Source of the DNA: a virus
Taxonomy: Duplodnaviria > Heunggongvirae > Uroviricota > Caudoviricetes
Reading direction: 5' to 3' (one strand)
IMG/VR virus record: IMGVR_UViG_3300022822_000008
Length of the DNA: 64,000 bases
Shown: positions 1 through 64,000 of the stretch, in pieces
Position numbering within the stretch: position 1 is the first letter of the stretch
Layout: each line of letters starts with the position of its first letter
Made by a program: the position numbers and the translations under genes
Notes under the pieces: model-generated
Databases searched by the model: none
What the model was told of the DNA's origin: nothing
The model's input: only the letters and a program-made list of their open reading frames with translations

Positions 1-122
1 TGCATATGAACTGTCCGAATGACAATTATAGTCATAACGTCCACAGATACCGTTTCTACCATTACCGAATTTTTTAATTCTTACGAAAAAGACGCAGTTT
101 CCGCAAGTTCGTCCTGTCGGCA

Positions 123-578
123 TTATGCTGATGTTATAATGATAGTTAGCGGTGGCATAAAATGATCAAAAGGCATACCTGAATATATCTTAGGTTGATT
201 ATATGTTTTAAAGTTTTGCAAAATGTCTTTATACCTACTTTGGCCTTGATCTGAAACTAACATTATTGCCTTGTCACCATTGAGTAGATAATAAAAGTCG
301 CAGCGAGACACTCCTCTGTGAAATGATTCTTCATAGTTTAATTTGAACATACAGTATTCTGCCAAAGCATCTAATTCGGTTGTTTTGCCTGTTTGTCTAG
401 GTCTTATAATTCCGAATGTAAGATGTTCTGTCATCGTAGATGCGATCCTGTCAAGAGACGGTATATGAGAAGGAAAACCTTTCAATAAATCAAGTGGTTT
501 AGAACCAATTTCCGTATAATATTTTTTGTCTATTAATTTAATACTGTGATATTCATCTATCAAATCTTTAAAATTCAT
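123..578 (-). CDS. Small P-loop NTPase (Walker A RPRQTGKTTE)
   Basis: 151-aa ORF with a Walker A motif. Confidence 0.45.
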   Translation of the reverse strand: MNFKDLIDEYHSIKLIDKKYYTEIGSKPLDLLKGFPSHIPSLDRIASTMTEHLTFGIIRPRQTGKTTELDALAEYCMFKLNYEESFHRGVSRCDFYYLLNGDKAIMLVSDQGQSRYKDILQNFKTYNQPKIYSGMPFDHFMPPLTIIITSA

Positions 579-610
579 AATAAATTCCTCAATTGAGTGT
601 CATGCAAAGT

Positions 611-688
611 TGGAAGGTGAAGCCAGATTCGAACTGGCGGTTGTAGAGATTTGCAATCCCCTGCGTTGGGCCACTCCGCCATTCACCT
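611..688 (-). tRNA. tRNA-Cys (anticodon GCA), CCA encoded
   Basis: Minus-strand cloverleaf folded by hand: acceptor AGGTGAA/TTCACCT, T-arm GCCAG-TTCGAAT-CTGGC, anticodon loop TTGCAAA. Confidence 0.65.
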
Positions 689-733
689 AATTAATTTATA
701 TTATAACACAACAGTAGTTTTGCTAACTTTTAT

Positions 734-1000
734 TTAAGCTGCGTAACTGCATGTCCATTTGTATGTACCACTGATGTGATACCAATCGCTGGGAATCTTA
801 TGATTAACTAAGAAAACAACATAGTTATTATCGTCTCTTAATCGACAGGCAATTGACATCCCTGAAGTATTGTGAAACCTTATAAAGGTCTTACCTTCAG
901 GATTTAAAGTTTGTTCGGTAGTTATAGCTACACCTCTTTCAGTTGCACCTATAACTGCAATCATCCCTATTAAACATAAAATTAATATTATTTTTTTCAT
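734..1000 (-). CDS. Small secreted protein (N-terminal signal peptide) within the tRNA cluster
   Basis: Hydrophobic N-terminus MKKIILILCLIGMIAVIGA. Confidence 0.4.
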   Translation of the reverse strand: MKKIILILCLIGMIAVIGATERGVAITTEQTLNPEGKTFIRFHNTSGMSIACRLRDDNNYVVFLVNHKIPSDWYHISGTYKWTCSYAA

Positions 1001-1043
1001 TTAATAAATCTCGTTTATAAGTTATTGAATGATTATTTAAATT

Positions 1044-1126
1044 TGGTGGGTATGATAGGAATCGAACCTATATTGCCTTGCGGATCAGATTTACAGTCTG
1101 AACACGATCCATACGTGTCTACACGC
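1044..1126 (-). tRNA. tRNA-Tyr-like (anticodon GTA, 13-nt variable arm); acceptor stem has 2 mismatches
   Basis: T-arm ATAGG-TTCGATT-CCTAT; perfect anticodon stem TCAGA/TCTGA with loop CTGTAAA; 3' CCA encoded; acceptor pairing is imperfect, so possibly a pseudogene. Confidence 0.45.
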
Positions 1127-1179
1127 CCAATTTAATACAACTATTATAACAAACTTGAAGTGAAATGTCAACCTTTATT

Positions 1180-1265
1180 TGGTACGAGTGGTGGGAGTCG
1201 AACCCACATGATTTTTCAATCAGAAGATTTTAAGTCTCCCGTGTATACCGTTCCACCACACTCGT
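1180..1265 (-). tRNA. tRNA-Leu (anticodon TAA), type II with 15-nt variable arm, CCA encoded
   Basis: Acceptor ACGAGTG/CACTCGT; T-arm GTGGG-TTCGACT-CCCAC; anticodon loop CTTAAAA; variable hairpin TGATT...AATCA. Confidence 0.75.
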
Positions 1266-1654
1266 AAATTCTGGACGACTCTAAACTCATGTTACGACTA
1301 GTATCGCATGAATCCGTTTTATACCTTTCTCACCGCGAACGCCCCAGCGGATACCTTTCGGTTAAGGATTTTTAAACTATTTCAATGATGAATTCTTCTA
1401 CTCTTCCCGAGTGTCGCCCGTAATTATTAATTACAGTTCTTGCCGTCAATATTCCTGTAGGTGCAAATGTAAAACCTATATAATAACCGTCTTTGTGTAA
1501 AACTAATCTTACAGGTCTGATTTCCAATTTTGTGGAAATGAGCAATGTCATAGTCTCTGAAAGTTTTTAGTTTTTTGAGAAATTTCATGATCAACCCTTA
1601 AATTCATTTCACGTTTCACGAGCAAGACTTAACCTCTTATCTCAATTAAAATTT

Positions 1655-1748
1655 CGGAGGGACAGAGATTCGAACTCTGACGCCACTTGCGCGGCTAACG
1701 GTTTTCAAGACCGCATCCGGTACCCAGAATCTTTCGGATTACCCCTCC
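1655..1748 (-). tRNA. tRNA-Ser (anticodon TGA), type II, no encoded CCA; oversized 24-nt D-region
   Basis: Acceptor GGAGGGG/TCCCTCC; T-arm CAGAG-TTCGAAT-CTCTG; anticodon stem GCGGT/ACCGT with loop CTTGAAA; 18-nt variable arm. Confidence 0.55.
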
Positions 1749-1899
1749 ATTAATAATGCTACAACCAGTTTAGGACTCGAACCATATCAACCGTCACTTT
1801 TCACCAATCACTACAAAGGTTATTACGATCTGGTATGCGCCAATACATCACATAGGTTGTATCATCTACTCGCGACAGTGAATCGCTTTCGATAATTCT

Positions 1900-2235
1900 T
1901 TACTTATACCATCTAACAAATAATTCTGATTTTTCTGTTTCTTTTATAACAGCGTCATCTGCAGTCATAACTACAATTCTTCTAAATGTATATGATACTT
2001 CTTTTGTTTCTTCTATCTTCTTTCTTTGCCGTTCAACATAAACTTGATACGTGCAACATTTTTTCATAGGTTCATAACCTTGCATCATTTCAACTGATTT
2101 AGTAAACTCAGCAAGAGACATTATATTTTCATCTCTTTCTTCAGGCGTAAGATGCGAAACGTAATACATAAAATATGGCATATTATATCCTATTGTTGAA
2201 TTAGGAGCCGGCTCCACGATAAAATGGAGTATCAC
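1900..2235 (-). CDS. Hypothetical protein
   Basis: 111-aa ORF between tRNA genes. Confidence 0.4.
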   Translation of the reverse strand: MILHFIVEPAPNSTIGYNMPYFMYYVSHLTPEERDENIMSLAEFTKSVEMMQGYEPMKKCCTYQVYVERQRKKIEETKEVSYTFRRIVVMTADDAVIKETEKSELFVRWYK

Positions 2236-2351
2236 CCGGTATTATTTGTTAAATTCTGTGGTTTCATGTTGGAGTCGTACCACACGTCATTATCAAGCCA
2301 TCATGAAACCACGACGGGACGTCTTTTCTTTCTGCAAAAAATAATTATAGG

Positions 2352-2423
2352 GGTGGCCTGCGATGATCGAAATCGCACCTTCAAGGTCACAACCTGGAGC
2401 TCTGCCACTTGAGCTAAGACCAC
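2352..2423 (-). tRNA. tRNA-His-like (anticodon GTG); anticodon stem has a C27-A43 mismatch; no CCA
   Basis: Perfect T-arm GCGAT-TTCGATC-ATCGC; D-arm GCTC-AAGTGGCA-GAGC; acceptor GTGGTCT/AGGCCAC; anticodon loop TTGTGAC. Confidence 0.5.
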
Positions 2424-2436
2424 ACCTATAATTACT

Positions 2437-2664
2437 TTAAATATGTTTATCTGAAAGCTTGCCAAATATATTCCATATAAGCCTATACAAATCTTCAGTT
2501 TGTTTTGGAGAAAAATTATGACCATGCATATCATGATACTCATTTGTTACTTCTTCTACAAACTTTTCTTGTTCTATTATTCTGTTATGTACATTAGTAG
2601 TAACATTATGATTCTTGAGTTTTTTGTATTCTTGGTATTCTTCTTCGTTTAATAAATATTGCAT
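2437..2664 (-). CDS. Hypothetical protein
   Basis: 75-aa ORF with a promoter-like -35/-10 upstream at 2696-2725. Confidence 0.4.
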   Translation of the reverse strand: MQYLLNEEEYQEYKKLKNHNVTTNVHNRIIEQEKFVEEVTNEYHDMHGHNFSPKQTEDLYRLIWNIFGKLSDKHI

Positions 2665-2695
2665 AATTTAATTCCTTTATCAATTCAATATAGCT

Positions 2696-2725
2696 ATTAT
2701 ATCAAACTTGGTACCAAATGTCAAT
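2696..2725 (-). promoter_or_regulatory. Sigma70-type early promoter (-35 ATTGAC, -10 TTGATATAAT)
   Basis: Minus-strand TTGATATAAT with 17-bp spacing to the -35 box. Confidence 0.5.
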
Positions 2726-2732
2726 AGTTATT

Positions 2733-2960
2733 TTATCTAAATTTTTGTTTATTACCAATTTTAGCTAAACCCCAAGCTAAAGATAAACAAACGATTACAA
2801 TTGCGATTGTAATCCAAAATGGAGAAAGTACCCACAACCAAGACCACGCAATAAACCCAGTCAGTTTCAATACAATGAAGACAATCGTCAATAGACCTAA
2901 GAAGCCAATACCACCATCGTTATTGTTGTTATTCACATTATTTCTGTTACTCATTTTCAT
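2733..2960 (-). CDS. Small membrane protein; paralog of 3572..3820
   Basis: Track ORF 2733..3080 trimmed to the internal start MKMSNRNN, preceded by GAGAGG, because the upstream part overlaps a tRNA; shares LTIVFIVLKL.G.I.WSW.WVLSP.W with 3572..3820. Confidence 0.5.
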   Translation of the reverse strand: MKMSNRNNVNNNNNDGGIGFLGLLTIVFIVLKLTGFIAWSWLWVLSPFWITIAIVIVCLSLAWGLAKIGNKQKFR

Positions 2961-2981
2961 TCCTCTCTCATTATTAAAAAT

Positions 2982-3056
2982 TGGCTGGGATATCAAGGTA
3001 CGATCCTGAAATGACGGATTTAAAGTCCGTAGTGTTGCCAATTGCACCATATCCCA
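2982..3056 (-). tRNA. tRNA-Gln paralog with anticodon TTA (reads UAA); candidate ochre suppressor; non-canonical T-loop ATCGTAC; CCA encoded
   Basis: Acceptor TGGGATA/TATCCCA is identical to the 5' acceptor of tRNA-Gln(TTG) at 3838..3912, and the discriminator G is shared; perfect anticodon stem ACGGA/TCCGT with loop CTTTAAA; D-stem 3 bp; T-stem TCAGG/CTTGA. Confidence 0.6.
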
Positions 3057-3069
3057 TTTATTAATAAGT

Positions 3070-3172
3070 GATGTTGCCATGGAATCGAACCACGAGGCTG
3101 CCGTCGCATTTAGCTCTTCCAGAACACGCAGGAATCGAACCTACTTGCCTATCCTTATACAACATCATAATT
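3070..3172 (-). other. Degenerate tRNA-like region: two T-arm/acceptor-like modules without a foldable D-arm and anticodon arm (tRNA remnants)
   Basis: Two motifs (CATGG-AATCGAA-CCACG at 3078-3094; GCAGG-AATCGAA-CCTAC at 3128-3144) each with an adjacent acceptor-like 7-mer; no 5-bp stem with 7-nt loop found between them. Confidence 0.3.
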
Positions 3173-3250
3173 TGGTGGGTAGTCACAGAATCGAACTGTG
3201 TTCTCAGGATCTTCAATCCCGCGCTGAATTACCAAACTAGCTCACTACCC
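3173..3250 (-). tRNA. tRNA-Phe (anticodon GAA), CCA encoded
   Basis: Acceptor GGGTAGT/ACTACCC perfect; T-arm CACAG-TTCGATT-CTGTG; anticodon loop TTGAAGA. Confidence 0.7.
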
Positions 3251-3260
3251 TTTATAACTT

Positions 3261-3336
3261 TGGTGGCCCACCCTGGGATCGAACCAGAAACCTTTCGATT
3301 ATGAGTCGAGTGCTCTACCAGTTGAGCTAACGGGCC
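3261..3336 (-). tRNA. tRNA-Met or Ile2 (anticodon CAT), CCA encoded
   Basis: Acceptor GGCCCGT/GTGGGCC; D-arm GCTC-AACTGGTA-GAGC; anticodon loop CTCATAA; the body is nearly identical to the tRNA at 7629..7704 but the acceptor stem differs. Confidence 0.75.
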
Positions 3337-3341
3337 GTATT

Positions 3342-3415
3342 TGGTACTAGGTGGAAGAATTGAACTTCCGTCTGACCATTATCAGTGGTCCGTTCTACCA
3401 TTGAACTAACCCAGT
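3342..3415 (-). tRNA. tRNA-Ile (anticodon GAT), CCA encoded
   Basis: Perfect T-stem GGAAG/CTTCC; perfect anticodon stem GACCA/TGGTC with loop CTGATAA; perfect D-stem GTTC/GAAC. Confidence 0.8.
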
Positions 3416-3435
3416 ATATTTAAAATAGTTAAAGG

Positions 3436-3508
3436 GGTGAACGACGGGGCTCGAACCCGCACAATCTCGAATCACAATCGAGGACATTACCAATTCTGCC
3501 ACGTCCAC
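3436..3508 (-). tRNA. tRNA-His (anticodon GTG), no CCA
   Basis: Perfect anticodon stem CTCGA/TCGAG with loop TTGTGAT; T-arm GCGGG-TTCGAGC-CCCGT; acceptor GTGGACG/CGTTCAC. Confidence 0.7.
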
Positions 3509-3571
3509 GCCTTTAACTACTTTTCAATTATATAACCATCCTTGGTCATGTTTTTAGTACATAGTATCAAA

Positions 3572-3820
3572 CTATGATTGTTTTGTTAACTTATATTTAA
3601 TTTTTTTGAAGCCTTCGATACCAAGTATCGCCACGAAAAAGATTAAATAACCAATAGCTCCGCAAGAAATGACAACAGTGATAGGTAACCATAAAGGCGA
3701 AAGTACCCACCACCAAGACCACGTAATTGTACCGACCAACTTTAAAACAATAAAGACAATAGTCAATACTCCCATTGTACCTATACCATCTGAACTTACT
3801 TCTTTTTTCCTTGAACTCAT
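3572..3820 (-). CDS. Small membrane protein; paralog of 2733..2960
   Basis: RBS GAGGAAG upstream of the ATG; two transmembrane segments; conserved motif shared with the paralog. Confidence 0.5.
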   Translation of the reverse strand: MSSRKKEVSSDGIGTMGVLTIVFIVLKLVGTITWSWWWVLSPLWLPITVVISCGAIGYLIFFVAILGIEGFKKIKYKLTKQS

Positions 3821-3837
3821 TTTACTTCCTCATCATA

Positions 3838-3912
3838 TTAATAATCTTGGCAGGGACAGAAGGATTCGAACCTTCGATACCGGATTCAAAGTCCAGCGCC
3901 TTAACCGCTTGG
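3838..3912 (-). tRNA. tRNA-Gln (anticodon TTG), CCA encoded
   Basis: Acceptor TGGGATA/TGTCCCT; perfect T-arm GAAGG-TTCGAAT-CCTTC; anticodon loop CTTTGAA. Confidence 0.75.
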
Positions 3913-3930
3913 CCATATCCCAATTGTAAT

Positions 3931-4005
3931 TTTATTAATTTGGTGCAAGGTGATGATAACGATCCATCCTCTAGGGATTTTCAATACCTTACTAATACAT
4001 CTCAG
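3931..4005 (-). tRNA. tRNA-Phe-like (anticodon GAA), second copy with non-canonical T-loop ATCGTTA; CCA encoded
   Basis: Acceptor GCAAGTT/ACCTTGC (6 of 7 pairs); D-stem ACTG/TAGT; anticodon stem AGGTA/TCCCT (4 of 5) with loop TTGAAAA. Confidence 0.5.
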
Positions 4006-4022
4006 TTAAACTTGCAAATATT

Positions 4023-4099
4023 TGGTATCAAGAACTGGAATCGAACCAGTATCAATTATTCGTATCTCTCGAAATGCTCTACCATTGAGCTATCCTGAT
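4023..4099 (-). tRNA. tRNA of undetermined specificity (anticodon loop AGAGATA lacks U33); CCA encoded
   Basis: Perfect T-arm ACTGG-TTCGATT-CCAGT; D-arm GCTC-AATGGTA-GAGC; acceptor ATCAGGA/TCTTGAT; the anticodon arm is non-canonical. Confidence 0.5.
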
Positions 4100-4216
4100 G
4101 TTTGAGATCGTACACGGCTCTCGACCGCAGACTAGATGAACTATTGAAGTGCATGAATCAACAAAGACGTCTCTATGTTGCTTTCTCAACTCAATCTAGT
4201 TATACGAAATAAGGTT

Positions 4217-4266
4217 ATCACAACTTGACATTTCCGCTCTAATTGCTTGATGTGAGAGGTTGTGAT
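4217..4266. other. Long imperfect hairpin (ATCACAAC...GTTGTGAT) immediately 3' of tRNA-Asp; possible processing site or small stable RNA
   Basis: 8-bp terminal inverted repeat with a partly self-complementary interior. Confidence 0.25.
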
Positions 4267-4271
4267 ATATT

Positions 4272-4347
4272 TGGCGGTGTGTGCGGGATTTGAACCCGCG
4301 ACCTCTTGCGTGACAGGCAAGCATTCTTACCCCTGAACTAACACCCC
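4272..4347 (-). tRNA. tRNA-Asp (anticodon GTC), CCA encoded
   Basis: Perfect T-arm GCGGG-TTCAAAT-CCCGC; perfect anticodon stem CTTGC/GCAAG with loop CTGTCAC. Confidence 0.8.
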
Positions 4348-4354
4348 AAAAATT

Positions 4355-4573
4355 TTAACTACACTTAATTCTGTTACCTATATAATCTCTAAAGATTTTA
4401 GGTTTTGTTTTTTGATCTGATTCAATATGAACCACATAAAAATGTTTTACATTATCAATACAAACGTATTTTACATTATGCGTTGGGTTTAGAATTGCAT
4501 ATATGCAAAGACATATAACCGTAATAACAGCTCCAATAATTCGTTTATATTTCATATTGTTTTCTTTTTTCAA
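4355..4573 (-). CDS. Small membrane or secreted protein
   Basis: 72 aa with a hydrophobic segment; promoter-like element at 4575-4604. Confidence 0.4.
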   Translation of the reverse strand: MKKENNMKYKRIIGAVITVICLCIYAILNPTHNVKYVCIDNVKHFYVVHIESDQKTKPKIFRDYIGNRIKCS

Positions 4574-4574
4574 T

Positions 4575-4604
4575 TCAGTGTGTACATTGTATCAAATATC
4601 TTGC
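4575..4604 (-). promoter_or_regulatory. Sigma70-type promoter (-35 GTTGAC, -10 TTGATACAAT)
   Basis: Consensus boxes upstream of ORF 4355..4573. Confidence 0.45.
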
Positions 4605-4627
4605 CAATGTCAACAACTAATATAATT

Positions 4628-4695
4628 TGGTGCGTCACAAGGGAGTCGAACCCTCAATGATTGGGTTTAGAATCCTACATTAACCATTATGACGC
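4628..4695 (-). other. Truncated tRNA-like element: acceptor plus T-arm and CCA, no anticodon arm
   Basis: T-arm GAGGG-TTCGACT-CCCTT and acceptor GCGTCAT/GTGACGC pair well, but only ~40 nt remain and no 5-bp stem with 7-nt loop exists; the 5' part overlaps the 3' end of ORF 4680..4949. Confidence 0.3.
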
Positions 4696-4949
4696 AATGT
4701 AACTCCAATACTTAAAACCCATCTGGAGCCTTTTTCAATCTTTTTAACTTTGTGGAAGTTAGCATCTGCTCTAAATAGACAGAATCGCCACCAACGAAAT
4801 ACAACGTTGCTACAAACAAATTCACCACCCTTATCAGCTTTTTTCAATGTAATATTAAACCGATAATGACGACCATATTTACCAGGATCTTTATGTTTTG
4901 GTATAAAGGAGCCTGTTTTATAATGGAATATATAAATGTCTGTCTTCAA
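4680..4949 (-). CDS. Hypothetical protein
   Basis: 89-aa ORF. Confidence 0.4.
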   Translation of the reverse strand: MKTDIYIFHYKTGSFIPKHKDPGKYGRHYRFNITLKKADKGGEFVCSNVVFRWWRFCLFRADANFHKVKKIEKGSRWVLSIGVTLRHNG

Positions 4950-5494
4950 ACGTTTGCTATAGAATAAAGTAAATATTCGATACCCCGAATTAAATTTATC
5001 ATTACCCCAACGGAATAATCTTAAACTTGGCGTTTGCGTTTTCTTCTACATTTTAGCACCTTCTTGTTTATCGAAAAATTCATCAAAACTGCAATGACCC
5101 ACATGAGCAGCAATTTTGTTTAGTTCTACTATCATGATATCTAAATAAGACATCACTTTGTTAAAATCTTCATTACTCATTTTACATTTCCTTATTAATA
5201 TCAATCAAAGAGCGAGTAGCAAGTGAAGCAATAAACAGTATTCGCTTGCCCCGAAGGATACAATACGAACAAAACAAATCACAAAAAACAAATCACACTT
5301 GTCGTTACATTAGTTCAGTTAGCAATGGACAAGTCTTAAGACACCCAATATAGACTGTAGCAGTAACAAATTGACCGTAAAGGTCTCCATTAATGTTCTG
5401 AAATTAATCAGAGGTACTTGTTCTCTTTTCTCTTGATTGATAGTCATCTGTATAGGTCCCCCTAGGGTAGACTGTTTCCGATGACGCGAACTCT

Positions 5495-6067
5495 TTAAAT
5501 TAGATTTGATTTTGAAAGTGATGCCTCTACACTAGGTGAAAGATCAATTTCTGTTTTTATATTCAACTCTAACAATTTATCTTTTAAATTTTGTCTAGTT
5601 CTTTTGTACGTAGCAATCTCTTTTTCCGCGTTACTTAAATACGACTTACTAAGTACTGAAGTTGAAAAATTGCTCGACATTCTATCGTAAGATGAACTGG
5701 ATTCATTGCTTTTAATTTTCCAAATTTTACCTGCGATCAATTCAGCACTCATTTGCTCACCAGCCGTAATTGCATCTTTGGCGTCTTTCAAATGCGCTTC
5801 AATTAAAGCGATTTCGGTAAGCAAGTCACTGACGCCTGCTTTATGATTACTCCTTGATACATCTTTGCGTATTCTGTACAAAATATTAGTCAGATCAGAT
5901 TTTAAAACTTCTGCATCTTTGAAATTACTTCTTGCTGTGTCAATTTGCACATTGGCATCTTCATGCTCATTCAATCGAACTACTGCAAGAGAAGAAAGAT
6001 TAATGTTTTTAATTACACTTTGTATTTCTTGTTGTAAGGCATTTGCCTTTCTTAAACTAATTTTCAT
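5495..6067 (-). CDS. Hypothetical coiled-coil protein
   Basis: 190-aa ORF in the tRNA region. Confidence 0.5.
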   Translation of the reverse strand: MKISLRKANALQQEIQSVIKNINLSSLAVVRLNEHEDANVQIDTARSNFKDAEVLKSDLTNILYRIRKDVSRSNHKAGVSDLLTEIALIEAHLKDAKDAITAGEQMSAELIAGKIWKIKSNESSSSYDRMSSNFSTSVLSKSYLSNAEKEIATYKRTRQNLKDKLLELNIKTEIDLSPSVEASLSKSNLI

Positions 6068-6092
6068 TTTACATCCTCATTATAAATTATAT

Positions 6093-6170
6093 TGGTGTTC
6101 ACGGTTGGAGTCGAACCAACGACCTCAGGATTAGAAATCCCGTGTTCTTTCCAGCTGAACTACGCGAACG
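6093..6170 (-). tRNA. tRNA-Arg (anticodon TCT), CCA encoded
   Basis: Perfect T-arm GTTGG-TTCGACT-CCAAC; anticodon loop TTTCTAA; perfect D-stem GTTC/GAAC. Confidence 0.7.
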
Positions 6171-6178
6171 TTATTAGG

Positions 6179-6254
6179 CATCCCCACGTGGATTTGAACC
6201 ACGGTTTCTGCTCCGAACAGAGCATTGTCCTAGGCCTGACTAGACGATAGGGAT
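6179..6254 (-). tRNA. tRNA of uncertain specificity (possibly Asn GTT); anticodon loop is 6 or 8 nt, not 7
   Basis: Perfect T-arm CGTGG-TTCAAAT-CCACG; acceptor ATCCCTA/TGGGGAT; D-stem GTCT/GGAC; anticodon region TGCTC-TGTTCG-GAGCA does not give a 7-nt loop. Confidence 0.5.
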
Positions 6255-6263
6255 ATTAAAATG

Positions 6264-6333
6264 AGCAGGTAAAGGGAATCGAACCCTTTCTACACAGCTT
6301 GGAAGGCTGGCGGATAACCTTTATCTTACCTGC
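6264..6333 (-). tRNA. tRNA-Gly (anticodon TCC), no CCA
   Basis: Perfect acceptor GCAGGTA/TACCTGC; perfect T-arm AAGGG-TTCGATT-CCCTT; anticodon loop CTTCCAA. Confidence 0.65.
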
Positions 6334-6523
6334 ATTAAACTACTTAAAACGCTGGTTCATCCTTCTTGCGAAGATGTTGAACTATATTGGTATTACACTT
6401 AATTATATTATCTGCATTCGCGCCTATGTGTGCAGTACGTAATGATTCACATAGATTCTCTAATTCAACTAAAAACTCATAATGATCTTCTTTGTAATCA
6501 AACATAATAATTCCCAAATAATT

Positions 6524-6598
6524 TGGTACACCTAGAGAGAATCGAACTCTCATTGTCAGGTTGAAAACCTGGTGTCCTGACCGTTAGACGATAGGTGT
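6524..6598 (-). tRNA. tRNA-Glu (anticodon TTC), CCA encoded
   Basis: Perfect acceptor ACACCTA/TAGGTGT; perfect T-arm GAGAG-TTCGATT-CTCTC; anticodon loop TTTTCAA. Confidence 0.8.
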
Positions 6599-6604
6599 AA
6601 AAAT

Positions 6605-6682
6605 TGGTAGCGAGTAATGGAATCGAACCATTCTCTGTTCGGCTTATGAGACCGATGAGTTCTACCAGAACTCTAACTCGCG
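6605..6682 (-). tRNA. tRNA-Met/Ile2 (anticodon CAT), CCA encoded; body differs from the other CAT tRNAs
   Basis: T-arm AATGG-TTCGATT-CCATT; anticodon stem TCGGT/GCCGA with loop CTCATAA; D-stem GAGT/ACTC; C1-U72 mismatch. Confidence 0.7.
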
Positions 6683-6807
6683 TTTGTCATTTATTGGAAC
6701 GGTTATCACTGAACGATCCGCAATCAGTAGCTTTATCCGTTATAGTATTTTTCAACTAAACATATAAGGCAGGTATTTATTTCTTCGTGTTTCGATTCAA
6801 TATAAAC

Positions 6808-6837
6808 ATTATATCAAAAAACTAAAGCAAAGTCAAC
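6808..6837 (-). promoter_or_regulatory. Early promoter cassette with conserved leader, positioned to drive the tRNA sub-cluster 6682..6093
   Basis: GTTGAC-17-TTGATATAAT followed by TGTTTATATTGAATCGAAACACGAAGAA; no ORF follows, only tRNA genes. Confidence 0.6.
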
Positions 6838-7187
6838 CTTTATTTTCAATTATTCTGATATTATTCTTAATATTTTCCGGCAAATTTAAATGTGCAATTT
6901 TTTTGATAAAGTTATTTCGTGCATTTTCTTCATTCTTCGCCTTTAAAGTCAACCTTACAAATTCACCTTCTTGTATCCCATATTCACCAGTTACAATAAA
7001 AGTTTTCATTCAACCTCTTTAGGAAATAATGCCGCGACTGCAGTGAAAAGGTTAAGTTCTCTCAATGACAGTTTTGTAATTTCATCAACTGCCGCATCAG
7101 GATCTTCTTTAAACATTTCTCGCATTTCCCTAACATATTGCGCGCTTATTTCCGGGTGTAACATATCGTACTCCATAATAAAAAAAT

Positions 7188-7260
7188 TGGCACCAGAGTT
7201 AGGAATTGAACCCAACAGACGAGGGGTTGGAATCCTGTCGATACCCTGTATCTCTCTGGC
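7188..7260 (-). tRNA. Compact tRNA, anticodon ambiguous (CCA/Trp or TCC/Gly)
   Basis: Acceptor GCCAGAG/CTCTGGT; T-arm TTGGG-TTCAATT-CCTAA; the anticodon region GGTTGGAAT gives two alternative weak stems. Confidence 0.45.
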
Positions 7261-7270
7261 ATTGTAAATG

Positions 7271-7336
7271 TATTCACTCTAGGGATCGAACCTCGGCGTT
7301 CGTAGCACCGCGCTCTTCCATCTGAGCTAAGCAAAT
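7271..7336 (-). pseudogene. tRNA-Arg(ACG)-like remnant: D-arm, anticodon arm and T-loop present; variable loop and T-stem collapsed; acceptor does not pair
   Basis: D-arm GCTC-AGATGGAA-GAGC; anticodon stem CGGTG/CGCCG with loop CTACGAA; GGTTCGATCC T-loop lies directly against the anticodon stem (~6 nt missing). Confidence 0.35.
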
Positions 7337-7341
7337 ATCAG

Positions 7342-7433
7342 TGGCGGATAGACTAGGATTCGAACCTAGGGATCCCTGTAACAGGACCGACGAGTTAGCA
7401 ACCCGTTGCCTTAAGCCACTCAGCCATCTATCC
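7342..7433 (-). tRNA. tRNA-Ser (anticodon GCT), type II, CCA encoded
   Basis: Perfect acceptor GGATAGA/TCTATCC; perfect T-arm CTAGG-TTCGAAT-CCTAG; anticodon stem ACGGG/CTCGT with loop TTGCTAA; 20-nt variable arm. Confidence 0.75.
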
Positions 7434-7440
7434 AAATAAA

Positions 7441-7518
7441 TGGTGTGAACGGTGGGAGTCGAACCCACAAGCATCTGTTTCTAAAACAGATAGGTAAACC
7501 AATTCCCGTCACATTCAC
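7441..7518 (-). tRNA. tRNA with anticodon TAG (Leu-type anticodon) but a short type I variable loop
   Basis: Perfect T-arm GTGGG-TTCGACT-CCCAC; perfect anticodon stem TCTGT/ACAGA with loop TTTAGAA; acceptor GTGAATG/CGTTCAC. Confidence 0.55.
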
Positions 7519-7533
7519 AATAAAAGCATAATG

Positions 7534-7608
7534 TCAGAAAGGAAAGATTCGAACTTTCGACCCCACGGATCCAAACCGTGTACTCTGACCAGACTGAGCT
7601 ACTCTCTG
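7534..7608 (-). tRNA. tRNA-Pro (anticodon TGG), no CCA
   Basis: Perfect T-arm GAAAG-TTCGAAT-CTTTC; perfect anticodon stem CACGG/CCGTG with loop TTTGGAT. Confidence 0.8.
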
Positions 7609-7628
7609 ACATTATGCTCTTTAAATTT

Positions 7629-7704
7629 TGGTGCACCGCCCTGGATTCGAACCAGAAACCTTTCGATTATGAGTCGAGTGCTCTACCAGTTGAGCTAGCA
7701 GTGC
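7629..7704 (-). tRNA. tRNA-Met/Ile2 (anticodon CAT), CCA encoded; near-duplicate body of 3261..3336
   Basis: The internal ~60 nt are identical to the tRNA at 3261..3336 apart from a T-loop base; acceptor GCACTGC/GCGGTGC. Confidence 0.75.
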
Positions 7705-7727
7705 GTAATTTTAACTTTAAACAAATT

Positions 7728-7798
7728 TGGTGGAGAACCAGAGAATCGAACTCTGTTCTAGTCGGTGCAAGCGACCATCTGCATCCATGACGTTCCCC
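7728..7798 (-). tRNA. tRNA-Ala (anticodon TGC) with the G3:U70 identity pair, CCA encoded
   Basis: Acceptor GGGGAAC/GTTCTCC gives G3-U70; perfect T-arm CAGAG-TTCGATT-CTCTG; anticodon loop CTTGCAC. Confidence 0.8.
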
Positions 7799-7804
7799 AA
7801 TTTT

Positions 7805-8197
7805 TTACACCTTTAACTTATCATCTCTAGTAAGGTAGTTTTTCTTTCGCATAGTTGTTTTTGCTATAACATCTAATTCATCATTTCGTTTATCGTACTT
7901 AACCATAAAAGGTATGTTGATGTTTGAGTTAATGTCGAATAAAACTGCTTCGACACCTGGATTCATACCTCCGATTTTAGGTCCATGTTTTGCAAATACC
8001 TTCTTGAACATACTCATTAGCTCAACTATTGTAATTGCATTACCGTTTCTAGCATCGTTGACTCTTTCTCTAAAATGAGTACCAGATAAATCTATATCTA
8101 CACCAACAGCAGCGAATAACTTATCAGCAAATTTCTCTACTATACCAATATCTGTTCTTGAAAGTTCTTCTGAGAACATTTCTTTAAATCTTTTCAT
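7805..8197 (-). CDS. Hypothetical protein
   Basis: 130-aa ORF. Confidence 0.5.
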   Translation of the reverse strand: MKRFKEMFSEELSRTDIGIVEKFADKLFAAVGVDIDLSGTHFRERVNDARNGNAITIVELMSMFKKVFAKHGPKIGGMNPGVEAVLFDINSNINIPFMVKYDKRNDELDVIAKTTMRKKNYLTRDDKLKV

Positions 8198-8385
8198 TGT
8201 GACTACCTTATTATTTTTATCTATTTATCTATTTATGTACAAGGTTATCAACTAAATAATTATATGTCCAGTATCCTCACCTAAAAGAGGAATGCATCGG
8301 CCGTTTGCATCGCTAATCTTGACCCTATGCGTCCGAGGATTGGCATTTAGGAACGATCAATTTTGCATACTGGCATATAATTATT

Positions 8386-8461
8386 TGGTAGTGTGAAATG
8401 GATTTGAACCATTATCTAATCCCTTATGAGGAGATTTCTTTACCAATTAAGATACCACACT
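8386..8461 (-). tRNA. tRNA with anticodon CAT (fourth CAT tRNA), CCA encoded
   Basis: Perfect T-arm AATGG-TTCAAAT-CCATT; anticodon stem ATCTC/GGGAT with loop CTCATAA; acceptor AGTGTGG/TCACACT. Confidence 0.7.
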
Positions 8462-8472
8462 ATTAAAAAATT

Positions 8473-8548
8473 TGGTACTCGATGATGGGATCGAACCATC
8501 AACATCTGCCATGTAAAGGCAGTGCTCTGCCTATTGAGCTAATCGAGT
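8473..8548 (-). tRNA. tRNA-Val (anticodon TAC), CCA encoded
   Basis: Perfect acceptor ACTCGAT/ATCGAGT; perfect T-arm GATGG-TTCGATC-CCATC; perfect anticodon stem with loop TTTACAT. Confidence 0.8.
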
Positions 8549-8610
8549 TTTGGTGCCGAAACCCGGAACTGACCCGAGAACTAATGGTTACAAATCACTT
8601 GTTTTTCCAG

Positions 8611-9252
8611 TTAAACTATTTCGGCTATTTCGTTAATTGATTGCCAACTAAGTTGGCTCTTATTTAAAATTATTATTCTAACGCCATTCTGTTCTTCTAC
8701 TAGTTTTATCTTTTCACAATCTTTGAACCCAAGGCTTGGGTTGATGTTGTTAATTAGAAAGTCGTTTTTAGGGTCTAAATATAAATCATAGTCTATTAAA
8801 TATATGTCTGGTGTATAGGTTCTTGCTTTGCCTTTTGGGTCAATATAATTGAACCTCGAGCAAGTATCCCATTTAATGTCATTTTCATCTAAGCTCTTTG
8901 CAACTTCTAATTCGTAACTACTACCTAAAGTTTTACCTTTATATTTTATCCATCTAGACTGAGTTACGCCACCAAGGCCACGTTTTTTCGCGGCTATTGA
9001 TAATTTATTCCTAGCTTCTTGAGACCAATTACGATTTCTATTACGTTCGCTAATCTTATTTCTCGCGTCATCACTTAAAATATAAGGTATACCAGTTTCC
9101 GAAGATTTGATCCATTGATTGCTATTCTTCCTCTTATCATAATCAATTTTAGGGTCTGCAATTCTATCTGGATTTTCTGCGCATCTTGGTTGATGTGCGC
9201 TCAATACCCTTTTCTTTTCTATTTCTTTGTTACAATATTTGCAATTAAACAT
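8611..9252 (-). CDS. Putative free-standing homing endonuclease (N-terminal CxxC zinc finger, NUMOD3-like repeats, C-terminal nuclease-like domain)
   Basis: CKYCNKEI...HQPRC; repeated KIS/KLS.RNRNRNWSQEARNKLS motifs; located directly beside the tRNA cluster. Confidence 0.45.
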   Translation of the reverse strand: MFNCKYCNKEIEKKRVLSAHQPRCAENPDRIADPKIDYDKRKNSNQWIKSSETGIPYILSDDARNKISERNRNRNWSQEARNKLSIAAKKRGLGGVTQSRWIKYKGKTLGSSYELEVAKSLDENDIKWDTCSRFNYIDPKGKARTYTPDIYLIDYDLYLDPKNDFLINNINPSLGFKDCEKIKLVEEQNGVRIIILNKSQLSWQSINEIAEIV

Positions 9253-9424
9253 TAATGTTCTCTAATAATTTTAATATATTTATATTTATATAATTTAATT
9301 ATTCAAAACCAGTGCATCACCATCAATGCTTAATCGGCAGTTTGTTTATCTTCCCTTAGAGCCGTTAACGATAAACTTTGGCACGGTTATCAATTTTTCA
9401 ATTGTTCATCAATTCAGAACGTGT

Positions 9425-9454
9425 ATTATATCAAACTAATTTCTATTTGTCAAC
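9425..9454 (-). promoter_or_regulatory. Sigma70-type early promoter
   Basis: GTTGAC-17-TTGATATAAT upstream of the homing-endonuclease-like ORF. Confidence 0.55.
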
Positions 9455-9910
9455 CATTATTTTTGTTTTTATTTCATTTAATTTCGCAGTTAATCGTAAA
9501 AATGCTTTATGATATTTTTTCATCCGTTCGAAATCTTTATCTGTAATTCCTTTAAGTCGAGTTATATCACTGTTGTCTTTCAAATCAGCAAGTTTAACTC
9601 TTATTGAGTCAACATTCGTTTCTACACGACATAGATAATCTTCGTACGGTTCGCCTTTAATCTTTGTCATACATATAATACCTGAAATGACCCGTTCGGT
9701 GAATCCTTCTTGTCGTAAATAATTCAGCGTTATTTCTGGGCAATCTTCAACTGTATCATGAAGAACTGCAATTTGTTGTGTTTCATATCCATCAACAGAT
9801 TTCATTACTCTTAATGGATGTAGAATATATGGATGTCCACCTTTATCAACTTGATCTACGTGAGCTCTTGCAGCTATCATAATTGCTTTGCTTAACATAT
9901 CAATTTCCAT
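9443..9910 (-). CDS. HD-domain (p)ppGpp hydrolase (small alarmone hydrolase, SpoT/Mesh1-like)
   Basis: AARAHVDQ..GGHPYILHPLRV..AVLHDTVED motifs in a 155-aa single-domain protein. Confidence 0.7.
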   Translation of the reverse strand: MEIDMLSKAIMIAARAHVDQVDKGGHPYILHPLRVMKSVDGYETQQIAVLHDTVEDCPEITLNYLRQEGFTERVISGIICMTKIKGEPYEDYLCRVETNVDSIRVKLADLKDNSDITRLKGITDKDFERMKKYHKAFLRLTAKLNEIKTKIMVDK

Positions 9911-10433
9911 AATTATTCTCTTAATGTTTTATTCAATACAACTATTGTATCAAGTTTAATAATTTTGTCAATGACTAATTTGCCCAATCTATACTAAAAA
10001 AGGTTAACAAATAAATGTTAACCTTTAGTTTAATTTTTTAAATTAATACTTACGTTAACATCGGTAGATCCACTCATCATTATTTTTATGTGACGGCATC
10101 CCTACAGGACTAATTATAAAATACGCGCTCACAATAGACTGTCGCGTCGAGGCGAGTCTTAAGTTTGCTTGTATTAGTTGAATTATAGAATTCATTTTAA
10201 TCCTTTGTTTAATTATTAATTTTATTTATAACACTTTGCATCTTTCGTGAAAAACTTTTTACCTGATATTCGTCAGTTTATTTAACATTGTAAACAAACG
10301 TATACACTCCATTTCTTCCGGCTCGACACTAGGATTTGATTGAATTTCTTTTGCCGTTGGAGCTTTGTCGTATTGACCATAGACACCTGATGTTTTACTT
10401 TTATACATGTACTTCGTCATAATCACTTTCCTG

Positions 10434-10637
10434 TTATTCTGGAATGCTATTTAAACACTCATTCACTAATTGACTATTTTCATAGCCGTTTGCTGTTGCA
10501 TCTAGAACCTCACATGGAGTAAGATTCCTCGTTTTTTGTGGTTCAGTTGTGGTGTCTGTAGTGTATATTTTCAATAAGAACACACACATCAGCAAAAAAA
10601 TTAAAATTGCTGCTGTTTTAGTTGTTTTATCTTTCAT
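10434..10637 (-). CDS. Small secreted or membrane protein
   Basis: Hydrophobic N-terminus. Confidence 0.35.
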   Translation of the reverse strand: MKDKTTKTAAILIFLLMCVFLLKIYTTDTTTEPQKTRNLTPCEVLDATANGYENSQLVNECLNSIPE

Positions 10638-10751
10638 GTTATGTAACCCTCTACTAATTGTAAACCTAAGAACATTCCAACAAAAAGTATTACTAAAACT
10701 TTTATGATATGTCCTAATATTTTTGCTGTTTGATGTATTCTCAAAATATGA

Positions 10752-11351
10752 TCACTCAGTAGTATTTACTATTTTCTTGCCGGAGGTGCCTATCATTATT
10801 TTGGTATGCATTTTTCCGCCGATTTCACGCTGATAAAAGTAATCTTTTAACTGTGGTGTATATCGGACATTTTCATCATCATCTGGAACTTCACTTAATT
10901 CCTCTCCCGATATTTTCTCAGCTTCTTCAGGTGTCTTTGCATATTTAATAATGAAATCCAGACCTAGAATTTTTTTCGTAAAACCTAAGGCATTGCCTGA
11001 AATTTCCGAATATGACCTACCAAATTCATCTTTTTTGATGTCAATTAAAGCATCTTTACCAGCATCGGATCCATCAGTAAATGAAGCAACACCTTTTCGG
11101 CCGCCTTTATCTTTATAAAGGATTCCAGCTACGATTTTATCATTTTTTCTGACTATTTTCCAAAACGGAATTTTTTTAATCATATCTTCAGCAGAGTTAA
11201 AACCACTACCCTTAATTCCACCTTGTGATTTATATGATTGTTGTAGCATATCAAATACAGTATCAGCATACTTTTCACGTTCATCTTTATCTTTTGTGAA
11301 TAAATTTAACACTCGCTCATTTAACTGCATGTGATTTTTAAAACTTTCCAT
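10752..11351 (-). CDS. Hypothetical protein
   Basis: 199-aa ORF. Confidence 0.5.
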   Translation of the reverse strand: MESFKNHMQLNERVLNLFTKDKDEREKYADTVFDMLQQSYKSQGGIKGSGFNSAEDMIKKIPFWKIVRKNDKIVAGILYKDKGGRKGVASFTDGSDAGKDALIDIKKDEFGRSYSEISGNALGFTKKILGLDFIIKYAKTPEEAEKISGEELSEVPDDDENVRYTPQLKDYFYQREIGGKMHTKIMIGTSGKKIVNTTE

Positions 11352-11384
11352 CGATCCGTATTCCTATTAAACATTTAAAACTAT

Positions 11385-11921
11385 TTATAATTCACAATCG
11401 ACGAAGTAAGTGTTAAAAGCATAGTCGATCAACTCATTAACATTATCCATATTTTCAACTCTATGGTGTCCACCTTCGTGACATTTTAAATAAGACACAT
11501 CTTTCAACATCTTAATTGTTTTCGAGACTTCAATAATTTCGTCGCTTGTTTCGATGTAAACGTATTTCGGGACTCTATTTTTTAACTCATTTTCACTAAT
11601 ATTTGGATATGCCAAATGTGGCAAGCTTTTTTCTGGGAAAATTGCGGGGTTGATAATCACTGCAGGTATTTCATATTTCGCAGACATTTTCAATGCCCAA
11701 TAAGCACCCAAACTATGACCAACAAGCATTTCAGGTTTCGACGATTCTATTTGTTCAGAATAAAGTGCGTTAATCTCTGCATAGCTCAAGAAATCATAGT
11801 TTACGGTTTGACATTTTTTGTCATACCTTTTGATTTGAGTGAATTTATTTGTTTGACTACTTGATTGATAGCCATGGTAAAACATAATCATTTTGTAAAA
11901 CTCCGTAAATCGAAACAACAT
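11385..11921 (-). CDS. Alpha/beta-hydrolase fold esterase (GHSLGA nucleophile elbow)
   Basis: GxSxG motif MLVGHSLGAYWA; size and layout of YqiA-like esterases. Confidence 0.55.
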   Translation of the reverse strand: MLFRFTEFYKMIMFYHGYQSSSQTNKFTQIKRYDKKCQTVNYDFLSYAEINALYSEQIESSKPEMLVGHSLGAYWALKMSAKYEIPAVIINPAIFPEKSLPHLAYPNISENELKNRVPKYVYIETSDEIIEVSKTIKMLKDVSYLKCHEGGHHRVENMDNVNELIDYAFNTYFVDCEL

Positions 11922-11973
11922 TAATTCGATGTGTTAATTGTATCAAGCGCTGCAGAGACTGTCAACCTTTATT

Positions 11974-12261
11974 TTAATAAGCCTGTATTTGTATGATTTT
12001 CGTGTATTCACCTTCATAGTCATGAATATCATCTTCAGATATTTCATCAGCCAAATATTCAGCATCGTCTGATATATATGATAGACCAATCCAAGTGGCA
12101 CTCATCAGTTCTTGACCGTGGTCACAGCTAAGACGAACATTAGTATCCCCGCCGTATTCTTTTTTAAGTTCAATTATTGCTATTTCTAATTCGTTTAATG
12201 TCATGTTATTTACCTTCTGGTCTTTTTGCTTTTGCGTTTTTTGCCAATGCCAAACCGTCAC
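11974..12261 (-). CDS. Hypothetical protein
   Basis: 95-aa ORF. Confidence 0.4.
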   Translation of the reverse strand: MTVWHWQKTQKQKDQKVNNMTLNELEIAIIELKKEYGGDTNVRLSCDHGQELMSATWIGLSYISDDAEYLADEISEDDIHDYEGEYTKIIQIQAY

Positions 12262-12430
12262 GTTGCATCTTTTCGTAATAATGGAATCCCATATCGCTGA
12301 GTTTTTCTAAGTCCACGTAGTCAAGGCCTAGTGCCTTTGAATTCGTCTGTATAAATGTTGCAGCTTTAACAATTTCTGCTTCGTTTTTTGCTTTTTCTAA
12401 CAGCTCGCGAGCCATATGAAATTTGGACAT
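12206..12430 (-). CDS. Hypothetical protein
   Basis: 74-aa ORF. Confidence 0.35.
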   Translation of the reverse strand: MSKFHMARELLEKAKNEAEIVKAATFIQTNSKALGLDYVDLEKLSDMGFHYYEKMQRDGLALAKNAKAKRPEGK

Positions 12431-12693
12431 TATGATTTACCTTTTTTTAATTTCTTTTTGAGTTTCTTATTCTTTTCAGCAAGCTTTATGTATTCAGTCT
12501 TCAATTCATCGTACTTTCCTTGAAGTTCAACAAGTGCAATTTTGTTCCACATTTCAGTTAATAATTCTGACATTTTTGGCATATTAAGTAGCACCTCCAG
12601 TTGCGCCGGACAAAACGAACCAGCATATGATAAATACAGCGACCCAGAAAGCAAGACACACACCCTTTTTGAATGAGTCGAACCAACTCTCAC
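12430..12693 (-). CDS. Hypothetical protein (membrane N-terminus)
   Basis: 87-aa ORF. Confidence 0.35.
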   Translation of the reverse strand: MRVGSTHSKRVCVLLSGSLYLSYAGSFCPAQLEVLLNMPKMSELLTEMWNKIALVELQGKYDELKTEYIKLAEKNKKLKKKLKKGKS

Positions 12694-12751
12694 CGCCGAT
12701 TATCGCACCGATGATTATAAAGAACAGTATTAGAAGTATTATTTCCATGAC

Positions 12752-12973
12752 TTATTCAAACCCCAATTTATTCAGTGATTGTATAAAACTAAGTGCGCTT
12801 CCTTCTGTTTCGATTCCTATATAACTTGAGGCAAAGTAAACCTCAGCGATTACGAATGAATCGTTTTTTATCCAGTCTTGTAAATTTGTTGTAACTTCAG
12901 TTATCAAATTTCCGAAGGTAGAAATTATTTTTAAATTCTTTTCGCTACGTTCCAAGTGTATAATTGTTTTCAT
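12752..12973 (-). CDS. Hypothetical protein
   Basis: 73-aa ORF. Confidence 0.35.
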   Translation of the reverse strand: MKTIIHLERSEKNLKIISTFGNLITEVTTNLQDWIKNDSFVIAEVYFASSYIGIETEGSALSFIQSLNKLGFE

Positions 12974-12985
12974 AAGTTTCTCAGT

Positions 12986-13237
12986 CTAGACAAGTTCAAG
13001 GCATACGGCGTATGTTTTACCGATATGTAATAAGTCGGAGGTTTTATAAGAACCTTCGATAATTCCGTCTTGTATTTCAGTTGCGATATCAGTCACTTTG
13101 CAAGAATAAGAATCAACTTTGTATTCATTAGTTTCTATTGATCTTTCAGTTTTTGATTCATCCAATTTTCTATGAAATTTCACAAGTTTAATACTCATAA
13201 TTTCGTATGATTTGCAAAGTGATAATAAAGTTTTCAT
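12986..13237 (-). CDS. Hypothetical protein
   Basis: 83-aa ORF downstream of the promoter cassette at 13269-13299. Confidence 0.45.
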   Translation of the reverse strand: MKTLLSLCKSYEIMSIKLVKFHRKLDESKTERSIETNEYKVDSYSCKVTDIATEIQDGIIEGSYKTSDLLHIGKTYAVCLELV

Positions 13238-13268
13238 GTTTCTCTTTGTTGTTTCGATTCAATACAAA

Positions 13269-13299
13269 TATTATATCAAAATATGACGTCCGTGTCAAT
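13269..13299 (-). promoter_or_regulatory. Early promoter cassette with conserved leader (ATTGAATCGAAACA)
   Basis: -35 ATTGAC, -10 TTGATATAAT, then TATTTGTATTGAATCGAAACAACAAAGAG. Confidence 0.6.
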
Positions 13300-13302
13300 G
13301 GT

Positions 13303-13536
13303 TTACCGCGTATTTGTATAAGGATGATCCGATATATTTAAAGCATCATAAAGCCTTTTCAGTAACATACAGATTCCATAGCCTGTCACCAGACCGCCCG
13401 TAAATAACATCACATATTCAAAGATGAACCAAAATTGGAACGTAATAAAAAGCGCAATTATTAGGGATCCTATAGCAGTAGTAACAACAAACCAATATTG
13501 TTCTTTATCACTCATGTTTCTTAATCTATTCAACAT
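13303..13536 (-). CDS. Small membrane protein
   Basis: Two hydrophobic helices. Confidence 0.4.
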   Translation of the reverse strand: MLNRLRNMSDKEQYWFVVTTAIGSLIIALFITFQFWFIFEYVMLFTGGLVTGYGICMLLKRLYDALNISDHPYTNTR

Positions 13537-13538
13537 GA

Positions 13539-14645
13539 CTACATATCTCTCGCGGTTTTATATAATGCAATCGACACAGGAAATCTAGGAACCCCATCAG
13601 GAGTTCGCGTGAAGAATTTCACAGTGACTTCACCACCAACATATAATTCAGCATCTTCTAATAATTGTTTGGCATATGCAAAATTACCTTTCAAACCAGA
13701 ACCACATTCGCGGCCGTCTTCCAATTTAAAAACAACTCGTTTTGCGTGACCAGACCAATTACCTTTACCTTCTTCAACACGAACGATTTCAAATTCGGCG
13801 TCTTCGAAGTCTTTACGTTTCATCAACGATTTACTACGTTTTCCTTCGTAAGGTTCATCTAATCGAGCCATACCACCTTCATATCCTTCACTCATGAATT
13901 CGCCGTAATATTCATCAGCTTCAGATTCATTTTCAGCTCTGAAGGTAGGAACGAATTTAGTGTATTTCAAATCTTGCGTCAGTTCGAAGAGTTCAACAGT
14001 TCGTGAAGTAAAAACACCTGGATTGCTCGGCAAGTCATAAGTATGAAATTGAGCCATTTCTTTTGACTTCACAAGGTCGTCTTCAGATGGTTTGGTACGT
14101 CGAACGATAGAAATAATCTCATTGAAATCTTCTTTCAGGTCGTGGTTGTACAATTCGCCGTCAAGAATAAGATCAGGATTTTTCTCAAACAATGGTGCAA
14201 GCTCTTCGAGGATATGAGGAATTGTGGGAATTGGTTTGCCGTTGCGTGTAGTAGCGCCTGTTGAAGATATGATGCAGCGAATGCCATCAAGTTTTGGCTG
14301 AACGAATATGGGATAAGTTATTTTATCTTTACGATCTTCCCATTTACATGCAAGCATTGGTCCGAAAAAGATGAATTTTCCGACATCTTCAATTTTGTCA
14401 TGATAATTTTGTTCACGTTGCTTAGTGTACATAGCTGTCACCTTAGCGATAGCTTGTTCCTCATTTGTAGTTGCATTCGCCTTTCCTACATTAACGCCTT
14501 TAGCGGTCGTCCACTTCGCGACTACCATTTTGCCGCCATAAACACCAGCGACTGTGCGGTATTTGTCATCTTCTAATTCGCAGAACCATTCGCGGGTTTT
14601 GCCTTTTGTGTCCAGTTTGAATAACGAGCTCATTTGATAAATCAT
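13539..14645 (-). CDS. ATP-dependent DNA ligase (T7-type, ~368 aa)
   Basis: Motif I KLDGIR, motif III LDGELY, motif IV EGGMARL, motif V LMKRKDF, plus a C-terminal OB-like region. Confidence 0.7.
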   Translation of the reverse strand: MIYQMSSLFKLDTKGKTREWFCELEDDKYRTVAGVYGGKMVVAKWTTAKGVNVGKANATTNEEQAIAKVTAMYTKQREQNYHDKIEDVGKFIFFGPMLACKWEDRKDKITYPIFVQPKLDGIRCIISSTGATTRNGKPIPTIPHILEELAPLFEKNPDLILDGELYNHDLKEDFNEIISIVRRTKPSEDDLVKSKEMAQFHTYDLPSNPGVFTSRTVELFELTQDLKYTKFVPTFRAENESEADEYYGEFMSEGYEGGMARLDEPYEGKRSKSLMKRKDFEDAEFEIVRVEEGKGNWSGHAKRVVFKLEDGRECGSGLKGNFAYAKQLLEDAELYVGGEVTVKFFTRTPDGVPRFPVSIALYKTARDM

Positions 14646-14707
14646 AATATTTCTCTTTGTTGTTTATTTGATACAACCATAATAACAATAATGCAGGCAG
14701 CTGTCAA

Positions 14708-15031
14708 TCATTCTTTATAAGTAACATCAAACAATTCAAATAATTCTTCTAAAAGATTCTGGGCGACCTCATCAGAAAATTGAGAGCTGACACCACCCTT
14801 TTCTAGCATATCAACATACGTCTTATAAAGTGTATCGTAAGCACTTTTACTTTCCAGTTTCGCTAATTTCAATTTTAATTCTGCATTTTCTTTTTTCAAT
14901 TCTTCATAATTAGATAAGTTTGGGGTCGAGAAAGGCGGAGAACTTCCATCGATTCTTCTTGACGTGGCTTTACTGAGTTCTTGCCATGCCCTTGCGTTTT
15001 CATCTTTATCGTTAATGTGTGAACCTGCCAT
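14708..15031 (-). CDS. Hypothetical protein
   Basis: 107-aa ORF. Confidence 0.4.
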   Translation of the reverse strand: MAGSHINDKDENARAWQELSKATSRRIDGSSPPFSTPNLSNYEELKKENAELKLKLAKLESKSAYDTLYKTYVDMLEKGGVSSQFSDEVAQNLLEELFELFDVTYKE

Positions 15032-15061
15032 TATGTTTCCTCTTTTATTTTAATACGCAAA

Positions 15062-15085
15062 AAGGCCACCCGAAGGCAGCCGTTT
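15062..15085 (-). terminator. Rho-independent terminator (UUCG-tetraloop hairpin plus U-tract) downstream of the SPFH gene
   Basis: Minus strand reads GGCUGCC-UUCG-GGUGGCC-UUUUUGCG. Confidence 0.55.
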
Positions 15086-15098
15086 CATTATTTAATCA

Positions 15099-15983
15099 TT
15101 ACTGATTTTTTGTTCCGTAAATGCGATTTTGTGCACCGACGGTTGACATTGCTTCATAAGGCATAAACACAGCGGCCTTATTTTTTGCCATTTCACTTTG
15201 AACTTCTAAGGCGCGTAATGATAACAAGTCTTCGGTAATACCTTCTCCGATTATCTTGTTGGCATCACGAACCGCTTTAGCACGAGTGATTTCAATTTCG
15301 TAATCTTTCAGAGCAAGAACCAATTCGTTCTCTTTCTTGGTCATATCGATTGCGGCCTGTGCCTCTTCTTTTTCAATTGCGAGACGTCTTTCCTCGTTAG
15401 CTTCAATCGAGGCATTAATGACTTCAGGATAATTAATATTACCAATCATCACTTGAGACAATTCAATAGGCGTAGTTTTAAACGATAACAAAACAGCATC
15501 AGCGATTTGTTGGCTTATTCGTTTGTAATTAGTATGAACATCATCGACAGTATATTCGCTGATTATTTCACGAGTTTTATTACGGATGATCATTCGACCA
15601 TACACAGCATAAACTTCATCAAAAGCGACTCGACGATCATCACCAGCCACGATATCATTAAAGATCGTATTCACAACAGACGGATCACTTGAAATTCGAC
15701 CTGAGAACTTAACATCGACGAACAAAGTCAATTTGTCTTTCAGTTTAACTTCAATGTTATTTTCGCTATAAACTTTTGAAGATGTGTCTAAAATGACCAT
15801 ATCATCACGACCGAACAGGGTGTATTTACCAGGTTCTAATACTTCAGGTTGATAACCGGAGGTGGTTAGGATTTTACCTTTACTGGCAGGTTCGACAGTG
15901 TAAAAACCACAGCCGCCTAATGTGATTGCTGTTAATAGTAATAGTGTTTTACTTAGGGTTTTCATTGTTGATCTCATTTTCAA
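15099..15983 (-). CDS. SPFH/band-7 (prohibitin/HflC-like) lipoprotein
   Basis: Lipobox LTAITLGGC; band-7-type coiled-coil C-terminus AIEKEEAQAAIDMTKKENEL. Confidence 0.7.
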   Translation of the reverse strand: MKMRSTMKTLSKTLLLLTAITLGGCGFYTVEPASKGKILTTSGYQPEVLEPGKYTLFGRDDMVILDTSSKVYSENNIEVKLKDKLTLFVDVKFSGRISSDPSVVNTIFNDIVAGDDRRVAFDEVYAVYGRMIIRNKTREIISEYTVDDVHTNYKRISQQIADAVLLSFKTTPIELSQVMIGNINYPEVINASIEANEERRLAIEKEEAQAAIDMTKKENELVLALKDYEIEITRAKAVRDANKIIGEGITEDLLSLRALEVQSEMAKNKAAVFMPYEAMSTVGAQNRIYGTKNQ

Positions 15984-16386
15984 TTTCCTGTTGATTTTGT
16001 TTAATTACTTCAGCTTGTTTGCGGAAGTCTTGGTTTAAAGGGTCTTTTGCACCCTCGGATTTTTCTACGATTGATTTTTGTGTATTTGTGAAACTTGTTT
16101 TACCTGTCATGGAAGTACTTTCCAATCTGACGGGCATTCCTAACAACACAATAATAATAAGACTTACAGCACCGAGCATCTTATATTTGTGGTTTGAAAT
16201 CTTTGTTGCTGTTTCTTCTTCAAGAAACGGTTTTAATAATTTCGTATAAACTAAGCAGAAAACACTTAGCGCTAAAAATGCGGCTATATAGCTATAAATC
16301 ATTGTATTTCTCCACTTTTGTTTTATCATTCCTGAGTTTTTGAATAAACCCAAGGTTCTTTTTACATCTGATACATATTCCATCAC
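15949..16386 (-). CDS. NfeD-like membrane protein partnered with the SPFH gene (35-nt overlap)
   Basis: Two transmembrane helices followed by a soluble C-terminus; operon position typical of NfeD-SPFH pairs. Confidence 0.45.
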   Translation of the reverse strand: MMEYVSDVKRTLGLFKNSGMIKQKWRNTMIYSYIAAFLALSVFCLVYTKLLKPFLEEETATKISNHKYKMLGAVSLIIIVLLGMPVRLESTSMTGKTSFTNTQKSIVEKSEGAKDPLNQDFRKQAEVIKQNQQEIENEINNENPK

Positions 16387-16545
16387 ATGATCTGGTTTCG
16401 GTGTATATCAAATGTTCACAAAAATGCTGGTTTACAGATTCTCTTAATGCACCCATTAATTTTATAAACAACATGATAGTTTCACCCATTTCGTTACTCC
16501 GTATTTGTTTTGATAGACACATTATTACAAATTATATTAGTAATG

Positions 16546-17451
16546 TCAACCATTATATTCTTCCATGATGATATCTTTTATTTTGCTCATATCGTTATAT
16601 TCTGGCAAATCACTCGCCTCAAGTTTTTCCGTAACACTATCATACATATCAGTGATTATAGAAACAGCATCTTCTTGAGGTACTTGACCTAATTTGATTT
16701 TCATAATTTCGTCAGCACGAACCAAAGGAAATACTAAATCTCTTGTGTCGATTATTTCCTCAAGTTGGATAATAGCCCTGACTGCATGACTCAATGCCTT
16801 CCAATCGCCACCTGAATGTGAACTTACTACAGTTCGGTCACCGTAACGACTTATTTTTTGCTCCAAACAAGTTTTAAGATGCTCCATACGACAGGTAATT
16901 TGATTGCGGCTGCCACAAATATCAATGTTAGCAATAATATTATCTTTATGTGGAGTGAACGTAATATATTTAAAATCAGATCTCATTATTTGTTCAGGTA
17001 TCGTGGTTTCAGCAACTCTAACACTATCGTGATAAACATGCAACCAATTATTTAGTTCCTGCATTTCCTGATAACGTCTAACTTTATGGCCATATTTCGT
17101 AGACATCGTTTTTATATAACCAAGAATTCCTCTCATATTTTTACAATAAATGCCAGATCTATTTTTCTGAATTTCATCCCAAGCAGGCGTCGAGTTTAGT
17201 GTAAATTCCTTCGGTGTGTGTATCATATCAACAGAAACAGTATCACCCTTGTCTAGCATGCTGAAATATTTTCCAATTGCATACAGCGAAGTGTCAATAT
17301 CATCAGTTTGTTTTTCTATGACAGGTTGAAAATTTCCAAATACAACATCTTCTAAAGTAGGAACAAAAAGGCCTTTGTAATCTGTATCGCTCTGTGGCCT
17401 AGATAATCCATACAGATGCGAACCAAATACTCCATTAAATAAAATTTTCAT
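16546..17451 (-). CDS. Pol-beta-superfamily nucleotidyltransferase (GS..DxD motif)
   Basis: GVFGSHLYGLSRPQSDTDYKG plus a downstream acidic residue in VSVDMIH. Confidence 0.6.
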   Translation of the reverse strand: MKILFNGVFGSHLYGLSRPQSDTDYKGLFVPTLEDVVFGNFQPVIEKQTDDIDTSLYAIGKYFSMLDKGDTVSVDMIHTPKEFTLNSTPAWDEIQKNRSGIYCKNMRGILGYIKTMSTKYGHKVRRYQEMQELNNWLHVYHDSVRVAETTIPEQIMRSDFKYITFTPHKDNIIANIDICGSRNQITCRMEHLKTCLEQKISRYGDRTVVSSHSGGDWKALSHAVRAIIQLEEIIDTRDLVFPLVRADEIMKIKLGQVPQEDAVSIITDMYDSVTEKLEASDLPEYNDMSKIKDIIMEEYNG

Positions 17452-17732
17452 TAATAGGCACCTAAGTAGACTTTGCGAACTTCATAAGCAGGAATTTCTA
17501 TAAATCCTTGCTTCATTGCGGCAATGTAAGAAATAGATTTTCTTTCATGTGTATGGAATATATCAGCATTATCAAGGCTAGTAACTTCACTTACATTATT
17601 CAAATCATTTTTACCCCAACCTGCATCTTTAGAAACTCTTTTGGCATATAAACCTTTCGTGTTAATAAGTACAAAAGTTTTCGATATTGATTGAATTCCT
17701 TTTTCGTCATAAGACGTTTCGTTTTCTGACAT
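17451..17732 (-). CDS. Hypothetical protein, start/stop-coupled to the nucleotidyltransferase
   Basis: ATGA overlap at 17451. Confidence 0.4.
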   Translation of the reverse strand: MSENETSYDEKGIQSISKTFVLINTKGLYAKRVSKDAGWGKNDLNNVSEVTSLDNADIFHTHERKSISYIAAMKQGFIEIPAYEVRKVYLGAY

Positions 17733-18049
17733 TAGTAATCTCTTATTTTGCTATGTTTTGAATTCATCAACATTTGAAGCTGACGATCCATTAGAGTAAA
17801 CATACCTCGAGGCCAGTTATTTAACCGGCCATCTTTGCCGCATTCGATAGTTTCACCTTCGAATTTAAAAGACCAAGGTGCAATTTCACCAAGCATAACC
17901 CCAATTCTAAGCTCTGTAAATTGACAATCATTCGCTACGAAAACATGAGACTCGTTACTGGAAAGCATCGAGTCATACCAGGTTCTTAGCTCCGAGTCAG
18001 GTATGCAGTCATCAGGGTCTGTACTTATACAGAGGATTATATCTTTCAT
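17732..18049 (-). CDS. Hypothetical protein
   Basis: 105-aa ORF. Confidence 0.4.
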   Translation of the reverse strand: MKDIILCISTDPDDCIPDSELRTWYDSMLSSNESHVFVANDCQFTELRIGVMLGEIAPWSFKFEGETIECGKDGRLNNWPRGMFTLMDRQLQMLMNSKHSKIRDY

Positions 18050-18232
18050 TGTTTTAACAACTCTTTAAATTGGTTGTAAGTGCGAATGCTGCGAACTTCA
18101 CCTTTATCTACACGATCAACAAAGTTTTGCATGGCTTTTTCAAGGTCGATAATTCTTAGATTGAGAATTTGCGTCTCTGTTAGTTCAACATATGGCATTT
18201 GTTTATACTCTTTGTTATTAAAACGATATGTA

Positions 18233-18261
18233 TATTATAACAAGTAATGAGAGAATGTCAA
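18233..18261 (-). promoter_or_regulatory. Sigma70-type promoter (-35 GTTGAC, -10 GTTATAAT)
   Basis: Consensus boxes upstream of ORF 17732..18049. Confidence 0.45.
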
Positions 18262-18264
18262 CAA

Positions 18265-18504
18265 TTAAGTTGCATTCTCATCAAATAATTTTGCATCATA
18301 ACGAGTCATCCATTTGCCATTCATTTTCATCGCTCTGAGGAATATTTGATCAGTGTCAAGAAAACCTATAACAACCTCTTCGGGTGTTTTAACGATGTCA
18401 TATCCAGCTTGACTACAATCTTTAGCGATTTGATTAACGAATTTTTTGTCCCAAATTCTCACGACAGGACGAGCAATGTTGCTATGATTAAATGATTTTT
18501 TCAT
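18265..18504 (-). CDS. Hypothetical protein
   Basis: Preceded by the promoter/leader cassette at 18549-18579. Confidence 0.5.
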   Translation of the reverse strand: MKKSFNHSNIARPVVRIWDKKFVNQIAKDCSQAGYDIVKTPEEVVIGFLDTDQIFLRAMKMNGKWMTRYDAKLFDENAT

Positions 18505-18548
18505 GATTTTTTCTCTTAGGTTGTTTTCGTGTTTCGATTCAATATAAA

Positions 18549-18579
18549 TATTATATCAAAAACTCACCTTCAAGTCAAA
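18549..18579 (-). promoter_or_regulatory. Early promoter cassette with conserved leader
   Basis: TTTGAC-17-TTGATATAATATTTATATTGAATCGAAACACGAAAACAA, then the ATG of 18265..18504. Confidence 0.6.
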
Positions 18580-18582
18580 CAT

Positions 18583-18894
18583 TTATTTCAACAATTCATC
18601 ATTTAATTTTTCTGTATCCTTCTTATCACTGGCACGTGCAGCTGCTAAACTTTTTGCAACACACTTCATAGCTGCTCGGTGTACTATGATTTTACCTATA
18701 AACCCAAATGGACTATATTCAACAGGCGACCATACTCTACAAAACATAAACCCATTTGCTATCCACAATTTTTTATCGGTATTTGTTTTCTGTATAGTAA
18801 TAAAGGACGAGTCTGCGCGACTCCATATTGGTTCCCAAAGACCTTCGTCAATCTGTTTCGCAACTGCGCGTGCTAGTTTTATTCCGCTTTTCAT
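18583..18894 (-). CDS. Hypothetical protein; tandem paralog A
   Basis: Shares KLARAVAKQI.EG.W...LWIANG..FC....PV.Y.PFGFIG.IIVHRAA with 18891..19208. Confidence 0.5.
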   Translation of the reverse strand: MKSGIKLARAVAKQIDEGLWEPIWSRADSSFITIQKTNTDKKLWIANGFMFCRVWSPVEYSPFGFIGKIIVHRAAMKCVAKSLAAARASDKKDTEKLNDELLK

Positions 18895-19208
18895 AATGTA
18901 TCCAGTAATTTAGCATTCATTTGTTTTATTTGTTCCCTTTTAATCTCAGTCGGCTTTATCTTCATCCGACCAATATATTTCCAAGCGGCTCGATGTACTA
19001 TGATTCTACCTATAAAACCAAATGGGTTATATTGAACTGGTTTGTACATTTCACAGAAAAACCATCCATTTGCAATCCACAATTCGTTATCGGTTCTTAT
19101 CTTTTGCATCGTAACGTAACTAATAGTTGATGGATTCCAATATGGAATCCATTGTCCTTCCTCTATTTGTTTCGCAACTGCACGCGCCAGTTTTATCCCA
19201 TTTTTCAC
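18891..19208 (-). CDS. Hypothetical protein; tandem paralog B
   Basis: See 18583..18894. Confidence 0.5.
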   Translation of the reverse strand: MKNGIKLARAVAKQIEEGQWIPYWNPSTISYVTMQKIRTDNELWIANGWFFCEMYKPVQYNPFGFIGRIIVHRAAWKYIGRMKIKPTEIKREQIKQMNAKLLDTL

Positions 19209-19411
19209 GGTTTAAATCTTCCACAGCAATTGTCTTTGTTTAACTTACGCTCTAGATGTAAAATGTATTCGGCCATTTCTTCGAAGAGATGCGTCGAGCG
19301 CCAATCTTCAGTGTCTCTATACTTTACATAATCTCTCATTATGTGATTATCTAATTCTCCACCAGCTTCAAAGTAATCACGCAGTTTGTCTCTAGATTCT
19401 TTCAAATTCAT
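19205..19411 (-). CDS. Hypothetical protein
   Basis: 68-aa ORF. Confidence 0.35.
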   Translation of the reverse strand: MNLKESRDKLRDYFEAGGELDNHIMRDYVKYRDTEDWRSTHLFEEMAEYILHLERKLNKDNCCGRFKP

Positions 19412-19583
19412 TTGATAATTCTCCTATTATTTTAGCACATTGCATACAAAAAAATATAGTCATTCCTCTATTTCTAAGTGAATAAGTATAGATTAAATCA
19501 GTACCTTTTTTCATTTCTTTGTCACACCCGCGGCACATGCAAGTTCTTTCAGCCTTTCGCCTTATGATAGAATCAACACGCAT
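19392..19583 (-). CDS. Small C4 zinc-ribbon protein
   Basis: CMCRGC...CMQC. Confidence 0.4.
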   Translation of the reverse strand: MRVDSIIRRKAERTCMCRGCDKEMKKGTDLIYTYSLRNRGMTIFFCMQCAKIIGELSNEFERI

Positions 19584-19936
19584 TAGAATGGTATCCCATC
19601 TGGATCGTTTGGGTCAATTCCGTTTTCTAGACATAATCGACGTAAACGATCCACATCAGATTCCAATCTAGAAATTTCCCCGTGTAACGCATGTCTGTAA
19701 TTTTTTATACCATCAGGACTGAATATGTCTAACCAATTTCTAGACATTGATTCATAATCGGCCCAAGGTCTTATATTTTTATTGTCGGTATACATATACA
19801 GTTCACTCGAGCAATGACTTAAATCATAGGCACATCTTCTTGCCGCCTTTAAAGTTAATTCATATTGCTGTGCCAGCTCAGAAAAAGGTTTATTTCTTTG
19901 TTTCCAGCATATGATATAAAACCATAACATTTTCAT
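19583..19936 (-). CDS. Hypothetical protein
   Basis: 117-aa ORF adjacent to thyA. Confidence 0.45.
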   Translation of the reverse strand: MKMLWFYIICWKQRNKPFSELAQQYELTLKAARRCAYDLSHCSSELYMYTDNKNIRPWADYESMSRNWLDIFSPDGIKNYRHALHGEISRLESDVDRLRRLCLENGIDPNDPDGIPF

Positions 19937-19939
19937 TAT

Positions 19940-20803
19940 TTATACCGCCATAGGAGCTTTTATGTTCGGATGTGGATTGTAGTTTTCTAATTCGTAATCG
20001 CTTGTCTTTGTTTCGAGTAACTCTTCAAGAGTAGTAAAGGCGGGCATTTTCAATGTAGGTGCTTTTCTTGTTGTTCTGCTCAACTGTTCTTCAGCCTGTT
20101 CGACGTGATTAGAATAGACATGAGCGTCACCAATTGTATGGATGAAATCACCTACTTTTAAATCGCAAATCTGAGCTAGCATATGAGTCAACAGCGAATA
20201 ACTTGCTATATTGAATGGTACACCTAAAAAGAAATCAGCGCTGCGTTGATACAACTGACAACTTAATTCACCGTCTTGGACGTGAAATTGAGCAAGACAA
20301 TGACAGGGAGGTAGAGCCATAAATTCGACTTCATTAGCATTCCACGCAGACAATATATGTCTACGGCTATTTGGGTTGTTTTGAAGATCATTAATAAGTT
20401 TTGCTATTTGGTCGTTACCCCAAAATCTCCACTGGAATCCATATACAGGCCCAAGTTCTTTAATCATGGGAGTATTTTCATAACCCAATGCAACACCTTG
20501 ATTGTCAGCGTTTTCTGTCCAAATTGTAGTCTTATCTGCAAGTTCGGCACGAGGTTTTTCAAACCGAATCTCTGCCAACCTGCGTTCGTCTGTATTTCCT
20601 TCAAGGAACCACAACAGTTCTGATACAACACCTTTCCAAGCAAGTTTCTTTGATGTTGGTGCAGGAAATCCATTGCGGAGATTGTATCGAGTTTGCATGC
20701 CAAAAAGACCAATCGTGCCTGTACCCGTTCGGTCGTCGCGGCGTTTGCCATTTTCTAGGATGTATCTTAAATCGCATAAATATCGGTTCATTTTAGCACT
20801 CAT
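19940..20803 (-). CDS. thyA: Thymidylate synthase
   Basis: Hallmark ThyA motifs including the catalytic LPPCH. Confidence 0.95.
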   Translation of the reverse strand: MSAKMNRYLCDLRYILENGKRRDDRTGTGTIGLFGMQTRYNLRNGFPAPTSKKLAWKGVVSELLWFLEGNTDERRLAEIRFEKPRAELADKTTIWTENADNQGVALGYENTPMIKELGPVYGFQWRFWGNDQIAKLINDLQNNPNSRRHILSAWNANEVEFMALPPCHCLAQFHVQDGELSCQLYQRSADFFLGVPFNIASYSLLTHMLAQICDLKVGDFIHTIGDAHVYSNHVEQAEEQLSRTTRKAPTLKMPAFTTLEELLETKTSDYELENYNPHPNIKAPMAV

Positions 20804-20838
20804 TGTTAATTATAGACTGCGATTGATCTCTATTCAGA

Positions 20839-21045
20839 TCAATCAGTATTTTGAACGTAGTCACACATTGCCATCATTGCATTGCAGAACCAACCCATCA
20901 TGAATTCTTCATCTATAACAATATCAGGATTTTCTTCAATTGTTTTCATAAAGAATTGAGCCCAAGCTTGACCGTCGGGATTTTGATGTATACTCATATC
21001 ATAACCTCCCATTTGTGCTGTTTCTTCCCCGTTGTAATCTTTCAT
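20839..21045 (-). CDS. Hypothetical protein
   Basis: 68-aa ORF. Confidence 0.35.
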   Translation of the reverse strand: MKDYNGEETAQMGGYDMSIHQNPDGQAWAQFFMKTIEENPDIVIDEEFMMGWFCNAMMAMCDYVQNTD

Positions 21046-21356
21046 TTTAAACTCCTGTTATATTCTATTTCTATTTCTTTCTTAGCGTTGCGTTTACCAA
21101 AGTAAGCTCTCATTAATATAAAGATAGGTAATAAGGGGATAACAATTATTAAAGATATTAAATGCCCCACCGTATACTCAATTGGGTTTTTGTGTACTAC
21201 TTCCTTTATTTCCCTACAAAGATAAAAAGCAGATAGTTTTACTCTTTTTATAAAACTTTGGTGATACATAGCCCTAGGTGAATTTCCATTTATATCAAAG
21301 TCAGATTTTAGCTGAGCTTTTCTGTATTGCTCATTTTCATATTCTTCAAAAGTCAT
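21042..21356 (-). CDS. Hypothetical membrane protein
   Basis: Transmembrane segment LISLIIVIPLLPIFILM. Confidence 0.4.
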   Translation of the reverse strand: MTFEEYENEQYRKAQLKSDFDINGNSPRAMYHQSFIKRVKLSAFYLCREIKEVVHKNPIEYTVGHLISLIIVIPLLPIFILMRAYFGKRNAKKEIEIEYNRSLK

Positions 21357-21545
21357 AATTTATCCTTTATTCCACGATAGCTGAAACACACCAGTCAATT
21401 GTCATTACAAGTACTGTAAAACCAGTCATAACAATGTTGCCGATGGTGAATGCCATAAAAATGCTGAAGTCACTCTGATCTAAAATTAAACCAGTTATGG
21501 GGATGAGGAACATACACCATAAAATAACCCATGCTATAATTTTTT

Positions 21546-21854
21546 TCATCTTTTGTTCTCCAATTTCATAAAGTGTCTGAATTGATCTGCGCTCATAACG
21601 ACTGGGCAGGCTATACTATGTGGATAATCGTGATAGTCGTCCTGATATATCCAACATTCTTCGTTGTTAAACCATTTGAATGTTTTCAGTTGCAACTCGA
21701 ATACTTCTTGGTGATATTTTCTAGCGAATTTACTTAATGATTCAAGTTTCATTTTTAAGGTATCACGTTCGGCAATAACTTCATCAAGTTGTTCTTGTAC
21801 AGTTTTCATAGTTGATTGTCCATTAAGTTTTTCCAGAGGTGTCTGGGGAATCAA
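21546..21854 (-). CDS. Hypothetical protein
   Basis: 102-aa ORF. Confidence 0.4.
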   Translation of the reverse strand: MIPQTPLEKLNGQSTMKTVQEQLDEVIAERDTLKMKLESLSKFARKYHQEVFELQLKTFKWFNNEECWIYQDDYHDYPHSIACPVVMSADQFRHFMKLENKR

Positions 21855-22233
21855 CTATGATATCATAACACCACGAAAAGATCATCATGATCATTACAAG
21901 CACAAATAAAATAAGTAGAACCACATTTGCTATTGCGAATGCTGGTAATATAGAGCCGTGTTCTAAATAAAGAGGAAAAGTAATCATAGAGGTTGCCATA
22001 ACATAAAGGATAATAACTGCTAGTATTTTTTTCATAGTTGATTGTCCATTAAGTTTTCTTCAGCGGTGTCTGGCCTATACAATGGTTTAAAACTTGAAAT
22101 GCAGTGATTTCCATCTTGTTTGTAATCCCATTCATCAAACATATAACAATGTTGACCTTCTTTTTTGTCGGGCCAAGTGGCATTTTTATTAAAATATTGA
22201 CAACCACTGCATTTTGGCCCGTTAGGATTAAAT

Positions 22234-22722
22234 CTAGTATTCATCGCCATTCTCATCGAAATCATCTTCACACCAATATGAGTCTTCGTCTTCGTCTTCA
22301 TAGAAATCATCTTCTTGATGATCGAAAATTTCAGAATCACTTGGGAGAGTTGCAATTTTTGTGTATTCGATATTAAAACGAACAGCATAATCTACGATAG
22401 TATCAAGAGCAAGTTCAACGTATTTAGTAATAGTAGAATAACTGTCTGTGTTGGTAAGCGGAATTATAAGGTCCAAAGAATCTTTTAATTCTTTGTAATC
22501 TTCATTTTTGAAATTTGGCAATAAACAAAGATTCAAGAAAATTGCGGCGCCTGAGGTGTTGTTGAGGAAACCGTTATTGAATGCATCATAATAAAGTTTC
22601 ATCGCACCGCGCAACACTTCACCGCCCAGAGTATCACACGCACCAGAATGTGGTACAAGAGTCGTAGACATAGCATCAAGTTCTGTTTGGTACGTACCTG
22701 CGTTATTCCAATATTTTGTCAT
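22234..22722 (-). CDS. Hypothetical protein with a highly acidic C-terminus
   Basis: Promoter cassette at 22764-22793; tail DEDEDSYWCEDDFDENGDEY. Confidence 0.5.
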   Translation of the reverse strand: MTKYWNNAGTYQTELDAMSTTLVPHSGACDTLGGEVLRGAMKLYYDAFNNGFLNNTSGAAIFLNLCLLPNFKNEDYKELKDSLDLIIPLTNTDSYSTITKYVELALDTIVDYAVRFNIEYTKIATLPSDSEIFDHQEDDFYEDEDEDSYWCEDDFDENGDEY

Positions 22723-22763
22723 AATAATTACCTTTTGTTTTTCGTGTTTCGATTCAATATAAA

Positions 22764-22793
22764 CATTATATCAAATCTTCAAGCAGAGTCAAC
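22764..22793 (-). promoter_or_regulatory. Early promoter cassette with conserved leader
   Basis: GTTGAC-17-TTGATATAATGTTTATATTGAATCGAAACACGAAAAACAA. Confidence 0.6.
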
Positions 22794-22798
22794 AACTA

Positions 22799-23098
22799 TT
22801 ATAAAGGAGTCCCGTTTTTTTCGCATTTAATTAACACTGGAGCTATTACTGCGTTCCAATGTGATACTTCGCCGCATTTGCCACAGGTTGTAATAGATCC
22901 AATATCAACCTCATCAATGTCGAATAATGCTTCATATTTGTGATTGTATTGTATTGCACTTATGCTATACCAAGTTTGGCAATTTGTACAAAGAATATCA
23001 GTTTTATGCTTTGCAAGATGTTGTTCTTTAATTTTAGATTCGGACCTTACATACATTGCGGTATAAAACTTTTGCATACAATTAGTTAAACTAAACAT
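22799..23098 (-). CDS. Small zinc-finger protein (two CxxC pairs)
   Basis: CTNCQTW...CGKCGEV. Confidence 0.4.
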   Translation of the reverse strand: MFSLTNCMQKFYTAMYVRSESKIKEQHLAKHKTDILCTNCQTWYSISAIQYNHKYEALFDIDEVDIGSITTCGKCGEVSHWNAVIAPVLIKCEKNGTPL

Positions 23099-23495
23099 TA
23101 CGCATCTTCTTTTTTATTTTCGCAAGATTTTCTTCGGCTATACTAAGTGCTTTATTATCTTTCAATTTTTCAGACAATACTTTTCTCATTTCTTTTGCGT
23201 CAACTCTTTGCTGCAAACGGACGAAATACGACTGGCGTTTTTCTTCATCCAACAAATCGTCAGGCAAAATACCAAAACTATATTCATCATCACTACAACC
23301 GCGTAGATATTTAGTACCCTCAAATGAAATCTCTCCGTACTCATCGAATCCTGTATAACTTAATAATTCATAACCATCAATAGGTTCGATTAGGTTGTGG
23401 TCCGAAAGGAAGTTTTTAGCTAAATCCTCAACAGCATTTTGTAGTGCTATTCTATCGGAATTCATTTTGTGTACGGCTTTCAATAAGTTATTCAT
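23091..23495 (-). CDS. Hypothetical protein
   Basis: 134-aa ORF. Confidence 0.45.
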   Translation of the reverse strand: MNNLLKAVHKMNSDRIALQNAVEDLAKNFLSDHNLIEPIDGYELLSYTGFDEYGEISFEGTKYLRGCSDDEYSFGILPDDLLDEEKRQSYFVRLQQRVDAKEMRKVLSEKLKDNKALSIAEENLAKIKKKMRNV

Positions 23496-23549
23496 AATTT
23501 TCTCGTTTATTTGATTGAGGTTACATCATAACAAAATTAGTCTTAATTG

Positions 23550-24014
23550 TCAACCTTCATTTAACGATATTGGAGTTTTTGTGGAAAATATTCCTACAAA
23601 CTCGGACAGTTCACAATCAAGTAATACGACATCTGCTTTGTTATATGAGTGACGTATGAACCGTTTCAATGTAACGCAAGACGCCTTCAACCGATATTTT
23701 ACATTACAAAACTGTTCAGCTTTATATACGCAACCTTCAACATAATTATTCATGTATCTTAAGGCAAGCATCTTTTCCTGTATGCTATCATAAGAATTAT
23801 CTCCTCGAAATACGCTACCCAAATGAGTTCTTAGTATTTCGGATTTAGTTTTCTCACGCTTCCAGAAAAGTATTCCAGTGGTCACACCTTTGAAATCTTC
23901 ATAAAAATCACTGGTCCCTTTTTTATAGTTGGCATTCTGCAATTCATATTCTTTGTCGTAATTATCTACAGCATTTTTAATATCGCCGCATTTTATTTCT
24001 CTTAAGCCTTCCAT
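23550..24014 (-). CDS. Hypothetical protein
   Basis: 154-aa ORF. Confidence 0.45.
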   Translation of the reverse strand: MEGLREIKCGDIKNAVDNYDKEYELQNANYKKGTSDFYEDFKGVTTGILFWKREKTKSEILRTHLGSVFRGDNSYDSIQEKMLALRYMNNYVEGCVYKAEQFCNVKYRLKASCVTLKRFIRHSYNKADVVLLDCELSEFVGIFSTKTPISLNEG

Positions 24015-24237
24015 AATTAATTAATCCATTTTACTCTGTGAATTTCTGGGATCGTATCGCAAGAATCTCTTCTGCCATTATCATGTTCAATTCGGATACA
24101 AGCTCTCGTCTCGTTTGACATAATCACAATCGGAGCTTCAGCCATTTCTAAAACATATGTTACTTGTCTTTGTAGAATGAAAGCCATTGTACAAGTAAGT
24201 ATCACAACTATACCAAAAAATATTCTAAATTTAATGT

Positions 24238-24534
24238 TCATATCACACCTGATTGTTTTAAGATCGTTTCGTAGTTAAAATCAGCGATTCTTAAGTTTAA
24301 AGTTTCGCCCCATTTTTGAGTTTTGAAGTTGTAAGTATCAACATAGAATCTACTTTTATCTTGATTAGCATCTCGTACGTCAATGAAGTAGTTTGAAGTG
24401 GCCACGCGATAATTGTCTTTACCAGACTGAGCATGATCAATGACAGATTTTGTTGGTATATCATCATTTAATTTAATGACGATTTCTGGGACTGGATACT
24501 TACGAGCCATTATAATGCCTCTTTTAATTGGCAA
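24238..24534 (-). CDS. Hypothetical protein
   Basis: 98-aa ORF. Confidence 0.4.
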   Translation of the reverse strand: MPIKRGIIMARKYPVPEIVIKLNDDIPTKSVIDHAQSGKDNYRVATSNYFIDVRDANQDKSRFYVDTYNFKTQKWGETLNLRIADFNYETILKQSGVI

Positions 24535-24701
24535 ATCGAATCTTCTAAATCAGCAATACGACTTTTGTATATTGAAATTCCGTTTCGACCGTCGATTTTT
24601 TCATAAATTCTTAATGATATTTTCGCCGATTGAAGATCTTGTTCATAAGATACGAGGAATACTTCAGCATTATCTAATTCGTGTTGATTTAAAGGTTTCA
24701 T
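24510..24701 (-). CDS. Small protein; tandem paralog of 24772..24963
   Basis: Shares GISIYKSR(I/V)ADLE..ICQLKE; has its own promoter/leader cassette. Confidence 0.45.
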   Translation of the reverse strand: MKPLNQHELDNAEVFLVSYEQDLQSAKISLRIYEKIDGRNGISIYKSRIADLEDSICQLKEAL

Positions 24702-24736
24702 AATTTTCTCTTTTCGTGTTTCGATTCAATACAACT

Positions 24737-24765
24737 ATTATATCAAAACTCACGTTAAAGTCAAC
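24737..24765 (-). promoter_or_regulatory. Early promoter cassette with conserved leader
   Basis: GTTGAC..TTGATATAATAGTTGTATTGAATCGAAACACGAAAAGAG. Confidence 0.6.
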
Positions 24766-24771
24766 ACTTAT

Positions 24772-24963
24772 TTACAAATATTCTTTTAATTGACAAATAG
24801 CAGCTTCTAAATCAGCAACACGACTTTTGTATATTGAGATTCCTGGAGGATATTCAATTTTAGTCATTTCAGCTAGCTTTTCTTCAGCATCAACAATATA
24901 TCTTTCATAGTCTGAAATGAATATAGCCGCGTTTTTTATTACAAATGGAGTCATTAATCTCAT
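24772..24963 (-). CDS. Small protein; tandem paralog of 24510..24701
   Basis: See 24510..24701. Confidence 0.45.
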   Translation of the reverse strand: MRLMTPFVIKNAAIFISDYERYIVDAEEKLAEMTKIEYPPGISIYKSRVADLEAAICQLKEYL

Positions 24964-25289
24964 TTTTGCATCTCTATCAATAATTGCTTAGCGCTTTCTA
25001 ATCTTTCAATAAGAACGTCGAAGGAAGCAACATTGTCCGAAATTATTTGATAGTGTGCGTTTTTTTGTAAGTAATCATCTTCCTCGTCGGGTTCAACTAG
25101 AACACCGTCAATCATATAATTTGCGCCCACAGATCTAGGCTTGTTACTGTTTGTGAATGAGACACCTGCATAACCTTCGTCAGGATTAGACATAGTACCA
25201 ACTAAGGTACTTCCATTACCTAACACCAAAGTATCTATCTGTAAATCATCTAAATCTGGGTATATAAAAGTACATTGACCATAATTCAT
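24960..25289 (-). CDS. Hypothetical protein
   Basis: 109-aa ORF. Confidence 0.4.
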   Translation of the reverse strand: MNYGQCTFIYPDLDDLQIDTLVLGNGSTLVGTMSNPDEGYAGVSFTNSNKPRSVGANYMIDGVLVEPDEEDDYLQKNAHYQIISDNVASFDVLIERLESAKQLLIEMQK

Positions 25290-25475
25290 TTTTGTATTTC
25301 CTCTGCATAAACTGACCAGAACGTATCAATATCTCGTGAATTTTTCTGGCAATAATAATTTGAACCTTCCATATTACAAGCTATGGCTTCACCAAGTGCA
25401 ATTGCGCTGTCATAAGAATTAGCTTGTATTTGCATGGAGACCTCAGCGCCAAGTCGTGATAATGAGAATATTAAT

Positions 25476-25883
25476 TTATAATCCATCATAACCACGATGT
25501 CCAATCCATTTCTTGACATTTTCTTTGGAACCTCTGGCTGAATTGGGGAATTCATTATACATAAATTCTACAATACGAAGCATTAAACGACGGTTTACAA
25601 AGTCGGCACAACCGAACGAATCTGTAAGGTCATTTTCCAACACAGCATTAAGGAAACTGCCACATTCAATGCCATGTTTTAGGTAGCGATTGAGACTAGG
25701 TTCTAAGTGAACCAAGTCGGAATATTGTGTAAAATCTAATTCTCTCATACATTTCTCTTTGTTGTTTATTTCAATACAACCATTAAGGAAACTGCCACAT
25801 TCAATCCCATGATGTAAATAGCGATTAAGAACAACCCAGAAACTGAGCCAATAGCAAAACCTTGTAAAAAATCTCTCATACAT
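25476..25883 (-). CDS. Hypothetical protein whose N-terminal extension comes from a divergent ~145-bp tandem duplication that includes the 5' leader
   Basis: Internal repeat RYL(H/K)HGIECGSFLN; the peptide CIEINNKEKCM is the translated duplicate of the leader ...tgaaataaacaacaaagagaaatgtatg. Confidence 0.45.
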   Translation of the reverse strand: MYERFFTRFCYWLSFWVVLNRYLHHGIECGSFLNGCIEINNKEKCMRELDFTQYSDLVHLEPSLNRYLKHGIECGSFLNAVLENDLTDSFGCADFVNRRLMLRIVEFMYNEFPNSARGSKENVKKWIGHRGYDGL

Positions 25884-25912
25884 TTCTCTTTGTTGTTTAT
25901 TTCAATACAACC

Positions 25913-25941
25913 ATTATATCAAACATTCAAGCAGAGTCAAC
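25913..25941 (-). promoter_or_regulatory. Early promoter cassette (leader variant TTGTATTGAAATAAACAACAAAG)
   Basis: GTTGAC-17-TTGATATAATGG. Confidence 0.55.
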
Positions 25942-26226
25942 AATTAATTTATCTATATAAGAGATTTCATCTTTTGCGTCTTGGATGATTTCTAATAATT
26001 GTTCGCGTCTCTTTCCATGTAAGTTATAATGTACGAATAAATCTGCTGGGTGTGAGAATAGTATCGGAAAGTTGCCTTCAACTAATGATACTGCTAAGAA
26101 ATCTTGGCGATAATCTTCAAACAAAAATGCTTTTCTTATAGTATATAGGGCGTCAACCTTTAAATAGTTTTTTTCATCTTCTTCTACACAGACAACAGGG
26201 TCTCCGACTTTAAATTTAGGTATCAT
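25927..26226 (-). CDS. Hypothetical protein
   Basis: 99-aa ORF. Confidence 0.4.
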   Translation of the reverse strand: MIPKFKVGDPVVCVEEDEKNYLKVDALYTIRKAFLFEDYRQDFLAVSLVEGNFPILFSHPADLFVHYNLHGKRREQLLEIIQDAKDEISYIDKLIVDSA

Positions 26227-26671
26227 TGTCTATCCACTCCCAACCAAGCATTTCTTTGTGGTTATCAATATATTTCTGCAATGGTCTTTCTTCAAGGTAA
26301 ACCTCTAAACCATCACAGATTTTATATCTGCCTGCATTAACGGGATATGAAAATGTAAGTGTTGTGTGCATTAGTGAGCTATTCGTTAGGTTATCACTTA
26401 TCGAATATGTATCGGAACCTTTCTGTGGACGTTCATTCTGATCTTCATAATCATTTACGGGTTCATAATCATCCATATTATTTAATCCTCTCTTAGATAA
26501 TAGTTGTCAGCTTGAAATTGCGTGTAAGTTTTTGTGCATTCAGCGCCAACGTGATTGATATAATTAACGAAACCTGCATAGATTAATGCACCTTCCGAGT
26601 CATATTTGCTTTCTTTTAAGGAAGTCACACTTACTGGTTGTGGTTGTTTAGGCAAATAAGTTCCGCCTACT

Positions 26672-27148
26672 TTAATTTCTTCCATAACTCATTCTCCTGA
26701 AATATTCATTAATCGTCAACCAATCAGGAAAACGAACACTGCCAAACTGTATAAGTTCACCGTCGAATCTGTCTTGGCCTTTTCCTGATATACAATCATC
26801 TATCAATATATCGCCCTTTGATAGATGTTTAACTGGGCTTATGATGAGTCGTTGCAACACATCAAGGCCCAAATGTTTTTCGATGGAGTTTCTCTTTTCA
26901 GTGTAACAAAGGGGATTCATTACAGAAGGTGCTGTCAAGATGTAGGGGTCGAAATCTGTATGTTTCAGCAATCTATTAAAGGTTTTAATGGCACCTTCGA
27001 TTGGATGGAGATTTTCAAAGAAACCATACTGTGATTGTGGATATTGTATGCTTGGATTTTTTTTGATCATTTCATCAAAACGTCTAGTGAAATGGAACAT
27101 GGTATCATCCATATCAAAGTATACAATAATCTTAGTGTGAAACGTCAT
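26672..27148 (-). CDS. HAD-family 5'(3')-deoxyribonucleotidase-like protein
   Basis: N-terminal DxDxT motif VYFDMDDTMF. Confidence 0.55.
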   Translation of the reverse strand: MTFHTKIIVYFDMDDTMFHFTRRFDEMIKKNPSIQYPQSQYGFFENLHPIEGAIKTFNRLLKHTDFDPYILTAPSVMNPLCYTEKRNSIEKHLGLDVLQRLIISPVKHLSKGDILIDDCISGKGQDRFDGELIQFGSVRFPDWLTINEYFRRMSYGRN

Positions 27149-27648
27149 TACATTTGCTCTTTACAAATAGTCTGGATATATTGCATATATTCAATAGCAT
27201 CTTCGGGTGTGGAAGTGTCAAGTTGCAAATGAGGGAATGAGTCATGAAACAACCCAGCATCTATAGCTGCTTCGTTTCTGACATCGAAAGATTCGTCGTA
27301 GATAGAAATTGCCAAATCATTACCTAATAAAAATTTCAATTTGTCGGCTACAATCATGGCCATATCTGTGAGTATATCGATGGCCGTGTATTCTGGATTT
27401 TCTACAATTGCTTGATATCCACAAATGCAGGCGGTTGTTCCACAAAAGTGTTGCTGGTCATTCAGACTAAATCTATTATTGTTCGGTGTTATAAATTGAG
27501 ACATATCAAAATTTGCTTTTTCTTCTAATTTATCTGTAAACTTATTGTAGTCAATAACTTGCTGCATCGTGTTGATGAATTCTTGCAGATATAAAATCGC
27601 GTCTCTAGGTTCAGGTATTGTCGTTAACATTGGTTCTAATTTTCTCAT
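27148..27648 (-). CDS. Cys-motif family protein, tandem copy 3 (CGTTACICGYQAI ... DAIEYMQYIQTICKEQM)
   Basis: Translationally coupled triplet with 27648..28115 and 28115..28621; a distant fourth member is at 42675..43115. Confidence 0.5.
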   Translation of the reverse strand: MRKLEPMLTTIPEPRDAILYLQEFINTMQQVIDYNKFTDKLEEKANFDMSQFITPNNNRFSLNDQQHFCGTTACICGYQAIVENPEYTAIDILTDMAMIVADKLKFLLGNDLAISIYDESFDVRNEAAIDAGLFHDSFPHLQLDTSTPEDAIEYMQYIQTICKEQM

Positions 27649-28115
27649 TACATTTTTTCCTTACAAACAGTCTGGATGTATTCCATATATTCAATTGCAT
27701 CTTCTATTGTAGGATATTCACACTGTAAATGTCTGAAGTCAACATCTAGGTGTTTGCATTTTTTGGCGTATTTTCTTCGGCGCTCGGCCGTTGTTGAGTA
27801 AATTGAAAATGCTATATTTTCACCTAATCTTTTTCTAAGTTTGTAAGTAATTCCTAATGCAAGATTCCCAAGCTCGAATGCACATTTTTCTTTTGGGTTT
27901 TCTGCGATTGCTTGATACCCACAAATACAACCTGTCGTCCCGCAAAGATTATTTAGTTCACGCAAGTGCGAAGGCAAAACAAAGTCTTGCATCTTGAACT
28001 TTGCTTTTTGATTAAAATTGCCTTGCAGTAGACCGTTATAGTCATTAACTTTATGCATGGTATTAATAATTTCTTGTAAATAATCAAAAGATTCAGAAGG
28101 TTGTAGTATTTCCAT
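27648..28115 (-). CDS. Cys-motif family protein, tandem copy 2
   Basis: N-terminus FDYLQEIINTMHKVNDYN, CGTTGCICGYQAI, C-terminus DAIEYMEYIQTVCKEKM. Confidence 0.5.
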   Translation of the reverse strand: MEILQPSESFDYLQEIINTMHKVNDYNGLLQGNFNQKAKFKMQDFVLPSHLRELNNLCGTTGCICGYQAIAENPKEKCAFELGNLALGITYKLRKRLGENIAFSIYSTTAERRRKYAKKCKHLDVDFRHLQCEYPTIEDAIEYMEYIQTVCKEKM

Positions 28116-28621
28116 TACATCTGTTCCTTACAAATAGTCTGGATGTATTGCATATATTGAATAGCATCTAAAGGCGTTGGTGTATCTAAAATTAAATGTG
28201 AAAATGTTATATCATCCATCTCACAATCTTCAGCGTGTGACATTCTGTATCCGGAACTTTCTTCATAAATGCTACTTGCTAATTCTTCGCCCAACAATTT
28301 GTCCAGTTTATATGATACTTTAGCTGCTTTAGATTTAAGTATGACGGTGAGACTATATTGATTCGAAACATTATAAATGCTTAAATCGGCAAGTTTGTTT
28401 TCTTCAATTGCTTGATAGCCACAAATGCAAGCGGAAGTACCACAAAGATGCTCACTAGTTACACTATTAATTTTGATAAACTCAGTCATATTAAACTTTG
28501 TTTTTTTATTTTCATCAGGAGTAATTGCATTGTAGTCATTAACTTTATGCATGGTATTAATAATTTCTTGTAAATAATCAAACGCAAGTTTTGGATGTGG
28601 TACTGCATATTTAGTTTGCAT
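28115..28621 (-). CDS. Cys-motif family protein, tandem copy 1
   Basis: Same conserved blocks as the other two copies. Confidence 0.5.
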   Translation of the reverse strand: MQTKYAVPHPKLAFDYLQEIINTMHKVNDYNAITPDENKKTKFNMTEFIKINSVTSEHLCGTSACICGYQAIEENKLADLSIYNVSNQYSLTVILKSKAAKVSYKLDKLLGEELASSIYEESSGYRMSHAEDCEMDDITFSHLILDTPTPLDAIQYMQYIQTICKEQM

Positions 28622-28679
28622 ATTTTTCTCAATTTATTATCTAACAAAAAGGACCGACAATCGCCAGTCTATTTCTTTA

Positions 28680-29075
28680 CTATAACGCAGCGATACGAGA
28701 CTTAATATCCTCTTCGGATAAATTCTCAAGACCTGCATCTTGTTTACGCGACAGAATTTCAAGCAATTTCGCTTTTTCCGCTCTTTTGTTAGCGACCGCA
28801 GCACGTTCTAAGACTTCGTTTTGTCTGTCTGCGATTATTTCTTTCACAATATCCAATTGCAATTCAAGAGTAGATGATTTATTTGATTTTTTGACAACAA
28901 AGCTCTCATCAGCAAGTTCTTTAATTTGGCGACTCAGTGCAATAGCAACACCATCAAGAGAAGGACGAGTTGCTGCAGCTGACAATGGCAAATCAAAAAG
29001 ATCTTGTATTGTAATTTTGCCTGCTGGGCATGGAAACAAGAGTTTTAATGCGAGTACAGTTTTAAATTTGTTCAT
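28680..29075 (-). CDS. Hypothetical protein
   Basis: 131-aa ORF. Confidence 0.45.
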   Translation of the reverse strand: MNKFKTVLALKLLFPCPAGKITIQDLFDLPLSAAATRPSLDGVAIALSRQIKELADESFVVKKSNKSSTLELQLDIVKEIIADRQNEVLERAAVANKRAEKAKLLEILSRKQDAGLENLSEEDIKSRIAAL

Positions 29076-29166
29076 AATGTAATTCCTTTATTCGATTATT
29101 CGATTTATTGAGGTTGTATTATAACAAAATGGCAAACAGTTGTCAACCATTTTGTTTGTTTATTGA

Positions 29167-31182
29167 TTAAAAATTAACCTTCAATACCCGATTGAAAGAA
29201 CCTTTGACGCGAACAACAACACTGTTGCGTTGAGTTGAACTGAAACCTAATCCACTTAGTTGTTCCTTTGTGTGTTCAGCTTTAAATTTACTACTTAATA
29301 CTTCAAACACTTTACGATGTTTTACCAAACTTCCGTTCAGGAATTCGTTGTAAAAACCACGCGCGGGTTCAGGATTCAGACAACCATCAAGAATAAAGAA
29401 AACATGCTTGTTGCCAGTTTCACAGTTATCCCAATGATTAGGACTATTCATGATCATAGACACCTTCGTCCATTCGTTTGTATTTACACCCCAAACTTCT
29501 TTTGATGAAGTAGTACTTTCCATCGATTTGGTTATAACCACACCTTTAGATTTGCTGTAATTAAAATGCAACACAGTAACTTTTTTGCCATCGGGTAAAG
29601 CATCAGGATGTTTAATTAATTGAGTAGCGCCTTTTATATCAAGTTCCAATTCAAAACCCACATTAGATGTAGATCGTTTGGAATAATTATGAACAATAAC
29701 TTTATAATTACCTTCAATCATTGTCGATAAGCGATTCCAAGTAATATTTTCTACTGGGTCTGTTTTATTTGAAGGACCTCCAGCATTCATATCAACATCA
29801 AGGAGACCACCGCTGGCACCTTTCTTTGAAGAAAAGTATATAGCATTACCACTAGGTTCGATTACACTTAAGTCCAAATCGTCGCCATTGTACCACGCAA
29901 GACTAAATCGTAATTCACCAGTGACGGATCCACCAGCAGTCTTAACACGTTCCTTTATACCGTCTGTAACTTCTCCATTGTAACTCCAAGAGAAATTATT
30001 ATCCCATTTCAGCATGTTATTTGAATCTGCATCAACAGGCGCGACAACACTCATAAGATTATTAACTTGATTGTTGGCAACTTGCATCTCTATGCTATCA
30101 ACCTTCGGAAGCACTTTTGAGATGAAATCATCAATTGCAATTTCTTCAATTTTATCTGTTTTAGGTATTGAAGATTTAGTCGGTGATAGACCAAGGACGC
30201 CCATTTGTTCTTTAGCAGCTCTGTCTGCAAACAGCACATTATTGATCGTAATGTCATGAACATTAGCAAATCTGCGTTGAAGCGAATTTTCCAGACCAAG
30301 TTCAGTCACGGTCGCTTCTGCACTTGTTATCATGGACTGTGTAATAAGTGAAGTTGTGCGTTTGTAATTCGTTGGCGCAACTTTCGACTCAAATGATTTC
30401 ACTGCTTTTTCAAGTTCAACACCTTCACTTATATCAGCAATAAGAGTTCCAATTACATCATTGCGGAAACGAGCAGCACCTTTTAATTTTGCGGCAAGTG
30501 ACCATATAAAATTGGATTTATTTTGAGTTACAAGAACCGTATAATCAATTTTATATTGTTTGATTGTATTAACCAACTGACGTTTTTCAGTACCGCGATA
30601 TAAGCTGTTTTGTTCAATCAAGTCACTCACGATGTGGATCGCCTCAAGATTAAATTCACGAAGGCTACGTTCCAATACCTGCGAATCAGCAAGTTTACCG
30701 CCTGCGAAGTCACCGTATGATTTACCATGTGGCAATACATATTGTTTAGGAAGTTCAATAAAGAAATGCTCATGTTCAACGGTCTGACCTGAATCAGTCA
30801 GTTCGATATTCATTTTATTGCCGATTTTCTTTTCGTCAGACATAAATTGATTTCTGATATCAAGCGATTTTACATAAGCACTCATTGCATTAGCAACTTC
30901 TTGATAATAACCTTCAACTTCAATATCCCAAATACTTGATATGGATAAGTCTGCATTGATAGAAACTACTCCACCCATTCTACGAATAAATGTTTTGCAA
31001 CAGTTACAGTCATGAACAGTACGTTCTCGATGAATTGGATTTGTGCCTTCAGGAAAAGATGGCAGATATACATTATAATAGATTTCGTCTTTGTCGAAGT
31101 CAACTACAAATAAGGTTTCACCATTCGCTGTCATTTTCTTGAATTGTTTTTCAACTGCTTGTTGAAATATACTGAATTTCAT
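29167..31182 (-). CDS. Large hypothetical protein (671 aa), function unknown
   Basis: Long uninterrupted ORF with an HDCNCC motif near the N-terminus and a beta-rich C-terminal half. Confidence 0.6.
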   Translation of the reverse strand: MKFSIFQQAVEKQFKKMTANGETLFVVDFDKDEIYYNVYLPSFPEGTNPIHRERTVHDCNCCKTFIRRMGGVVSINADLSISSIWDIEVEGYYQEVANAMSAYVKSLDIRNQFMSDEKKIGNKMNIELTDSGQTVEHEHFFIELPKQYVLPHGKSYGDFAGGKLADSQVLERSLREFNLEAIHIVSDLIEQNSLYRGTEKRQLVNTIKQYKIDYTVLVTQNKSNFIWSLAAKLKGAARFRNDVIGTLIADISEGVELEKAVKSFESKVAPTNYKRTTSLITQSMITSAEATVTELGLENSLQRRFANVHDITINNVLFADRAAKEQMGVLGLSPTKSSIPKTDKIEEIAIDDFISKVLPKVDSIEMQVANNQVNNLMSVVAPVDADSNNMLKWDNNFSWSYNGEVTDGIKERVKTAGGSVTGELRFSLAWYNGDDLDLSVIEPSGNAIYFSSKKGASGGLLDVDMNAGGPSNKTDPVENITWNRLSTMIEGNYKVIVHNYSKRSTSNVGFELELDIKGATQLIKHPDALPDGKKVTVLHFNYSKSKGVVITKSMESTTSSKEVWGVNTNEWTKVSMIMNSPNHWDNCETGNKHVFFILDGCLNPEPARGFYNEFLNGSLVKHRKVFEVLSSKFKAEHTKEQLSGLGFSSTQRNSVVVRVKGSFNRVLKVNF

Positions 31183-31212
31183 TTTAATCTCACTTTTCTC
31201 ATTTTATAATGT

Positions 31213-31235
31213 GGGCGCTTTGTGTAACAGCGCCC
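31213..31235. terminator. GC-rich hairpin (GGGCGCT-N9-AGCGCCC), possible terminator after ORF 31246..31446; the U-tract is better on the + strand
   Basis: Perfect 7-bp stem; GUGAUUUUGG follows on the + strand, while the minus-strand flank is A-rich. Confidence 0.3.
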
Positions 31236-31245
31236 GTGATTTTGG

Positions 31246-31446
31246 TTAGTAAACGCCGCGTTCGGCTACCGATTGAGCGTAATCATAAAGTTTCGTGTGT
31301 ACTGATTTTGTAATATATTCTTGTGCCCATAATGCGTCAGCTGTTCCTCTAACTGCGTTTAATTTGCACATATAAGATCTACCTTCTAAATCTTTGGGTG
31401 TCATAAATTGCGTTTTCTTAGCTTGTGCAACAGTCATTTTTTTCAT
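31246..31446 (-). CDS. Hypothetical protein
   Basis: 66 aa downstream of the promoter cassette at 31488-31517. Confidence 0.45.
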   Translation of the reverse strand: MKKMTVAQAKKTQFMTPKDLEGRSYMCKLNAVRGTADALWAQEYITKSVHTKLYDYAQSVAERGVY

Positions 31447-31487
31447 AATAATTACCTTTTGTTTTCGTGTTTCGATTCAATGTAAAT

Positions 31488-31517
31488 ATTATATCAAAAC
31501 CCAAAGATGCTGTCAAC
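31488..31517 (-). promoter_or_regulatory. Early promoter cassette with conserved leader
   Basis: GTTGAC-17-TTGATATAATATTTACATTGAATCGAAACACGAAAACAA. Confidence 0.6.
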
Positions 31518-31610
31518 CGTTTTATGCAAATACAAAAAAAATAATCATCACTGCGCAACAGATTACCAAAGCAAAAAGCGCACCAATTGCAAAACCTTCC
31601 ATAAAATGCT

Positions 31611-31931
31611 TCATTTTAGTTGCTCTTTGATGTATTTTTCTAACAAAGCATCATATGCTGTAATTGCATTCGTCCAACCGAAGGTATAATCATCATGATA
31701 GTCATCATTTAAGTCAAGACTGCCTGATTGCATAGCTTCTCGAACTGCAGCAGCTTTATTTACTGCAGCTGCGTCTGCACCCATCGTTTCAGAATGACTT
31801 AATTTTTTTCGTAATGCTTCTGTTATTTCTTGCATTTTAATAAAATTGCATTCATGGATCGTTGCAGTAGTTTCTAGAGTTTTAATGCGTTCTAGTAAAT
31901 ATAATTCTGTTTTACTTGTCATCATTCTCAT
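31611..31931 (-). CDS. Hypothetical protein
   Basis: 106-aa ORF. Confidence 0.4.
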   Translation of the reverse strand: MRMMTSKTELYLLERIKTLETTATIHECNFIKMQEITEALRKKLSHSETMGADAAAVNKAAAVREAMQSGSLDLNDDYHDDYTFGWTNAITAYDALLEKYIKEQLK

Positions 31932-32083
31932 TCCTTAATTCGTGTATTTTTTTCATTGCTAGTCTAAAATCTTCGGTGTGTTTTGCAGACCATACAAAGT
32001 CTGGGTTAATTTCGGATCCGTCGTTTATATGTACTGTTTTCTTTTCATCTTTTCTAAATAACGACTTTATGAACTCGAGCAAA

Positions 32084-32416
32084 TTATTTTTCATCTTCAC
32101 TTAACCTTTCAAAGCCAGTTTCTACAAAATAATAATCCTGAATTCCTTTAGTAAAAAACACTTTGACGGTTTCAACTTCACAAAAGTTTTCAACAGCCAT
32201 GTGTTTGCAGATTTTAATCCAATCCTCTGGTTCTTCATCTGATTTGGGATTTGCATTTGATATGCAGCTTAATGTAAAATCAGCAACTTGATTTTTAATC
32301 TCAGTAGTTGAACAAAATGATCTACTTTCTAATCGTACCATATGTTCAATTTCTTTAGGATCAGCACACCCTGTAAGAACTGTAATTGACATAGCAAGCA
32401 TTAATAATTTTTTCAT
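32084..32416 (-). CDS. Lipoprotein (lipobox LTGC)
   Basis: MKKLLMLAMSITVLTGCADP. Confidence 0.5.
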   Translation of the reverse strand: MKKLLMLAMSITVLTGCADPKEIEHMVRLESRSFCSTTEIKNQVADFTLSCISNANPKSDEEPEDWIKICKHMAVENFCEVETVKVFFTKGIQDYYFVETGFERLSEDEK

Positions 32417-32512
32417 GAGTTTTCCTTGTTAATTCGATATACAAACTATAACAAAAAGGTCAACCGAAGTCAACCTTTTTTATAAAACAATTCACGTTCG
32501 ATTTAATCGTCT

Positions 32513-34261
32513 TTAGATCGAATCAAGAACGTTTTTACGCACTTCTTCGAGCGTTGTTGTCAATATCATTTTAGAGTCCTTAAAAATCGTTTTGAGTTCG
32601 CCTTGTTTTTCTTGTTCCTGAGTTTGCCCATCATATTGAACATAGACGCCATCTTCAAGTTCGATACGTAATAAACCAAATGCAGATTTCTTTTTAGAAT
32701 CAGTTTTTGGGTCTTTACAAACATTAACAGAATTTCCGTTTTCTTCAATGTAAGTTGCTTTTACAGCAGAACCGTGGGTGTCACGACTAACAAACTGATA
32801 AGAATATGAACCAACACCCATTACGACAAGTGGAGCGAAACCTTTTTCCATCAAACGACGGTAAATTTCAGTTTGTCTAACAAGCGTAATTGAATCACCG
32901 TAGATTGCGCCAATTTGGTCGTGCAAGATTTTATATCCAACTTCAGTTTCAACACCACCAAAGATATCCCACAAACATTCAACCAAACCTTTGTCTTCGG
33001 AAGACAATTGCATCTCAGTAAATGTACAAAAGTCAAGATCATCACCGTAGTTATCAACATAATAATAAGTTTTATCATGGCGATTCAGTTCAGGTTCATA
33101 TGTGACTTTATAAGGAGTTCCGTCTGGAGCTCTATAGAATCCAGTTGAGCAGCTTATTGGGTTTGTGCAGTCTTCAGCCAATTCATCACAAAATTCCTCA
33201 TCTAATTCTGCAGCAACGGCTTCTTTCCAAGATTGTACGTTATCATTAAAATCAGTTACTTTTTTGAATTCACGACCACAAAGAACTTCTACAGGATCAC
33301 CAGAATCAGGCCGAACAACAAATTTACCAGAACGAGCAAGGATGTCTTCTTTCAATAAAGGAATACCTTCAGATACAAATTTCCAAAAGTCAAAAGAATC
33401 AGAAACATGCGAAAGGATTTTATTTTCTTTAACTTTAGTAAATAAATATCTGACATACATCAATTCAGCGTCGAATTTGCTAATTCCTTCTTTTTGAGCA
33501 ATTGCCATAATGAATGAAGTTGCTGTGCTGTGTTCAGTTGCATAAACGCTTTTACCTACACATTCACCTTTAACTTTCGCACCATAGTATTTTTCGACAC
33601 CCATAATACCAGCGATAGTATCAGTTCCGAATGAGCTTGTTAATTGACCCATTGAACTCATCATAGCGGCCTCCGGTCCGAACATACCGCGCGCCGAAAA
33701 ATCGTGATTCATAAACCAAGCAACACCTGGATCTACACCAGATGCCAAATAAGCTTTAATGGTATTTTTCAGATAGGCGCGTGAAGTTGTAGCTGAAGTT
33801 TGTAAAGGCCAAACGCATTGACTGTGTAGCGTTTCTAAGTAGTTTCCAATCCAAGCAAAATCATCATGAGTTGTTTGATAAGTAGTACTAGCAACACCGT
33901 AAGGAACCATAACACCTTCAGGTAGAGATTTAATTTCGAGCGGCAAATATTGCAAATCATGCAAAGCTTCAAAGTGCGAAACATCTACATCTTCATCAAG
34001 AATAGCATCAACATGTGACTTTAAAAACTTACAAGCGATAGCTTTATCAACTTGAAAGAAAGTCTCATTCCATTGTTTAATAAGATATTCAGTCACATAA
34101 TACTGATTACCAAAGTTCATAACACCGTCACGTTCTTCATGTGGGATATTACTCAACCGAGAGTTTCGGTTTGTCATGTTACCATAAACTTTAGTTATTC
34201 CATCGATGTAAGCATCTTTATGGAATAACTTATAAGCATCTGTTGCTAGTGCTACAAACAT
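32513..34261 (-). CDS. nadV: Nicotinamide phosphoribosyltransferase (NAMPT/NadV)
   Basis: N-terminus LATDAYKLFHKDAYIDGITKVYGNMTNR matches the NAMPT signature. Confidence 0.8.
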   Translation of the reverse strand: MFVALATDAYKLFHKDAYIDGITKVYGNMTNRNSRLSNIPHEERDGVMNFGNQYYVTEYLIKQWNETFFQVDKAIACKFLKSHVDAILDEDVDVSHFEALHDLQYLPLEIKSLPEGVMVPYGVASTTYQTTHDDFAWIGNYLETLHSQCVWPLQTSATTSRAYLKNTIKAYLASGVDPGVAWFMNHDFSARGMFGPEAAMMSSMGQLTSSFGTDTIAGIMGVEKYYGAKVKGECVGKSVYATEHSTATSFIMAIAQKEGISKFDAELMYVRYLFTKVKENKILSHVSDSFDFWKFVSEGIPLLKEDILARSGKFVVRPDSGDPVEVLCGREFKKVTDFNDNVQSWKEAVAAELDEEFCDELAEDCTNPISCSTGFYRAPDGTPYKVTYEPELNRHDKTYYYVDNYGDDLDFCTFTEMQLSSEDKGLVECLWDIFGGVETEVGYKILHDQIGAIYGDSITLVRQTEIYRRLMEKGFAPLVVMGVGSYSYQFVSRDTHGSAVKATYIEENGNSVNVCKDPKTDSKKKSAFGLLRIELEDGVYVQYDGQTQEQEKQGELKTIFKDSKMILTTTLEEVRKNVLDSI

Positions 34262-34263
34262 AA

Positions 34264-34593
34264 TTATTTTCCTTCTTCATTTTGAATTAATTCAAAATAC
34301 ACCACGGCGCGGCATATTGCTTTTTCGTGCGTTTCATCTTCATTTTCAAATGCGAGAAACCTTTCAAGTTCTTGATTTTCGTGGCACCAGTAATTAGGAC
34401 CAAGACAATCGTAATCTTCATAGCTTTTATTTACGTTGAATTCTTGTGCTATGTAAGCACCACCCGACAATGAAAAGGGATCCAATGGAGCAATCATCCA
34501 TTCATATGAGTTACATATTGCGATTATTGCTTCACTCAACTCGTCATCGGTCATATCGAATACTTTATAATATAATGGTAATTCTTCTCTCAT
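34264..34593 (-). CDS. Hypothetical protein
   Basis: 109 aa between nadV and the prs-like gene. Confidence 0.4.
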   Translation of the reverse strand: MREELPLYYKVFDMTDDELSEAIIAICNSYEWMIAPLDPFSLSGGAYIAQEFNVNKSYEDYDCLGPNYWCHENQELERFLAFENEDETHEKAICRAVVYFELIQNEEGK

Positions 34594-35471
34594 TGTATTT
34601 TACTCATTTTGTTTTTTATTCGTTGATCATCATTATAGGTATTTAGTGATTTTTCAGTTACATAGTCAGCAATGATATTATGAGTATAAATTGCGTCAAT
34701 ATGATCTTTGAATATCTCTAGACCTTTTGCAGCGATTAAGTGAGTGACGTAGAGATCTACTTCATATCCCATTTCTTTCAATTTTACGGCGAGTGGAATA
34801 AAAGTACCTCCACCGTCTAAGATATCATCCACAATTAATACTCTTCGCTTGGATTTAACTAAATCTGCATGTGATTTGCAATTCAATTCCACACTTTCAA
34901 TTCTGCCAGTTTCAAGATTACGTTTCTTTAATGCATACAAAACAGGAACTCCAGACATTTCAGATATCTTTTGTATTTTGGTAACAGCGCCAGCGTCAGG
35001 AGAAACTATATAATCGTAATCTGCCATTTGGATATGAGATTTTTTCAAAGTTTCCCGTAGGCAAGTCGCCTGTGTATTAATAACGTAGTTAAGATAATGA
35101 TGATCTAAGGCCTGTTCATTATGCGGGTCGTTGATGTGGATTTCGTCAAAGTTAAATCTTGACAACCAATCTTGAAATACTCTCAGAGGCTCAGTATTTC
35201 CAGTTTGAAAGATTCTATCCGCACGAGCGTAAGGTAAATATCCCAATACTAGAATTTCTTGAATATTATCCATATCGAAAGTATCATAAATTGCATAGTA
35301 AAGCATTTCCATTTTTTCTTTCATTAGAGGAATGTTGTTAGTTTCATCTGTCACATCGATTGAGATGTATTTTTCAATTACTGCATCTGGGTCAACACGA
35401 CAGGTAATAGCAGAATCAGAGAAGGTTAACCATTGTACGTCGATCACTTCGTTGTTAGATATTAGTTGCAT
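34590..35471 (-). CDS. prs: Ribose-phosphate pyrophosphokinase-like protein (PRPP synthetase family)
   Basis: VSPDAGAV..KI flexible-loop motif and PRPP-binding loop RRVLIVDDILDGGGT. Confidence 0.65.
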   Translation of the reverse strand: MQLISNNEVIDVQWLTFSDSAITCRVDPDAVIEKYISIDVTDETNNIPLMKEKMEMLYYAIYDTFDMDNIQEILVLGYLPYARADRIFQTGNTEPLRVFQDWLSRFNFDEIHINDPHNEQALDHHYLNYVINTQATCLRETLKKSHIQMADYDYIVSPDAGAVTKIQKISEMSGVPVLYALKKRNLETGRIESVELNCKSHADLVKSKRRVLIVDDILDGGGTFIPLAVKLKEMGYEVDLYVTHLIAAKGLEIFKDHIDAIYTHNIIADYVTEKSLNTYNDDQRIKNKMSKIQ

Positions 35472-35554
35472 TATATAGATTCTCTTTATGTTGTTTAACG
35501 CGATAGGTCTATTATAACAAGATTATAACGACCTGTCAACCCTTATTTCAATTA

Positions 35555-36136
35555 TTAATGAATTAAAGCACCAGCGGGCATTTTTGGGAATTTGTAAATT
35601 GTTGCAGTTTTCGTAGGCGTTTTAACAATCGGAGTTTGTGTTACCTTAGCGTCTGGATGTATCAGAACAACCGCAGGTTCGAACGTCTCAGCGACACCCT
35701 TTGTGAGGATATATGGCTTATCGTGTGAACCGATGTTGATGTCTACGTAGTGTGAGCGGTGAAAATAATCAGTCATCGTATCGTCATCATTAAAAAATGA
35801 TGGTCCTTCCATTGCAGTTTTCAATTCCTCAAGGAACTGAGTGACAGTAGGACAATCGAACGACTCTGATATCCAATATGTGTTAACATCAATGCAATCT
35901 CTCGTTAGAACGTAGTTGAGGCGTTGTACATCATAAACATCATACATATCGTTTTTAAGACTTTTCAAAGCATTTCGTTTGTTCGCGGCAAGAAGGTCAA
36001 GGTCGCCTGATTTTATGTTAACGATGAGTGTGCTATGATGACGGACACCGATTGTACCTTTCATTCCAAATTTTTTCAAAACAGCCTTGATAGCCGGAGC
36101 GAGGTTTTTTTTGTTTTCTTGTGAAATATAAGCCAT
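35555..36136 (-). CDS. Hypothetical protein
   Basis: 193-aa ORF. Confidence 0.45.
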   Translation of the reverse strand: MAYISQENKKNLAPAIKAVLKKFGMKGTIGVRHHSTLIVNIKSGDLDLLAANKRNALKSLKNDMYDVYDVQRLNYVLTRDCIDVNTYWISESFDCPTVTQFLEELKTAMEGPSFFNDDDTMTDYFHRSHYVDINIGSHDKPYILTKGVAETFEPAVVLIHPDAKVTQTPIVKTPTKTATIYKFPKMPAGALIH

Positions 36137-36184
36137 GATTGTAATTCCTAATGATTGTTGTTTGTGTTTCGATTCAATATAAAT

Positions 36185-36214
36185 ATTATATCAAAGATTC
36201 ATCTTCAAGTCAAC
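36185..36214 (-). promoter_or_regulatory. Early promoter cassette with conserved leader
   Basis: GTTGAC-17-TTGATATAATATTTATATTGAATCGAAACACAAAC. Confidence 0.6.
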
Positions 36215-36226
36215 GTTTATTTCAGG

Positions 36227-36547
36227 TTATTTTTCAAGTAAGCGATGTTTTTTCAGTTTATTTTGAAACTTTATTTCTTCATGATGCATTTCAACGATTG
36301 TGTAAGCAAGAGCGTGCATTTTAATACCTACATAAGATATGGTGTGAGTGCTTCCATTCATTTCAATTTCAGCTGTCATTGTATTGTAGTCAATAAGAGC
36401 GTAGGCAATAATCTGGCCAAATCCGTCGATAACTGTAACTCGGGGAGAAGGCATTTCTTTTCTGAAGGTTGCACCGTATATTTTATTTTCGTAATCAAAA
36501 ACATAATCAGCATAAGCGTAGATGTAGAATTGTGGTTTTGTATTCAT
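36227..36547 (-). CDS. Hypothetical protein
   Basis: 106-aa ORF. Confidence 0.4.
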   Translation of the reverse strand: MNTKPQFYIYAYADYVFDYENKIYGATFRKEMPSPRVTVIDGFGQIIAYALIDYNTMTAEIEMNGSTHTISYVGIKMHALAYTIVEMHHEEIKFQNKLKKHRLLEK

Positions 36548-36594
36548 GATTTAATTCCTAATAATTGTCGTTTGTGTTTCGATTCAATACAACT

Positions 36595-36624
36595 ATTATA
36601 TCAAGTCTCACCTTCAAGTCAACT
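36595..36624 (-). promoter_or_regulatory. Early promoter cassette with conserved leader
   Basis: GTTGAC-17-TTGATATAATAGTTGTATTGAATCGAAACACAAACG. Confidence 0.6.
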
Positions 36625-36687
36625 TTATTATGAATCTTTTTCGTTTCTTTTGAAACGAAACCATCAGAATACACGAAAATAGATAAT

Positions 36688-36933
36688 TTATCTTTTTGAC
36701 CTCCCGATACACTGCCGAGTAAATGTATCTTGAAAAATTGACCAACCCCTATCCCAAGATATATGACGTCTCAAGGCCCAAAATTCGTCTGCGTATTGCT
36801 CGATATCATCTTCAAATATATAATGCCAAGGAGTTTCGTTGTGCGTTATAGAAACCCATTCATCAATAGAAAAAGATGGGTGAGTGAGTTTGTTACCGAG
36901 TCTCAGCGACTCCATTGCCTCTAATCTGTTCAT
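36688..36933 (-). CDS. Hypothetical protein
   Basis: 81-aa ORF. Confidence 0.4.
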   Translation of the reverse strand: MNRLEAMESLRLGNKLTHPSFSIDEWVSITHNETPWHYIFEDDIEQYADEFWALRRHISWDRGWSIFQDTFTRQCIGRSKR

Positions 36934-37340
36934 GATCTTTCCTGAATTGCTTTATAACCTTCCTCAATATAATCTAAACATGATGAAGGTAAATGCCCAG
37001 CATTTGTGCGAGTTGCAATGCGACACGCAAAGTCATGAACAAACCCAACTAGAGCATTTCCGTGGTGTAGCACATCATGAGATAGCTGTATATCAACCAT
37101 GCATTTATTTGTATAGGTATCAACTGTACCATATTTTTTGTTTATATATCCCAGTTGTATCAACTTTTCTACTGTAAACTCTTCAAGTTCGGGTGTATAC
37201 AAATCATCAGGAATAACTTGACCAACAGCACATTTAAAATTTCCACATTGCGATCTATAAACGCAGCCACCGTTAGAATTTACAGAAATTCTACCTTGCA
37301 ACATAGTTTTTACTATCATATCTCTCAATATTAATGACAT
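36930..37340 (-). CDS. LQG...GGC.YRS...C.IGQ.IP family protein (paralog 2)
   Basis: Shares MLQG....GGCxYRS....KCA(I/V)GQ(L/V)IP and C-terminal LP..CL.YIEE with 37340..37780; a weaker copy is at 40500..40916. Confidence 0.5.
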   Translation of the reverse strand: MSLILRDMIVKTMLQGRISVNSNGGCVYRSQCGNFKCAVGQVIPDDLYTPELEEFTVEKLIQLGYINKKYGTVDTYTNKCMVDIQLSHDVLHHGNALVGFVHDFACRIATRTNAGHLPSSCLDYIEEGYKAIQERS

Positions 37341-37780
37341 TATACTTCCTCAATATAGGTTAGACAAATTTCAGGTAAGACACCTTCCGCGACAGCATCC
37401 TTTATAAGACTAATGAATGATTTTACAAATAAATGTGGCTGCCTGCTAGAGCAGTCATGGGAAGCCTGTATTCTTTGTAATTGAAAATCTTTCTTTGCAG
37501 TAAGTTTACCATATTTTTTATACATCAAACCCTTCGCAAACAGTTTTTTTATAGACAGGCCTTCTATTTTGACATCATATTTTTTATTTGGTATTAATTG
37601 CCCAATTGCGCATTTATATTGTAAATCATTAGAACGATAGGCGCAGCCGCCTAAATAACCCACACAAGCCTTTCCCTGCAATATAGTTTTTTGTATTGAA
37701 TCTTTTAATACCTTTGACATAATTTTTATCTCATTTTGTTTCAGTGTGTTTATTCTATCAAATGTAAAATAGTATGTCAA
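37340..37780 (-). CDS. LQG...GGC.YRS...C.IGQ.IP family protein (paralog 1)
   Basis: See 36930..37340. Confidence 0.5.
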   Translation of the reverse strand: MTYYFTFDRINTLKQNEIKIMSKVLKDSIQKTILQGKACVGYLGGCAYRSNDLQYKCAIGQLIPNKKYDVKIEGLSIKKLFAKGLMYKKYGKLTAKKDFQLQRIQASHDCSSRQPHLFVKSFISLIKDAVAEGVLPEICLTYIEEV

Positions 37781-37828
37781 CCATTATTACAGCCTATACT
37801 AAAAAAGTTGACATAAGTCAACTTTGTT

Positions 37829-38164
37829 TTATTCAGGATAATCAATATTAATCCAGTCGGTGTCTTCGTCCATCAAGACAACGACTTCGCCGTATATGTC
37901 TTTCAGTTGTTGGTAAATACCTGTTGTGTTCATTCGTAAACCAAAACCATTTTTATGGCAGACATAAATAGAACCTGACGAACCATGGAAAAGATAGTTA
38001 TCTCCTTCTCTTGTCACTTTGACGATTCCGCTGTTCATGCGCCAAGAATCTCCGTCTAAGTATCCGCCGCTCCATCCTCCCAATACTTTATATAAACTTT
38101 TCTTCGTTGGCTTTACTATTTTTATTTCTAAAATCACCCAATTGTCTGGTGTGTATTGATTCAT
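37829..38164 (-). CDS. Hypothetical protein
   Basis: 111-aa ORF. Confidence 0.4.
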   Translation of the reverse strand: MNQYTPDNWVILEIKIVKPTKKSLYKVLGGWSGGYLDGDSWRMNSGIVKVTREGDNYLFHGSSGSIYVCHKNGFGLRMNTTGIYQQLKDIYGEVVVLMDEDTDWINIDYPE

Positions 38165-38475
38165 AATTTAAATTCCTTGACTAATTTACTATTTATTTTA
38201 CCAAAAACTAGGTCGTCTTTATCATATCTTGTTAATGATACCTCCTCATCAACAATTGCAAGATCATACCTCAATCCCCTTAATCGACCAGGATCTTCCA
38301 TTGAAATGAATTTATATTGCAGTAGGTCTACATCTAAAATAATATAATTTCCACTAACCACGGCTTTGTGACCGGACTCACATAACAGTCGGTATAATTT
38401 TATTTTTTCTTCATGCGCTTCTTGAGCAGAATTATAAACCTTCAGGACGCTTTTCATTTCTATAATCCAATTCAT
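38161..38475 (-). CDS. Hypothetical protein
   Basis: 104-aa ORF. Confidence 0.4.
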   Translation of the reverse strand: MNWIIEMKSVLKVYNSAQEAHEEKIKLYRLLCESGHKAVVSGNYIILDVDLLQYKFISMEDPGRLRGLRYDLAIVDEEVSLTRYDKDDLVFGKINSKLVKEFKL

Positions 38476-38827
38476 TTAGCATTGCTTGACGCATCTGGGG
38501 ATACATATAAGGACAGTCGGCGATCACAGCGTAAATGTGAGCGGTGTCCATGTCTCGTACAGATACATAAGTTTTTGGTTGATCACCTTTAGGTCCGTAG
38601 GTTCCCCACGTAGCAGCTTCACGAACAATTTCATGGCCGTCTGAAGTGCGTATAGAAAGGTCAACTTGATCGGCATGCGTTGAGCATCTAATGTAACTGA
38701 GACCACCATCGACCATATATTCTAAACCTGAAATTTCATCAGTATGTGTTTTATAGTCATGGCGAGTCAAGCTTTCAATTATCGTTCCGTCTGGAGTCTG
38801 AATTGCGTTTCTAATTAAATCGCTCAT
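38432..38827 (-). CDS. Hypothetical protein
   Basis: 131-aa ORF. Confidence 0.4.
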   Translation of the reverse strand: MSDLIRNAIQTPDGTIIESLTRHDYKTHTDEISGLEYMVDGGLSYIRCSTHADQVDLSIRTSDGHEIVREAATWGTYGPKGDQPKTYVSVRDMDTAHIYAVIADCPYMYPQMRQAMLNELDYRNEKRPEGL

Positions 38828-39087
38828 TATAATTTGCCTTGTGCCTGTTGATTAACCAGTTGAATTCTCCCACCTTCGAACATGTCATCCATGAAACCTG
38901 ATATGGGTGTACAGAATGATGGTTCGCCCATATCGTAAACTTTGTCTTCAGAAACCGCTTCGATAATATCACAAAAATATAAACCACGTGCTGCGTCAAT
39001 GTCGGTAATTGTACCTGTTATGTAGCAGTCCGTGCGGCCTGGGAAATCGAAAGATTTGATCGTCTCTCCAATTAGAAATCTAGTCAT
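38827..39087 (-). CDS. Hypothetical protein
   Basis: 86 aa downstream of the promoter cassette at 39123-39151. Confidence 0.4.
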   Translation of the reverse strand: MTRFLIGETIKSFDFPGRTDCYITGTITDIDAARGLYFCDIIEAVSEDKVYDMGEPSFCTPISGFMDDMFEGGRIQLVNQQAQGKL

Positions 39088-39122
39088 AATTTAATTCCGT
39101 TCGTTGTTTAATTCAATACAAT

Positions 39123-39151
39123 TATTATATCAAGATTGGCAGCATTGTCAA
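39123..39151 (-). promoter_or_regulatory. Early promoter cassette (leader variant ATTGAATTAAACAACGAACGG)
   Basis: GTTGAC-17-TTGATATAATAATTGTATTGAATTAAACAACG. Confidence 0.55.
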
Positions 39152-39360
39152 CCGTTATTTCAAATTTCGCCATCATATCTTTTAAACTCAGCACCATTTG
39201 AACATTTAAAGGAGGTAAAATCATAGTACACCAATTCTGCATCTACTGATAAACACTTTCTAGACAATGGCCCTTCTCGGGGTGATGTGTCAGTAAAAGA
39301 TGCAGCTGCCAAAGTAATAAGAACCCCAAGGATCAAACCTACAAAAAATACCATCATCGT

Positions 39361-40536
39361 TCATAATTTCATCCCTAACCAAGTTGAAAATTTATCCCAC
39401 TTAGTATTTGATCCTACATTAGATTTCACTTTAGACATCATCATATCTTCAACCTTCTTTGAATCAAGATATCCGAATATAAAGTAACCCAGAGACTTGT
39501 CGTCAAGTTGAGTAATGAATTCCAGCGCAATTGCTTTGCGATTGTCTCCGTACATATTCACAACAAACTTACACATCAGTCCTATTTCAAGTTCTTTATC
39601 TTCGATAGATTTGAAAAACAAGGCTTGTGTATCTTTAACTTTTTTCACATCAGCTTCAAGTAAAATAGGCAACACATCATCAACTTCGTTATTAATAATT
39701 AAATTAATAATATTACGCTGAGAACGTACTAAGTCTTTTACTTTATGAATGCGAACATACCACTCGTTTTTGATTTTAATCATATGACCGGAATCAAATC
39801 GAATAACGACACCCTCGCGTCCTTCCTCTAATTTTATTCCATCAGAAAACCCTTTTAAATTCTTATCAACTTGTCCGTATTCAGGTGCTTTATTAAAAGG
39901 AGGGTAATCTTCGAGAGGTAAGTATTCGCCTGTAATGTTATGACGAAGTGCTAACAAAACCAAATCAGCTGCTTCATATTCCAATACTATTTGATTATCA
40001 GGCGCGATAAATTCAAACAAAGGAGTCACATTAAATCTTAGACATTTTTCCATCCATCCGTAGGATATAGCAGAATCTTCCAATCCTGCAAGATAGGTTT
40101 CAGCCTGCATTGCAACATCAGTCACTCCCATTTTTGTACCTAAGCGAATATGACCATCAACCACAAAAGGGCGAATCATCGAACCATCCATTTTTTCCAT
40201 GACCGTATGAGGTTGAGTAATATCTACAACAGATGGTTGTGTTTCCTCACGTTCATTAAGATTGAAGAACTTATGGAATGGACGGCTGATGATTCGGCCC
40301 GTAGTATCGAAGATTAAACCGCGACATTCTCGGCGCATTGAACCAGTAAGAGGATTTCCTGCAATATCAAAAGTATCATCTTTACAGACGACATAGTTAA
40401 TTACAGTATAACCTTCTTTTTCGACTACAACAAACTCGGTGCGGCCTTCGATGTGCGGTAATACATCTTCGATTGTGTTGATAATTGGAAATTTATAATT
40501 CATTTTTTGCTTCCGCCTTGACCCATTGAAATCCAT
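39361..40536 (-). CDS. rnlA: RNA ligase 1 (T4 RnlA / gp63 family)
   Basis: ECRGLIFD, KFFNLNE and nucleotidyltransferase motif I EKMDGSM align with T4 Rnl1. Confidence 0.8.
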   Translation of the reverse strand: MDFNGSRRKQKMNYKFPIINTIEDVLPHIEGRTEFVVVEKEGYTVINYVVCKDDTFDIAGNPLTGSMRRECRGLIFDTTGRIISRPFHKFFNLNEREETQPSVVDITQPHTVMEKMDGSMIRPFVVDGHIRLGTKMGVTDVAMQAETYLAGLEDSAISYGWMEKCLRFNVTPLFEFIAPDNQIVLEYEAADLVLLALRHNITGEYLPLEDYPPFNKAPEYGQVDKNLKGFSDGIKLEEGREGVVIRFDSGHMIKIKNEWYVRIHKVKDLVRSQRNIINLIINNEVDDVLPILLEADVKKVKDTQALFFKSIEDKELEIGLMCKFVVNMYGDNRKAIALEFITQLDDKSLGYFIFGYLDSKKVEDMMMSKVKSNVGSNTKWDKFSTWLGMKL

Positions 40537-40916
40537 ACATCAATATTTGGATTGCTAACATCTAAGCCGTAAGACATAAATATGGGTTTTAGCGATCCTC
40601 TGTACTTAGCATTAACTATATCGTGAAAGCTTTGAATGTCTTTAAACAGATTTGCGTTATCTAAAATAATGTCGGGTAACAGATGTCTATCAAATGTATT
40701 AATTAAATCTTCTACATCACCCTGAAATTCCATTAAGTCTTTATTGTTATGATCCAATAAAAATCCTATTGAGCAATGTAGGCCGTCCCGGGTTCCATAT
40801 GCACAAGTGCCAAATAGTGTTATTGATTGCTCTCCTTGAAGTACCAATCGATCAATTACATAGTCGAAATTTTCTTGTAAGTTCATTTCAATATCTCCTG
40901 TTATTAATTTATGCAA
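40500..40916 (-). CDS. Hypothetical protein, distant member of the LQG..C.YG..C.IG family
   Basis: VLQGEQSITLFGTCAYGTRDGLHCSIGFLL; lies between the pnk kinase ORF and rnlA. Confidence 0.4.
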   Translation of the reverse strand: MHKLITGDIEMNLQENFDYVIDRLVLQGEQSITLFGTCAYGTRDGLHCSIGFLLDHNNKDLMEFQGDVEDLINTFDRHLLPDIILDNANLFKDIQSFHDIVNAKYRGSLKPIFMSYGLDVSNPNIDVWISMGQGGSKK

Positions 40917-40932
40917 CCATTATAACAAAATT

Positions 40933-41475
40933 TTAATCAGTGTCAACGACTAATTGACTCATTAACAAACCAGCCATCTCGCCATAAATATCTATAAATA
41001 TCACAGTATCAAATCCTTCTTTAAGAGTAGGTTCTTGATAAGATTCCTTCATGCTTTTTAATATGCCTGGCGGTATAGTCTTACCTGGTCGACTTTCAAG
41101 ACGTCGATTCCATTCCGCAATATCTTTTTCTGTTTTTGCAGGCAAAAAAGTCTGGCAAACTACTGTATAGCCTGCTTTGGTCATACGTTCCACGATCACT
41201 TTTCGCTTTTTAGAAGTGAGGTTAGTTTGATCCCATATAACATCTTGATTGTTCACTATGGCTTGAGTTAAACCCACTTCGCAAACTTTAATAGCAGGTT
41301 TAATCGTTTCCATAAAAACATCATTATATGTTTTATCTTCCAATTTAGCTACGGATTCTATATAAGCATCCGACGAATACACAAAAATATTTTTTGATGC
41401 TTTAGACGTCATTGTGCTTTTTCCTGAGGCAGGAAGACCAACCATTACGTGACAGAACTTTTGTTTCGTTTCCAT
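40933..41475 (-). CDS. pnk: Polynucleotide 5'-kinase domain protein (T4 Pnk N-terminal-domain homolog) as a stand-alone ORF
   Basis: Walker A GLPASGKST; SSDAYIE and DQTNLTSKKRK align with T4 Pnk kinase motifs. Confidence 0.65.
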   Translation of the reverse strand: METKQKFCHVMVGLPASGKSTMTSKASKNIFVYSSDAYIESVAKLEDKTYNDVFMETIKPAIKVCEVGLTQAIVNNQDVIWDQTNLTSKKRKVIVERMTKAGYTVVCQTFLPAKTEKDIAEWNRRLESRPGKTIPPGILKSMKESYQEPTLKEGFDTVIFIDIYGEMAGLLMSQLVVDTD

Positions 41476-41933
41476 TAGAAATCTACTCCACTTTGATTAC
41501 AATCAAATACCCAGATGCCTTCTTCGCGCCACATTTTGACAACACGAGGACGATCATCGAATACCATATCAGGCATCTGTTTATAACTTTCTATGATACC
41601 ATATAAGATTTCTCTCTTTACGATTGAGTCGCAGCGATAGTCACCGAATCTACGCATGTATAAATCATCATATTCTCCCATGCCATTTTCGCTCAACCAC
41701 GTTTCAGTATCTTTTCGTGTATCGTCAGAACGCCCAGATGCAAAGATTACATACACATTTGGATCTTCAATATAACGGATGCAAACGTCAACGGTTGCTT
41801 TAATAGGCAAATCAAATTTAATGGCCTTATTAAAAGCAGGCCAGTTTTTTGGTTTACATCTCACATATTTTAAACGGTGATCCAAGTTTGCAACAGTTCC
41901 ATCAATGTCAAACACTACTAATAATTTACTCAT
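41475..41933 (-). CDS. Polynucleotide 3'-phosphatase domain protein (HAD; T4 Pnk C-terminal-domain homolog) as a stand-alone ORF upstream of the kinase ORF
   Basis: DxDGT motif VVFDIDGTVA; C-terminus DDRPRVVKMWREEGIWVFDCNQSGVDF closely matches the T4 Pnk C-terminus. Confidence 0.7.
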   Translation of the reverse strand: MSKLLVVFDIDGTVANLDHRLKYVRCKPKNWPAFNKAIKFDLPIKATVDVCIRYIEDPNVYVIFASGRSDDTRKDTETWLSENGMGEYDDLYMRRFGDYRCDSIVKREILYGIIESYKQMPDMVFDDRPRVVKMWREEGIWVFDCNQSGVDF

Positions 41934-41942
41934 AATAATCTC

Positions 41943-42380
41943 TTAATCCGTAAAATCAATAAAGGGGCAAATTTTTGCTTTCTTAGCTTTAATATAAGAT
42001 ACGACTAATCCATCTTCAACTGGGACAAAGTCTCTGCTAAGGTATCTGCGATTTTTATAACGAGAATATATTTTTAATGCATAACTTCCACTATTCCATA
42101 CAAGCAATGCGTAAGAACCCGTTCCGAATATTAATGTAGCAGCTAAGATACCATCAGGCGAAAGTGTCACAACACCAAACAAAGTAAGGGGTACTGTGAA
42201 TATACCAACTAAGCATGCTAATGCCAAAATTACAATAGCAGATAAAATTAACAGCGCTATCCCAGGAAATATAGTGGTTGAAAACACGACTTGCCATAAA
42301 TATACGCACAAACTTCGACTTTGTACTATTTTCAATTTGCTTAACCATCTGTAATGCCACGACTTTGTACTAATTTTCAT
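41943..42380 (-). CDS. Integral membrane protein
   Basis: Several hydrophobic helices. Confidence 0.45.
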   Translation of the reverse strand: MKISTKSWHYRWLSKLKIVQSRSLCVYLWQVVFSTTIFPGIALLILSAIVILALACLVGIFTVPLTLFGVVTLSPDGILAATLIFGTGSYALLVWNSGSYALKIYSRYKNRRYLSRDFVPVEDGLVVSYIKAKKAKICPFIDFTD

Positions 42381-42381
42381 T

Positions 42382-42678
42382 TTAATCTTTCCTCATATAT
42401 GTATCTTTGGTTAATGGATGTACCATCAACATGTAGTCAATTGCTCTATGGCGGCTGACAAAACCGTAAACTAACGTAGGTATTTTATGTTTATATGTGT
42501 ACTCATCACCATAAACCATACATACCCAACTGTTATCATTTCTGGTGCCACTTTTGCCTATGCATCCTATGCTCGTTTCGCCAAGATGAAATGAATAATC
42601 AAATGGATGTGCATCAGATAATTTTTTAAATTTAAAATCATGAGGCACACCTTCGACAAATGCAAAATATTTACTCAT
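42382..42678 (-). CDS. Hypothetical protein
   Basis: 98-aa ORF. Confidence 0.4.
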   Translation of the reverse strand: MSKYFAFVEGVPHDFKFKKLSDAHPFDYSFHLGETSIGCIGKSGTRNDNSWVCMVYGDEYTYKHKIPTLVYGFVSRHRAIDYMLMVHPLTKDTYMRKD

Positions 42679-43115
42679 CTTAATTTAGACCTTAACATTT
42701 TCATATAAGATATTGCTTCTTTCAAGGAAGTGTCACTGTTTAAGTGAGGATGGTTTAATTCCTCAGGCGTGAAATAACCTGATGCCACAGCACGGTGCCT
42801 GCGTACCTTTTCCCCTGGCCCAGTGATAGAATCAGATAGGTCAAGGCCAATCACTCGAGTTATTTCTCTTTCAACAGCACTAGCTTCGTTTCTAATTCTA
42901 TTCTCATAATCTTCATCATTCTCTGTAGGTTGTCGATCCGATAGAGTACGCAAAGCCACAAAGCCGCATATACAGGCGGCATAACCACAAAAATGTGTGC
43001 TCTCATATCTAAATTGAACCCACTCTCTCATATCTAAAACTTCTTCCCTTGAGTTTGATAATTCTAAGGTTTCTATCAAATACGATAATAGTTGAACTTT
43101 ATTTAAACCATTCAT
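42675..43115 (-). CDS. Distant member of the CGY..CICG Cys-motif family
   Basis: HFCGYAACICGFVAL ... KEAISYMKMLRSKL. Confidence 0.4.
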   Translation of the reverse strand: MNGLNKVQLLSYLIETLELSNSREEVLDMREWVQFRYESTHFCGYAACICGFVALRTLSDRQPTENDEDYENRIRNEASAVEREITRVIGLDLSDSITGPGEKVRRHRAVASGYFTPEELNHPHLNSDTSLKEAISYMKMLRSKLR

Positions 43116-43654
43116 TTACTTAGACTCTCCAATAATTCTTCCGCTGTGTATGTACCATCAACTCTGATACCCCAATGGAGTAACGCCTGACGTCTCACAG
43201 GACTGCCAGTATTTTTTGTCCACGTGTCCATTTCAAAACGATTAGTAATATAAGTCAAATGTCGCTTAATTTTTTTCCAGCGCATAATTTGTCTAGCATC
43301 ATCATCGGTGCGGCGACCCATATAGAAACGGCAGTACCATTGAAACCAACCGCGCGGATCTTGTTCGTGAATCCAGCCACTATCACGCCACTCTTTAAGA
43401 TTTTGACTTGCCTTGCATTTGAAGAAATTAAGATTTACGTTGTATTTCTTTGAATCCAATTTAGCATTATCGAACCAAACAGCAGGAAATTCATCACGAC
43501 AGTCGGTCATGTATTTTCCGCCAAAGACGCCCATTTCAAGCATATCTTTTGGAGTCGCTGTAGGATTGAAGTTGTCTGGCAAATCGCCTACATTTGCGGG
43601 GCAGCCGTATTGATAATTCGACTGCATTTTATCATTAACAGTGACTAACCGCAT
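43112..43654 (-). CDS. Hypothetical protein
   Basis: 180-aa ORF. Confidence 0.45.
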   Translation of the reverse strand: MRLVTVNDKMQSNYQYGCPANVGDLPDNFNPTATPKDMLEMGVFGGKYMTDCRDEFPAVWFDNAKLDSKKYNVNLNFFKCKASQNLKEWRDSGWIHEQDPRGWFQWYCRFYMGRRTDDDARQIMRWKKIKRHLTYITNRFEMDTWTKNTGSPVRRQALLHWGIRVDGTYTAEELLESLSK

Positions 43655-43854
43655 ATGACAATCTCCAGTTTTTTGTCGTCTTCGAAGTGAAGGATTTCAT
43701 AATTCATAAAACCCATATTGGAAGCCAATTCTTGAAGTTCGAGTATCAAGAAATCTCTATCAATAGAGTCGTCTGTGACTATATCAAGAATACCTGAATG
43801 TGGGTTGAAAGTGAATTCGTGGTAAGATAAACCTTTTTTAAATACATTTCGCAT
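43645..43854 (-). CDS. Hypothetical protein
   Basis: Downstream of the promoter cassette at 43889-43917. Confidence 0.4.
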   Translation of the reverse strand: MRNVFKKGLSYHEFTFNPHSGILDIVTDDSIDRDFLILELQELASNMGFMNYEILHFEDDKKLEIVICG

Positions 43855-43888
43855 AATTATTCCGTTTGTTGTTTAATTCAATACAACT

Positions 43889-43917
43889 ATTATATCAAGC
43901 CTAATCTTAAAATCAAC
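43889..43917 (-). promoter_or_regulatory. Early promoter cassette (-35 variant GTTGAT)
   Basis: GTTGAT..TTGATATAATAGTTGTATTGAATTAAACAACAAACGG. Confidence 0.5.
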
Positions 43918-43919
43918 CA

Positions 43920-44120
43920 TTATTTTGATTTTAATTTAAAACAGACAATTACGAGCTCGTCGTCTTTTAATTTACCAACTATACGAAATCTTGTTGCGGC
44001 ATGTTCAGATTTCAATACAGATTTCAATTCATCGACTGCGTAACTTGGTACTCTATATGCAGCGTGAGTTTGCACCGGATCAAAAAGAGTTTGTACGCTG
44101 TAATCTAAAATGTTATGCAT
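43920..44120 (-). CDS. Hypothetical protein
   Basis: Downstream of the promoter cassette at 44157-44185. Confidence 0.4.
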   Translation of the reverse strand: MHNILDYSVQTLFDPVQTHAAYRVPSYAVDELKSVLKSEHAATRFRIVGKLKDDELVIVCFKLKSK

Positions 44121-44156
44121 GATTTATTTCCGTTTGTTGTTTAATTCAATACAACT

Positions 44157-44185
44157 ATTATATCAAAACTCACCTTCAAGTCAAC
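44157..44185 (-). promoter_or_regulatory. Early promoter cassette
   Basis: GTTGAC-17-TTGATATAATAGTTGTATTGAATTAAACAACAAACGG. Confidence 0.55.
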
Positions 44186-44447
44186 AATTATCTTCGCTAA
44201 ACCAAAAAACTTTTCTTGCATTATTGAACTCTAAACATTTAGTCGGTAGTTCTTTTCTCGCTTTAAATGAAATATGATCTCGCAATACGTCTGACATATA
44301 AACCATGTCTTTGAATGCCCAAGGACTGTTTAGCACCAGTGTATAATAAGTCATCTTGGATTCAACCTCACCTGATATGCATAGATCTTCATTGCTGCAT
44401 GCTAGAAATTGATTCAAATCTGCAATAAATTCGTGTTCGGTTTTCAT
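44181..44447 (-). CDS. Hypothetical protein
   Basis: 88-aa ORF. Confidence 0.4.
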   Translation of the reverse strand: MKTEHEFIADLNQFLACSNEDLCISGEVESKMTYYTLVLNSPWAFKDMVYMSDVLRDHISFKARKELPTKCLEFNNARKVFWFSEDNC

Positions 44448-44460
44448 TGTTTAATTACCT

Positions 44461-44775
44461 CTAGTAGTTCTTACATTCGCCTTTGACAGCTGGAAATACT
44501 CGCCCATCTTTTGTGGTTCGTCTCTTTAAACTTTCCGCTTCACATTGTTCTACTTGTCTGTTGTGCTTTTCCCAATCGCAAGTCATACCAAAATCTTTAT
44601 CGCTATTTCTATACGTGATACACTCCAGTCCGTTGTATCTGTGTACTTCGTCAAAATGAACCTCCAATGGAGTTTTTTGAGTACCAGGTGTGTTATAGCT
44701 GTATATAAAAAACACTACAATCACACAAGCTAATATGACATTAACAGTCTTCCAACTCATAATTTTAAACTTCAT
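44461..44775 (-). CDS. Membrane-anchored protein
   Basis: N-terminal transmembrane segment. Confidence 0.4.
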   Translation of the reverse strand: MKFKIMSWKTVNVILACVIVVFFIYSYNTPGTQKTPLEVHFDEVHRYNGLECITYRNSDKDFGMTCDWEKHNRQVEQCEAESLKRRTTKDGRVFPAVKGECKNY

Positions 44776-45160
44776 GATCGAGTGACATTTTAAGGTTATC
44801 TATGTTCTTGATTTCGCCAACGAAAGTTTGATATGAAACTCCAAATTTTGCGGCAAGGCCTTTTGCGTTAGGATTTGCTTTTTGAAAAATGGTTTTTGAT
44901 TCGCCTTCAATAAGGCCTTTGGATAGAAGTGATAAGCAAGCGTTATATGAGATTTTACTTTTGTTAGATTGACCGTAAATTCTTCCGTATGTAAAACCGA
45001 TACGGTTGATAGATTCTTTAAGTAATTTTCTTTCAGCTTTATTGAGGAACATAATTTTCTCTTTTGTGTTTTGATTCAATACAACTATTATATCAAAGTC
45101 CCAAGTAGAGTCAACCCTTTTATGCACTATACTAAAAAAGTTGCAAACAAACGTCTGCAA
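44765..45160 (-). CDS. Hypothetical protein
   Basis: 131-aa ORF. Confidence 0.4.
   Translation of the reverse strand: MQTFVCNFFSIVHKRVDSTWDFDIIVVLNQNTKEKIMFLNKAERKLLKESINRIGFTYGRIYGQSNKSKISYNACLSLLSKGLIEGESKTIFQKANPNAKGLAAKFGVSYQTFVGEIKNIDNLKMSLDHEV
45087..45115 (-). promoter_or_regulatory. Early promoter cassette
   Basis: GTTGAC-17-TTGATATAATAGTTGTATTGAATCAAAACACAAAAGAG. Confidence 0.55.
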
Positions 45161-45347
45161 CCTTTTCTCTAGTCTAAGTAAGCTTCACCGAAACCCCAAT
45201 CTTCTTCTTGAGTTTTCATTATATTCTCTTTATGTTAATCCCAGTAGCCGTCTTCGTAATTGTTGACTCTGCTTGTTGGGAGTTGATACCACAAACATAT
45301 TAAATATCTATAATATGTTTTGCAATGCTGATTTGCTAGGCTGTTCA

Positions 45348-45830
45348 TCAACATACCAAATTTTGAAAATATTTGCCAAACAATACAAACCCACGATCTA
45401 CTCTCTGATAAAACTGAAACATTTTATCGTCATCGCATTTATAAGTATGATTTTTACCTTCTTTCATATTTTTTCCTATATATTCAATTGCACCAGTCGC
45501 GTAAAAGTAGTCTTCATTGTAGTCTGGATCGTTTTGACATTTGTAAGTATGATTAAATGAAAAGATCATCTCATCAAGAATCCAGGCCCAGCGCTTTTCA
45601 CTAAAACCTTCATGTTTTTCTTCTGGATCAAGTTGTAATAAAAAAGGAACATCCAATTTATCAGTTAATGGTGTTCCTTTTTTATTTTTTCTCAACTGTT
45701 TCAGCATCGGCAATATAACAGGAGAAAGTGTGCAGCCGAAATCCCAGCTGTCATGCTTGTCCAATCTTAGTTTGTATCTTGCGCCATAATTCTTTTTTGT
45801 GTTATCGAACTTATAACTATATTTCATCAT
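45348..45830 (-). CDS. Hypothetical protein
   Basis: 160-aa ORF. Confidence 0.45.
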   Translation of the reverse strand: MMKYSYKFDNTKKNYGARYKLRLDKHDSWDFGCTLSPVILPMLKQLRKNKKGTPLTDKLDVPFLLQLDPEEKHEGFSEKRWAWILDEMIFSFNHTYKCQNDPDYNEDYFYATGAIEYIGKNMKEGKNHTYKCDDDKMFQFYQRVDRGFVLFGKYFQNLVC

Positions 45831-46185
45831 TTAATCCTTTCAACCACGGGTGCCGTCAATCCTCTTGTATATCATGCTTAATATACGCATCGAGAATTCT
45901 TTGTTTTTGTTACAATTTTCAGGTAATATCATATAGCCATCTTCATCAGTTAGAGCTGGACTGAATTTGGCGTGATTTGGTCTCTTTGTAGTAACTCTCA
46001 TTCTTTCCCCTCTACATACGAATCAAGTTTCTTTCCTATAAACCTACCGAGGTGCCAACCTCCTATCACGGTCATCATAGGAACACTAACTTGATATGCT
46101 AATACGATAGTCACTGAAACAAGACACAGTATTATCAGTGATAATACAATTCTAAACTTCTTACTTTCAAACATAATCCCAACCT

Positions 46186-47205
46186 TTATTTTTCTTTCAA
46201 CAGATATTTATTGCTTATTGCTTTGAAACTTTTTTGGCCGTCATGGCTTTTAAATACTAAACCTTCTCGATTAGTACTATTTAGAATACTCATTCCGTCT
46301 GCATCTTTAATAATATCAGAAGCAGTTGTATATCGTACAGACAGAGGCGTATAGTATAAAACAGGCACTGAATCTATCCCAACACGTTTAAATTCGAATC
46401 TTGCATCTGGGGTTAAGTATCGTTGTGTTTGTATATCGAATATATCAAATACCTTAAATTGAGTTTTATCAAGTTTGTAGATGTTTTTCTGAATGCCTGG
46501 TCCGATAAGCTCACCTTGAATCGCAATATTATCCCAATATCTACCATCAATAAATCCACAATTTCTCATCTTTGTTTCGATATCTAAACGTCTTGCGCAT
46601 TCCCAAAAGCCATTACCTTCGGTCTCTTTAAGATCGAGATTTCTGCTACATACACCAAATTCACCGTCAATTAGATAACAGGTCATTGAACTGCCTTCTA
46701 ATTTTTCTGTAATTTCCCATGATTCAGGAGAAGTCAAATAGTTGGCAACATGAGACATACAATTTTGAATTCTTTCTTGATCTGTTTTTCTTATTTGCGG
46801 AGGGAAATTACCTTTGGCCATACCTGCAAGTTGAGCATTTACGGGAGGATCGTATTTAGCGATATTCAAAATTTCAGAAACATCGTCACCGATATCCCAA
46901 AAGTCAGTTAGGAGTTCAGTAGATAATATTAGACCTTGACTAATTTGCCCGCGCAATTTAATTGTTCTGAGGCGTTCACCTTTCACGCCTTCATACGTGC
47001 GAGGTTCTTTTCCTTTAGATAGAAACGGTGCCAAATCTATAGGTATCCAACTGTCAATTTCACAAAAAACAATTATCTGTCCTTCGTTGTATTCACCTTT
47101 TCTGATTACAACTTTCCAGCCGTCTACGGTCGCGACTTCAATTGCGTCAGCGTTTTCGATTGGGCTCACGTCGCTAATCATTCGTACTGTTGCCATCTGT
47201 CTCAT
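46186..47205 (-). CDS. Rnl2-superfamily RNA ligase with an extra N-terminal (OB-like) domain and no Rnl2 C-terminal domain (Rnl5/DraRnl-like architecture)
   Basis: Motif I EKLEGSS; GELIGPGIQKNIYKLDKTQFKVFDIFD aligns with T4 Rnl2 GEFAGPGIQKNV...FYVFDI; motif IV EGLVFKS; motif V KAISNK. Confidence 0.7.
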   Translation of the reverse strand: MRQMATVRMISDVSPIENADAIEVATVDGWKVVIRKGEYNEGQIIVFCEIDSWIPIDLAPFLSKGKEPRTYEGVKGERLRTIKLRGQISQGLILSTELLTDFWDIGDDVSEILNIAKYDPPVNAQLAGMAKGNFPPQIRKTDQERIQNCMSHVANYLTSPESWEITEKLEGSSMTCYLIDGEFGVCSRNLDLKETEGNGFWECARRLDIETKMRNCGFIDGRYWDNIAIQGELIGPGIQKNIYKLDKTQFKVFDIFDIQTQRYLTPDARFEFKRVGIDSVPVLYYTPLSVRYTTASDIIKDADGMSILNSTNREGLVFKSHDGQKSFKAISNKYLLKEK

Positions 47206-47277
47206 AATATAATTCCAGTTTATTTAAGTTTATAGGTGTATTATACGTAAAATTTGTTTTACTGTCAACATTTATTT

Positions 47278-48252
47278 TTATTTTCTTTCCCACATATAAG
47301 GTGTCATATTAAAGAATTGTTTTTCCATTTTTACATAGCCTTTATCACGCATAAGTTGGTTGAATCTTCTACTTATTTTCTTCCAATCAATTATGTCAGT
47401 GCCAACAAAGAAATTACTATCTTTATATTCTTTGAAGTGCCCGATGCCTACAGTACCGAAAGAGTTGGCGATTATCATATATCTAGGATTGTTTGCTTCA
47501 ATAACCTCAGCAAGATGTTCTAGCGGATATTCGATGTGTTCAAAGTATTCACAAGCAAATAATATATCAATTTCACCCAAGTTGAGTGAATTTTCTTCTA
47601 GTCGGAAATCGCAGGTTTTTTGTAACGCCTGGGATATTTTCCATTGTTCGCAGTCTTTAAAATTTGTAGCAATAACCTCTGCATCTGGATATAGGCTTTT
47701 CCAACCTACAGTCGTTCTACCTATACCGTTACCGAGATCCAATATGCGTTTCACGTCTGAAAATATGTGTAAGTGTTTAGAAAGACCTTTCATAACATTT
47801 CGAGTATAAACCATCCAGCAAGCATAAGCCTCTACATAATAATCATCGTCAGAATAAACCGAGTAGTCTATTTCGCCTTTATCTAGAGCATCAATCCATT
47901 GTCGCTCTAAATGCTCCAATGGATTTGCCGGGCGTTCTGGATCTTTAGAACCGTAGGAATAATATTTAATTAAAGAATTAACTTTTGCTGTTGCTTCATC
48001 AGCATCTAGCGTCCTTACATTTTCATTAAATAGTTCGATGAACTGTCTTAAATCTTCTATAGGTCGTATTTCTAAACTGTTCATAATGTATATTGCCTTA
48101 CTGTCGAATATTATTTTGGATTCGTTTTCAATTTTCCTAGGTATGTATAATTTCCCATCCAATACAATTTTAGTTTTAACGTCAAAAGGGTCTCTTGTGT
48201 TGAACTCATCGACCGTAAAATTTGCATCGGCTCCTTTCCGACAGTGTACCAA
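47278..48252 (-). CDS. Hen1-like SAM-dependent methyltransferase (candidate RNA 3'-terminal 2'-O-methyltransferase)
   Basis: SAM motif I ILDLGNGIGRTT; motif II DAEVIATNF; motif IV DILFACEYFEHIE plus downstream LEHL resemble the Hen1 metal-binding E..EH/H signature; gene is adjacent to the RNA ligase. Confidence 0.5.
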   Translation of the reverse strand: MVHCRKGADANFTVDEFNTRDPFDVKTKIVLDGKLYIPRKIENESKIIFDSKAIYIMNSLEIRPIEDLRQFIELFNENVRTLDADEATAKVNSLIKYYSYGSKDPERPANPLEHLERQWIDALDKGEIDYSVYSDDDYYVEAYACWMVYTRNVMKGLSKHLHIFSDVKRILDLGNGIGRTTVGWKSLYPDAEVIATNFKDCEQWKISQALQKTCDFRLEENSLNLGEIDILFACEYFEHIEYPLEHLAEVIEANNPRYMIIANSFGTVGIGHFKEYKDSNFFVGTDIIDWKKISRRFNQLMRDKGYVKMEKQFFNMTPYMWERK

Positions 48253-48370
48253 TTTTCGTATACCGTCTTTACACCTTTGTAATAAATTGTCTTAAGTTCT
48301 TCATAGGTATCAACGATGTACTTGTTATCAACATCAAAGTAAATGTAATTAATTAAATCAGAACCTTCTT

Positions 48371-48787
48371 CTACATTAGACATAATTTTTCTTCCATTTC
48401 ATAGGCTTCAATTTCCCATGGACGTTCTAAGTAAGGCGTTCCAAAATAATCAACGCCTTCCCATGTAAAATCATCAAGGCGACCAGACAAGAATTGCTGT
48501 ACGTGTACCAACTCGTGAGCTATGTTGCGCAGCATTTCGTCGATTGGTATCACGCCTTGAGAGTCATGTTGAGCGATTGAAACGTAAGCGGTTTGGTCGT
48601 CACCGCTTGATCCTCCGCCGTGTCCATCCAAGTCGTGAAGAAATTCAATATCAACGAAGCCTTCATAGTCATAGATATTTAGTTCTTCGCAAACTCTACC
48701 GATGAATGAAACCAAATAATTAAAAGATTCACATAGGTTTGAAGGTTTGTGTATAGTTACATTTTCAATTGTTTTCATTTTATCCAA
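48371..48787 (-). CDS. Small HExxH protein (putative zinc metallopeptidase)
   Basis: IAHELVHVQQF. Confidence 0.4.
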   Translation of the reverse strand: MDKMKTIENVTIHKPSNLCESFNYLVSFIGRVCEELNIYDYEGFVDIEFLHDLDGHGGGSSGDDQTAYVSIAQHDSQGVIPIDEMLRNIAHELVHVQQFLSGRLDDFTWEGVDYFGTPYLERPWEIEAYEMEEKLCLM

Positions 48788-48807
48788 ACTAGGCTTTTTG
48801 AGTGAAT

Positions 48808-49374
48808 CTATTTTTCATTAGATTTATAATTATTCAAACTTTTTTCTAGATTCTTAATGTGAGACTTATAAAGTTCTGAGTCAGCATGAAGTTTATCGTT
48901 TTCAAGTTGGAGTTCGGATTTTGTATCGGATATAGTTTTGTATTTAGCTAATAGTGCTTTGAATTCACCGTAGAGTTTCTCATGTTTATCTCGCATCGCA
49001 TGTCTTTCTTGTGGTTCGGCGCTTAATTCTTCAATATGAGACTTATAGATTTTTACATCGGCGTCAATCCTAAGTAGCGAAACTCTAAGAGTATTATTAG
49101 CATTTGTCAATTTCAAAACGTCATCCTGCAATTTTGAAATTTTAATGTCTTTATCATCAGGTTCGGGATTTACATTTTTCACCAGACTTTGTTCATGTGT
49201 TTCTTGCAATTCTTCAAACCGCAGCTGATAAATTGTGTACATACCTAGTAATGCATTAAGTATGTTATCTTTATTATCGCCGAAATCAGTATCACTTATG
49301 TTACGGTACAACAAATCAATATCATCCACGACCTGCCATGCTTTCATGTATTTGTCTTCAACTGTATATTTCAT
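48808..49374 (-). CDS. Coiled-coil protein
   Basis: 188-aa ORF with heptad-rich sequence. Confidence 0.45.
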   Translation of the reverse strand: MKYTVEDKYMKAWQVVDDIDLLYRNISDTDFGDNKDNILNALLGMYTIYQLRFEELQETHEQSLVKNVNPEPDDKDIKISKLQDDVLKLTNANNTLRVSLLRIDADVKIYKSHIEELSAEPQERHAMRDKHEKLYGEFKALLAKYKTISDTKSELQLENDKLHADSELYKSHIKNLEKSLNNYKSNEK

Positions 49375-49562
49375 TTTATAGCTCCTAAGAATTCTTCATA
49401 ATTCATACTACCATTTTTCAGTAATATGTTCAATTTTAATATAACGTGGTCCGCATAATCGACACCACACTTTGTACACTCTAGAAAAAACATTTGTTCG
49501 CCGTTGTATCTTTCGGATTTAATTTTAATTTCAGAACGTTCTCCACATACGTCACAGTTCAT
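49371..49562 (-). CDS. Small zinc-ribbon protein
   Basis: CDVCGE...CTKCG. Confidence 0.4.
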   Translation of the reverse strand: MNCDVCGERSEIKIKSERYNGEQMFFLECTKCGVDYADHVILKLNILLKNGSMNYEEFLGAIK

Positions 49563-49848
49563 GCTTGCGCATCCGATCGGGATAAAAATCCGAATCTGTT
49601 ATGATAATATCGTTAATTTCCAAAGATGTGTATGTTGTGCCATCCATACATAATACACGTATATGTTTTGTTGATTTCATGTTAGCAGTGGCTGGAAAGG
49701 GATAAAACTCATACATCCCACCATTATCTTTACAAATAAATTTTCCTTTTGCTATGTGCATATTGCTCATCTTGCCGCAACCAAATATGATTGCAATTGC
49801 AAAAAGCAAACATATAGGTTTGCTAAACTTTTTCATATTCACTAACAC
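49552..49848 (-). CDS. Small secreted protein or lipoprotein
   Basis: Signal-like N-terminus ending in FGCGK. Confidence 0.4.
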   Translation of the reverse strand: MLVNMKKFSKPICLLFAIAIIFGCGKMSNMHIAKGKFICKDNGGMYEFYPFPATANMKSTKHIRVLCMDGTTYTSLEINDIIITDSDFYPDRMRKHEL

Positions 49849-50266
49849 CTCTGAACTGCAATTCGTCTAAAACATAGGTCAAGCCTGCACAATGTAAAGC
49901 CATTCCGTGAGAACCGTCTTGACAAGATGCCCAATGTTCGTTTTTATCTCTTATCGAGAAACATTCAGCGCGTAATTCTTCAATTGTCATTTCTTTTACG
50001 TTCATGGTTATTACCTGTTTTTTGATTAGGATGTAATCATATCAAATGCTAATGTCAGTGTCAATGTTTAAATTGTAAAATCTAAAATTACTTTCTGATA
50101 TGCCGTAATGTGTTCTTCGATAATATCAATGTCTTGCAGATTATTATTATAGACAAAAATATTCAGACTCTCGCCTGCTCTTATTTTCTTTGCGCTTTCT
50201 TGGAGGAACATGAGTCCTTCCTGTAAACTTTTTCGTACTATGGATTCTACCATTTCATCATTTAAC

Positions 50267-50812
50267 TTAATCTTCATAACCGTACTCCACAAGTAATGAT
50301 TCTCTAAAGCGTTGTTCTTTTAATTGATGTAAATTTACAGGCTTATACCTTACGTTTTCACAAGATACATTAATGAAGCCCGGGTCGCGCACAGTGTTTC
50401 CGTGAACGTGACCATGGATATTAATACAGCCCCTAAGTTCATCTGGATGAATTGGAGGATGAGTCAACCAAAAACCTGACTGTTTGAACATGGAACCTAC
50501 CTTTGCGTAATATCCTTGCTTGATAGACTCTTTTAAAATCTCAACTCTCTCGGCGTTGTCCGTATCGTGGTTACCTGGAACAAAATTAATACGCTCATAA
50601 TATGGCGCAATTTCTTGAAGAAACTTATACGATTCCCAAGTGAAGAAACAGTCACCTAGCATCCAGAGTTGATTTCTTTTGCTGCCCGCAAGTTTAATAT
50701 TTTCTTTCAAAAGTTCGTCGTGTTCTTCAATCGAAGAAAACTCAGGTCTGTACTTAATTATTGAGCCGTGCCCAATGTGAAGGTCGCTGATAATATAACT
50801 ACTGCTCATCAT
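50267..50812 (-). CDS. Calcineurin-like metallophosphoesterase (Ser/Thr phosphatase or diadenosine tetraphosphatase family)
   Basis: SDLHIGH, GDCFF, GNHD and HGHVHG motifs. Confidence 0.7.
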   Translation of the reverse strand: MMSSSYIISDLHIGHGSIIKYRPEFSSIEEHDELLKENIKLAGSKRNQLWMLGDCFFTWESYKFLQEIAPYYERINFVPGNHDTDNAERVEILKESIKQGYYAKVGSMFKQSGFWLTHPPIHPDELRGCINIHGHVHGNTVRDPGFINVSCENVRYKPVNLHQLKEQRFRESLLVEYGYED

Positions 50813-50824
50813 GTTTTGCTCCTG

Positions 50825-51043
50825 TTAATTATATTCTTTGTCGTATTCATCTTGAGTTAAGTCTCTGAAAGACTCATAAACAATTAAACCCTCTTTGCCC
50901 CTGCCTACTTGTAAGCAAGGCGCACCATCTTTATCTTTATGTCTACCATGCCAACCTCCATGCGTACACCACCATCCAGCACCGTCCTTTTTAAAGTAAG
51001 TTTTAATAATACCTCTTTCATATACTCTATAAGGATTACTCAT
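50825..51043 (-). CDS. Hypothetical protein
   Basis: 72-aa ORF. Confidence 0.35.
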   Translation of the reverse strand: MSNPYRVYERGIIKTYFKKDGAGWWCTHGGWHGRHKDKDGAPCLQVGRGKEGLIVYESFRDLTQDEYDKEYN

Positions 51044-51528
51044 GTAAAGATGCCTTTTCTGAAAACATCATCAATAATATGAGTCGTACCTTCGGTGTAC
51101 TTGCTTTAATACTTTCTAGCGTTTGTAGTTCAGACATTAGCTTTACCATCCCCCGCCGCTTGAATTTTTAAGATTAAAACAAAACATTACATTTTCATGT
51201 AGTGGTTTCATCACTATGTCTTCCGTATGTGTAGGCCCACACATTAGATTGAGATTATTGCTATCCTCTAAATACCAATTTATATTTTGGTCTGAGTCCG
51301 TTTGTATCTCATCTCTAGCATCATTTAATGCTTTAACGGCTCTTTTAATTTTATTATATTGCTTTGTCGTCAATTCAATCATTACTCTACACTCCCGTTA
51401 AATAATTAAAACATTCTTGTCATTGTCGGAACTGAGGTATTCCATTTGTTCATATATAACCTTATCGCTAGACATATCGCTGGTATATACTGCACCATCT
51501 GAATTTCTTTTAACTTTGATCATCATAT

Positions 51529-52080
51529 TTATCCTTGTTTCATTGATTTTGTGAATATGTCCCAAAGGCGATCTTCTGACCATTGTTTTCTGTCAAAATC
51601 CTCATCAGGTTTCACGTTTACTTTACAGTATGAATGAGCGCCTACGTTTTCAGAATGTGTTTTTGTCATTAAAGTAACTGTGATATCTTCGCACTGAGTG
51701 GAGTGAAGCATATAAGGATTCATTTCATAGCTTTCTCCAGGCAGTATTATTCTTGGTTCTCCTACCTTTTCAAGTAAACAAGGATAAACTTTCAGCCAAG
51801 GTCGATTGCCAAATTTAGTTCTTTCGCCTTCGTGCAAATATGACCAGTGAGTCACTTTTTCAGAATTATGTATTTCTCTGTAAAGTTGATTCACTTGTGT
51901 CCCAATAAGCACTTTAGAAACAAAGCCAAATCGATGATCGTGAATAGAAGAACTTTCAAAGCAACTGCGTCTTGGTAGATCAGGATGCCATACATGCAAC
52001 CTTTGATCGCCTGGTAATATCACTTGAAGAAATCCGAGACCATGTAGAGTTATTTGTTCTTTTGTTTTTTCAAACTTCAT
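51529..52080 (-). CDS. Hypothetical protein
   Basis: 183-aa ORF. Confidence 0.45.
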   Translation of the reverse strand: MKFEKTKEQITLHGLGFLQVILPGDQRLHVWHPDLPRRSCFESSSIHDHRFGFVSKVLIGTQVNQLYREIHNSEKVTHWSYLHEGERTKFGNRPWLKVYPCLLEKVGEPRIILPGESYEMNPYMLHSTQCEDITVTLMTKTHSENVGAHSYCKVNVKPDEDFDRKQWSEDRLWDIFTKSMKQG

Positions 52081-52669
52081 CTTTTTTATCCTCTAATAGA
52101 TTCGCATATGATACCAACTCTTGTTTTAGCACAGCAAACCCAGGTAAAGCAGATGCGACGGGATGTAAGTTAATATCACAGTGCGTTAAAGCTTCTCGGA
52201 TGCCATCAATCTTTGCAGCAGCTAAACGATTTGGTATAGACCACAATTCTTTGGAAATTAAACCATTATCATTGTATTGTTTCAGATACTTAGTTCTCCA
52301 GTGATCAATCGCTTTGCTTTCAGAGGTTGAGTATCCTGCATCATATAAGTTTTCCGCAAAATCACAACACAAAGAATCCAATTTACATTCTGCGTAGCTT
52401 AACATTTTATCAACCGCTTTTTCTTTTGCGGTTATCTCTGGGTCTGGTACAAGTCTATATTGCGGCTGTTTAACAGCTATGCTATATATAGAAATTTGTT
52501 TATTGTTCATAAGATTTTCAACAAAGAACTGGACTCCGTCTGCATGATGTCCTACTACTTTATGAGTAGCTTTACACCACCATTCTTCAATACCTTTACT
52601 TCCAAAAACTTTACCCGTATCTAACTGTGTACCTAAAAGAGGCACTCCGATGCCGTTCCACTTATTCAT
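52070..52669 (-). CDS. Hypothetical protein
   Basis: 199-aa ORF. Confidence 0.45.
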   Translation of the reverse strand: MNKWNGIGVPLLGTQLDTGKVFGSKGIEEWWCKATHKVVGHHADGVQFFVENLMNNKQISIYSIAVKQPQYRLVPDPEITAKEKAVDKMLSYAECKLDSLCCDFAENLYDAGYSTSESKAIDHWRTKYLKQYNDNGLISKELWSIPNRLAAAKIDGIREALTHCDINLHPVASALPGFAVLKQELVSYANLLEDKKDEV

Positions 52670-53006
52670 TGTCTTTACCTTCTAGTTGTTTGGTGTTCTT
52701 TATTTTGAAATGTAAACAAAAGTTACGTAAAAAAGGAATTAAGCTATTTGAATATATTTTTATATTGTTGTGTGTCCATAGGTAATCGCTAATCTCTTCG
52801 TTTGATATATTGAAAGCATCAGCCTTTGCACTAGCTAACTGCTCGCGTAATCTTTTAATTTCATTTTCTTTCTCAAGAAGTAACTTCAGTGACTCACGCA
52901 ATGCCTTGTTTTTTTCTCTCGCATTGCTTGGAATTGTTATTTCATAACTATAACCCCCAGATAACTCATCCGTAACTGACGCTTTGCCCACATTTACTGT
53001 TGTCAT
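52662..53006 (-). CDS. Hypothetical protein
   Basis: 114-aa ORF. Confidence 0.4.
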   Translation of the reverse strand: MTTVNVGKASVTDELSGGYSYEITIPSNAREKNKALRESLKLLLEKENEIKRLREQLASAKADAFNISNEEISDYLWTHNNIKIYSNSLIPFLRNFCLHFKIKNTKQLEGKDNE

Positions 53007-53587
53007 TAGCCTTTACCCTCTAGTAATTCAAAATGTGGGTTTTCCATCCAAGCTACAATTTTCTTGCTTGCATTTTCAACAAATGAATTTGATCTTTGCC
53101 AGCATCCGCCAACCTCTAAATCTGAATTAAAGTAAGATAAAGAATAAACTAAACCTATATCACATAAACCTATAACTCTTTTTGACCAAGTACCATTCGC
53201 TGATCTTGGCAAGTATTCATCAACACTTATCCATTTTGGCGCACTAGCTAACTGCTCATTTAAACAAACATTATCCCAAACTATGTTTCTGTTTTGTGAG
53301 TCCATAGAATTAAAAGCACTTGTCATTTCAGCTAACTGTTCACGTAAACTATCAATCTCTTTCAACTGGTCTATCTGTTTTTCTATGTCAGCGAGTGAGC
53401 GCATTAAAAGAATGTTATAACCATCTGCAATAATCCATTCGCCATCTTCAAAAATAAACCATTCATCAAATAATTTGCATTTAGTGTTTTGGAGTACTTT
53501 TATGAATAAGTTTGTCTTTTCTTCTATATGAGTAGCCCTTTCTGGCTTATCCGCGATAATACTTTCTAGCGTTTCTAATTCATTCAT
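53006..53587 (-). CDS. Hypothetical protein
   Basis: 193-aa ORF. Confidence 0.45.
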   Translation of the reverse strand: MNELETLESIIADKPERATHIEEKTNLFIKVLQNTKCKLFDEWFIFEDGEWIIADGYNILLMRSLADIEKQIDQLKEIDSLREQLAEMTSAFNSMDSQNRNIVWDNVCLNEQLASAPKWISVDEYLPRSANGTWSKRVIGLCDIGLVYSLSYFNSDLEVGGCWQRSNSFVENASKKIVAWMENPHFELLEGKG

Positions 53588-53877
53588 TAGCTAAATATCT
53601 CATATAGGTGATAGATTATTTTGTTATGTTTAACACTACGAATATATTGGACATTTTTATATCCAATCGGAGTTCCTGTATAGTAATAGACAAAGGTTCT
53701 GACATCATGAACACAAGAACCAACATCCTCTTCGAAGAATACCCACAATTTTTCGTATTCCGTATTGTCGCCTACTTGCATTTCAGCACCCAATAATTCA
53801 GAACCACAAGGAACGGTTATCTTTTCTCTTTGCCCCTCGCCCCATCTTATTTGATATTTTCGGATTATTCTATTCAT
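53587..53877 (-). CDS. Hypothetical protein
   Basis: 96-aa ORF. Confidence 0.4.
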   Translation of the reverse strand: MNRIIRKYQIRWGEGQREKITVPCGSELLGAEMQVGDNTEYEKLWVFFEEDVGSCVHDVRTFVYYYTGTPIGYKNVQYIRSVKHNKIIYHLYEIFS

Positions 53878-54171
53878 GTGTACCTCTACTAATTCATTAC
53901 AGCAATCATATCACAGAAACAAGCAAAAGTCAAATAATTGTCGCTTTGAACTTTTCAAAAGTTCTTGTGTTCATTAATATTTTTGATTCTGTTTTCAATA
54001 TTTGGTCGTCAATGAGTATTTCTGTGAGTGTCGTACTTGTTTTTGTTCTTTTGAAGGACCAAGGTCTTTCTGTGAAAAATTGGCGCAATGTTCGCTTTCT
54101 TACTATTTTTGTTTCAACCGGAGGTACTATATAAACTTGATATCCTCCATAACAACATTGATATTCGTGGC

Positions 54172-54645
54172 TCATTTTACCTCCAAAGACCTGTAATGAG
54201 AACGCAAAGTTGTTATTCCGCTCCTTTCCATGAGAGCGTTATAGACCATTCTGTTATGCATCTCGTAACCGACGAGTTGCTGACAATCTATATTATAAAA
54301 ATCTCTATAATATTTAGCGATTGCGGCGCTACGACTGATGCCCGCGAAGCAATGAACTAATAACATCTTGTTTTGTTTTTTAGTCTCTGCTAGGAATTCA
54401 ATTATCTTGTCAACTTTTGCATCAGTAAGACCTGAACTATATTCGTCTTCGGTATCGGCAAAGTTAAGGAATATAGCGGCGCTCATTGGACCTTTGGTTA
54501 TTTTCCAGACGTTGTGCATATGTTCTTTTTCTTTGTTGGTATCACTTACGCTTATGAAGTCTACTTTACCGTCTTCTAAATTTTCATCGTCTTCAATAAA
54601 CTTTAAAGCTTCAGCACGTCCTATGAAAGCAATTTTTAAATTCAT
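54172..54645 (-). CDS. Cys-based protein phosphatase (dual-specificity/PTP fold, HCxxGxxRS)
   Basis: P-loop VHCFAGISRSAA. Confidence 0.7.
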   Translation of the reverse strand: MNLKIAFIGRAEALKFIEDDENLEDGKVDFISVSDTNKEKEHMHNVWKITKGPMSAAIFLNFADTEDEYSSGLTDAKVDKIIEFLAETKKQNKMLLVHCFAGISRSAAIAKYYRDFYNIDCQQLVGYEMHNRMVYNALMERSGITTLRSHYRSLEVK

Positions 54646-54872
54646 AACAATCCTTTGTAATTCTTAAGTATATATGCTGGGCATTCTTCATGCACTGTGA
54701 CTATATAATAAGGTTCATTTAAGTAAGACTCTGGATCATAGACTATAGGGTTATTTTTAATCCATTCGAAAGGAACCTCAGGACAATTGGACACGAACTT
54801 AGTTGTGCTTGAAATACCTTCGTGATCAAACTCTAGTATTTCTTCAACTATGTAATAAAATTTATTCATCAT
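54642..54872 (-). CDS. Hypothetical protein
   Basis: 76-aa ORF. Confidence 0.35.
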   Translation of the reverse strand: MMNKFYYIVEEILEFDHEGISSTTKFVSNCPEVPFEWIKNNPIVYDPESYLNEPYYIVTVHEECPAYILKNYKGLL

Positions 54873-55177
54873 TGTTCTCCTGAAATTCCTTCAAGGGCAA
54901 AACCGCCTGGGGCGAAGTCATATATTTGCATGGTAACCTGAAAATCACCAGTTAAACCATTGACCTTTTTTGATAAGTAAGTTCTTTGTAAAATTTCTTT
55001 TTGATACATATTGACCAGCTCTCCTGTTTTCAAGTTATGCATGTCTTCCAAGTCTGTAAGTTGTTTATTGATATTGTCGTTACCCATAAACAAGATTGTT
55101 TGGTCGAGAGTAAATCCTAAAGATGAGATAGTTACATCAAGCATCGGACGATACATTTCAAGAATTGTATTTTTCAT
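54869..55177 (-). CDS. Hypothetical protein
   Basis: 102-aa ORF. Confidence 0.4.
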   Translation of the reverse strand: MKNTILEMYRPMLDVTISSLGFTLDQTILFMGNDNINKQLTDLEDMHNLKTGELVNMYQKEILQRTYLSKKVNGLTGDFQVTMQIYDFAPGGFALEGISGEQ

Positions 55178-55395
55178 AATAGTTCCTTTACAGCGCTGAT
55201 TTGATTGCAGAGTCAGGCGTGTCGCCGTTCATAAAATAATCGTACCATTCGATAAGTGATATTTCCGATATTCTCTCAAAAGAAGCACGTTGTGAAATGG
55301 CCAACATAAATTCTTCAAATTTTGATTTTTCGTTTTCGCAAAGGTCGTCATAAAAATCGTTCATAAAATGTAATTCCTTATTAATTCAATACAAC

Positions 55396-55424
55396 TATTA
55401 TATCAAAGTCTCAAGCAGAGTCAA
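55396..55424 (-). promoter_or_regulatory. Early promoter cassette
   Basis: GTTGAC..TTGATATAATAGTTGTATTGAATTAATAAG. Confidence 0.55.
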
Positions 55425-55768
55425 CCATTAATATATGCTTCCATAACTTTAATTTCAGTTACTTCTAGATTTTGTCTTTTGACTTGTTGTTCCTTAATTT
55501 GAACAATGTAACCGTAATTAGGATATTTGCTCTTGTTGTTTGCAGTTACTTCTTCATCTAATTTTTCGGATTTCTTGGCGTCAGTAGTAAAATAATATTC
55601 ATTATCAATATTATAGTCACCATCCTTGGACAATTGTCTGATTCCTTTTTGGGCGTTTTTAGCATTTGTAAATATGCTTGCCATGTTGATATCGTGGGTG
55701 AAAGCCTGATAATTTAGGCTTCTGAGATATGTTTCAGTGAGGGTGTCTTTGATGGTAAATAATTTCAT
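55421..55768 (-). CDS. Hypothetical protein
   Basis: 115-aa ORF. Confidence 0.4.
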   Translation of the reverse strand: MKLFTIKDTLTETYLRSLNYQAFTHDINMASIFTNAKNAQKGIRQLSKDGDYNIDNEYYFTTDAKKSEKLDEEVTANNKSKYPNYGYIVQIKEQQVKRQNLEVTEIKVMEAYING

Positions 55769-55781
55769 TTTATACGACCAT

Positions 55782-56063
55782 TTAAGTTAAATAATTAGAA
55801 ATTATTGTTGCGGATGTTCCGTGTTTTTCTTTAATAAATTCCGTCATTTCTTTTATTGTAGATTTGATTACTGTTTCTCCATAAGAACCCCAAGCTGATT
55901 GTTTGGTCTCTGTAACATTTTCCCATTTACCAAACCAAGCTATTTTATATTTTGCGTAATAATAAATACCATCTTGAGCCACAACTGGGTATATTTTAAC
56001 TTGCATGTTCTTCATTATATTTTCCAACCTTGATCTTGTGCTATGTTTCGTATCATTTGACAA
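55782..56063 (-). CDS. Hypothetical protein
   Basis: 93-aa ORF. Confidence 0.4.
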   Translation of the reverse strand: MSNDTKHSTRSRLENIMKNMQVKIYPVVAQDGIYYYAKYKIAWFGKWENVTETKQSAWGSYGETVIKSTIKEMTEFIKEKHGTSATIISNYLT

Positions 56064-56299
56064 ATCGTCTCATTATCTTTATCCTTACTCTCTGATAATT
56101 TCACAACCTCTTTTTCAAGTAAGACAATTCGCTGTTCAAGGCTAGCTGTATAAGAATCTTCAGGTGCTGAGGTGTTGACAAATTTAGCTTCATAAAGTTC
56201 TTTAAATCTTTCGTCTGTCATACCGCTCCTTTCAAGTTCGTCCATTTGAAACCAACTTTTTTCTGTACCCCAGTCATATGGTGGTGTGCTACTCATAAT

Positions 56300-56554
56300 T
56301 TATAACTCCTCTTCTTTTATGAATTCTATCATTCTCAGTCTTTCTGAGATTCTAATCATCTGTGAAGTGTGTCCTAGTTTATCATAAAAACCTTTACAAC
56401 ATACATCGCCATCGTCAGCAATGCTTGACTTATGACATACAAAATAACCTTGTTCGCCAGTTATTTCTTTCAATAGCTGTACTCTACGTTCATCACTTAC
56501 AACCTTGTTCTTGTACATCAGACATTCATTGCAGCAGGTTTTCATGACTCTCAT
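56300..56554 (-). CDS. Cys-rich small protein
   Basis: CCNEC...C..C. Confidence 0.35.
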   Translation of the reverse strand: MRVMKTCCNECLMYKNKVVSDERRVQLLKEITGEQGYFVCHKSSIADDGDVCCKGFYDKLGHTSQMIRISERLRMIEFIKEEEL

Positions 56555-57076
56555 AATTGATTCTTCTTCTTTACGACTGCAATGATATGTTCCATTAAAT
56601 GAATATTATTGAAATCATCACCTTCTAAGAATTTGATAATATTCTCAAGTGTTACATAACCATCAATATCTCCTGATAGCTTATTTCTAAATTCATCGCG
56701 TAAATACGACACATCAGAAGCGATTGATTCAATTTGGTGTATTGTTAAACTCATTTTGCGTAGCTCTCATATTTTGATTTAGTGATATAAAGAGAGTCAG
56801 CAATTATTATTGCCAACACATTAAGAGGTGTATCAGAAATGGCATCAAGAGGTGTATCAGAAACGACATCAAATTCATCTTCAATATCAGTTTCTAATCT
56901 TTCTGCAAAGGCTTCTATCGCCTCCTCAGAATAAGCGTCGATTAATATCAACACTTCGGCATAACTGTTAAGAATGATTTGTATGTTTTTTTTGAGTTCT
57001 TCGGTTGAAGACATAATATATTTCCTTTAATTCAATACAAGCACAATAACAAGTTATTGTGCTGCTGTCAACCATT

Positions 57077-58234
57077 TTACTCGTCAGATAAGATATCACA
57101 AATTTCGTCTGCAAGAGCAGAGAAGAAACCATAATCATTTTTTGGATTGCATCTTGTTGTTTCAGCTGCTGTACCTAATCTAATACCGCTTGTTTGAACG
57201 AATGACCTCGGATCATTAGGAACACTATTTTTGTTTACCGTTATATGTCTTAATTCTAAAAGATCAGCTGCTTCTCTACCGCTATATTTTGAATTACTTA
57301 AATCAAGCAATATGATATGACATTCAGTACCTCCAGTCAGAACTTTAAATCCTCTTTCAATAAAAATATTGGCCATGGTTTGAGCATTAGAAATAACTCT
57401 TTTTGCGTAGCTTATAAATTCTGGTGTATCTGCTTCAATAAAACACTGAGCCTTCGCTGCAATAATATGCATCAATGGACCGCCTTGAGTACCTGGGAAT
57501 ATAGCGCTGTTGATTCGTTTGGATAAGCATTCAGAATTCCATAAAATAAATCCACCACGCGGGCCGCGTAAAGTTTTGTGTGTTGTAGAAGTTACTACAT
57601 CAGCATAGGGTACGGGTGAAGGATAAGCTTTTGCAGCAATTAAACCAGAGTAGTGTGACATATCAGCAACTAAAAAAGCGCCTATTTCGTCTGCAATTTC
57701 TCTGAAGATATGCCATTCGATTATACCTGAATATGCACTAGCACCAGCAACAATAACTTTAGGTTTAAATGTTAACGCTTTGTTTCTAACGTCTTGCATA
57801 TCGATATAGCCATCTTCATCAACTCCATAGGAATAAGAGTCGTAAGTTTTACCTGATATATTTACAACACTGCCATGCGAAAGATGACCGCCTGCAGATA
57901 ATGACATTCCTAACAAAACATCACCAGGTTCAAGAAGTGCTTGATAAACAGCTGTGTTTGCATTCGCGCCAGAATGGGGTTGGACATTTGCAAATCTTGC
58001 ACCATATAACTTACAAACAGAATCAATTGCTAATTGCTCAATTTCGTCCATATGATCGCAGCCATTATAATAACGCCTGCCTGGATATCCTTCAGCATAT
58101 TTGTTAGTAAAGACAGAACCGCACAAATCCATAACTTCTTGACTAGCGAAATTTTCACTAGCAATTAGCTCGATTGTTCTATCTTGTCTTTTCGTTTCTT
58201 TATATAATATTTTTGCTATGCTGTTATCTATCAT
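57077..58234 (-). CDS. glyA: Serine hydroxymethyltransferase
   Basis: SHMT motifs LIASENFAS, YSGLIAA and the PLP-lysine loop TSTTHKTLRGPRGG. Confidence 0.9.
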   Translation of the reverse strand: MIDNSIAKILYKETKRQDRTIELIASENFASQEVMDLCGSVFTNKYAEGYPGRRYYNGCDHMDEIEQLAIDSVCKLYGARFANVQPHSGANANTAVYQALLEPGDVLLGMSLSAGGHLSHGSVVNISGKTYDSYSYGVDEDGYIDMQDVRNKALTFKPKVIVAGASAYSGIIEWHIFREIADEIGAFLVADMSHYSGLIAAKAYPSPVPYADVVTSTTHKTLRGPRGGFILWNSECLSKRINSAIFPGTQGGPLMHIIAAKAQCFIEADTPEFISYAKRVISNAQTMANIFIERGFKVLTGGTECHIILLDLSNSKYSGREAADLLELRHITVNKNSVPNDPRSFVQTSGIRLGTAAETTRCNPKNDYGFFSALADEICDILSDE

Positions 58235-58681
58235 TTATAACCCCATTGTCTTTAGTATATCGTCGTATTCCATTTGACGTCTTTTATCATCTGATAGAAT
58301 TGCCTGTGCTCGTTTTTCCAGTTGCGCCAATGCAGTTTCTTTTTGTTTTAGCTCTATCATGGACATTCTTTTCTTGATGTCAGTAGTCCAATCTTTAACG
58401 TAAAAGCTTTTAAACAATATAGGTTTTGCTATCTGATTCAACGTTGCATCTGCACGACCTCTAAATTCTTCCCACATTAAAAGTTGAGTCAATGATTCAA
58501 CTAACACAGGCGCCGATGCTGTGGCGATATTAATAGAATCAGAATTTCCGAACTTCAAGGAACAATTGGTAACCCAACAACTCTGAAGCTCTGATTTAAC
58601 TTTTGCAATTTCTGTTCTGTCGCTTTCTATTTTTTGGATGATTGCTTCGATCTTATCGTCGATGCCGTAATCTTTACTCAT
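58235..58681 (-). CDS. Hypothetical protein
   Basis: 148-aa ORF, start/stop-adjacent to glyA. Confidence 0.45.
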   Translation of the reverse strand: MSKDYGIDDKIEAIIQKIESDRTEIAKVKSELQSCWVTNCSLKFGNSDSINIATASAPVLVESLTQLLMWEEFRGRADATLNQIAKPILFKSFYVKDWTTDIKKRMSMIELKQKETALAQLEKRAQAILSDDKRRQMEYDDILKTMGL

Positions 58682-58693
58682 TTTTATTTCTCC

Positions 58694-59908
58694 TTAGTAT
58701 CTACGTACAGGGGTAGATGTGCCGTTTGAACAAACCAGAGTAGCCACTTTAAACCCAGTTACTTCTAGCTGTTGTAATAATCTTTCTCTTGTTGTTTCTG
58801 TTTTATTTTCAAAAATAATACTTTCATAGCGCGCCAAAATTTCTCTGGAAGCGGAATCTGGATCGTAATCTTTTATCATTTGACCGTCGATAAATTCTAC
58901 AATTGCAAATAAGTTTCTATTTCTTCCGTTTCCGTAACCGTTATGAAAATGTCTTCTATCATATCTACTTACTAAATTTGATTGGTGATAATAACTTATA
59001 GTGCCATCGAATGTAACGAATTTACCCTTCGTCTCAATCTCTTTAAAAAAAGATACATTACCGGAATAATTGTTTGCAAGTAAATAAGCATCACTTTCTT
59101 TCTTTGTTACATCAGTCAACTTATAACCTGTAATGGGCTGACTTAGTCGCGATTTTTCAAATTCAATTACACGATCTGCATAGTCATCCACACATTCGTC
59201 AAGGATACATTCAGCAAGTTGGGAAGTAGACGGTACAATAAATGTCCTTCTTTCAAAACTGTATTCACAGCAATCTGTGTATTGAAAGATGTGTTTGTTA
59301 CCCTTCAATAACATTCTTCGGCTCATTGCGTTTGAATTGAGTGTGCCGTGAGATTCCTCTTGATACCACGGACGAAATCCGATATAAATCAGTTTGTTTT
59401 CGTTACTTTTCATACTGTAGGTATGACCTTTAACAAAGTCTTTAGTGGATAAGTTTTTGGACTGTTTCTTGGTGTGAATTACGGATTCTCTGTACTGTTC
59501 GGAGTTTGTAGGTAACAACACTAAGTCTTTGCCGCACCAAGCATAAACGCATTCTTCAACAATATCGCGCTTGGATACGTCTGAGTGCATGAGAATACCG
59601 ATTAGATTATCTACTGAAATTTCAAATTCGAAATCGCGCTCATCGTGTACTCTGACTACGCTTCGCCCAGAACCAAAATGTGATCCAGATCTTTCAATTC
59701 CCTTATTGAACATAAAGGAGGTTTGTGGTTTGTTTTCAAGTTCTAAAGTTCCGAGCTGATGATTTCTCCAACTGTCCCATGAGGGTTTCTTCCTGTGTAC
59801 GCCTTTATCATCAACATAGACAATGTAAGCAAGTTTACCAGTGAAGGTACCATAACGTTCTTGAAATCCTACCATAATGGTTTTTGGTATATACAATTTA
59901 CTATTCAT
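58694..59908 (-). CDS. Hypothetical protein (404 aa)
   Basis: Long ORF with no recognisable motif. Confidence 0.55.
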   Translation of the reverse strand: MNSKLYIPKTIMVGFQERYGTFTGKLAYIVYVDDKGVHRKKPSWDSWRNHQLGTLELENKPQTSFMFNKGIERSGSHFGSGRSVVRVHDERDFEFEISVDNLIGILMHSDVSKRDIVEECVYAWCGKDLVLLPTNSEQYRESVIHTKKQSKNLSTKDFVKGHTYSMKSNENKLIYIGFRPWYQEESHGTLNSNAMSRRMLLKGNKHIFQYTDCCEYSFERRTFIVPSTSQLAECILDECVDDYADRVIEFEKSRLSQPITGYKLTDVTKKESDAYLLANNYSGNVSFFKEIETKGKFVTFDGTISYYHQSNLVSRYDRRHFHNGYGNGRNRNLFAIVEFIDGQMIKDYDPDSASREILARYESIIFENKTETTRERLLQQLEVTGFKVATLVCSNGTSTPVRRY

Positions 59909-59915
59909 AATTTAG

Positions 59916-60176
59916 TTACTCTCTGCTCTTTGGCCTAACATCACTGCATGGGGTTTCCATATAATCATTTTTCATTTTGTTGATAATTTCTATACACTCA
60001 CGAATAGCACCATTATATGCCATCTCATATTCGTCATTTCCGAATAATTCTAGGCTCATAATTTCTTCGACTATGTCATAAGTCATTAGCGATATATTTA
60101 TATCAGATACAGATCTATTCTTCATCTTATTTCTTCCACAATTTTTTGGCGAGTTTAAGTGCGGATATAATAGCAT
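59916..60176 (-). CDS. Hypothetical protein
   Basis: 86-aa ORF. Confidence 0.35.
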   Translation of the reverse strand: MLLYPHLNSPKNCGRNKMKNRSVSDINISLMTYDIVEEIMSLELFGNDEYEMAYNGAIRECIEIINKMKNDYMETPCSDVRPKSRE

Positions 60177-60351
60177 CTACATCATCCATTTTTAAATGTC
60201 CAACTTTTTTGCCTTCCCAGGTAATTAAATCAATATTGCCGCCACAGTGCATACCTTTCATAGAAGCGATCATTTCAGTTCCACCACTACCTGTAGTAAA
60301 CTGTAATTCATTAACACTTTCCGAACCATTACCTATAAATATTTTAGTCAT
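60127..60351 (-). CDS. Hypothetical protein
   Basis: 74-aa ORF. Confidence 0.35.
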   Translation of the reverse strand: MTKIFIGNGSESVNELQFTTGSGGTEMIASMKGMHCGGNIDLITWEGKKVGHLKMDDVDAIISALKLAKKLWKK

Positions 60352-60353
60352 TT

Positions 60354-60632
60354 TTATTTCTTTCCCGTTAATGTTGCAAGTTTGTTAAAAGTGAATGGGA
60401 TACCTTTTGCAAAAGTAAGAGTTATGGTTACGCTTATTAACAATAATATTATTCCCAATAAAGATATCGGCCAGATTAAACATCCACAAAATAATGCAAT
60501 TGTCCATCTGTTGAAGAATTCTTTATTATCGTCTGTTATTTTTCTGAACCTGGCATGACAGAATGAAACTATGCAGCCCAAAAATACGCCGGAAATTAAC
60601 ATAGTCAAAACTGTATCGGGTTGAATTATCAT
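60354..60632 (-). CDS. Small membrane protein
   Basis: Two transmembrane helices. Confidence 0.4.
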   Translation of the reverse strand: MIIQPDTVLTMLISGVFLGCIVSFCHARFRKITDDNKEFFNRWTIALFCGCLIWPISLLGIILLLISVTITLTFAKGIPFTFNKLATLTGKK

Positions 60633-61066
60633 TATTCACATCTCTCTAAGATTTCATAAACATCAAAGAATAAATCACGAACAACGGTGTCTAGATGGTA
60701 AATTGAGGCGATCAATTCTTGGTCATCACGATCCGTTTTGTAAGCTTTGATGAATAAATCCATAGCGGCAAGATCATCTGCAATCATTTCTGCAATCGTT
60801 TCTTTTAATTCGACATCGCCGTCATACTCTTCTTGATCTTTATTATCACTTAAATACGCTGCGCGGATAGAATCTAGTTTGTCAATAACATTCCAAACTG
60901 TAACTTCTTCAGGTGCCGGTTCACATCCACGTTCTCTCATTATCTGGGCCTGTAAATCACTAACCTGAGTTTCCAAGTTGTGAATATAAGTAAACATGTT
61001 GGCAATATCTTCATCAGAAGTGCCATGTTCTAGGTGATGGGCAAGTACAACGTTTGGTTTAATCAT
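60632..61066 (-). CDS. Hypothetical protein
   Basis: 144 aa downstream of the promoter cassette at 61101-61129. Confidence 0.45.
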   Translation of the reverse strand: MIKPNVVLAHHLEHGTSDEDIANMFTYIHNLETQVSDLQAQIMRERGCEPAPEEVTVWNVIDKLDSIRAAYLSDNKDQEEYDGDVELKETIAEMIADDLAAMDLFIKAYKTDRDDQELIASIYHLDTVVRDLFFDVYEILERCE

Positions 61067-61100
61067 AATTATTCCGTTTGTTGTTTAATTCAATATAACT

Positions 61101-61129
61101 ATTATATCAAAGACTCAAGTAAAGTCAAC
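61101..61129 (-). promoter_or_regulatory. Early promoter cassette
   Basis: GTTGAC-17-TTGATATAATAGTTATATTGAATTAAACAACAAACGG. Confidence 0.55.
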
Positions 61130-61355
61130 AAAATATTTTGATTTATCCATCAGCATATACTTTGTTACTATTGATTGTTCAGTCCAATCAGGAAGATAAG
61201 TTTCTTCTTTATCGTAATGGTAGATTGTGTTGTCTATCATTTTTTCTATAACATGTGATTGTTTTGTAGTTTCGCAAGTCTCGATGCATTTTTGAATCTT
61301 TAAAAGTGCCTGCCAATAATTTAATCGTAGTGGTTTTTTCATTTAATACTCCAGT

Positions 61356-61757
61356 TTATTTGTGAGCTTCAATAAAGTCGCGGTAGAAATATATCTCCTT
61401 TCCACTAACCAGCGTGACTGTATCGTTTGTTTTTAGTGCACTGTGCAGTTTAATCAAAAACATAGCATAATCATTATAGTACACTTGTTTATCTTTATCA
61501 TCCCAAAACCTTCGACCCATTGAACTTAGTGCGGGATGATCTGTAAACCGTTCGAGAGCCGCCGTATCAAGGACTTTCTTTTTGTATTTGATAAATCCTA
61601 AACGTGTTACCTTCACAGTCTTAAGAAACGTTTTGGGTCTGGTTTCAAATAAGTCACGAATGTTGATCATATATTCAGTTAATGCCACCTTTGTTTCAGG
61701 TGATGCCTTTATGTCTTGATTCATTTTAAATTTACCTTTATTAATTTCAATACTCAA
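61356..61757 (-). CDS. Hypothetical protein
   Basis: 133-aa ORF. Confidence 0.4.
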   Translation of the reverse strand: MSIEINKGKFKMNQDIKASPETKVALTEYMINIRDLFETRPKTFLKTVKVTRLGFIKYKKKVLDTAALERFTDHPALSSMGRRFWDDKDKQVYYNDYAMFLIKLHSALKTNDTVTLVSGKEIYFYRDFIEAHK

Positions 61758-61782
61758 ATTGTATCAAGTTTAAAAGTGAGTG

Positions 61783-62124
61783 TCAACAACTATCTTTGCT
61801 CATTTGTTCTTCAATGTTCTCTTCCCAAGATCCGCCGCCATTATGATGATTCGTTAAGAAACTAATGTTGCCGTTTTTCTCATAATTCAGAACCGTGAAT
61901 TCACTTTCTCCATGCGTTTCATGTTTTAATAATGTATACCATTCGCCGTTGAATTTTCGCATATTAATATCTTCTACATGATCTAAAAAATATTCACACA
62001 TCTCGCTAAAGTCTTCATAGAATTTTCTTATGTCAGGTTCTTCTTCCCACATATAAACACAAACTTGATAATCATTCATATTGCTAGGTCTCAAAAGACC
62101 TTTGTTTATTTCCATGTTGCTCAT
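61783..62124 (-). CDS. Hypothetical protein
   Basis: 113-aa ORF. Confidence 0.4.
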   Translation of the reverse strand: MSNMEINKGLLRPSNMNDYQVCVYMWEEEPDIRKFYEDFSEMCEYFLDHVEDINMRKFNGEWYTLLKHETHGESEFTVLNYEKNGNISFLTNHHNGGGSWEENIEEQMSKDSC

Positions 62125-62773
62125 AAGTCACCAAACGGGCTTATCAAAATGTATTCTTTAGGTTTGTAACTTTCAATCGTCCTGTCGTTTCTACGCATTA
62201 CCGCTTTATAGGCTTTCATGCCACGTTTACCTTCTTCTGTTACACCCTCACCCATTGATTCACAACTAGCTGCACAATCCATAAGAGCGTCAAGTTCTTT
62301 TTGAGTTATTAACAGATGCTTTGTCATTTCTTTTCAGCCTTTTCGTGTGCAATCGCCATGTTTACTATTGTTTTTTCAAGCGTCTGAATTTTAAGAATTA
62401 ACTTTTCATTTTCATTCTTTAGTTTATTAGTATTGTCTTGATTAAGGATAGAAGTGCAGGGAGCACAGGAAAAGTCACGTTTCCTTCCCATGAAATTATC
62501 ACCACATTTAGTGCACGTGCAGGTATAACCTTGATTTTTCGCATTAAAACCACTATACATTATTAGTGCCTCTATTTAACTTTTTCGTTTCAGTATTATA
62601 CCTAATTGTAAATGTTCTTGCCAAGGCGACAATAGTAAATATTGCAGTTGCTACCACGCTTATAACAAGCGTGCTTTTTATTTGTAATACATCAATCAAC
62701 AAATATAGTATTACAATATTCAAAGGAAAATTGATAGCAAGACCTGAGAAAACTAACCACATGGTCTCTTTTG

Positions 62774-63292
62774 CTATTTCTTTTTTGTTTGCTTTTTGCA
62801 TCTTTTAAATCCTATAATGAATAAAACTAAAATAAAAAACCCCATTGTTCCGAAAAAACTTGGCGCCGAAACTTCATATACAGGTTTATTTTTAAATTGT
62901 GGTATGGGTTGGGTCTCAATAGGTATTACAACTTGATACCATTGTTCACCTCTCATTAATACCATAAAATTATTAGTGCCTGTTTGTGGTAAAAATTTAG
63001 GTTGATCGACCACTTCAGTCAAGTTCTTATTAATTAATACCACCAAAACGCTAGATGTTTCTAGTTCAAGTATGTAATCACGACGAACTTTTGAATAATA
63101 TTCGTAGTTGTCATTCATACCGCAATCAATATAAAGTTTAAATTCGTTTGGCGCAAAGGCAACATTGTAATCTTGATTATTACAAGCGATGGGTTTATTC
63201 ATCAACTTGCCGTCGTCTTTAAAATACAAATTATCGCCAGCAACTATGCCGAATGATATTATAAAAAATAACAGTATGAATGATTTTTTCAC
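62774..63292 (-). CDS. Secreted/membrane-anchored protein (signal peptide plus C-terminal transmembrane segment and basic tail)
   Basis: MKKSFILLFFIISFGIVAG ... FFILVLFIIGFKRCKKQTKKK. Confidence 0.45.
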   Translation of the reverse strand: MKKSFILLFFIISFGIVAGDNLYFKDDGKLMNKPIACNNQDYNVAFAPNEFKLYIDCGMNDNYEYYSKVRRDYILELETSSVLVVLINKNLTEVVDQPKFLPQTGTNNFMVLMRGEQWYQVVIPIETQPIPQFKNKPVYEVSAPSFFGTMGFFILVLFIIGFKRCKKQTKKK

Positions 63293-63295
63293 GAG

Positions 63296-63574
63296 TTAAT
63301 CAGCCTTTGCCTGAGTGATATCTTTGCCGTCAAAACTTACTAAAGAGTCAACGCGGAACGAACGCCATTGCTGTATTCCAGTATCGAAACACCGCACGAC
63401 AGATTCGTTTTCTTTAGCGGGTTCTTGGCCTTCTTTCAAGACAGGTAGTAATTCTTTTGGGATGTAACCGCTGTTTAAAGTTCCAGTCATTACTCTTTTT
63501 TCACCGTTCACTTTCGTGAAGGTGAACATTACAACTTCTTGTCTAAGTGCGTCTTGTATTTGTGATCTGTTCAT
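63296..63574 (-). CDS. Hypothetical protein
   Basis: 92-aa ORF. Confidence 0.4.
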   Translation of the reverse strand: MNRSQIQDALRQEVVMFTFTKVNGEKRVMTGTLNSGYIPKELLPVLKEGQEPAKENESVVRCFDTGIQQWRSFRVDSLVSFDGKDITQAKAD

Positions 63575-64000
63575 TTTGCTTCCTTTGTTTTAACGGCTAT
63601 GCCGTAGTCATTTTTGAGTTTATGTCTTTTAAAGTTTTCAATTGTACGTTCTGCATCTTTATAGGTATGATGACAGAACTCATGTACGTATGAGTTTTCC
63701 TTTCCCAAGAAGATGGAAATCCAGGACCCACAGATTGTGGCATATTCATACCAAAATAACCCAAGATGGCGTCTTCGAACGCCAAATTTACCATCGTTAA
63801 ATTCTACAATTTTCATGATTATGCCTTAGCGCCTGGAGTGAATTTATAAGAGATAGGTACAGTGGTATCCTTAACTTTAAAAACTAGCATTTCTTTAATT
63901 AAGGTATTAATGCCGGTTTTTTCATCATCGTTTAATTCATCATAGATTACCGTGGTTTTACGAACAAGAGCGGCGACTGCCATACGAGTTGGCCTACTGC

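Follow-up and report, generated by a model that had tools for sequence, protein, structure and literature searches.

The minus-strand region at positions 39361..41933 of the window (the whole stretch of phage DNA analyzed here, 64,000 nucleotides in length) probably encodes a two-gene cassette for the healing of RNA ends, together with a sealing ligase, which, on the evidence of its sequence, would be the functional equivalent of PseT and RnlA of phage T4, built from unfused parts. The phosphatase and the kinase are separate ORFs joined by a stop/start overlap, and lie near an Rnl1 ligase gene, an arrangement already recognized, with the same coordinates for this pair, in the initial annotation of the region. 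The fused Pnkp of T4, the textbook form, is just one packaging of phage RNA end-healing, and many large uncultured phages encode the two enzymes in separate, often translationally coupled, genes, with a kinase from another PNK lineage.

The Phosphatase Gene

The phosphatase gene (41475..41933, minus strand) encodes a separate protein of 152 aa, which domain and profile matches assign to the HAD (DxDxT) polynucleotide 2',3'/3'-phosphatases of the type found in the C-terminal domain of T4 Pnkp. The protein matches the Pfam family HAD_PNKP (PF25109) at 3.1e-25 and 89.4 bits, against a gathering cut-off of 27.6, with residues 6-147 covering positions 4-140 of the 143 in the profile, and the PHROG family phrog_415 at 1e-37. 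In the PDB, it is matched to Pnkp1 (4xrp, 3e-10) and to the phosphatase domain of T4 Pnk (5uj0, 1e-6), and the same search recovered no chain of mammalian PNKP.

The T4-like features listed in the initial annotation are present in the protein, that is, the DIDGT motif and a C-terminal end (...DDRPRVVKMWREEGIWVFDCNQSGVDF) that aligns with residues 277-301 of T4 Pnk. The active site is also conserved, given that D9, D11, S66, K106, and D127 are the counterparts of the T4 residues Asp165, Asp167, Ser211, Lys258, and Asp278, and are maintained throughout the family. In the T4 enzyme, D165 and D167 are the nucleophile and the acid-base Asp of the DxDxT motif (PMC3592404). Separate HAD_PNKP phosphatases are found in approximately 2,150 phage records, including those of small T1-like phages.

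The Kinase Gene

The kinase gene (40933..41475, minus strand), which is also separate, encodes a P-loop protein of 180 aa that resembles the polynucleotide 5'-OH kinases, and is placed by domain, profile, and model matches in the “DxTN” clade of PNKP and PSTK. The Walker A (GLPASGKST) and DQTNL motifs reported previously were both found, and the family assignments proposed then, a T4-type HAD 3'-phosphatase and a PNK-family kinase, are supported by the sequences. The best Pfam match is AAA_33 (1.7e-13, 51.5 bits against a gathering cut-off of 27), followed by KTI12 (4e-7), 6PF2K (8e-7), and Zeta_toxin (1e-4), and the best PHROG match is phrog_2071 (8e-22), a family labeled just “ATPase”, with a further match to the kinase half of phrog_505 (1e-11).

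When the family profile was compared with the PDB, proven polynucleotide kinases (RazKIN, mammalian PNKP, T4 Pnk, and Pnkp1) filled most of the top ranks, with E-values of 3e-8 for both RazKIN and mammalian PNKP, 6e-7 for PSTK, and 1e-6 for T4 Pnk. In this comparison, 6PF2K falls to 0.01, the sole adenylate kinase entry is a partial match (0.019), and there are no dNMP kinases among the matches. Together with the Pfam results and those of NCBIfam, where all three matches are PNK or PSTK models, this dispels the doubt raised initially, that the ORF might align better with dNMP or adenylate kinases. A search of the PDB with the single sequence returned PSTK as the best match, phmmer recovered no T4 match, and hhalign paired the protein with T4 Pnk at a probability of 97.2%. 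The earlier description of the locus as a T4 Pnk split in inverted order is not supported, as the kinase is not T4-like, and PNKP, RazKIN, and PSTK all outrank T4.

The AF2 model of the kinase (pLDDT 90.7) has mammalian PNKP as its top Foldseek match, with RazKIN and CthPnk also among its best structural neighbors. Of these, RazKIN has been demonstrated by experiment to be a stand-alone kinase of RNA 5'-OH ends (PMC11571804). The PFKFB 6-phosphofructo-2-kinases and the zeta toxins score nearly as high as the polynucleotide kinases, so the substrate is not fixed by the fold alone.

In an alignment of 26 sequences, residues G13-T21, D36, D82-L86, K90, R91, R125, and R129 are invariant, which covers the Walker A motif, the general-base Asp, the D-x-T-N motif, and the R-x-x-x-R motif of the clade. 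The residues essential to the T4 kinase are Lys15, Ser16, Asp35, Arg38, Asp85, and Arg126 (PMC2831316). Here, K15, S16, D35, and R126 are kept as K19, S20, D36, and R129, whereas the Arg38 position is occupied by Ile39 (I or L throughout the family) and that of Asp85 by Gln83, with the invariant Asp found one position earlier, at 82. Given the absence of Arg38 and the displacement of the Asp85 acid by one position, the acceptor specificity may differ from that of T4. Mammalian PNKP is also without a counterpart of Arg38, and does not accept mononucleotides (PMC2831316), and the phage kinase may refuse these acceptors in the same way.

The C-terminal tail of the kinase contains a PTLxEGF element. 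As hhalign placed residues 149-170 (PTLKEGFDTVIFIDIYGEM) on the linker and VIFDVDGTL segment of T4 Pnk, it was considered whether this tail might be what remains of a degenerated HAD motif I, implying a fused ancestor, and this idea was rejected. The tail is strongly conserved across 121 kinases and can be aligned both with mouse PNKP, at its PTLAEGF...IL element, and with RazKIN, and is thus a normal part of the kinase fold. The phage kinases form a separate clade, which, in these comparisons, appears closer to mammalian PNKP and the KIN enzymes of the Mucorales than to T4 Pnk.

The Junction and the Unfused Layout

The two genes meet at a translational-coupling junction read from the sequence (41473..41489, minus strand), in which a Shine-Dalgarno-like GGAG (41489..41486) is followed by a 10-nt spacer and TAATG. 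The junction reads TTC TAA TGG, with the stop TAA at 41477..41475 and the start ATG at 41475..41473, so that a single base, 41475, is shared; the ATGA overlap originally given for this position belongs, instead, to the junction between the small ORF and rnlA. The TAATG overlap behind an internal GGAG indicates that the phosphatase and the kinase are probably produced in coupled amounts from one mRNA. The single polypeptide that characterizes T4 Pnkp is not found here, as the two ORFs are read in different frames and a TAA stop separates them.

The question raised in the initial annotation, of whether related phages carry the fused or the split form, has a uniform answer, given that no fused form was seen, either in 84 loci or among the best 120 listed homologues of each protein. 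The open frame of the kinase is shorter than 231 aa (maximum 230) in 84/84 loci, and the best 120 listed homologues are single-domain proteins of 162-187 aa for the kinase and 141-173 aa for the phosphatase. A GGAG or GAGG...TTC-TAATG (or TGATG) junction is found in loci L001, L090, L091, L092, L009, L010, and L011, and the TAATG/TGATG junction with GGAG recurs in assemblies from JGI, ENA, and Logan, even where kinase identity is as low as approximately 45%.

It is exceedingly improbable, then, that a single fused phosphatase-kinase gene has been divided by a frameshift introduced in sequencing or assembly, or by a pseudogenizing break of recent date. Nothing beyond the adjacency of the genes and their 1-nt overlap speaks for this, whereas the same separate ORFs and overlap recur in assemblies made independently, with different pipelines and from different samples, and the fused form is absent from all 240 listed homologues (the best 120 of each protein) and all 84 loci. 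The phosphatase also finishes at the native C-terminus of its family (...G-x-D-F, an ending shared with T4 Pnk), a GGAG and an ATG are available for the kinase alone, and read-through of the TAA reaches another TAA after nine codons. This second in-frame stop, and the different frame of the kinase, also led to the rejection of a fusion produced through read-through by the window's own UUA-anticodon tRNA. Fusions were further hinted at by the profile coordinates of phrog_4889 (phosphatase N-terminal) and phrog_6931 (kinase C-terminal), and this possibility was discarded as well, since the kinase does not match phrog_4889, nor the phosphatase phrog_6931, and there is thus no evidence here for the fusion of these two families. 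Among the relatives, the phosphatase and kinase genes lie anywhere between -1 nt and 5.7 kb apart, in varying order, so the two are independent gene families that are often linked, rather than pieces of one gene.

The Small ORF, the Promoter, and rnlA

A consensus sigma-70-type promoter is predicted at 40919..40946 (minus strand), with TTGACA and TATAAT separated by 16 nt (with TG), a 12/12 match with an extended -10 TG. Its -35 box overlaps the last codons of the kinase, and it points toward the small ORF and rnlA, with AGGAG and then the ATG at 40886 downstream. This promoter, inside the 3' end of the kinase gene, would additionally drive the small ORF and rnlA, and the ATGA overlap couples these two genes to each other.

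The small Cys-motif ORF (40500..40886, minus strand) begins at this ATG, and not at the TTG at 40916, and encodes 128 aa, with its TGA stop overlapping the start of rnlA. It is lineage-specific, with one identical copy and one 79%-identical homologue, and nothing else, in 5.8 billion proteins, although two paralogues are found in the window (37720..37340 and 37340..36930). It is absent from between the kinase and Rnl1 in the loci of other phages, and its AF2 model has a pLDDT of 34. Given the single non-identical homologue in the protein database and its absence from other loci, the small ORF was rejected as a conserved partner of Rnl1.

The ligase gene, rnlA (39361..40503, minus strand), encodes an Rnl1-type protein of 380 aa, of the T4 RnlA family. 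The initial annotation was right to place it after the small ORF, but its extent of 39361..40536 needs to be shortened, as the ATGA overlap (40503..40500), and the choice of the same start by the gene callers on identical contigs, make 40503 the most likely start. The product matches PF09511 (RNA_lig_T4_1) at 3.6e-28 and 99.4 bits, against a cut-off of 28.3, and phrog_562 at 7e-72, over profile positions 25-368 of 377, and is 30% identical to T4 RnlA (E 3e-29). The nucleotidyltransferase domain, the KxDG lysine (EKMDGS, aligned with TKEDGS in T4), and the Rnl1-specific C-terminal domain are all present, with the TIGR02308 match (2.6e-45, 155 bits) lying under the stricter NCBIfam equivalog cut-off of 242.

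Other Repair Genes and Gene Neighborhoods

The window also encodes a second RNA ligase (46186..47205, minus strand), in which an N-terminal OB domain is combined with a C-terminal nucleotidyltransferase domain, of the Rnl5 type known from Naegleria and Deinococcus. It matches PF21189 and PF09414, scores 203.8 bits with TIGR02306 (RNA_lig_DRB0094; cut-off 151.15), and aligns with NgrRnl (5cot) at 3.8e-76, residues 2-339 against 5-338; the possibility that it is an analogue of T4 Rnl2 was rejected in favor of this NgrRnl/DraRnl type. A nucleotidyltransferase of the RlaP (RNA-ligase-associated Pol-beta) family is found at 16546..17451 (minus strand; PF10127 4.8e-13, phrog_388 7e-72), a family whose role in RNA repair has been described (PMC7824862). 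An array of approximately 23 tRNA genes occupies 611..8625 (minus strand; 23 by ARAGORN, and 23 by Rfam RF00005 at the gathering score), and an ATP-dependent DNA ligase lies at 13539..14645. No Hen1 was identified in the window, and a 324-aa ORF upstream of the Rnl5 gene, considered as a Hen1-like methyltransferase, has no match in Pfam, PHROG, NCBIfam, or a phage tblastn search.

In 70 non-redundant kinase loci, the synteny is with RNA-end enzymes, which accompany the kinase in 48. Within 8 kb, Rnl1 is found in 37/70 and the HAD phosphatase in 28/70, lying upstream on the same strand in 24 of these 28, followed by a metallophosphoesterase (10/70), a Thg1-like enzyme (10/70), and an Rnl5-like ligase (7/70), with no recognized repair partner over this distance in the other 22. 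The partners of the kinase clade vary from phage to phage. The 3'-end healer is either the HAD enzyme or a Metallophos enzyme of the CthPnkp/lambda-phosphatase type, and the accompanying enzyme may be Rnl1, Rnl5, or a Thg1-like protein. At the nucleotide level, megablast searches with 2.7 kb and 24 kb recovered no relatives among 50,697 phage records. The unfused layout is real, but it is widespread in large uncultured phages and also occurs in isolates whose genomes have been sequenced, which makes it part of an ordinary tRNA-repair toolkit.

Proposed Function and Alternative Interpretations

In the proposed mechanism, the 5' fragment of a cleaved RNA would be stripped of its 2',3'-cyclic or 3'-phosphate by the 152-aa HAD acylphosphatase, in which D9 would form the aspartyl-phosphate intermediate and D11 would serve as the acid-base catalyst. 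The 180-aa kinase would then transfer the gamma-phosphate of an NTP, held by K19/S20 and R125/R129, to the 5'-OH of the 3' fragment, with D36 as the general base, and Rnl1 would seal the 3'-OH/5'-PO4 break, most plausibly in the anticodon loop of a tRNA. These enzymatic activities, the tRNA substrate, and a role against host anticodon nucleases are predictions, and a link to the tRNA-cleaving defenses of the host may reasonably be drawn from the biology of T4 and the gene content of the window.

As DNA ends are also substrates of both the T4 enzyme and mammalian PNKP, the role of the phage pair may extend beyond RNA repair. It is possible, for example, that the pair acts mainly on DNA, as mammalian PNKP does, converting nicks or breaks that host nucleases leave with 3'-phosphate/5'-OH ends into substrates for the phage DNA ligase, with the linkage to Rnl1 being secondary. 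This appears improbable, even though mammalian PNKP ranks at or near the top in both the family-profile and structural searches, Arg38 is missing from both kinases, a DNA ligase is encoded in the window, and stand-alone HAD_PNKP phosphatases are so frequent in phage records, those of small T1-like phages included. Against this, Rnl1 is the strongest and most recurrent neighbor of the kinase clade, followed by the Thg1-like and Rnl5-like enzymes, and 430 nt separate the cassette from rnlA, in comparison with the 26 kb between it and the gene for the DNA ligase. RazKIN, the other top match, is an RNA-splicing kinase that also accepts DNA. The RNA-end and DNA-end roles are not mutually exclusive.

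Less probable still is the interpretation of the 180-aa protein as some other P-loop kinase or ATPase that merely adjoins the phosphatase, such as a tRNA-dependent enzyme similar to PSTK or Kti12, a zeta-toxin-like UDP-sugar kinase, or a small-molecule kinase. The KTI12, 6PF2K, and Zeta_toxin matches in Pfam, the first place of PSTK in the single-sequence search of the PDB, the presence of PFKFB and zeta/PezT among the top Foldseek matches, and the bare PHROG label all point in this direction. The family profile, however, gives most of the top places to proven polynucleotide kinases, and leaves 6PF2K far behind, and the three NCBIfam matches are limited to PNK or PSTK models. At 180 aa in total, the protein has no room for the domains with which PSTK and Kti12 bind tRNA at their C-terminus, and these are missing. 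The signatures of the PNK clade, a general-base Asp, DxTN, and RxxxR, do not vary, and RNA-end enzymes adjoin the kinase in more than two-thirds of the loci.

The reading of the region as an RNA end-healing cassette may be extended, although only tentatively, to one in which the 180-aa protein represents a distinct, phage-wide clade of stand-alone kinases, nearer to eukaryotic PNKP and Trl1-KIN, that serves as a swappable cassette for 5'-end healing. The clade would be combined interchangeably with two unrelated 3'-end healers, the T4-type HAD or the lambda/CthPnkp-type metallophosphoesterase, and with two restoration strategies, ligation by Rnl1/Rnl5 or Thg1-like 3'-5' rebuilding. The two proteins of this phage, phosphatase and kinase, could associate in a non-covalent complex, with polynucleotide-only acceptors and, possibly, a donor other than ATP.

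While the split gene pair reveals no new mechanism, it is relevant to annotation, given that both genes are routinely tagged as “polynucleotide kinase” or “ATPase”, and to the mining of enzymes, as a source of compact, separate 5'-kinases and 3'-phosphatases. It also helps in the interpretation of the counter-defense repertoires of phages against tRNA-cleaving systems.

Comparison with Known Systems

The Pnkp (PseT) and RnlA of T4 provide the same three chemistries as those predicted here, of a HAD DxDxT 3'-phosphatase, a P-loop 5'-kinase, and an Rnl1 ligase, and their phosphatase is of the same Pfam family, with the same catalytic residues and C-terminal end. The repair genes of both phages are clustered within approximately 2.5 kb. 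In T4, by contrast, a single polypeptide of 301 aa has an N-terminal kinase and a C-terminal phosphatase, whereas two genes are found here, the phosphatase followed by the kinase. T4 Pnkp forms a homotetramer. The phage kinase is only 27% identical to that of T4 and is without Arg38, its Walker-B-like Asp is shifted by one residue toward the N-terminus, and rnlA, which is upstream of pseT in T4, is downstream of the phosphatase/kinase pair.

The kinase domain of mammalian PNKP is the best or joint-best profile and structural match of the phage kinase. Both have the D-x-T-N motif and a PTLxEGF element at the C-terminus, and neither has a counterpart of Arg38. In PNKP, the phosphatase also precedes the kinase, as in the gene order of the phage, but the mammalian protein is fused (FHA-phosphatase-kinase, with an FHA domain), has a phosphatase of another HAD family, and works in DNA repair. 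The MciKIN and RazKIN (PDB 9d8a) enzymes of the Mucorales are, like the phage kinase, monofunctional proteins of approximately 170-180 aa with genes distinct from those of the remaining healing and sealing enzymes, and RazKIN is its top profile match (3e-8), and among its top Foldseek matches. These enzymes differ in being part of eukaryotic tRNA splicing, in their specificity for GTP, and in having a partner ligase that requires a 2'-PO4.

The bacterial Pnkp/Hen1 systems and the Pnkp1-Rnl-Hen1 system of Capnocytophaga are likewise modular, combining kinase, phosphatase, and ligase for the repair of RNA cleaved by ribotoxins. In the PDB, the phage phosphatase is matched best by Capnocytophaga Pnkp1, and the CthPnk kinase is a close structural neighbor of the phage kinase (TM ~0.65). 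Unlike the phage genes, these systems are fused multi-domain proteins that include the Hen1 methyltransferase, which was not identified in the window.

Among cultured phages, Ruegeria phage RpAliso (OR257569) and Roseobacter phage DSS3P8 (KT870145) carry the same two families as separate HAD phosphatase and kinase genes, at 39-45% identity, beside an RNA ligase and NAD-salvage genes. In these phages, the two genes are 2.4-3.5 kb apart, with the kinase coming after the ligase, uncoupled from the phosphatase, and both are annotated merely as “polynucleotide kinase”.

Organization of the locus

Every gene between 37 and 49 kb of the window lies on the minus strand. In order of transcription, the locus comprises a 145-aa membrane protein (42380..41943, -), a 152-aa phosphatase (41933..41475, -), a 180-aa kinase (41475..40933, -), a small Cys-motif ORF that ends at 40500 (-), and the RNA ligase gene rnlA, which ends at 39361 (-). 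The motifs reported in the initial annotation (DIDGT, the C-terminal DDRPRVV...SGVDF, GLPASGKST, and DQTNL) were recovered, and its description is correct overall, apart from two details of coordinates and motif. The stop/start overlap of phosphatase and kinase does exist, but the junction reads GAT TTC TAA TGG, in which the stop TAA (41477..41475) and the start ATG (41475..41473) have one base in common, forming TAATG rather than ATGA, with a GGAG at 41489..41486 upstream of the kinase start. The ATGA overlap sits at 40503..40500, between the end of the small ORF and an internal methionine of the listed ligase ORF; in identical metagenome contigs, gene callers give the small ORF 128 aa and the ligase 380 aa, with this same overlap.

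A perfect (12/12) sigma-70 consensus promoter with an extended -10 TG, TTGACA-16(TG)-TATAAT (40946..40919, -), overlaps the last codons of the kinase gene; downstream of it come AGGAG and the ATG at 40886 that starts the small ORF. A second perfect 12/12 promoter of this type, also with the extended -10 TG, lies downstream of rnlA (39151..39124, -). The small ORF is one of three paralogues of 126-136 aa (40886..40500, 37720..37340, and 37340..36930, all -), the first coupled to rnlA through the ATGA and the other two in tandem, with the invariant pattern LQG...G-C-x-Y...C-x-x-G...IQ-x-x-HD. The protein database yielded only one non-identical homologue of this family, Pfam matches none of its members, and structure prediction gave no usable fold. 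A 180-aa ORF (43654..43112, -), which contains GWFQWYCRFYMGRR and is kept in the closest relative of the window, has no matches in Pfam, PHROG, or NCBIfam.

Identity of the phosphatase and the kinase

The phosphatase belongs to the HAD_PNKP family (PF25109, 3e-25; phrog_415, 1e-37), with a further match to the phosphatase half of phrog_505, a T4-like family. In the PDB it is matched by full-length T4 Pnk and by the T4 Pnk phosphatase domain on its own, as well as by Pnkp1 from the repair complex of Capnocytophaga. Its pairwise alignment with T4 Pnk has 27% identity over residues 162-291, and the family end, ...G-x-D-F, coincides exactly with that of T4 Pnk. In an alignment of 19 sequences, including T4, the residues D9, D11, R20, G67-R68, R100, K106, and D127 are invariant, among them the counterparts of T4 Asp165, Asp167, Lys258, and Asp278, the roles of which have been described (PMC3592404).

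The kinase matches AAA_33 in Pfam (1.7e-13; KTI12, 6PF2K, and Zeta_toxin more weakly) and, among the PHROGs, phrog_505 in its kinase half (1e-11) and phrog_2071 "ATPase" (8e-22). As a single-sequence query against the PDB it matched PSTK and not T4 Pnk, while BLASTP aligned it with T4 Pnk at 27% identity (E 3e-5), and hhalign gave a probability of 97.2%. A family profile of 26 sequences recovered RazKIN (9d8a) and mammalian PNKP (both E 3e-8), PSTK (6e-7), the T4 Pnk kinase domain (1e-6), Pnkp1 (2e-4), and 6PF2K (0.01) from the PDB. A closer affinity with dNMP or adenylate kinases, which would contradict the assignment to Pnk, is not borne out, since these PDB results include no dNMP kinase, and a partial match (E 0.019) as the sole adenylate-kinase entry, and the NCBIfam matches are limited to PNK-3'Pase, PSTK, and bacterial Pnkp. 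AlphaFold models the kinase with confidence (pLDDT 90.7), and a Foldseek search with this model retrieves mammalian PNKP, RazKIN, and CthPnk as neighbours, but PFKFB kinases and zeta toxins as well.

Separate genes rather than a divided T4 enzyme

The two ORFs might be the product of an assembly frameshift in a fused gene, although this is ruled out by relatives assembled independently at JGI, ENA, and Logan. The closest of these, L001 (JGI 3300022833), shares 94% identity with the window in the kinase and 99% in the phosphatase, and in the next, L090/L091 (ENA, Logan) and L092 (ENA), the phosphatases are 67-72% identical; all four retain the order phosphatase-kinase-(small ORF)-Rnl1 and the 1-nt overlap. 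The junction ...GGAG-N-TTC-TAATG is kept even in the loci L009-L011, at approximately 45% kinase identity (TGATG in L010), and this conservation indicates probable selection for translational coupling.

The split form proved to be common. At E <= 1e-5, the protein database contains 847 homologues of the kinase and 395 of the phosphatase, and the best 120 of each are all single-domain proteins (162-187 and 141-173 aa, respectively); the kinase frame is no longer than 230 aa in all 84 loci (80 from IMG/VR and four from look-ups). The reading of the locus as a split T4 Pnk with inverted domains is misleading: the locus combines a T4-type phosphatase with a stand-alone kinase resembling PNKP in an end-healing module of two genes, with activities predicted from sequence. 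Such modules occur widely among uncultured large phages, and annotated isolates already have them. In two cultured roseophages, for example, an RNA ligase gene is accompanied by two separate genes, one of each family, both labelled "polynucleotide kinase".

Partner genes in related loci

When kinases of at least 90% identity were collapsed into 70 clusters, and partners sought within 8 kb, Rnl1 was found in 37 clusters, the HAD phosphatase in 28 (24 upstream on the same strand, four downstream, seven directly abutting), a metallophosphoesterase and a Thg1-like enzyme in 10 each, and an Rnl5-like ligase in seven; 22 of the 70 had none of these partners. In L002 (6001..7976), L003 (6001..9596), L048, L050-L052, L065, and L069, all from other large phages, the kinase is followed directly by a Metallophos phosphoesterase and a Thg1-like 3'-5' polymerase, an alternative repair module in place of the HAD phosphatase and Rnl1. 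A NUMOD3 homing-endonuclease gene lies on the opposite strand just past the Metallophos gene of L003 (7153..7949; also L004 and L048), followed by a second copy, 67% identical, of the C-terminal 43 residues of Metallophos, which suggests a possible endonuclease insertion with target duplication. The Rnl1 gene is in two pieces in L012 (7572..9614), L013 (5328..7370), L011 (6170..6594), and L024 (8540..9566), with residues 6-208 and 212-389 approximately 0.9 kb apart in L012 and L013, which suggests an intron, intein, endonuclease insertion, or frameshift.

In Bacillus phages, this kinase type forms the N-terminus of a 331-aa protein that adjoins an RNA ligase, and is a fusion with a different phosphohydrolase. 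In vB_BanS-Thrax3 (L088, 2486..3481), this protein is annotated "polynucleotide kinase" and comes directly after the ligase; in related Bacillus phages, its counterpart is annotated as an HD-domain protein.

Other genes of the window

The window also encodes an Rnl5 ligase (47205..46186, -; NgrRnl 3.8e-76 over the full length, TIGR02306 above cut-off), the counter-defence nucleotidyltransferase RlaP (17451..16546, -), an ATP-dependent DNA ligase (13539..14645, -), thymidylate synthase, and two NAD-salvage genes, for nicotinamide phosphoribosyltransferase (NAMPT; 32513..34261, -) and a PRPP-synthetase-like protein (34590..35471, -). A 324-aa ORF (48252..47278, -) precedes the Rnl5 ligase at a distance of 72 nt; its ILDLGNGIGRTT and DILFACEYFEHI stretches look like class I SAM-methyltransferase motifs, it has no matches in Pfam, PHROGs, NCBIfam, or any phage record, and a Hen1-like role is conceivable but unsupported.

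Approximately 23 tRNA genes occupy 611..8625. One (2982..3056, -; tRNA-Stop in ARAGORN, 47.5 bits in Rfam) has the anticodon UUA in a CUUUAAA loop flanked by an ACGGA/UCCGU stem, and would decode UAA, a stop codon; the ORFs of this region look intact under the standard code, and so give no hint of recoding. ARAGORN and Rfam (at the gathering score) disagree on four genes: a tRNA with a 2-base "anticodon" (6177..6254, -) and a tRNA-Ser (1654..1737, -) are found by ARAGORN alone, and those at 6264..6333 (-) and 1047..1128 (-) by Rfam alone.

Segments of 2.7 and 24 kb of the window showed no nucleotide-level similarity with any INPHARED phage. A conserved 671-aa protein has counterparts, at approximately 53% identity, in large phages (135-147 kb) of Klebsiella, Escherichia, and Proteus. 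An identical copy of the small-ORF protein is recorded on a contig of 210,608 bp, so that the window probably derives from a large or jumbo phage of an environmental metagenome.

Proposed mechanism and comparison with known systems

In the proposed pathway, the HAD enzyme would take off the 3' block via an Asp9-phosphate intermediate, the kinase would add a phosphate to the 5'-OH with Asp36 as the general base, and Rnl1 would seal the break, while Rnl5 and RlaP would probably deal with other lesions, such as duplex-RNA nicks or missing nucleotides. The known phage RNA-repair repertoire, as surveyed in jumbo phages (PMC7824862), includes polynucleotide kinases, RlaP, Thg1, multiple ligases, HAD phosphatases (stand-alone or fused PNK-HAD), and calcineurin-like and HD phosphatases, and the Thg1-PNK linkage has already been pointed out (PMC2904730).

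Six residues are essential in the T4 kinase: K15, S16, D35, Arg38, Asp85, and R126 (PMC2831316). The window kinase has counterparts of K15, S16, D35, and R126, whereas the Arg38 position is Ile/Leu in its family, and that of Asp85 is occupied by Gln, the residue before it being an invariant Asp. Mammalian PNKP also lacks an Arg38 counterpart (PMC2831316), and shares the D-x-T-N and PTLxEGF elements with the window kinase; for RazKIN, a stand-alone enzyme, RNA 5'-OH kinase activity has been proven biochemically (PMC11571804). In T4, kinase dimers and phosphatase dimers are linked through the fused polypeptide to form a tetramer (PMC2831316), whereas the window has two proteins, the coupled translation of which may serve only to balance their expression.

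What the first reader, a model, noticed from the sequence alone, without database searches (positions are those of the whole stretch)
46186..48252. RNA ligase plus Hen1-like methyltransferase gene pair, a possible phage RNA repair-and-protect module
ORF 46186..47205 has Rnl2-family nucleotidyltransferase motifs: EKLEGSS, GPGIQKN...FKVFDIFD (matching T4 Rnl2 GPGIQKNV...FYVFDI), EGLVFKS and K.ISNK. It also has a ~150-aa N-terminal extra domain and no Rnl2 C-terminal domain, which is the Rnl5/DraRnl-like architecture. Directly upstream, 47278..48252 is a class I SAM methyltransferase whose motif IV region DILFACEYFEHIE, plus a downstream LEH, resembles the metal-binding E..EH/H signature of Hen1 2'-O-methyltransferases. 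Bacterial Pnkp/Hen1 systems pair end-healing and sealing with 2'-O-methylation so the repaired RNA junction cannot be re-cut. A phage version would be a counter-measure to host anticodon nucleases (PrrC, RloC, colicin-like). I am not aware of a described phage Hen1. A small HExxH protein (48371..48787) follows and might belong to the module.
Basis: partly seen in the sequence, partly recalled or inferred. Interest (0 to 1): 0.8.

Follow-up and report, generated by a model that had tools for sequence, protein, structure and literature searches.

The report
RNA ligase beside unrelated orphan methyltransferase
A large phage carries a genuine RNA-sealing ligase next to a methyltransferase, but the methyltransferase is not a Hen1-type RNA protector: its relatives in other phages sit beside, or are fused to, DNA-sugar-transferase genes, so the two genes are most likely neighbours by chance.

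Summary
Both ORFs are real and lie on the minus strand. 46186..47205 is a full-length Rnl5 (DraRnl/NgrRnl) RNA ligase. It matches PDB 5cot at E 4e-76 over 2-339, passes the TIGR02306 cut-off, and has all nucleotidyltransferase motifs. The methyltransferase ORF was drawn too long: the gene is 47278..48084 (268 aa, ATG).

It is a class I SAM methyltransferase with an invariant E-x-x-E-H. No test singles out Hen1:
- a PDB profile search ranks 60 other methyltransferases first;
- hhalign to Hen1 covers only the generic core;
- the Hen1 DHxFEWTR histidine motif is absent.

Comparative genomics settles it. In 50 sequence groups of the family, 41 have a TET-associated DNA glycosyltransferase (TAGT, PF20691) in the locus, always on the same strand. 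In 28 groups it lies within 50 nt or is fused. Other fusions are with ParB-N. An Rnl5 ligase is a neighbour only in this phage (0 of 49 other groups). None of 50,697 cultured phage records has the methyltransferase, although 348 have the ligase. A perfect TTGACA-17-TATAAT promoter lies between the two genes.

The phage's RNA repair set is ordinary: an RnlA-family ligase, a split Pnkp and Rnl5. The methyltransferase is an orphan of an uncharacterised family linked to DNA hypermodification.

The parts
46186..47205 (-). Rnl5-family (DraRnl/NgrRnl-type) ATP-dependent RNA ligase, 339 aa: N-terminal OB domain plus nucleotidyltransferase domain; motif I K168-L-E-G
   Evidence: PDB 5cot Naegleria gruberi RNA ligase E 3.8e-76, residues 2-339 vs 5-338. 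Pfam PF21189 and PF09414. NCBIfam TIGR02306 RNA_lig_DRB0094, 203.8 bits against a cut-off of 151.15. phrog_968 RNA ligase 1.8e-86. Motif positions.
47240..47268 (-). Perfect sigma-70 consensus promoter-like site (TTGACA, 17 nt, TATAAT; 12 of 12) in the 72-nt gap between the methyltransferase stop and the ligase start
   Evidence: It is the only 12/12 site in 44000..50500. A consensus match only; function not shown.
47278..48084 (-). Class I SAM-dependent methyltransferase, 268 aa (true start ATG 48084). N-terminal about 100-aa helical domain plus Rossmann fold. Invariant D116/G118 (motif I), E179-Y-F-E182-H183, N207, G215-H216-F217, Y220. Orphan member of a phage family that is normally adjacent or fused to TAGT DNA glycosyltransferases
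   Evidence: family, invariant residues; AF2 model, pLDDT 93.4; fold neighbours; TAGT linkage; family size, fusions.
48085..48252 (-). It overlaps the 90-aa ORF upstream
48111..48383 (-). 90-aa ORF of unknown function upstream of the methyltransferase; no family match and no homologue near other family members
48371..48787 (-). 138-aa HExxH protein (HELVH at residue 91), phrog_16532, unknown function; not a conserved partner of either gene
39361..40536 (-). T4 RnlA-family (Rnl1-like) RNA ligase, 391 aa; with the two genes below it forms the phage's candidate tRNA heal-and-seal set, 5.6 kb downstream of Rnl5
   Evidence: Pfam PF09511 3.6e-28. phrog_562 7e-72. TIGR02308 2.9e-45, 155 bits, below the 242.25-bit cut-off.
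40933..41475 (-). P-loop kinase (AAA_33), stand-alone; polynucleotide 5'-kinase-like by its position next to the phosphatase gene
   Evidence: Pfam AAA_33 1.7e-13. phrog_2071 ATPase 8.2e-22 is the best PHROG match; phrog_505 polynucleotide kinase 1.1e-11.
41475..41933 (-). Polynucleotide 3'-phosphatase (HAD, PNKP phosphatase domain), stand-alone
   Evidence: Pfam PF25109 HAD_PNKP 3.1e-25. phrog_415 1.2e-37.

Best explanation
The two genes are functionally unrelated neighbours in the early-gene region of a large (at least 210 kb) phage.

(1) 46186..47205 encodes an Rnl5-type RNA ligase. By homology to NgrRnl/DraRnl it is adenylylated on Lys168 and seals 3'-OH/5'-phosphate nicks in duplex RNA. 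It probably belongs to the phage's RNA repair toolkit, together with an RnlA-family ligase and a split polynucleotide kinase/phosphatase at 39361..41933 and a 23-gene tRNA array. That is the usual answer to host anticodon nucleases.

(2) 47278..48084 encodes a member of a widespread but uncharacterised phage methyltransferase family. The family's conserved partner is a TET-associated (GT-A fold) DNA glycosyltransferase, with nucleotide-sugar enzymes and ParB-N as further partners. I infer that the family acts in post-replicative DNA hypermodification. The most likely reaction is SAM-dependent O-methylation of the sugar (or of the hydroxymethyl group) on glycosylated 5-hydroxymethylpyrimidines, with the invariant E179/E182/H183 (and H216) forming the active or metal site that holds the hydroxyl acceptor. 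In this phage the gene is an orphan: no TAGT lies in the 64-kb window. It would have to work with a glycosyltransferase encoded elsewhere, or it has a reduced or changed role.

Shown: the family identity of both proteins, the fold, the conserved residues, the gene-neighbourhood statistics and the fusions. Inferred: the substrate and chemistry of the methyltransferase, the metal binding, and the in vivo role of the ligase.
For: Ligase: full-length match to solved NgrRnl with all motifs; passes the curated TIGR02306 cut-off; 348 cultured phage records carry homologues.

Repair context: RnlA-family ligase and a split Pnk kinase/phosphatase, RlaP, 23 tRNA genes.

Methyltransferase not Hen1:
- A PDB-wide profile search lists 60 other methyltransferases at E up to 1.1, with no Hen1 chain among them.
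- An NCBIfam scan gives only weak BioC/ArsM hits for the window protein, and no Hen1 model among the 25 families shown.
- hhalign against a Hen1 alignment built from PDB-verified sequences gives probability 92% over only the 98 core columns. A relaxed alignment does not place the family's H216 on the Hen1 DHxFEW histidine.

Family context:
- The IMG/VR scan found 272 relatives.
- In 50 groups at 80% identity, 41 have TAGT in the locus, always on the same strand: 28 within 50 nt (including 3 single-ORF fusions), 8 within 1.2 kb.
- Independent look-ups show the same pattern.
- The representative search finds 455 clusters at E<=1e-30, with fusions to TAGT (P0069, P0094) and ParB_N (P0049, P0125, P0126, P0141).
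- The commonest other neighbours are NAD-dependent sugar epimerases/dehydratases (8), then three families with 2 each: UDP-glucose dehydrogenase, cytidylyltransferase and ParB_N.
- PF20691 is the family of the T2/T6 beta-glucosyl-HMC-alpha-glucosyltransferase (PMC13216743, PMC13390438). GT-A phage glycosyltransferases transfer sugars to 5hmC in DNA (bioRxiv 10.1101/2023.12.21.572611). GTs, ParB, epimerases and 'O-methyltransferases' co-occur in 5mYOX pathways (PMC13229309).

No conserved pairing:
- An Rnl5 homologue lies near the methyltransferase only in this phage.
- The methyltransferase is absent from 50,697 cultured phage records.
- Three cultured phages with Rnl5 have no annotated methyltransferase next to it.
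- A 12/12 consensus promoter separates the two genes.
Against: - No TAGT-like ORF is detectable anywhere in the 64-kb window (hmmsearch E<=10), so the partner that defines the family's context is missing here.
- Only about 84 of at least 210 kb of the phage could be inspected. The only glycosyltransferase seen is a GT4 (GT-B) enzyme about 22 kb away.
- No thymidylate-synthase-like hydroxymethylase occurs in the family loci, and no TET/JBP family appears among the 25 commonest Pfam families of the sampled neighbours. The acceptor base is therefore unknown.
- The window's ThyA is a canonical thymidylate synthase.
- GT-A/TAGT-like enzymes also have non-DNA relatives such as TarP, so 'DNA' is an inference strengthened mainly by the ParB-N fusions.
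- The methyltransferase does share E-x-x-E-H with Hen1. A metal-assisted attack on a sugar hydroxyl would be Hen1-like chemistry.
- 9 of 50 groups lack TAGT in the stretch available.
Confidence: 0.62

Rival explanations
1. One reading: the methyltransferase is a Hen1-like, metal-dependent RNA 3'-terminal 2'-O-methyltransferase. It marks the junction sealed by the adjacent ligase so that host anticodon nucleases cannot re-cut the repaired tRNA.
For: The gene is adjacent to the ligase on the same strand with a 72-nt gap. E-x-x-E-H is invariant and aligns with the Hen1 E-x-x-E-H. Downstream histidines are conserved: H190 in at least 90% of members, H216 invariant. The phage has healing and sealing enzymes and a large tRNA array, so it plausibly faces anticodon nucleases. 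This copy lacks the family's usual TAGT partner. One other locus (L030) has RnlA-family and Pnk-phosphatase homologues 4-6 kb from its methyltransferase.
Against: - No sequence, profile or fold search prefers Hen1 over generic methyltransferases.
- The Hen1-specific STPNxEFN...DH(K/R)FEWTR block is absent or not alignable.
- 41 of 50 family groups pair with a DNA glycosyltransferase, and some members are fused to TAGT or ParB-N.
- 0 of 49 other groups have an Rnl5 neighbour.
- None of the 348 cultured phage records with an Rnl5 ligase has this methyltransferase.
- A consensus promoter separates the genes.
- L030 also has TAGT 275 nt from its methyltransferase.
- Bacterial Hen1 works with the Pnkp ligase domain through its own N-terminal domain, which is not present here (established knowledge of the Pnkp/Hen1 system).
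Confidence: 0.05
2. The methyltransferase works in a sugar pathway but not on DNA. It methylates a nucleotide-sugar donor or a non-DNA glycoconjugate (host envelope polymer or virion glycan) made by the TAGT-like GT-A enzyme and the associated epimerases and dehydrogenases.
For: Neighbours include NAD-dependent sugar epimerase/dehydratase, UDP-glucose dehydrogenase and cytidylyltransferase. One member (L002) sits in a cluster with GT2, pyruvyl transferase, acetyltransferase, radical SAM and MFS genes that looks like polysaccharide modification. Weak NCBIfam similarity to pseudaminic-acid-associated and NanM sugar methylases. A sugar O-methyltransferase (EvdMO1) is among the Foldseek hits. GT-A phage enzymes have TarP-like relatives, and 65% of GT contigs have no adjacent base-modification gene (bioRxiv 10.1101/2023.12.21.572611).
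Against: Four fusions to the DNA-associated ParB N-terminal domain and ParB neighbours point to DNA. PF20691 members with known function act on DNA (PMC13216743). The loci lie among replication genes such as UvsW, clamp loader and helicase.
Confidence: 0.18
3. The methyltransferase modifies the DNA base itself rather than the sugar. Examples are O-methylation of the 5-hydroxymethyl group (5-methoxymethyl pyrimidine) or another non-canonical base methylation that precedes or competes with glycosylation.
For: ParB-N fusions, as seen for DNA-modifying enzymes. Tight coupling to a DNA glycosyltransferase. 9 of 50 groups, including this phage, keep the methyltransferase without TAGT in the stretch available, which suggests it can act on a non-glycosylated substrate.
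Against: It lacks the motifs of known DNA methyltransferases: motif IV is ASEYFEH, not (D/N/S)PP(Y/F) or P-C. Its nearest folds are small-molecule O-/C-methyltransferases. Frequent nucleotide-sugar enzymes nearby fit sugar tailoring better.
Confidence: 0.1

Closest known systems
Rnl5 RNA ligases: Naegleria gruberi NgrRnl (PDB 5cot) and Deinococcus radiodurans DraRnl (TIGR02306)
   Same: Same two-domain architecture (N-terminal OB, C-terminal nucleotidyltransferase, no Rnl2-type C-domain). End-to-end alignment. Conserved TDQER, K-L-(D/E)-G-S-S, QGE..G..IQ.N, F.FDI.D, REGLVFK and SFKAISN.YL blocks.
   Different: Motif I reads KLEG instead of KLDG. Phage-encoded, but 348 cultured phage records already carry homologues, so it is an ordinary new member.
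Hen1 RNA 3'-terminal 2'-O-methyltransferases (C. thermocellum 3jwg, human HENMT1 4xcx, Arabidopsis HEN1 3htx)
   Same: Class I AdoMet fold, and an E-x-x-E-H element directly after strand beta4 that aligns with the Hen1 metal ligands. The chemistry is possibly analogous: metal-assisted O-methylation of a sugar hydroxyl (inference).
   Different: - Similarity is limited to the generic core: 98 columns, 16% identity.
- No DH(K/R)FEWTR histidine motif.
- Motif II ends in T-N rather than the Hen1 G-V-D.
- A different N-terminal helical domain.
- Not among the best structural or profile matches.
- The genomic partner is a DNA glycosyltransferase, not Pnkp or an RNA ligase.
Phage DNA glycosylation pathways built on TET-associated glycosyltransferases (PF20691; T2/T6 beta-glucosyl-HMC-alpha-glucosyltransferase; metavirome GT-A enzymes)
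   Same: The methyltransferase family is adjacent or fused to PF20691 genes in most loci. It shares their other companions: ParB, sugar epimerases and UDP-glucose dehydrogenase (PMC13216743; PMC13229309; bioRxiv 10.1101/2023.12.21.572611).
   Different: I found no described pathway that includes a characterised SAM methyltransferase of this family; the surveys only mention 'O-methyltransferases' or 'methyltransferases' as co-occurring annotations. In this window the TAGT partner is missing.
COMT-like (family 2) small-molecule O-methyltransferases and other natural-product methyltransferases (e.g. 5icc, 3mcz, 3gwz, SibL 4qvg, EvdMO1 5t39)
   Same: Best structural neighbours: a Rossmann core preceded by a helical N-terminal domain.

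Membership tests
Rnl5 (DraRnl/NgrRnl) RNA ligase | N-terminal OB domain fused to a C-terminal nucleotidyltransferase domain, with no additional C-terminal domain | tested here: met
   PF21189 (4-94) plus PF09414 (162-330) in a 339-aa protein. End-to-end alignment to NgrRnl 5-338 of 340.
Rnl5 (DraRnl/NgrRnl) RNA ligase | Covalent nucleotidyltransferase motifs I (KxDG lysine), III, IIIa, IV, V | tested here: met
   K168-L-E-G, FKVFDIFD, EGLVFKS and FKAISNKY all align with the NgrRnl motifs. Motif I has E in place of D.
Rnl5 (DraRnl/NgrRnl) RNA ligase | Score above the curated family threshold | tested here: met
   TIGR02306 RNA_lig_DRB0094 equivalog, 203.8 bits against a cut-off of 151.15.
Rnl5 (DraRnl/NgrRnl) RNA ligase | ATP-dependent sealing of 3'-OH/5'-PO4 nicks in duplex RNA | not testable with these tools
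   Needs an adenylylation and nick-sealing assay.
Hen1 2'-O-methyltransferase | Class I AdoMet-dependent methyltransferase fold | tested here: met
Hen1 2'-O-methyltransferase | Metal ligands E-x-x-E-H after strand beta4 | tested here: met
   E179-Y-F-E182-H183 is invariant in 24 of 24 members and aligned to Hen1 E-V-I-E-H. Not specific: coclaurine N-methyltransferase has E-L-F-E-H at the same place.
Hen1 2'-O-methyltransferase | Fourth metal ligand: the histidine of the conserved DH(K/R)FEWTR block, preceded by STPNxE(F/Y)N | tested here: not met
   The block is invariant in three divergent Hen1 proteins and absent here. The family's own H216 (GHF) is not aligned to it, and alignment confidence is near zero beyond beta5.
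Hen1 2'-O-methyltransferase | Sequence or profile similarity to Hen1 above that to other methyltransferase families | tested here: not met
   A PDB profile search lists 60 other methyltransferases, none of them Hen1. NCBIfam gives only BioC/ArsM for the window protein. No Hen1-specific Pfam domain at E<=0.1. hhalign covers the core only.
Hen1 2'-O-methyltransferase | Hen1 structures among the nearest structural neighbours | tested here: not met
Hen1 2'-O-methyltransferase | Conserved genomic or physical coupling to an RNA repair ligase (Pnkp in bacteria) | tested here: not met
   An Rnl5 neighbour in 0 of 49 other groups; RnlA-family and Pnk-phosphatase homologues in 1 of 49. The methyltransferase is absent from all 348 cultured phage records that have the ligase.
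Hen1 2'-O-methyltransferase | Methylates the 2'-OH of the 3'-terminal nucleoside of RNA | not testable with these tools
   Needs an in vitro assay.
TAGT-associated phage methyltransferase family (unnamed; signature A-[SFC]-E-Y-F-E-H ... N-S-F ... G-H-F-x-x-Y) | Full-length similarity including the N-terminal helical domain and all invariant residues | tested here: met
   The window protein is P0001. It has 33-47% identity to 23 homologues over the whole length and all 23 invariant columns. 332 bits to the family profile.
TAGT-associated phage methyltransferase family (unnamed; signature A-[SFC]-E-Y-F-E-H ... N-S-F ... G-H-F-x-x-Y) | Same-strand adjacency or fusion to a PF20691 glycosyltransferase | tested here: not met
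   No TAGT-like ORF in the whole window at E<=10, nor in the 10 kb beyond either end. The rest of the at least 210-kb genome could not be inspected.

The most novel reading that the evidence does not exclude
The methyltransferase family to which 47278..48084 belongs adds a methyl group to the glycan (or to the hydroxymethyl group) of glycosylated 5-hydroxymethylpyrimidines in phage DNA. That would be a methylated-sugar DNA hypermodification, which I did not find described in the papers I read. This jumbo phage would then use it with a glycosyltransferase encoded elsewhere in its genome. The family has at least 455 sequence clusters and no member in cultured phages.
Probability: 0.3. Interest if true: 0.7.

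Novelty: new member of a known kind. Interest (0 to 1): 0.35.

Why it matters
A phage Hen1 would have been a new layer in the arms race over tRNA cleavage. The evidence says this is not one, so that claim should be dropped.

What remains:
- An ordinary Rnl5 ligase in a phage that is well equipped for RNA repair.
- A lead unrelated to RNA. This is a large, purely metagenomic methyltransferase family that is adjacent or fused to DNA glycosyltransferases and ParB domains. It is a good candidate for an undescribed tailoring step in phage DNA hypermodification. It could be tested directly with existing co-expression and LC-MS platforms.

Tried and rejected
1. Megablast of 45000-50000 against cultured phages found nothing, so the phage could not be identified.
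2. tblastn of the methyltransferase and of a distant family member against 50,697 phage records found nothing.
3. Single-sequence PDB search of the methyltransferase returned only noise.
4. I first read 'TAGT' as T4 alpha-glucosyltransferase. The Pfam description and two papers corrected this to TET-Associated Glycosyltransferase, GT-A fold.
5. tblastn of TAGT, epimerase and other neighbour proteins from the related loci against the window found no homologues.
6. The TAGT HMM against all six-frame ORFs of the window found nothing.
7. Extending 10 kb beyond both window ends found only a GT4 glycosyltransferase and no TAGT.
8. A search for ThyA-like hydroxymethylases in the family loci found none.
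9. The AFDB Foldseek library was unavailable.
11. The Iyer et al. 2013 paper that defined TAGT could not be retrieved.
12. The HExxH protein gave no Pfam, NCBIfam or PDB match. Only weak homologues turned up in 2 of 49 other groups, so I rejected it as a module member.
13. I considered whether the methyltransferase could be a DNA amino- or C5-methyltransferase and rejected this because its motif IV is wrong for both.
Full report
**What is at the coordinates.** All genes in this part of the window run on the minus strand, at about 35% G+C. ORF 46186..47205 (339 aa) and ORF 47278..48252 (324 aa from a TTG) exist as described, and so does the small HExxH ORF 48371..48787.

The methyltransferase ORF was drawn too long. 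The TTG extension overlaps the 90-aa ORF 48111..48383. Public gene calls give a 268-aa product starting at the ATG at 48084 (P0001, 100% identical; gene 2720-3526 of L001). All 23 homologues begin there, and an AAGG lies about 10 nt upstream. I therefore take the gene to be 47278..48084.

**The ligase.**
- Pfam finds the PHA02142 OB-fold domain (residues 4-94) and the RNA_ligase domain (162-330).
- PHROGs assigns phrog_968 'RNA ligase' at 1.8e-86.
- The protein aligns end to end (2-339 against 5-338 of 340) with the solved Naegleria gruberi RNA ligase at E 3.8e-76. The TDQER, KL(D/E)GSS, QGE..G..IQ.N, F.FDI.D, REGLVFK and SFKAISN.YL blocks are conserved.
- It passes the curated cut-off of NCBIfam TIGR02306, the Deinococcus DRB0094 (DraRnl) equivalog, with 203.8 bits against 151.15.

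The only deviation is KLEG for KLDG in motif I. Such ligases are common in cultured phages: 348 records hold one, 340 of them covering at least 80% of the query. It is an ordinary new member of a known family.

**The methyltransferase by itself.** Pfam gives only sub-threshold Methyltransf_11/12 hits. Most homologues carry Methyltransf_23/11/12 annotations.

The alignment of 24 family members shows these invariant residues:
- D116 and G118 (motif I);
- Q147 and D173;
- E179-Y-F-E182-H183;
- N207 and F209;
- G215-H216-F217, and Y220;
- several further aromatic residues.

An AlphaFold2 model built on this alignment is confident (pLDDT 93.4, pTM 0.91). It shows a helical domain of about 100 residues in front of a Rossmann fold.

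**Is it Hen1-like?** I tested this in six ways.
1. A family profile searched against all PDB sequences lists 60 methyltransferases with E up to 1.1. The best are coclaurine N-methyltransferase and a Methanosarcina methyltransferase; plantazolicin methyltransferase and CFA synthase also rank high. No Hen1 chain appears. Coclaurine N-methyltransferase itself has E-L-F-E-H at the aligned position, so E-x-x-E-H is not diagnostic.
2. An NCBIfam scan of all 24 members shows Tam, BioC, UbiG and sugar-associated methylases among the 25 families displayed. The window protein hits only BioC and ArsM weakly. No Hen1 model appears.
4. I obtained tool-verified Hen1 sequences (human HENMT1 4xcx, bacterial 3jwg, Arabidopsis 3htx) and aligned them. 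hhalign of the family against this alignment gives probability 92% and E 6.5e-7. It covers only the 98 columns from motif I to strand beta5, at 16% identity. The two E-x-x-E-H elements are superposed.
5. With a relaxed alignment, the Hen1 block STPNxEFN...DH(K/R)FEWTR is invariant in the three Hen1 proteins and carries the fourth metal ligand. It has no confident counterpart here, and the family's own invariant H216 does not fall on the Hen1 histidine.
6. Among predicted viral structures, one giant-virus 'small RNA 2'-O-methyltransferase' appears, at the same weak level as generic methyltransferases.

Conclusion: the family shares with Hen1 the fold and the E-x-x-E-H element, and nothing that distinguishes Hen1 from other class I methyltransferases.

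**Comparative genomics.** Look-ups of eight homologues showed a PF20691 gene next to or near the methyltransferase in five. A sixth lay in a cluster with a family-2 glycosyltransferase and pyruvyl-transferase and acetyltransferase genes. None was near an RNA ligase.

PF20691 is the 'TET-Associated Glycosyltransferase'. This is the GT-A-fold family of the T2/T6 enzyme that adds the second glucose to glucosyl-hmC DNA (PMC13216743; PMC13390438). Metavirome members of this kind transfer sugars to 5hmC in DNA (bioRxiv 10.1101/2023.12.21.572611).

A scan of IMG/VR found 272 relatives, and I analysed 80 loci. The window's own ACEYFEH escapes the A[SF]EYFEH search pattern that was used.

I grouped the methyltransferases at 80% identity, which gave 50 groups, and searched the loci with a TAGT HMM built from the neighbours. 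The results:

| TAGT position relative to the methyltransferase | Groups |
|---|---|
| Within 50 nt, often overlapping, in either order (includes 3 single-ORF TAGT-methyltransferase fusions) | 28 |
| 51-1200 nt | 8 |
| Farther away in the locus | 5 |
| None in the stretch available | 9 |

In all 41 groups with a TAGT it lies on the same strand.

An exhaustive search of 1.84 billion representative proteins finds 455 clusters at E<=1e-30. Of the best 150, 12 are multidomain. Pfam identifies the extra domains as TAGT (P0069, P0094) or the ParB N-terminal domain (P0049, P0125, P0126, P0141).

I then scanned the three nearest same-strand neighbours of 49 groups. The commonest families were NAD-dependent sugar epimerases/dehydratases (8). 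UDP-glucose dehydrogenase, cytidylyltransferase and ParB_N followed with 2 each. No RNA-ligase or TET family is in the list. GTs, ParB, sugar epimerases and 'O-methyltransferases' are exactly the companions reported for phage 5-methylpyrimidine dioxygenase pathways (PMC13229309).

**The pair is not conserved.**
- phmmer with the window ligase against all ORFs of all 93 loci hits only the window and its identical contig L001.
- RnlA-family and Pnk-phosphatase homologues occur in one other locus, 4-6 kb from a methyltransferase that has its own TAGT.
- From the ligase side, the 50,697 cultured phage records include 348 with an Rnl5 ligase, but none has a detectable homologue of the methyltransferase.
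- Three inspected Rnl5 neighbourhoods have no annotated methyltransferase.
- Within the window, the 72-nt gap between the two genes holds the only perfect TTGACA-17-TATAAT site of the region. This suggests, without proving it, that the ligase is transcribed on its own.
- The HExxH protein has no family assignment and only weak homologues in two other groups.

**What the window phage does have.** It carries a T4 RnlA-family ligase (39361..40536). Next to it are a stand-alone P-loop kinase, polynucleotide-kinase-like (40933..41475), and a stand-alone PNKP-type phosphatase (41475..41933). It also has an RlaP-family protein and a DNA ligase, and 23 tRNA genes at 611..8625. Healing and sealing are thus covered by ordinary components, and Rnl5 is plausibly part of that toolkit.

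No TAGT-like ORF exists in the 64 kb or in the 10 kb beyond either end. A GT4 glycosyltransferase lies about 22 kb from the methyltransferase. The window's ThyA is a canonical thymidylate synthase.

**Most likely explanation.** The two genes are neighbours by chance. The ligase seals RNA nicks (by homology). The methyltransferase is an orphan copy of a family that works with DNA glycosyltransferases, and I infer a role in DNA hypermodification.

The likeliest chemistry is O-methylation of a sugar or hydroxymethyl oxygen. The invariant E/E/H(/H) cluster at the ends of strands beta4 and beta5 would hold the acceptor, possibly through a metal. In that limited sense it may work a little like Hen1, as a metal-assisted attack by a sugar hydroxyl, but on a different polymer.

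The substrate, the metal and the link to DNA rather than to another glycoconjugate are all inferences. The ParB fusions are the main argument for DNA.

**Verdict.** The ligase call is right. The Hen1 'repair-and-protect' idea is not supported. The residual interest lies in the uncharacterised family linked to TAGT and ParB, of which this gene is an atypical, partner-less member.

Noticed in passing
window 39361..41933 (-): A T4-like tRNA heal-and-seal set with the Pnkp functions split into two genes. The RnlA-family ligase (391 aa) is followed upstream by a 138-aa ORF, then a stand-alone P-loop kinase (180 aa) and a stand-alone PNKP-type HAD phosphatase (152 aa). The phosphatase stop and the kinase start share base 41475.
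   Followed up: partly
window 611..8625 (-): An array of 23 tRNA genes. It includes a predicted ochre suppressor (anticodon TTA, 2982..3056) and one tRNA-like gene with an abnormal anticodon loop (6177..6254).
   Followed up: no
window 47240..47268 (-): A perfect sigma-70 consensus (TTGACA, 17 nt, TATAAT) exactly in the methyltransferase-ligase intergenic gap. 11/12 sites lie upstream of other small early-type ORFs (50064..50036, 45114..45087, 44184..44157).
   Followed up: partly
window 32513..35471 (-): A nicotinamide phosphoribosyltransferase-like gene (582 aa) and a phosphoribosyltransferase-domain, PRPP-synthetase-like gene (293 aa) form an NAD salvage pair. The same pair lies a few kb from the Rnl5 ligase in Pseudomonas phage pf16 (L101).
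   Followed up: no
window 57077..58234 (-) and 19940..20803 (-): The phage encodes a serine hydroxymethyltransferase (Pfam 1.3e-146) and a canonical thymidylate synthase that passes the NCBIfam cut-off. A 404-aa protein with no family match (58694..59908) lies a short way upstream of the SHMT gene, with a 148-aa ORF (58235..58681) in between.
   Followed up: partly
window 13539..17451 (-): An ATP-dependent DNA ligase (368 aa), an SPFH/Band 7 protein (294 aa) and an RlaP-family (RNA repair pathway, pol-beta-type nucleotidyltransferase) protein (301 aa) lie close together.
   Followed up: no
L094 1378..3724 (about 6-8 kb beyond the right end of the window): A GT4 (Glycos_transf_1) glycosyltransferase of 318 aa is preceded by two overlapping unknown genes (212 and 252 aa). 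It is the only glycosyltransferase seen near the window and a possible distant partner of the orphan methyltransferase.
   Followed up: partly
L023 9014..10663, L034 2902..4563, L051 2615..4294; proteins P0069, P0094, P0049, P0125, P0126, P0141: Natural fusions of the methyltransferase family with TAGT (the glycosyltransferase at the N-terminus) and with the ParB N-terminal domain (in either order). The family has at least 455 clusters at 50% identity and no member in 50,697 cultured phage records.
   Followed up: yes
L048 3292..4221, L092 8719..9900, L031 5995..7017, L043 4892..5344: Family loci often encode a UDP-glucuronate-decarboxylase-like epimerase/dehydratase, a UDP-glucose dehydrogenase and a cytidylyltransferase. 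This suggests the phages make their own unusual nucleotide sugar, perhaps a pentose or uronic acid, for the TAGT enzyme.
   Followed up: partly
window 50267..50812 (-) and 29167..31182 (-): A calcineurin-like metallophosphoesterase (181 aa) lies 2 kb upstream of the methyltransferase. The largest ORF of the window (671 aa) has no match in Pfam or NCBIfam.
   Followed up: no
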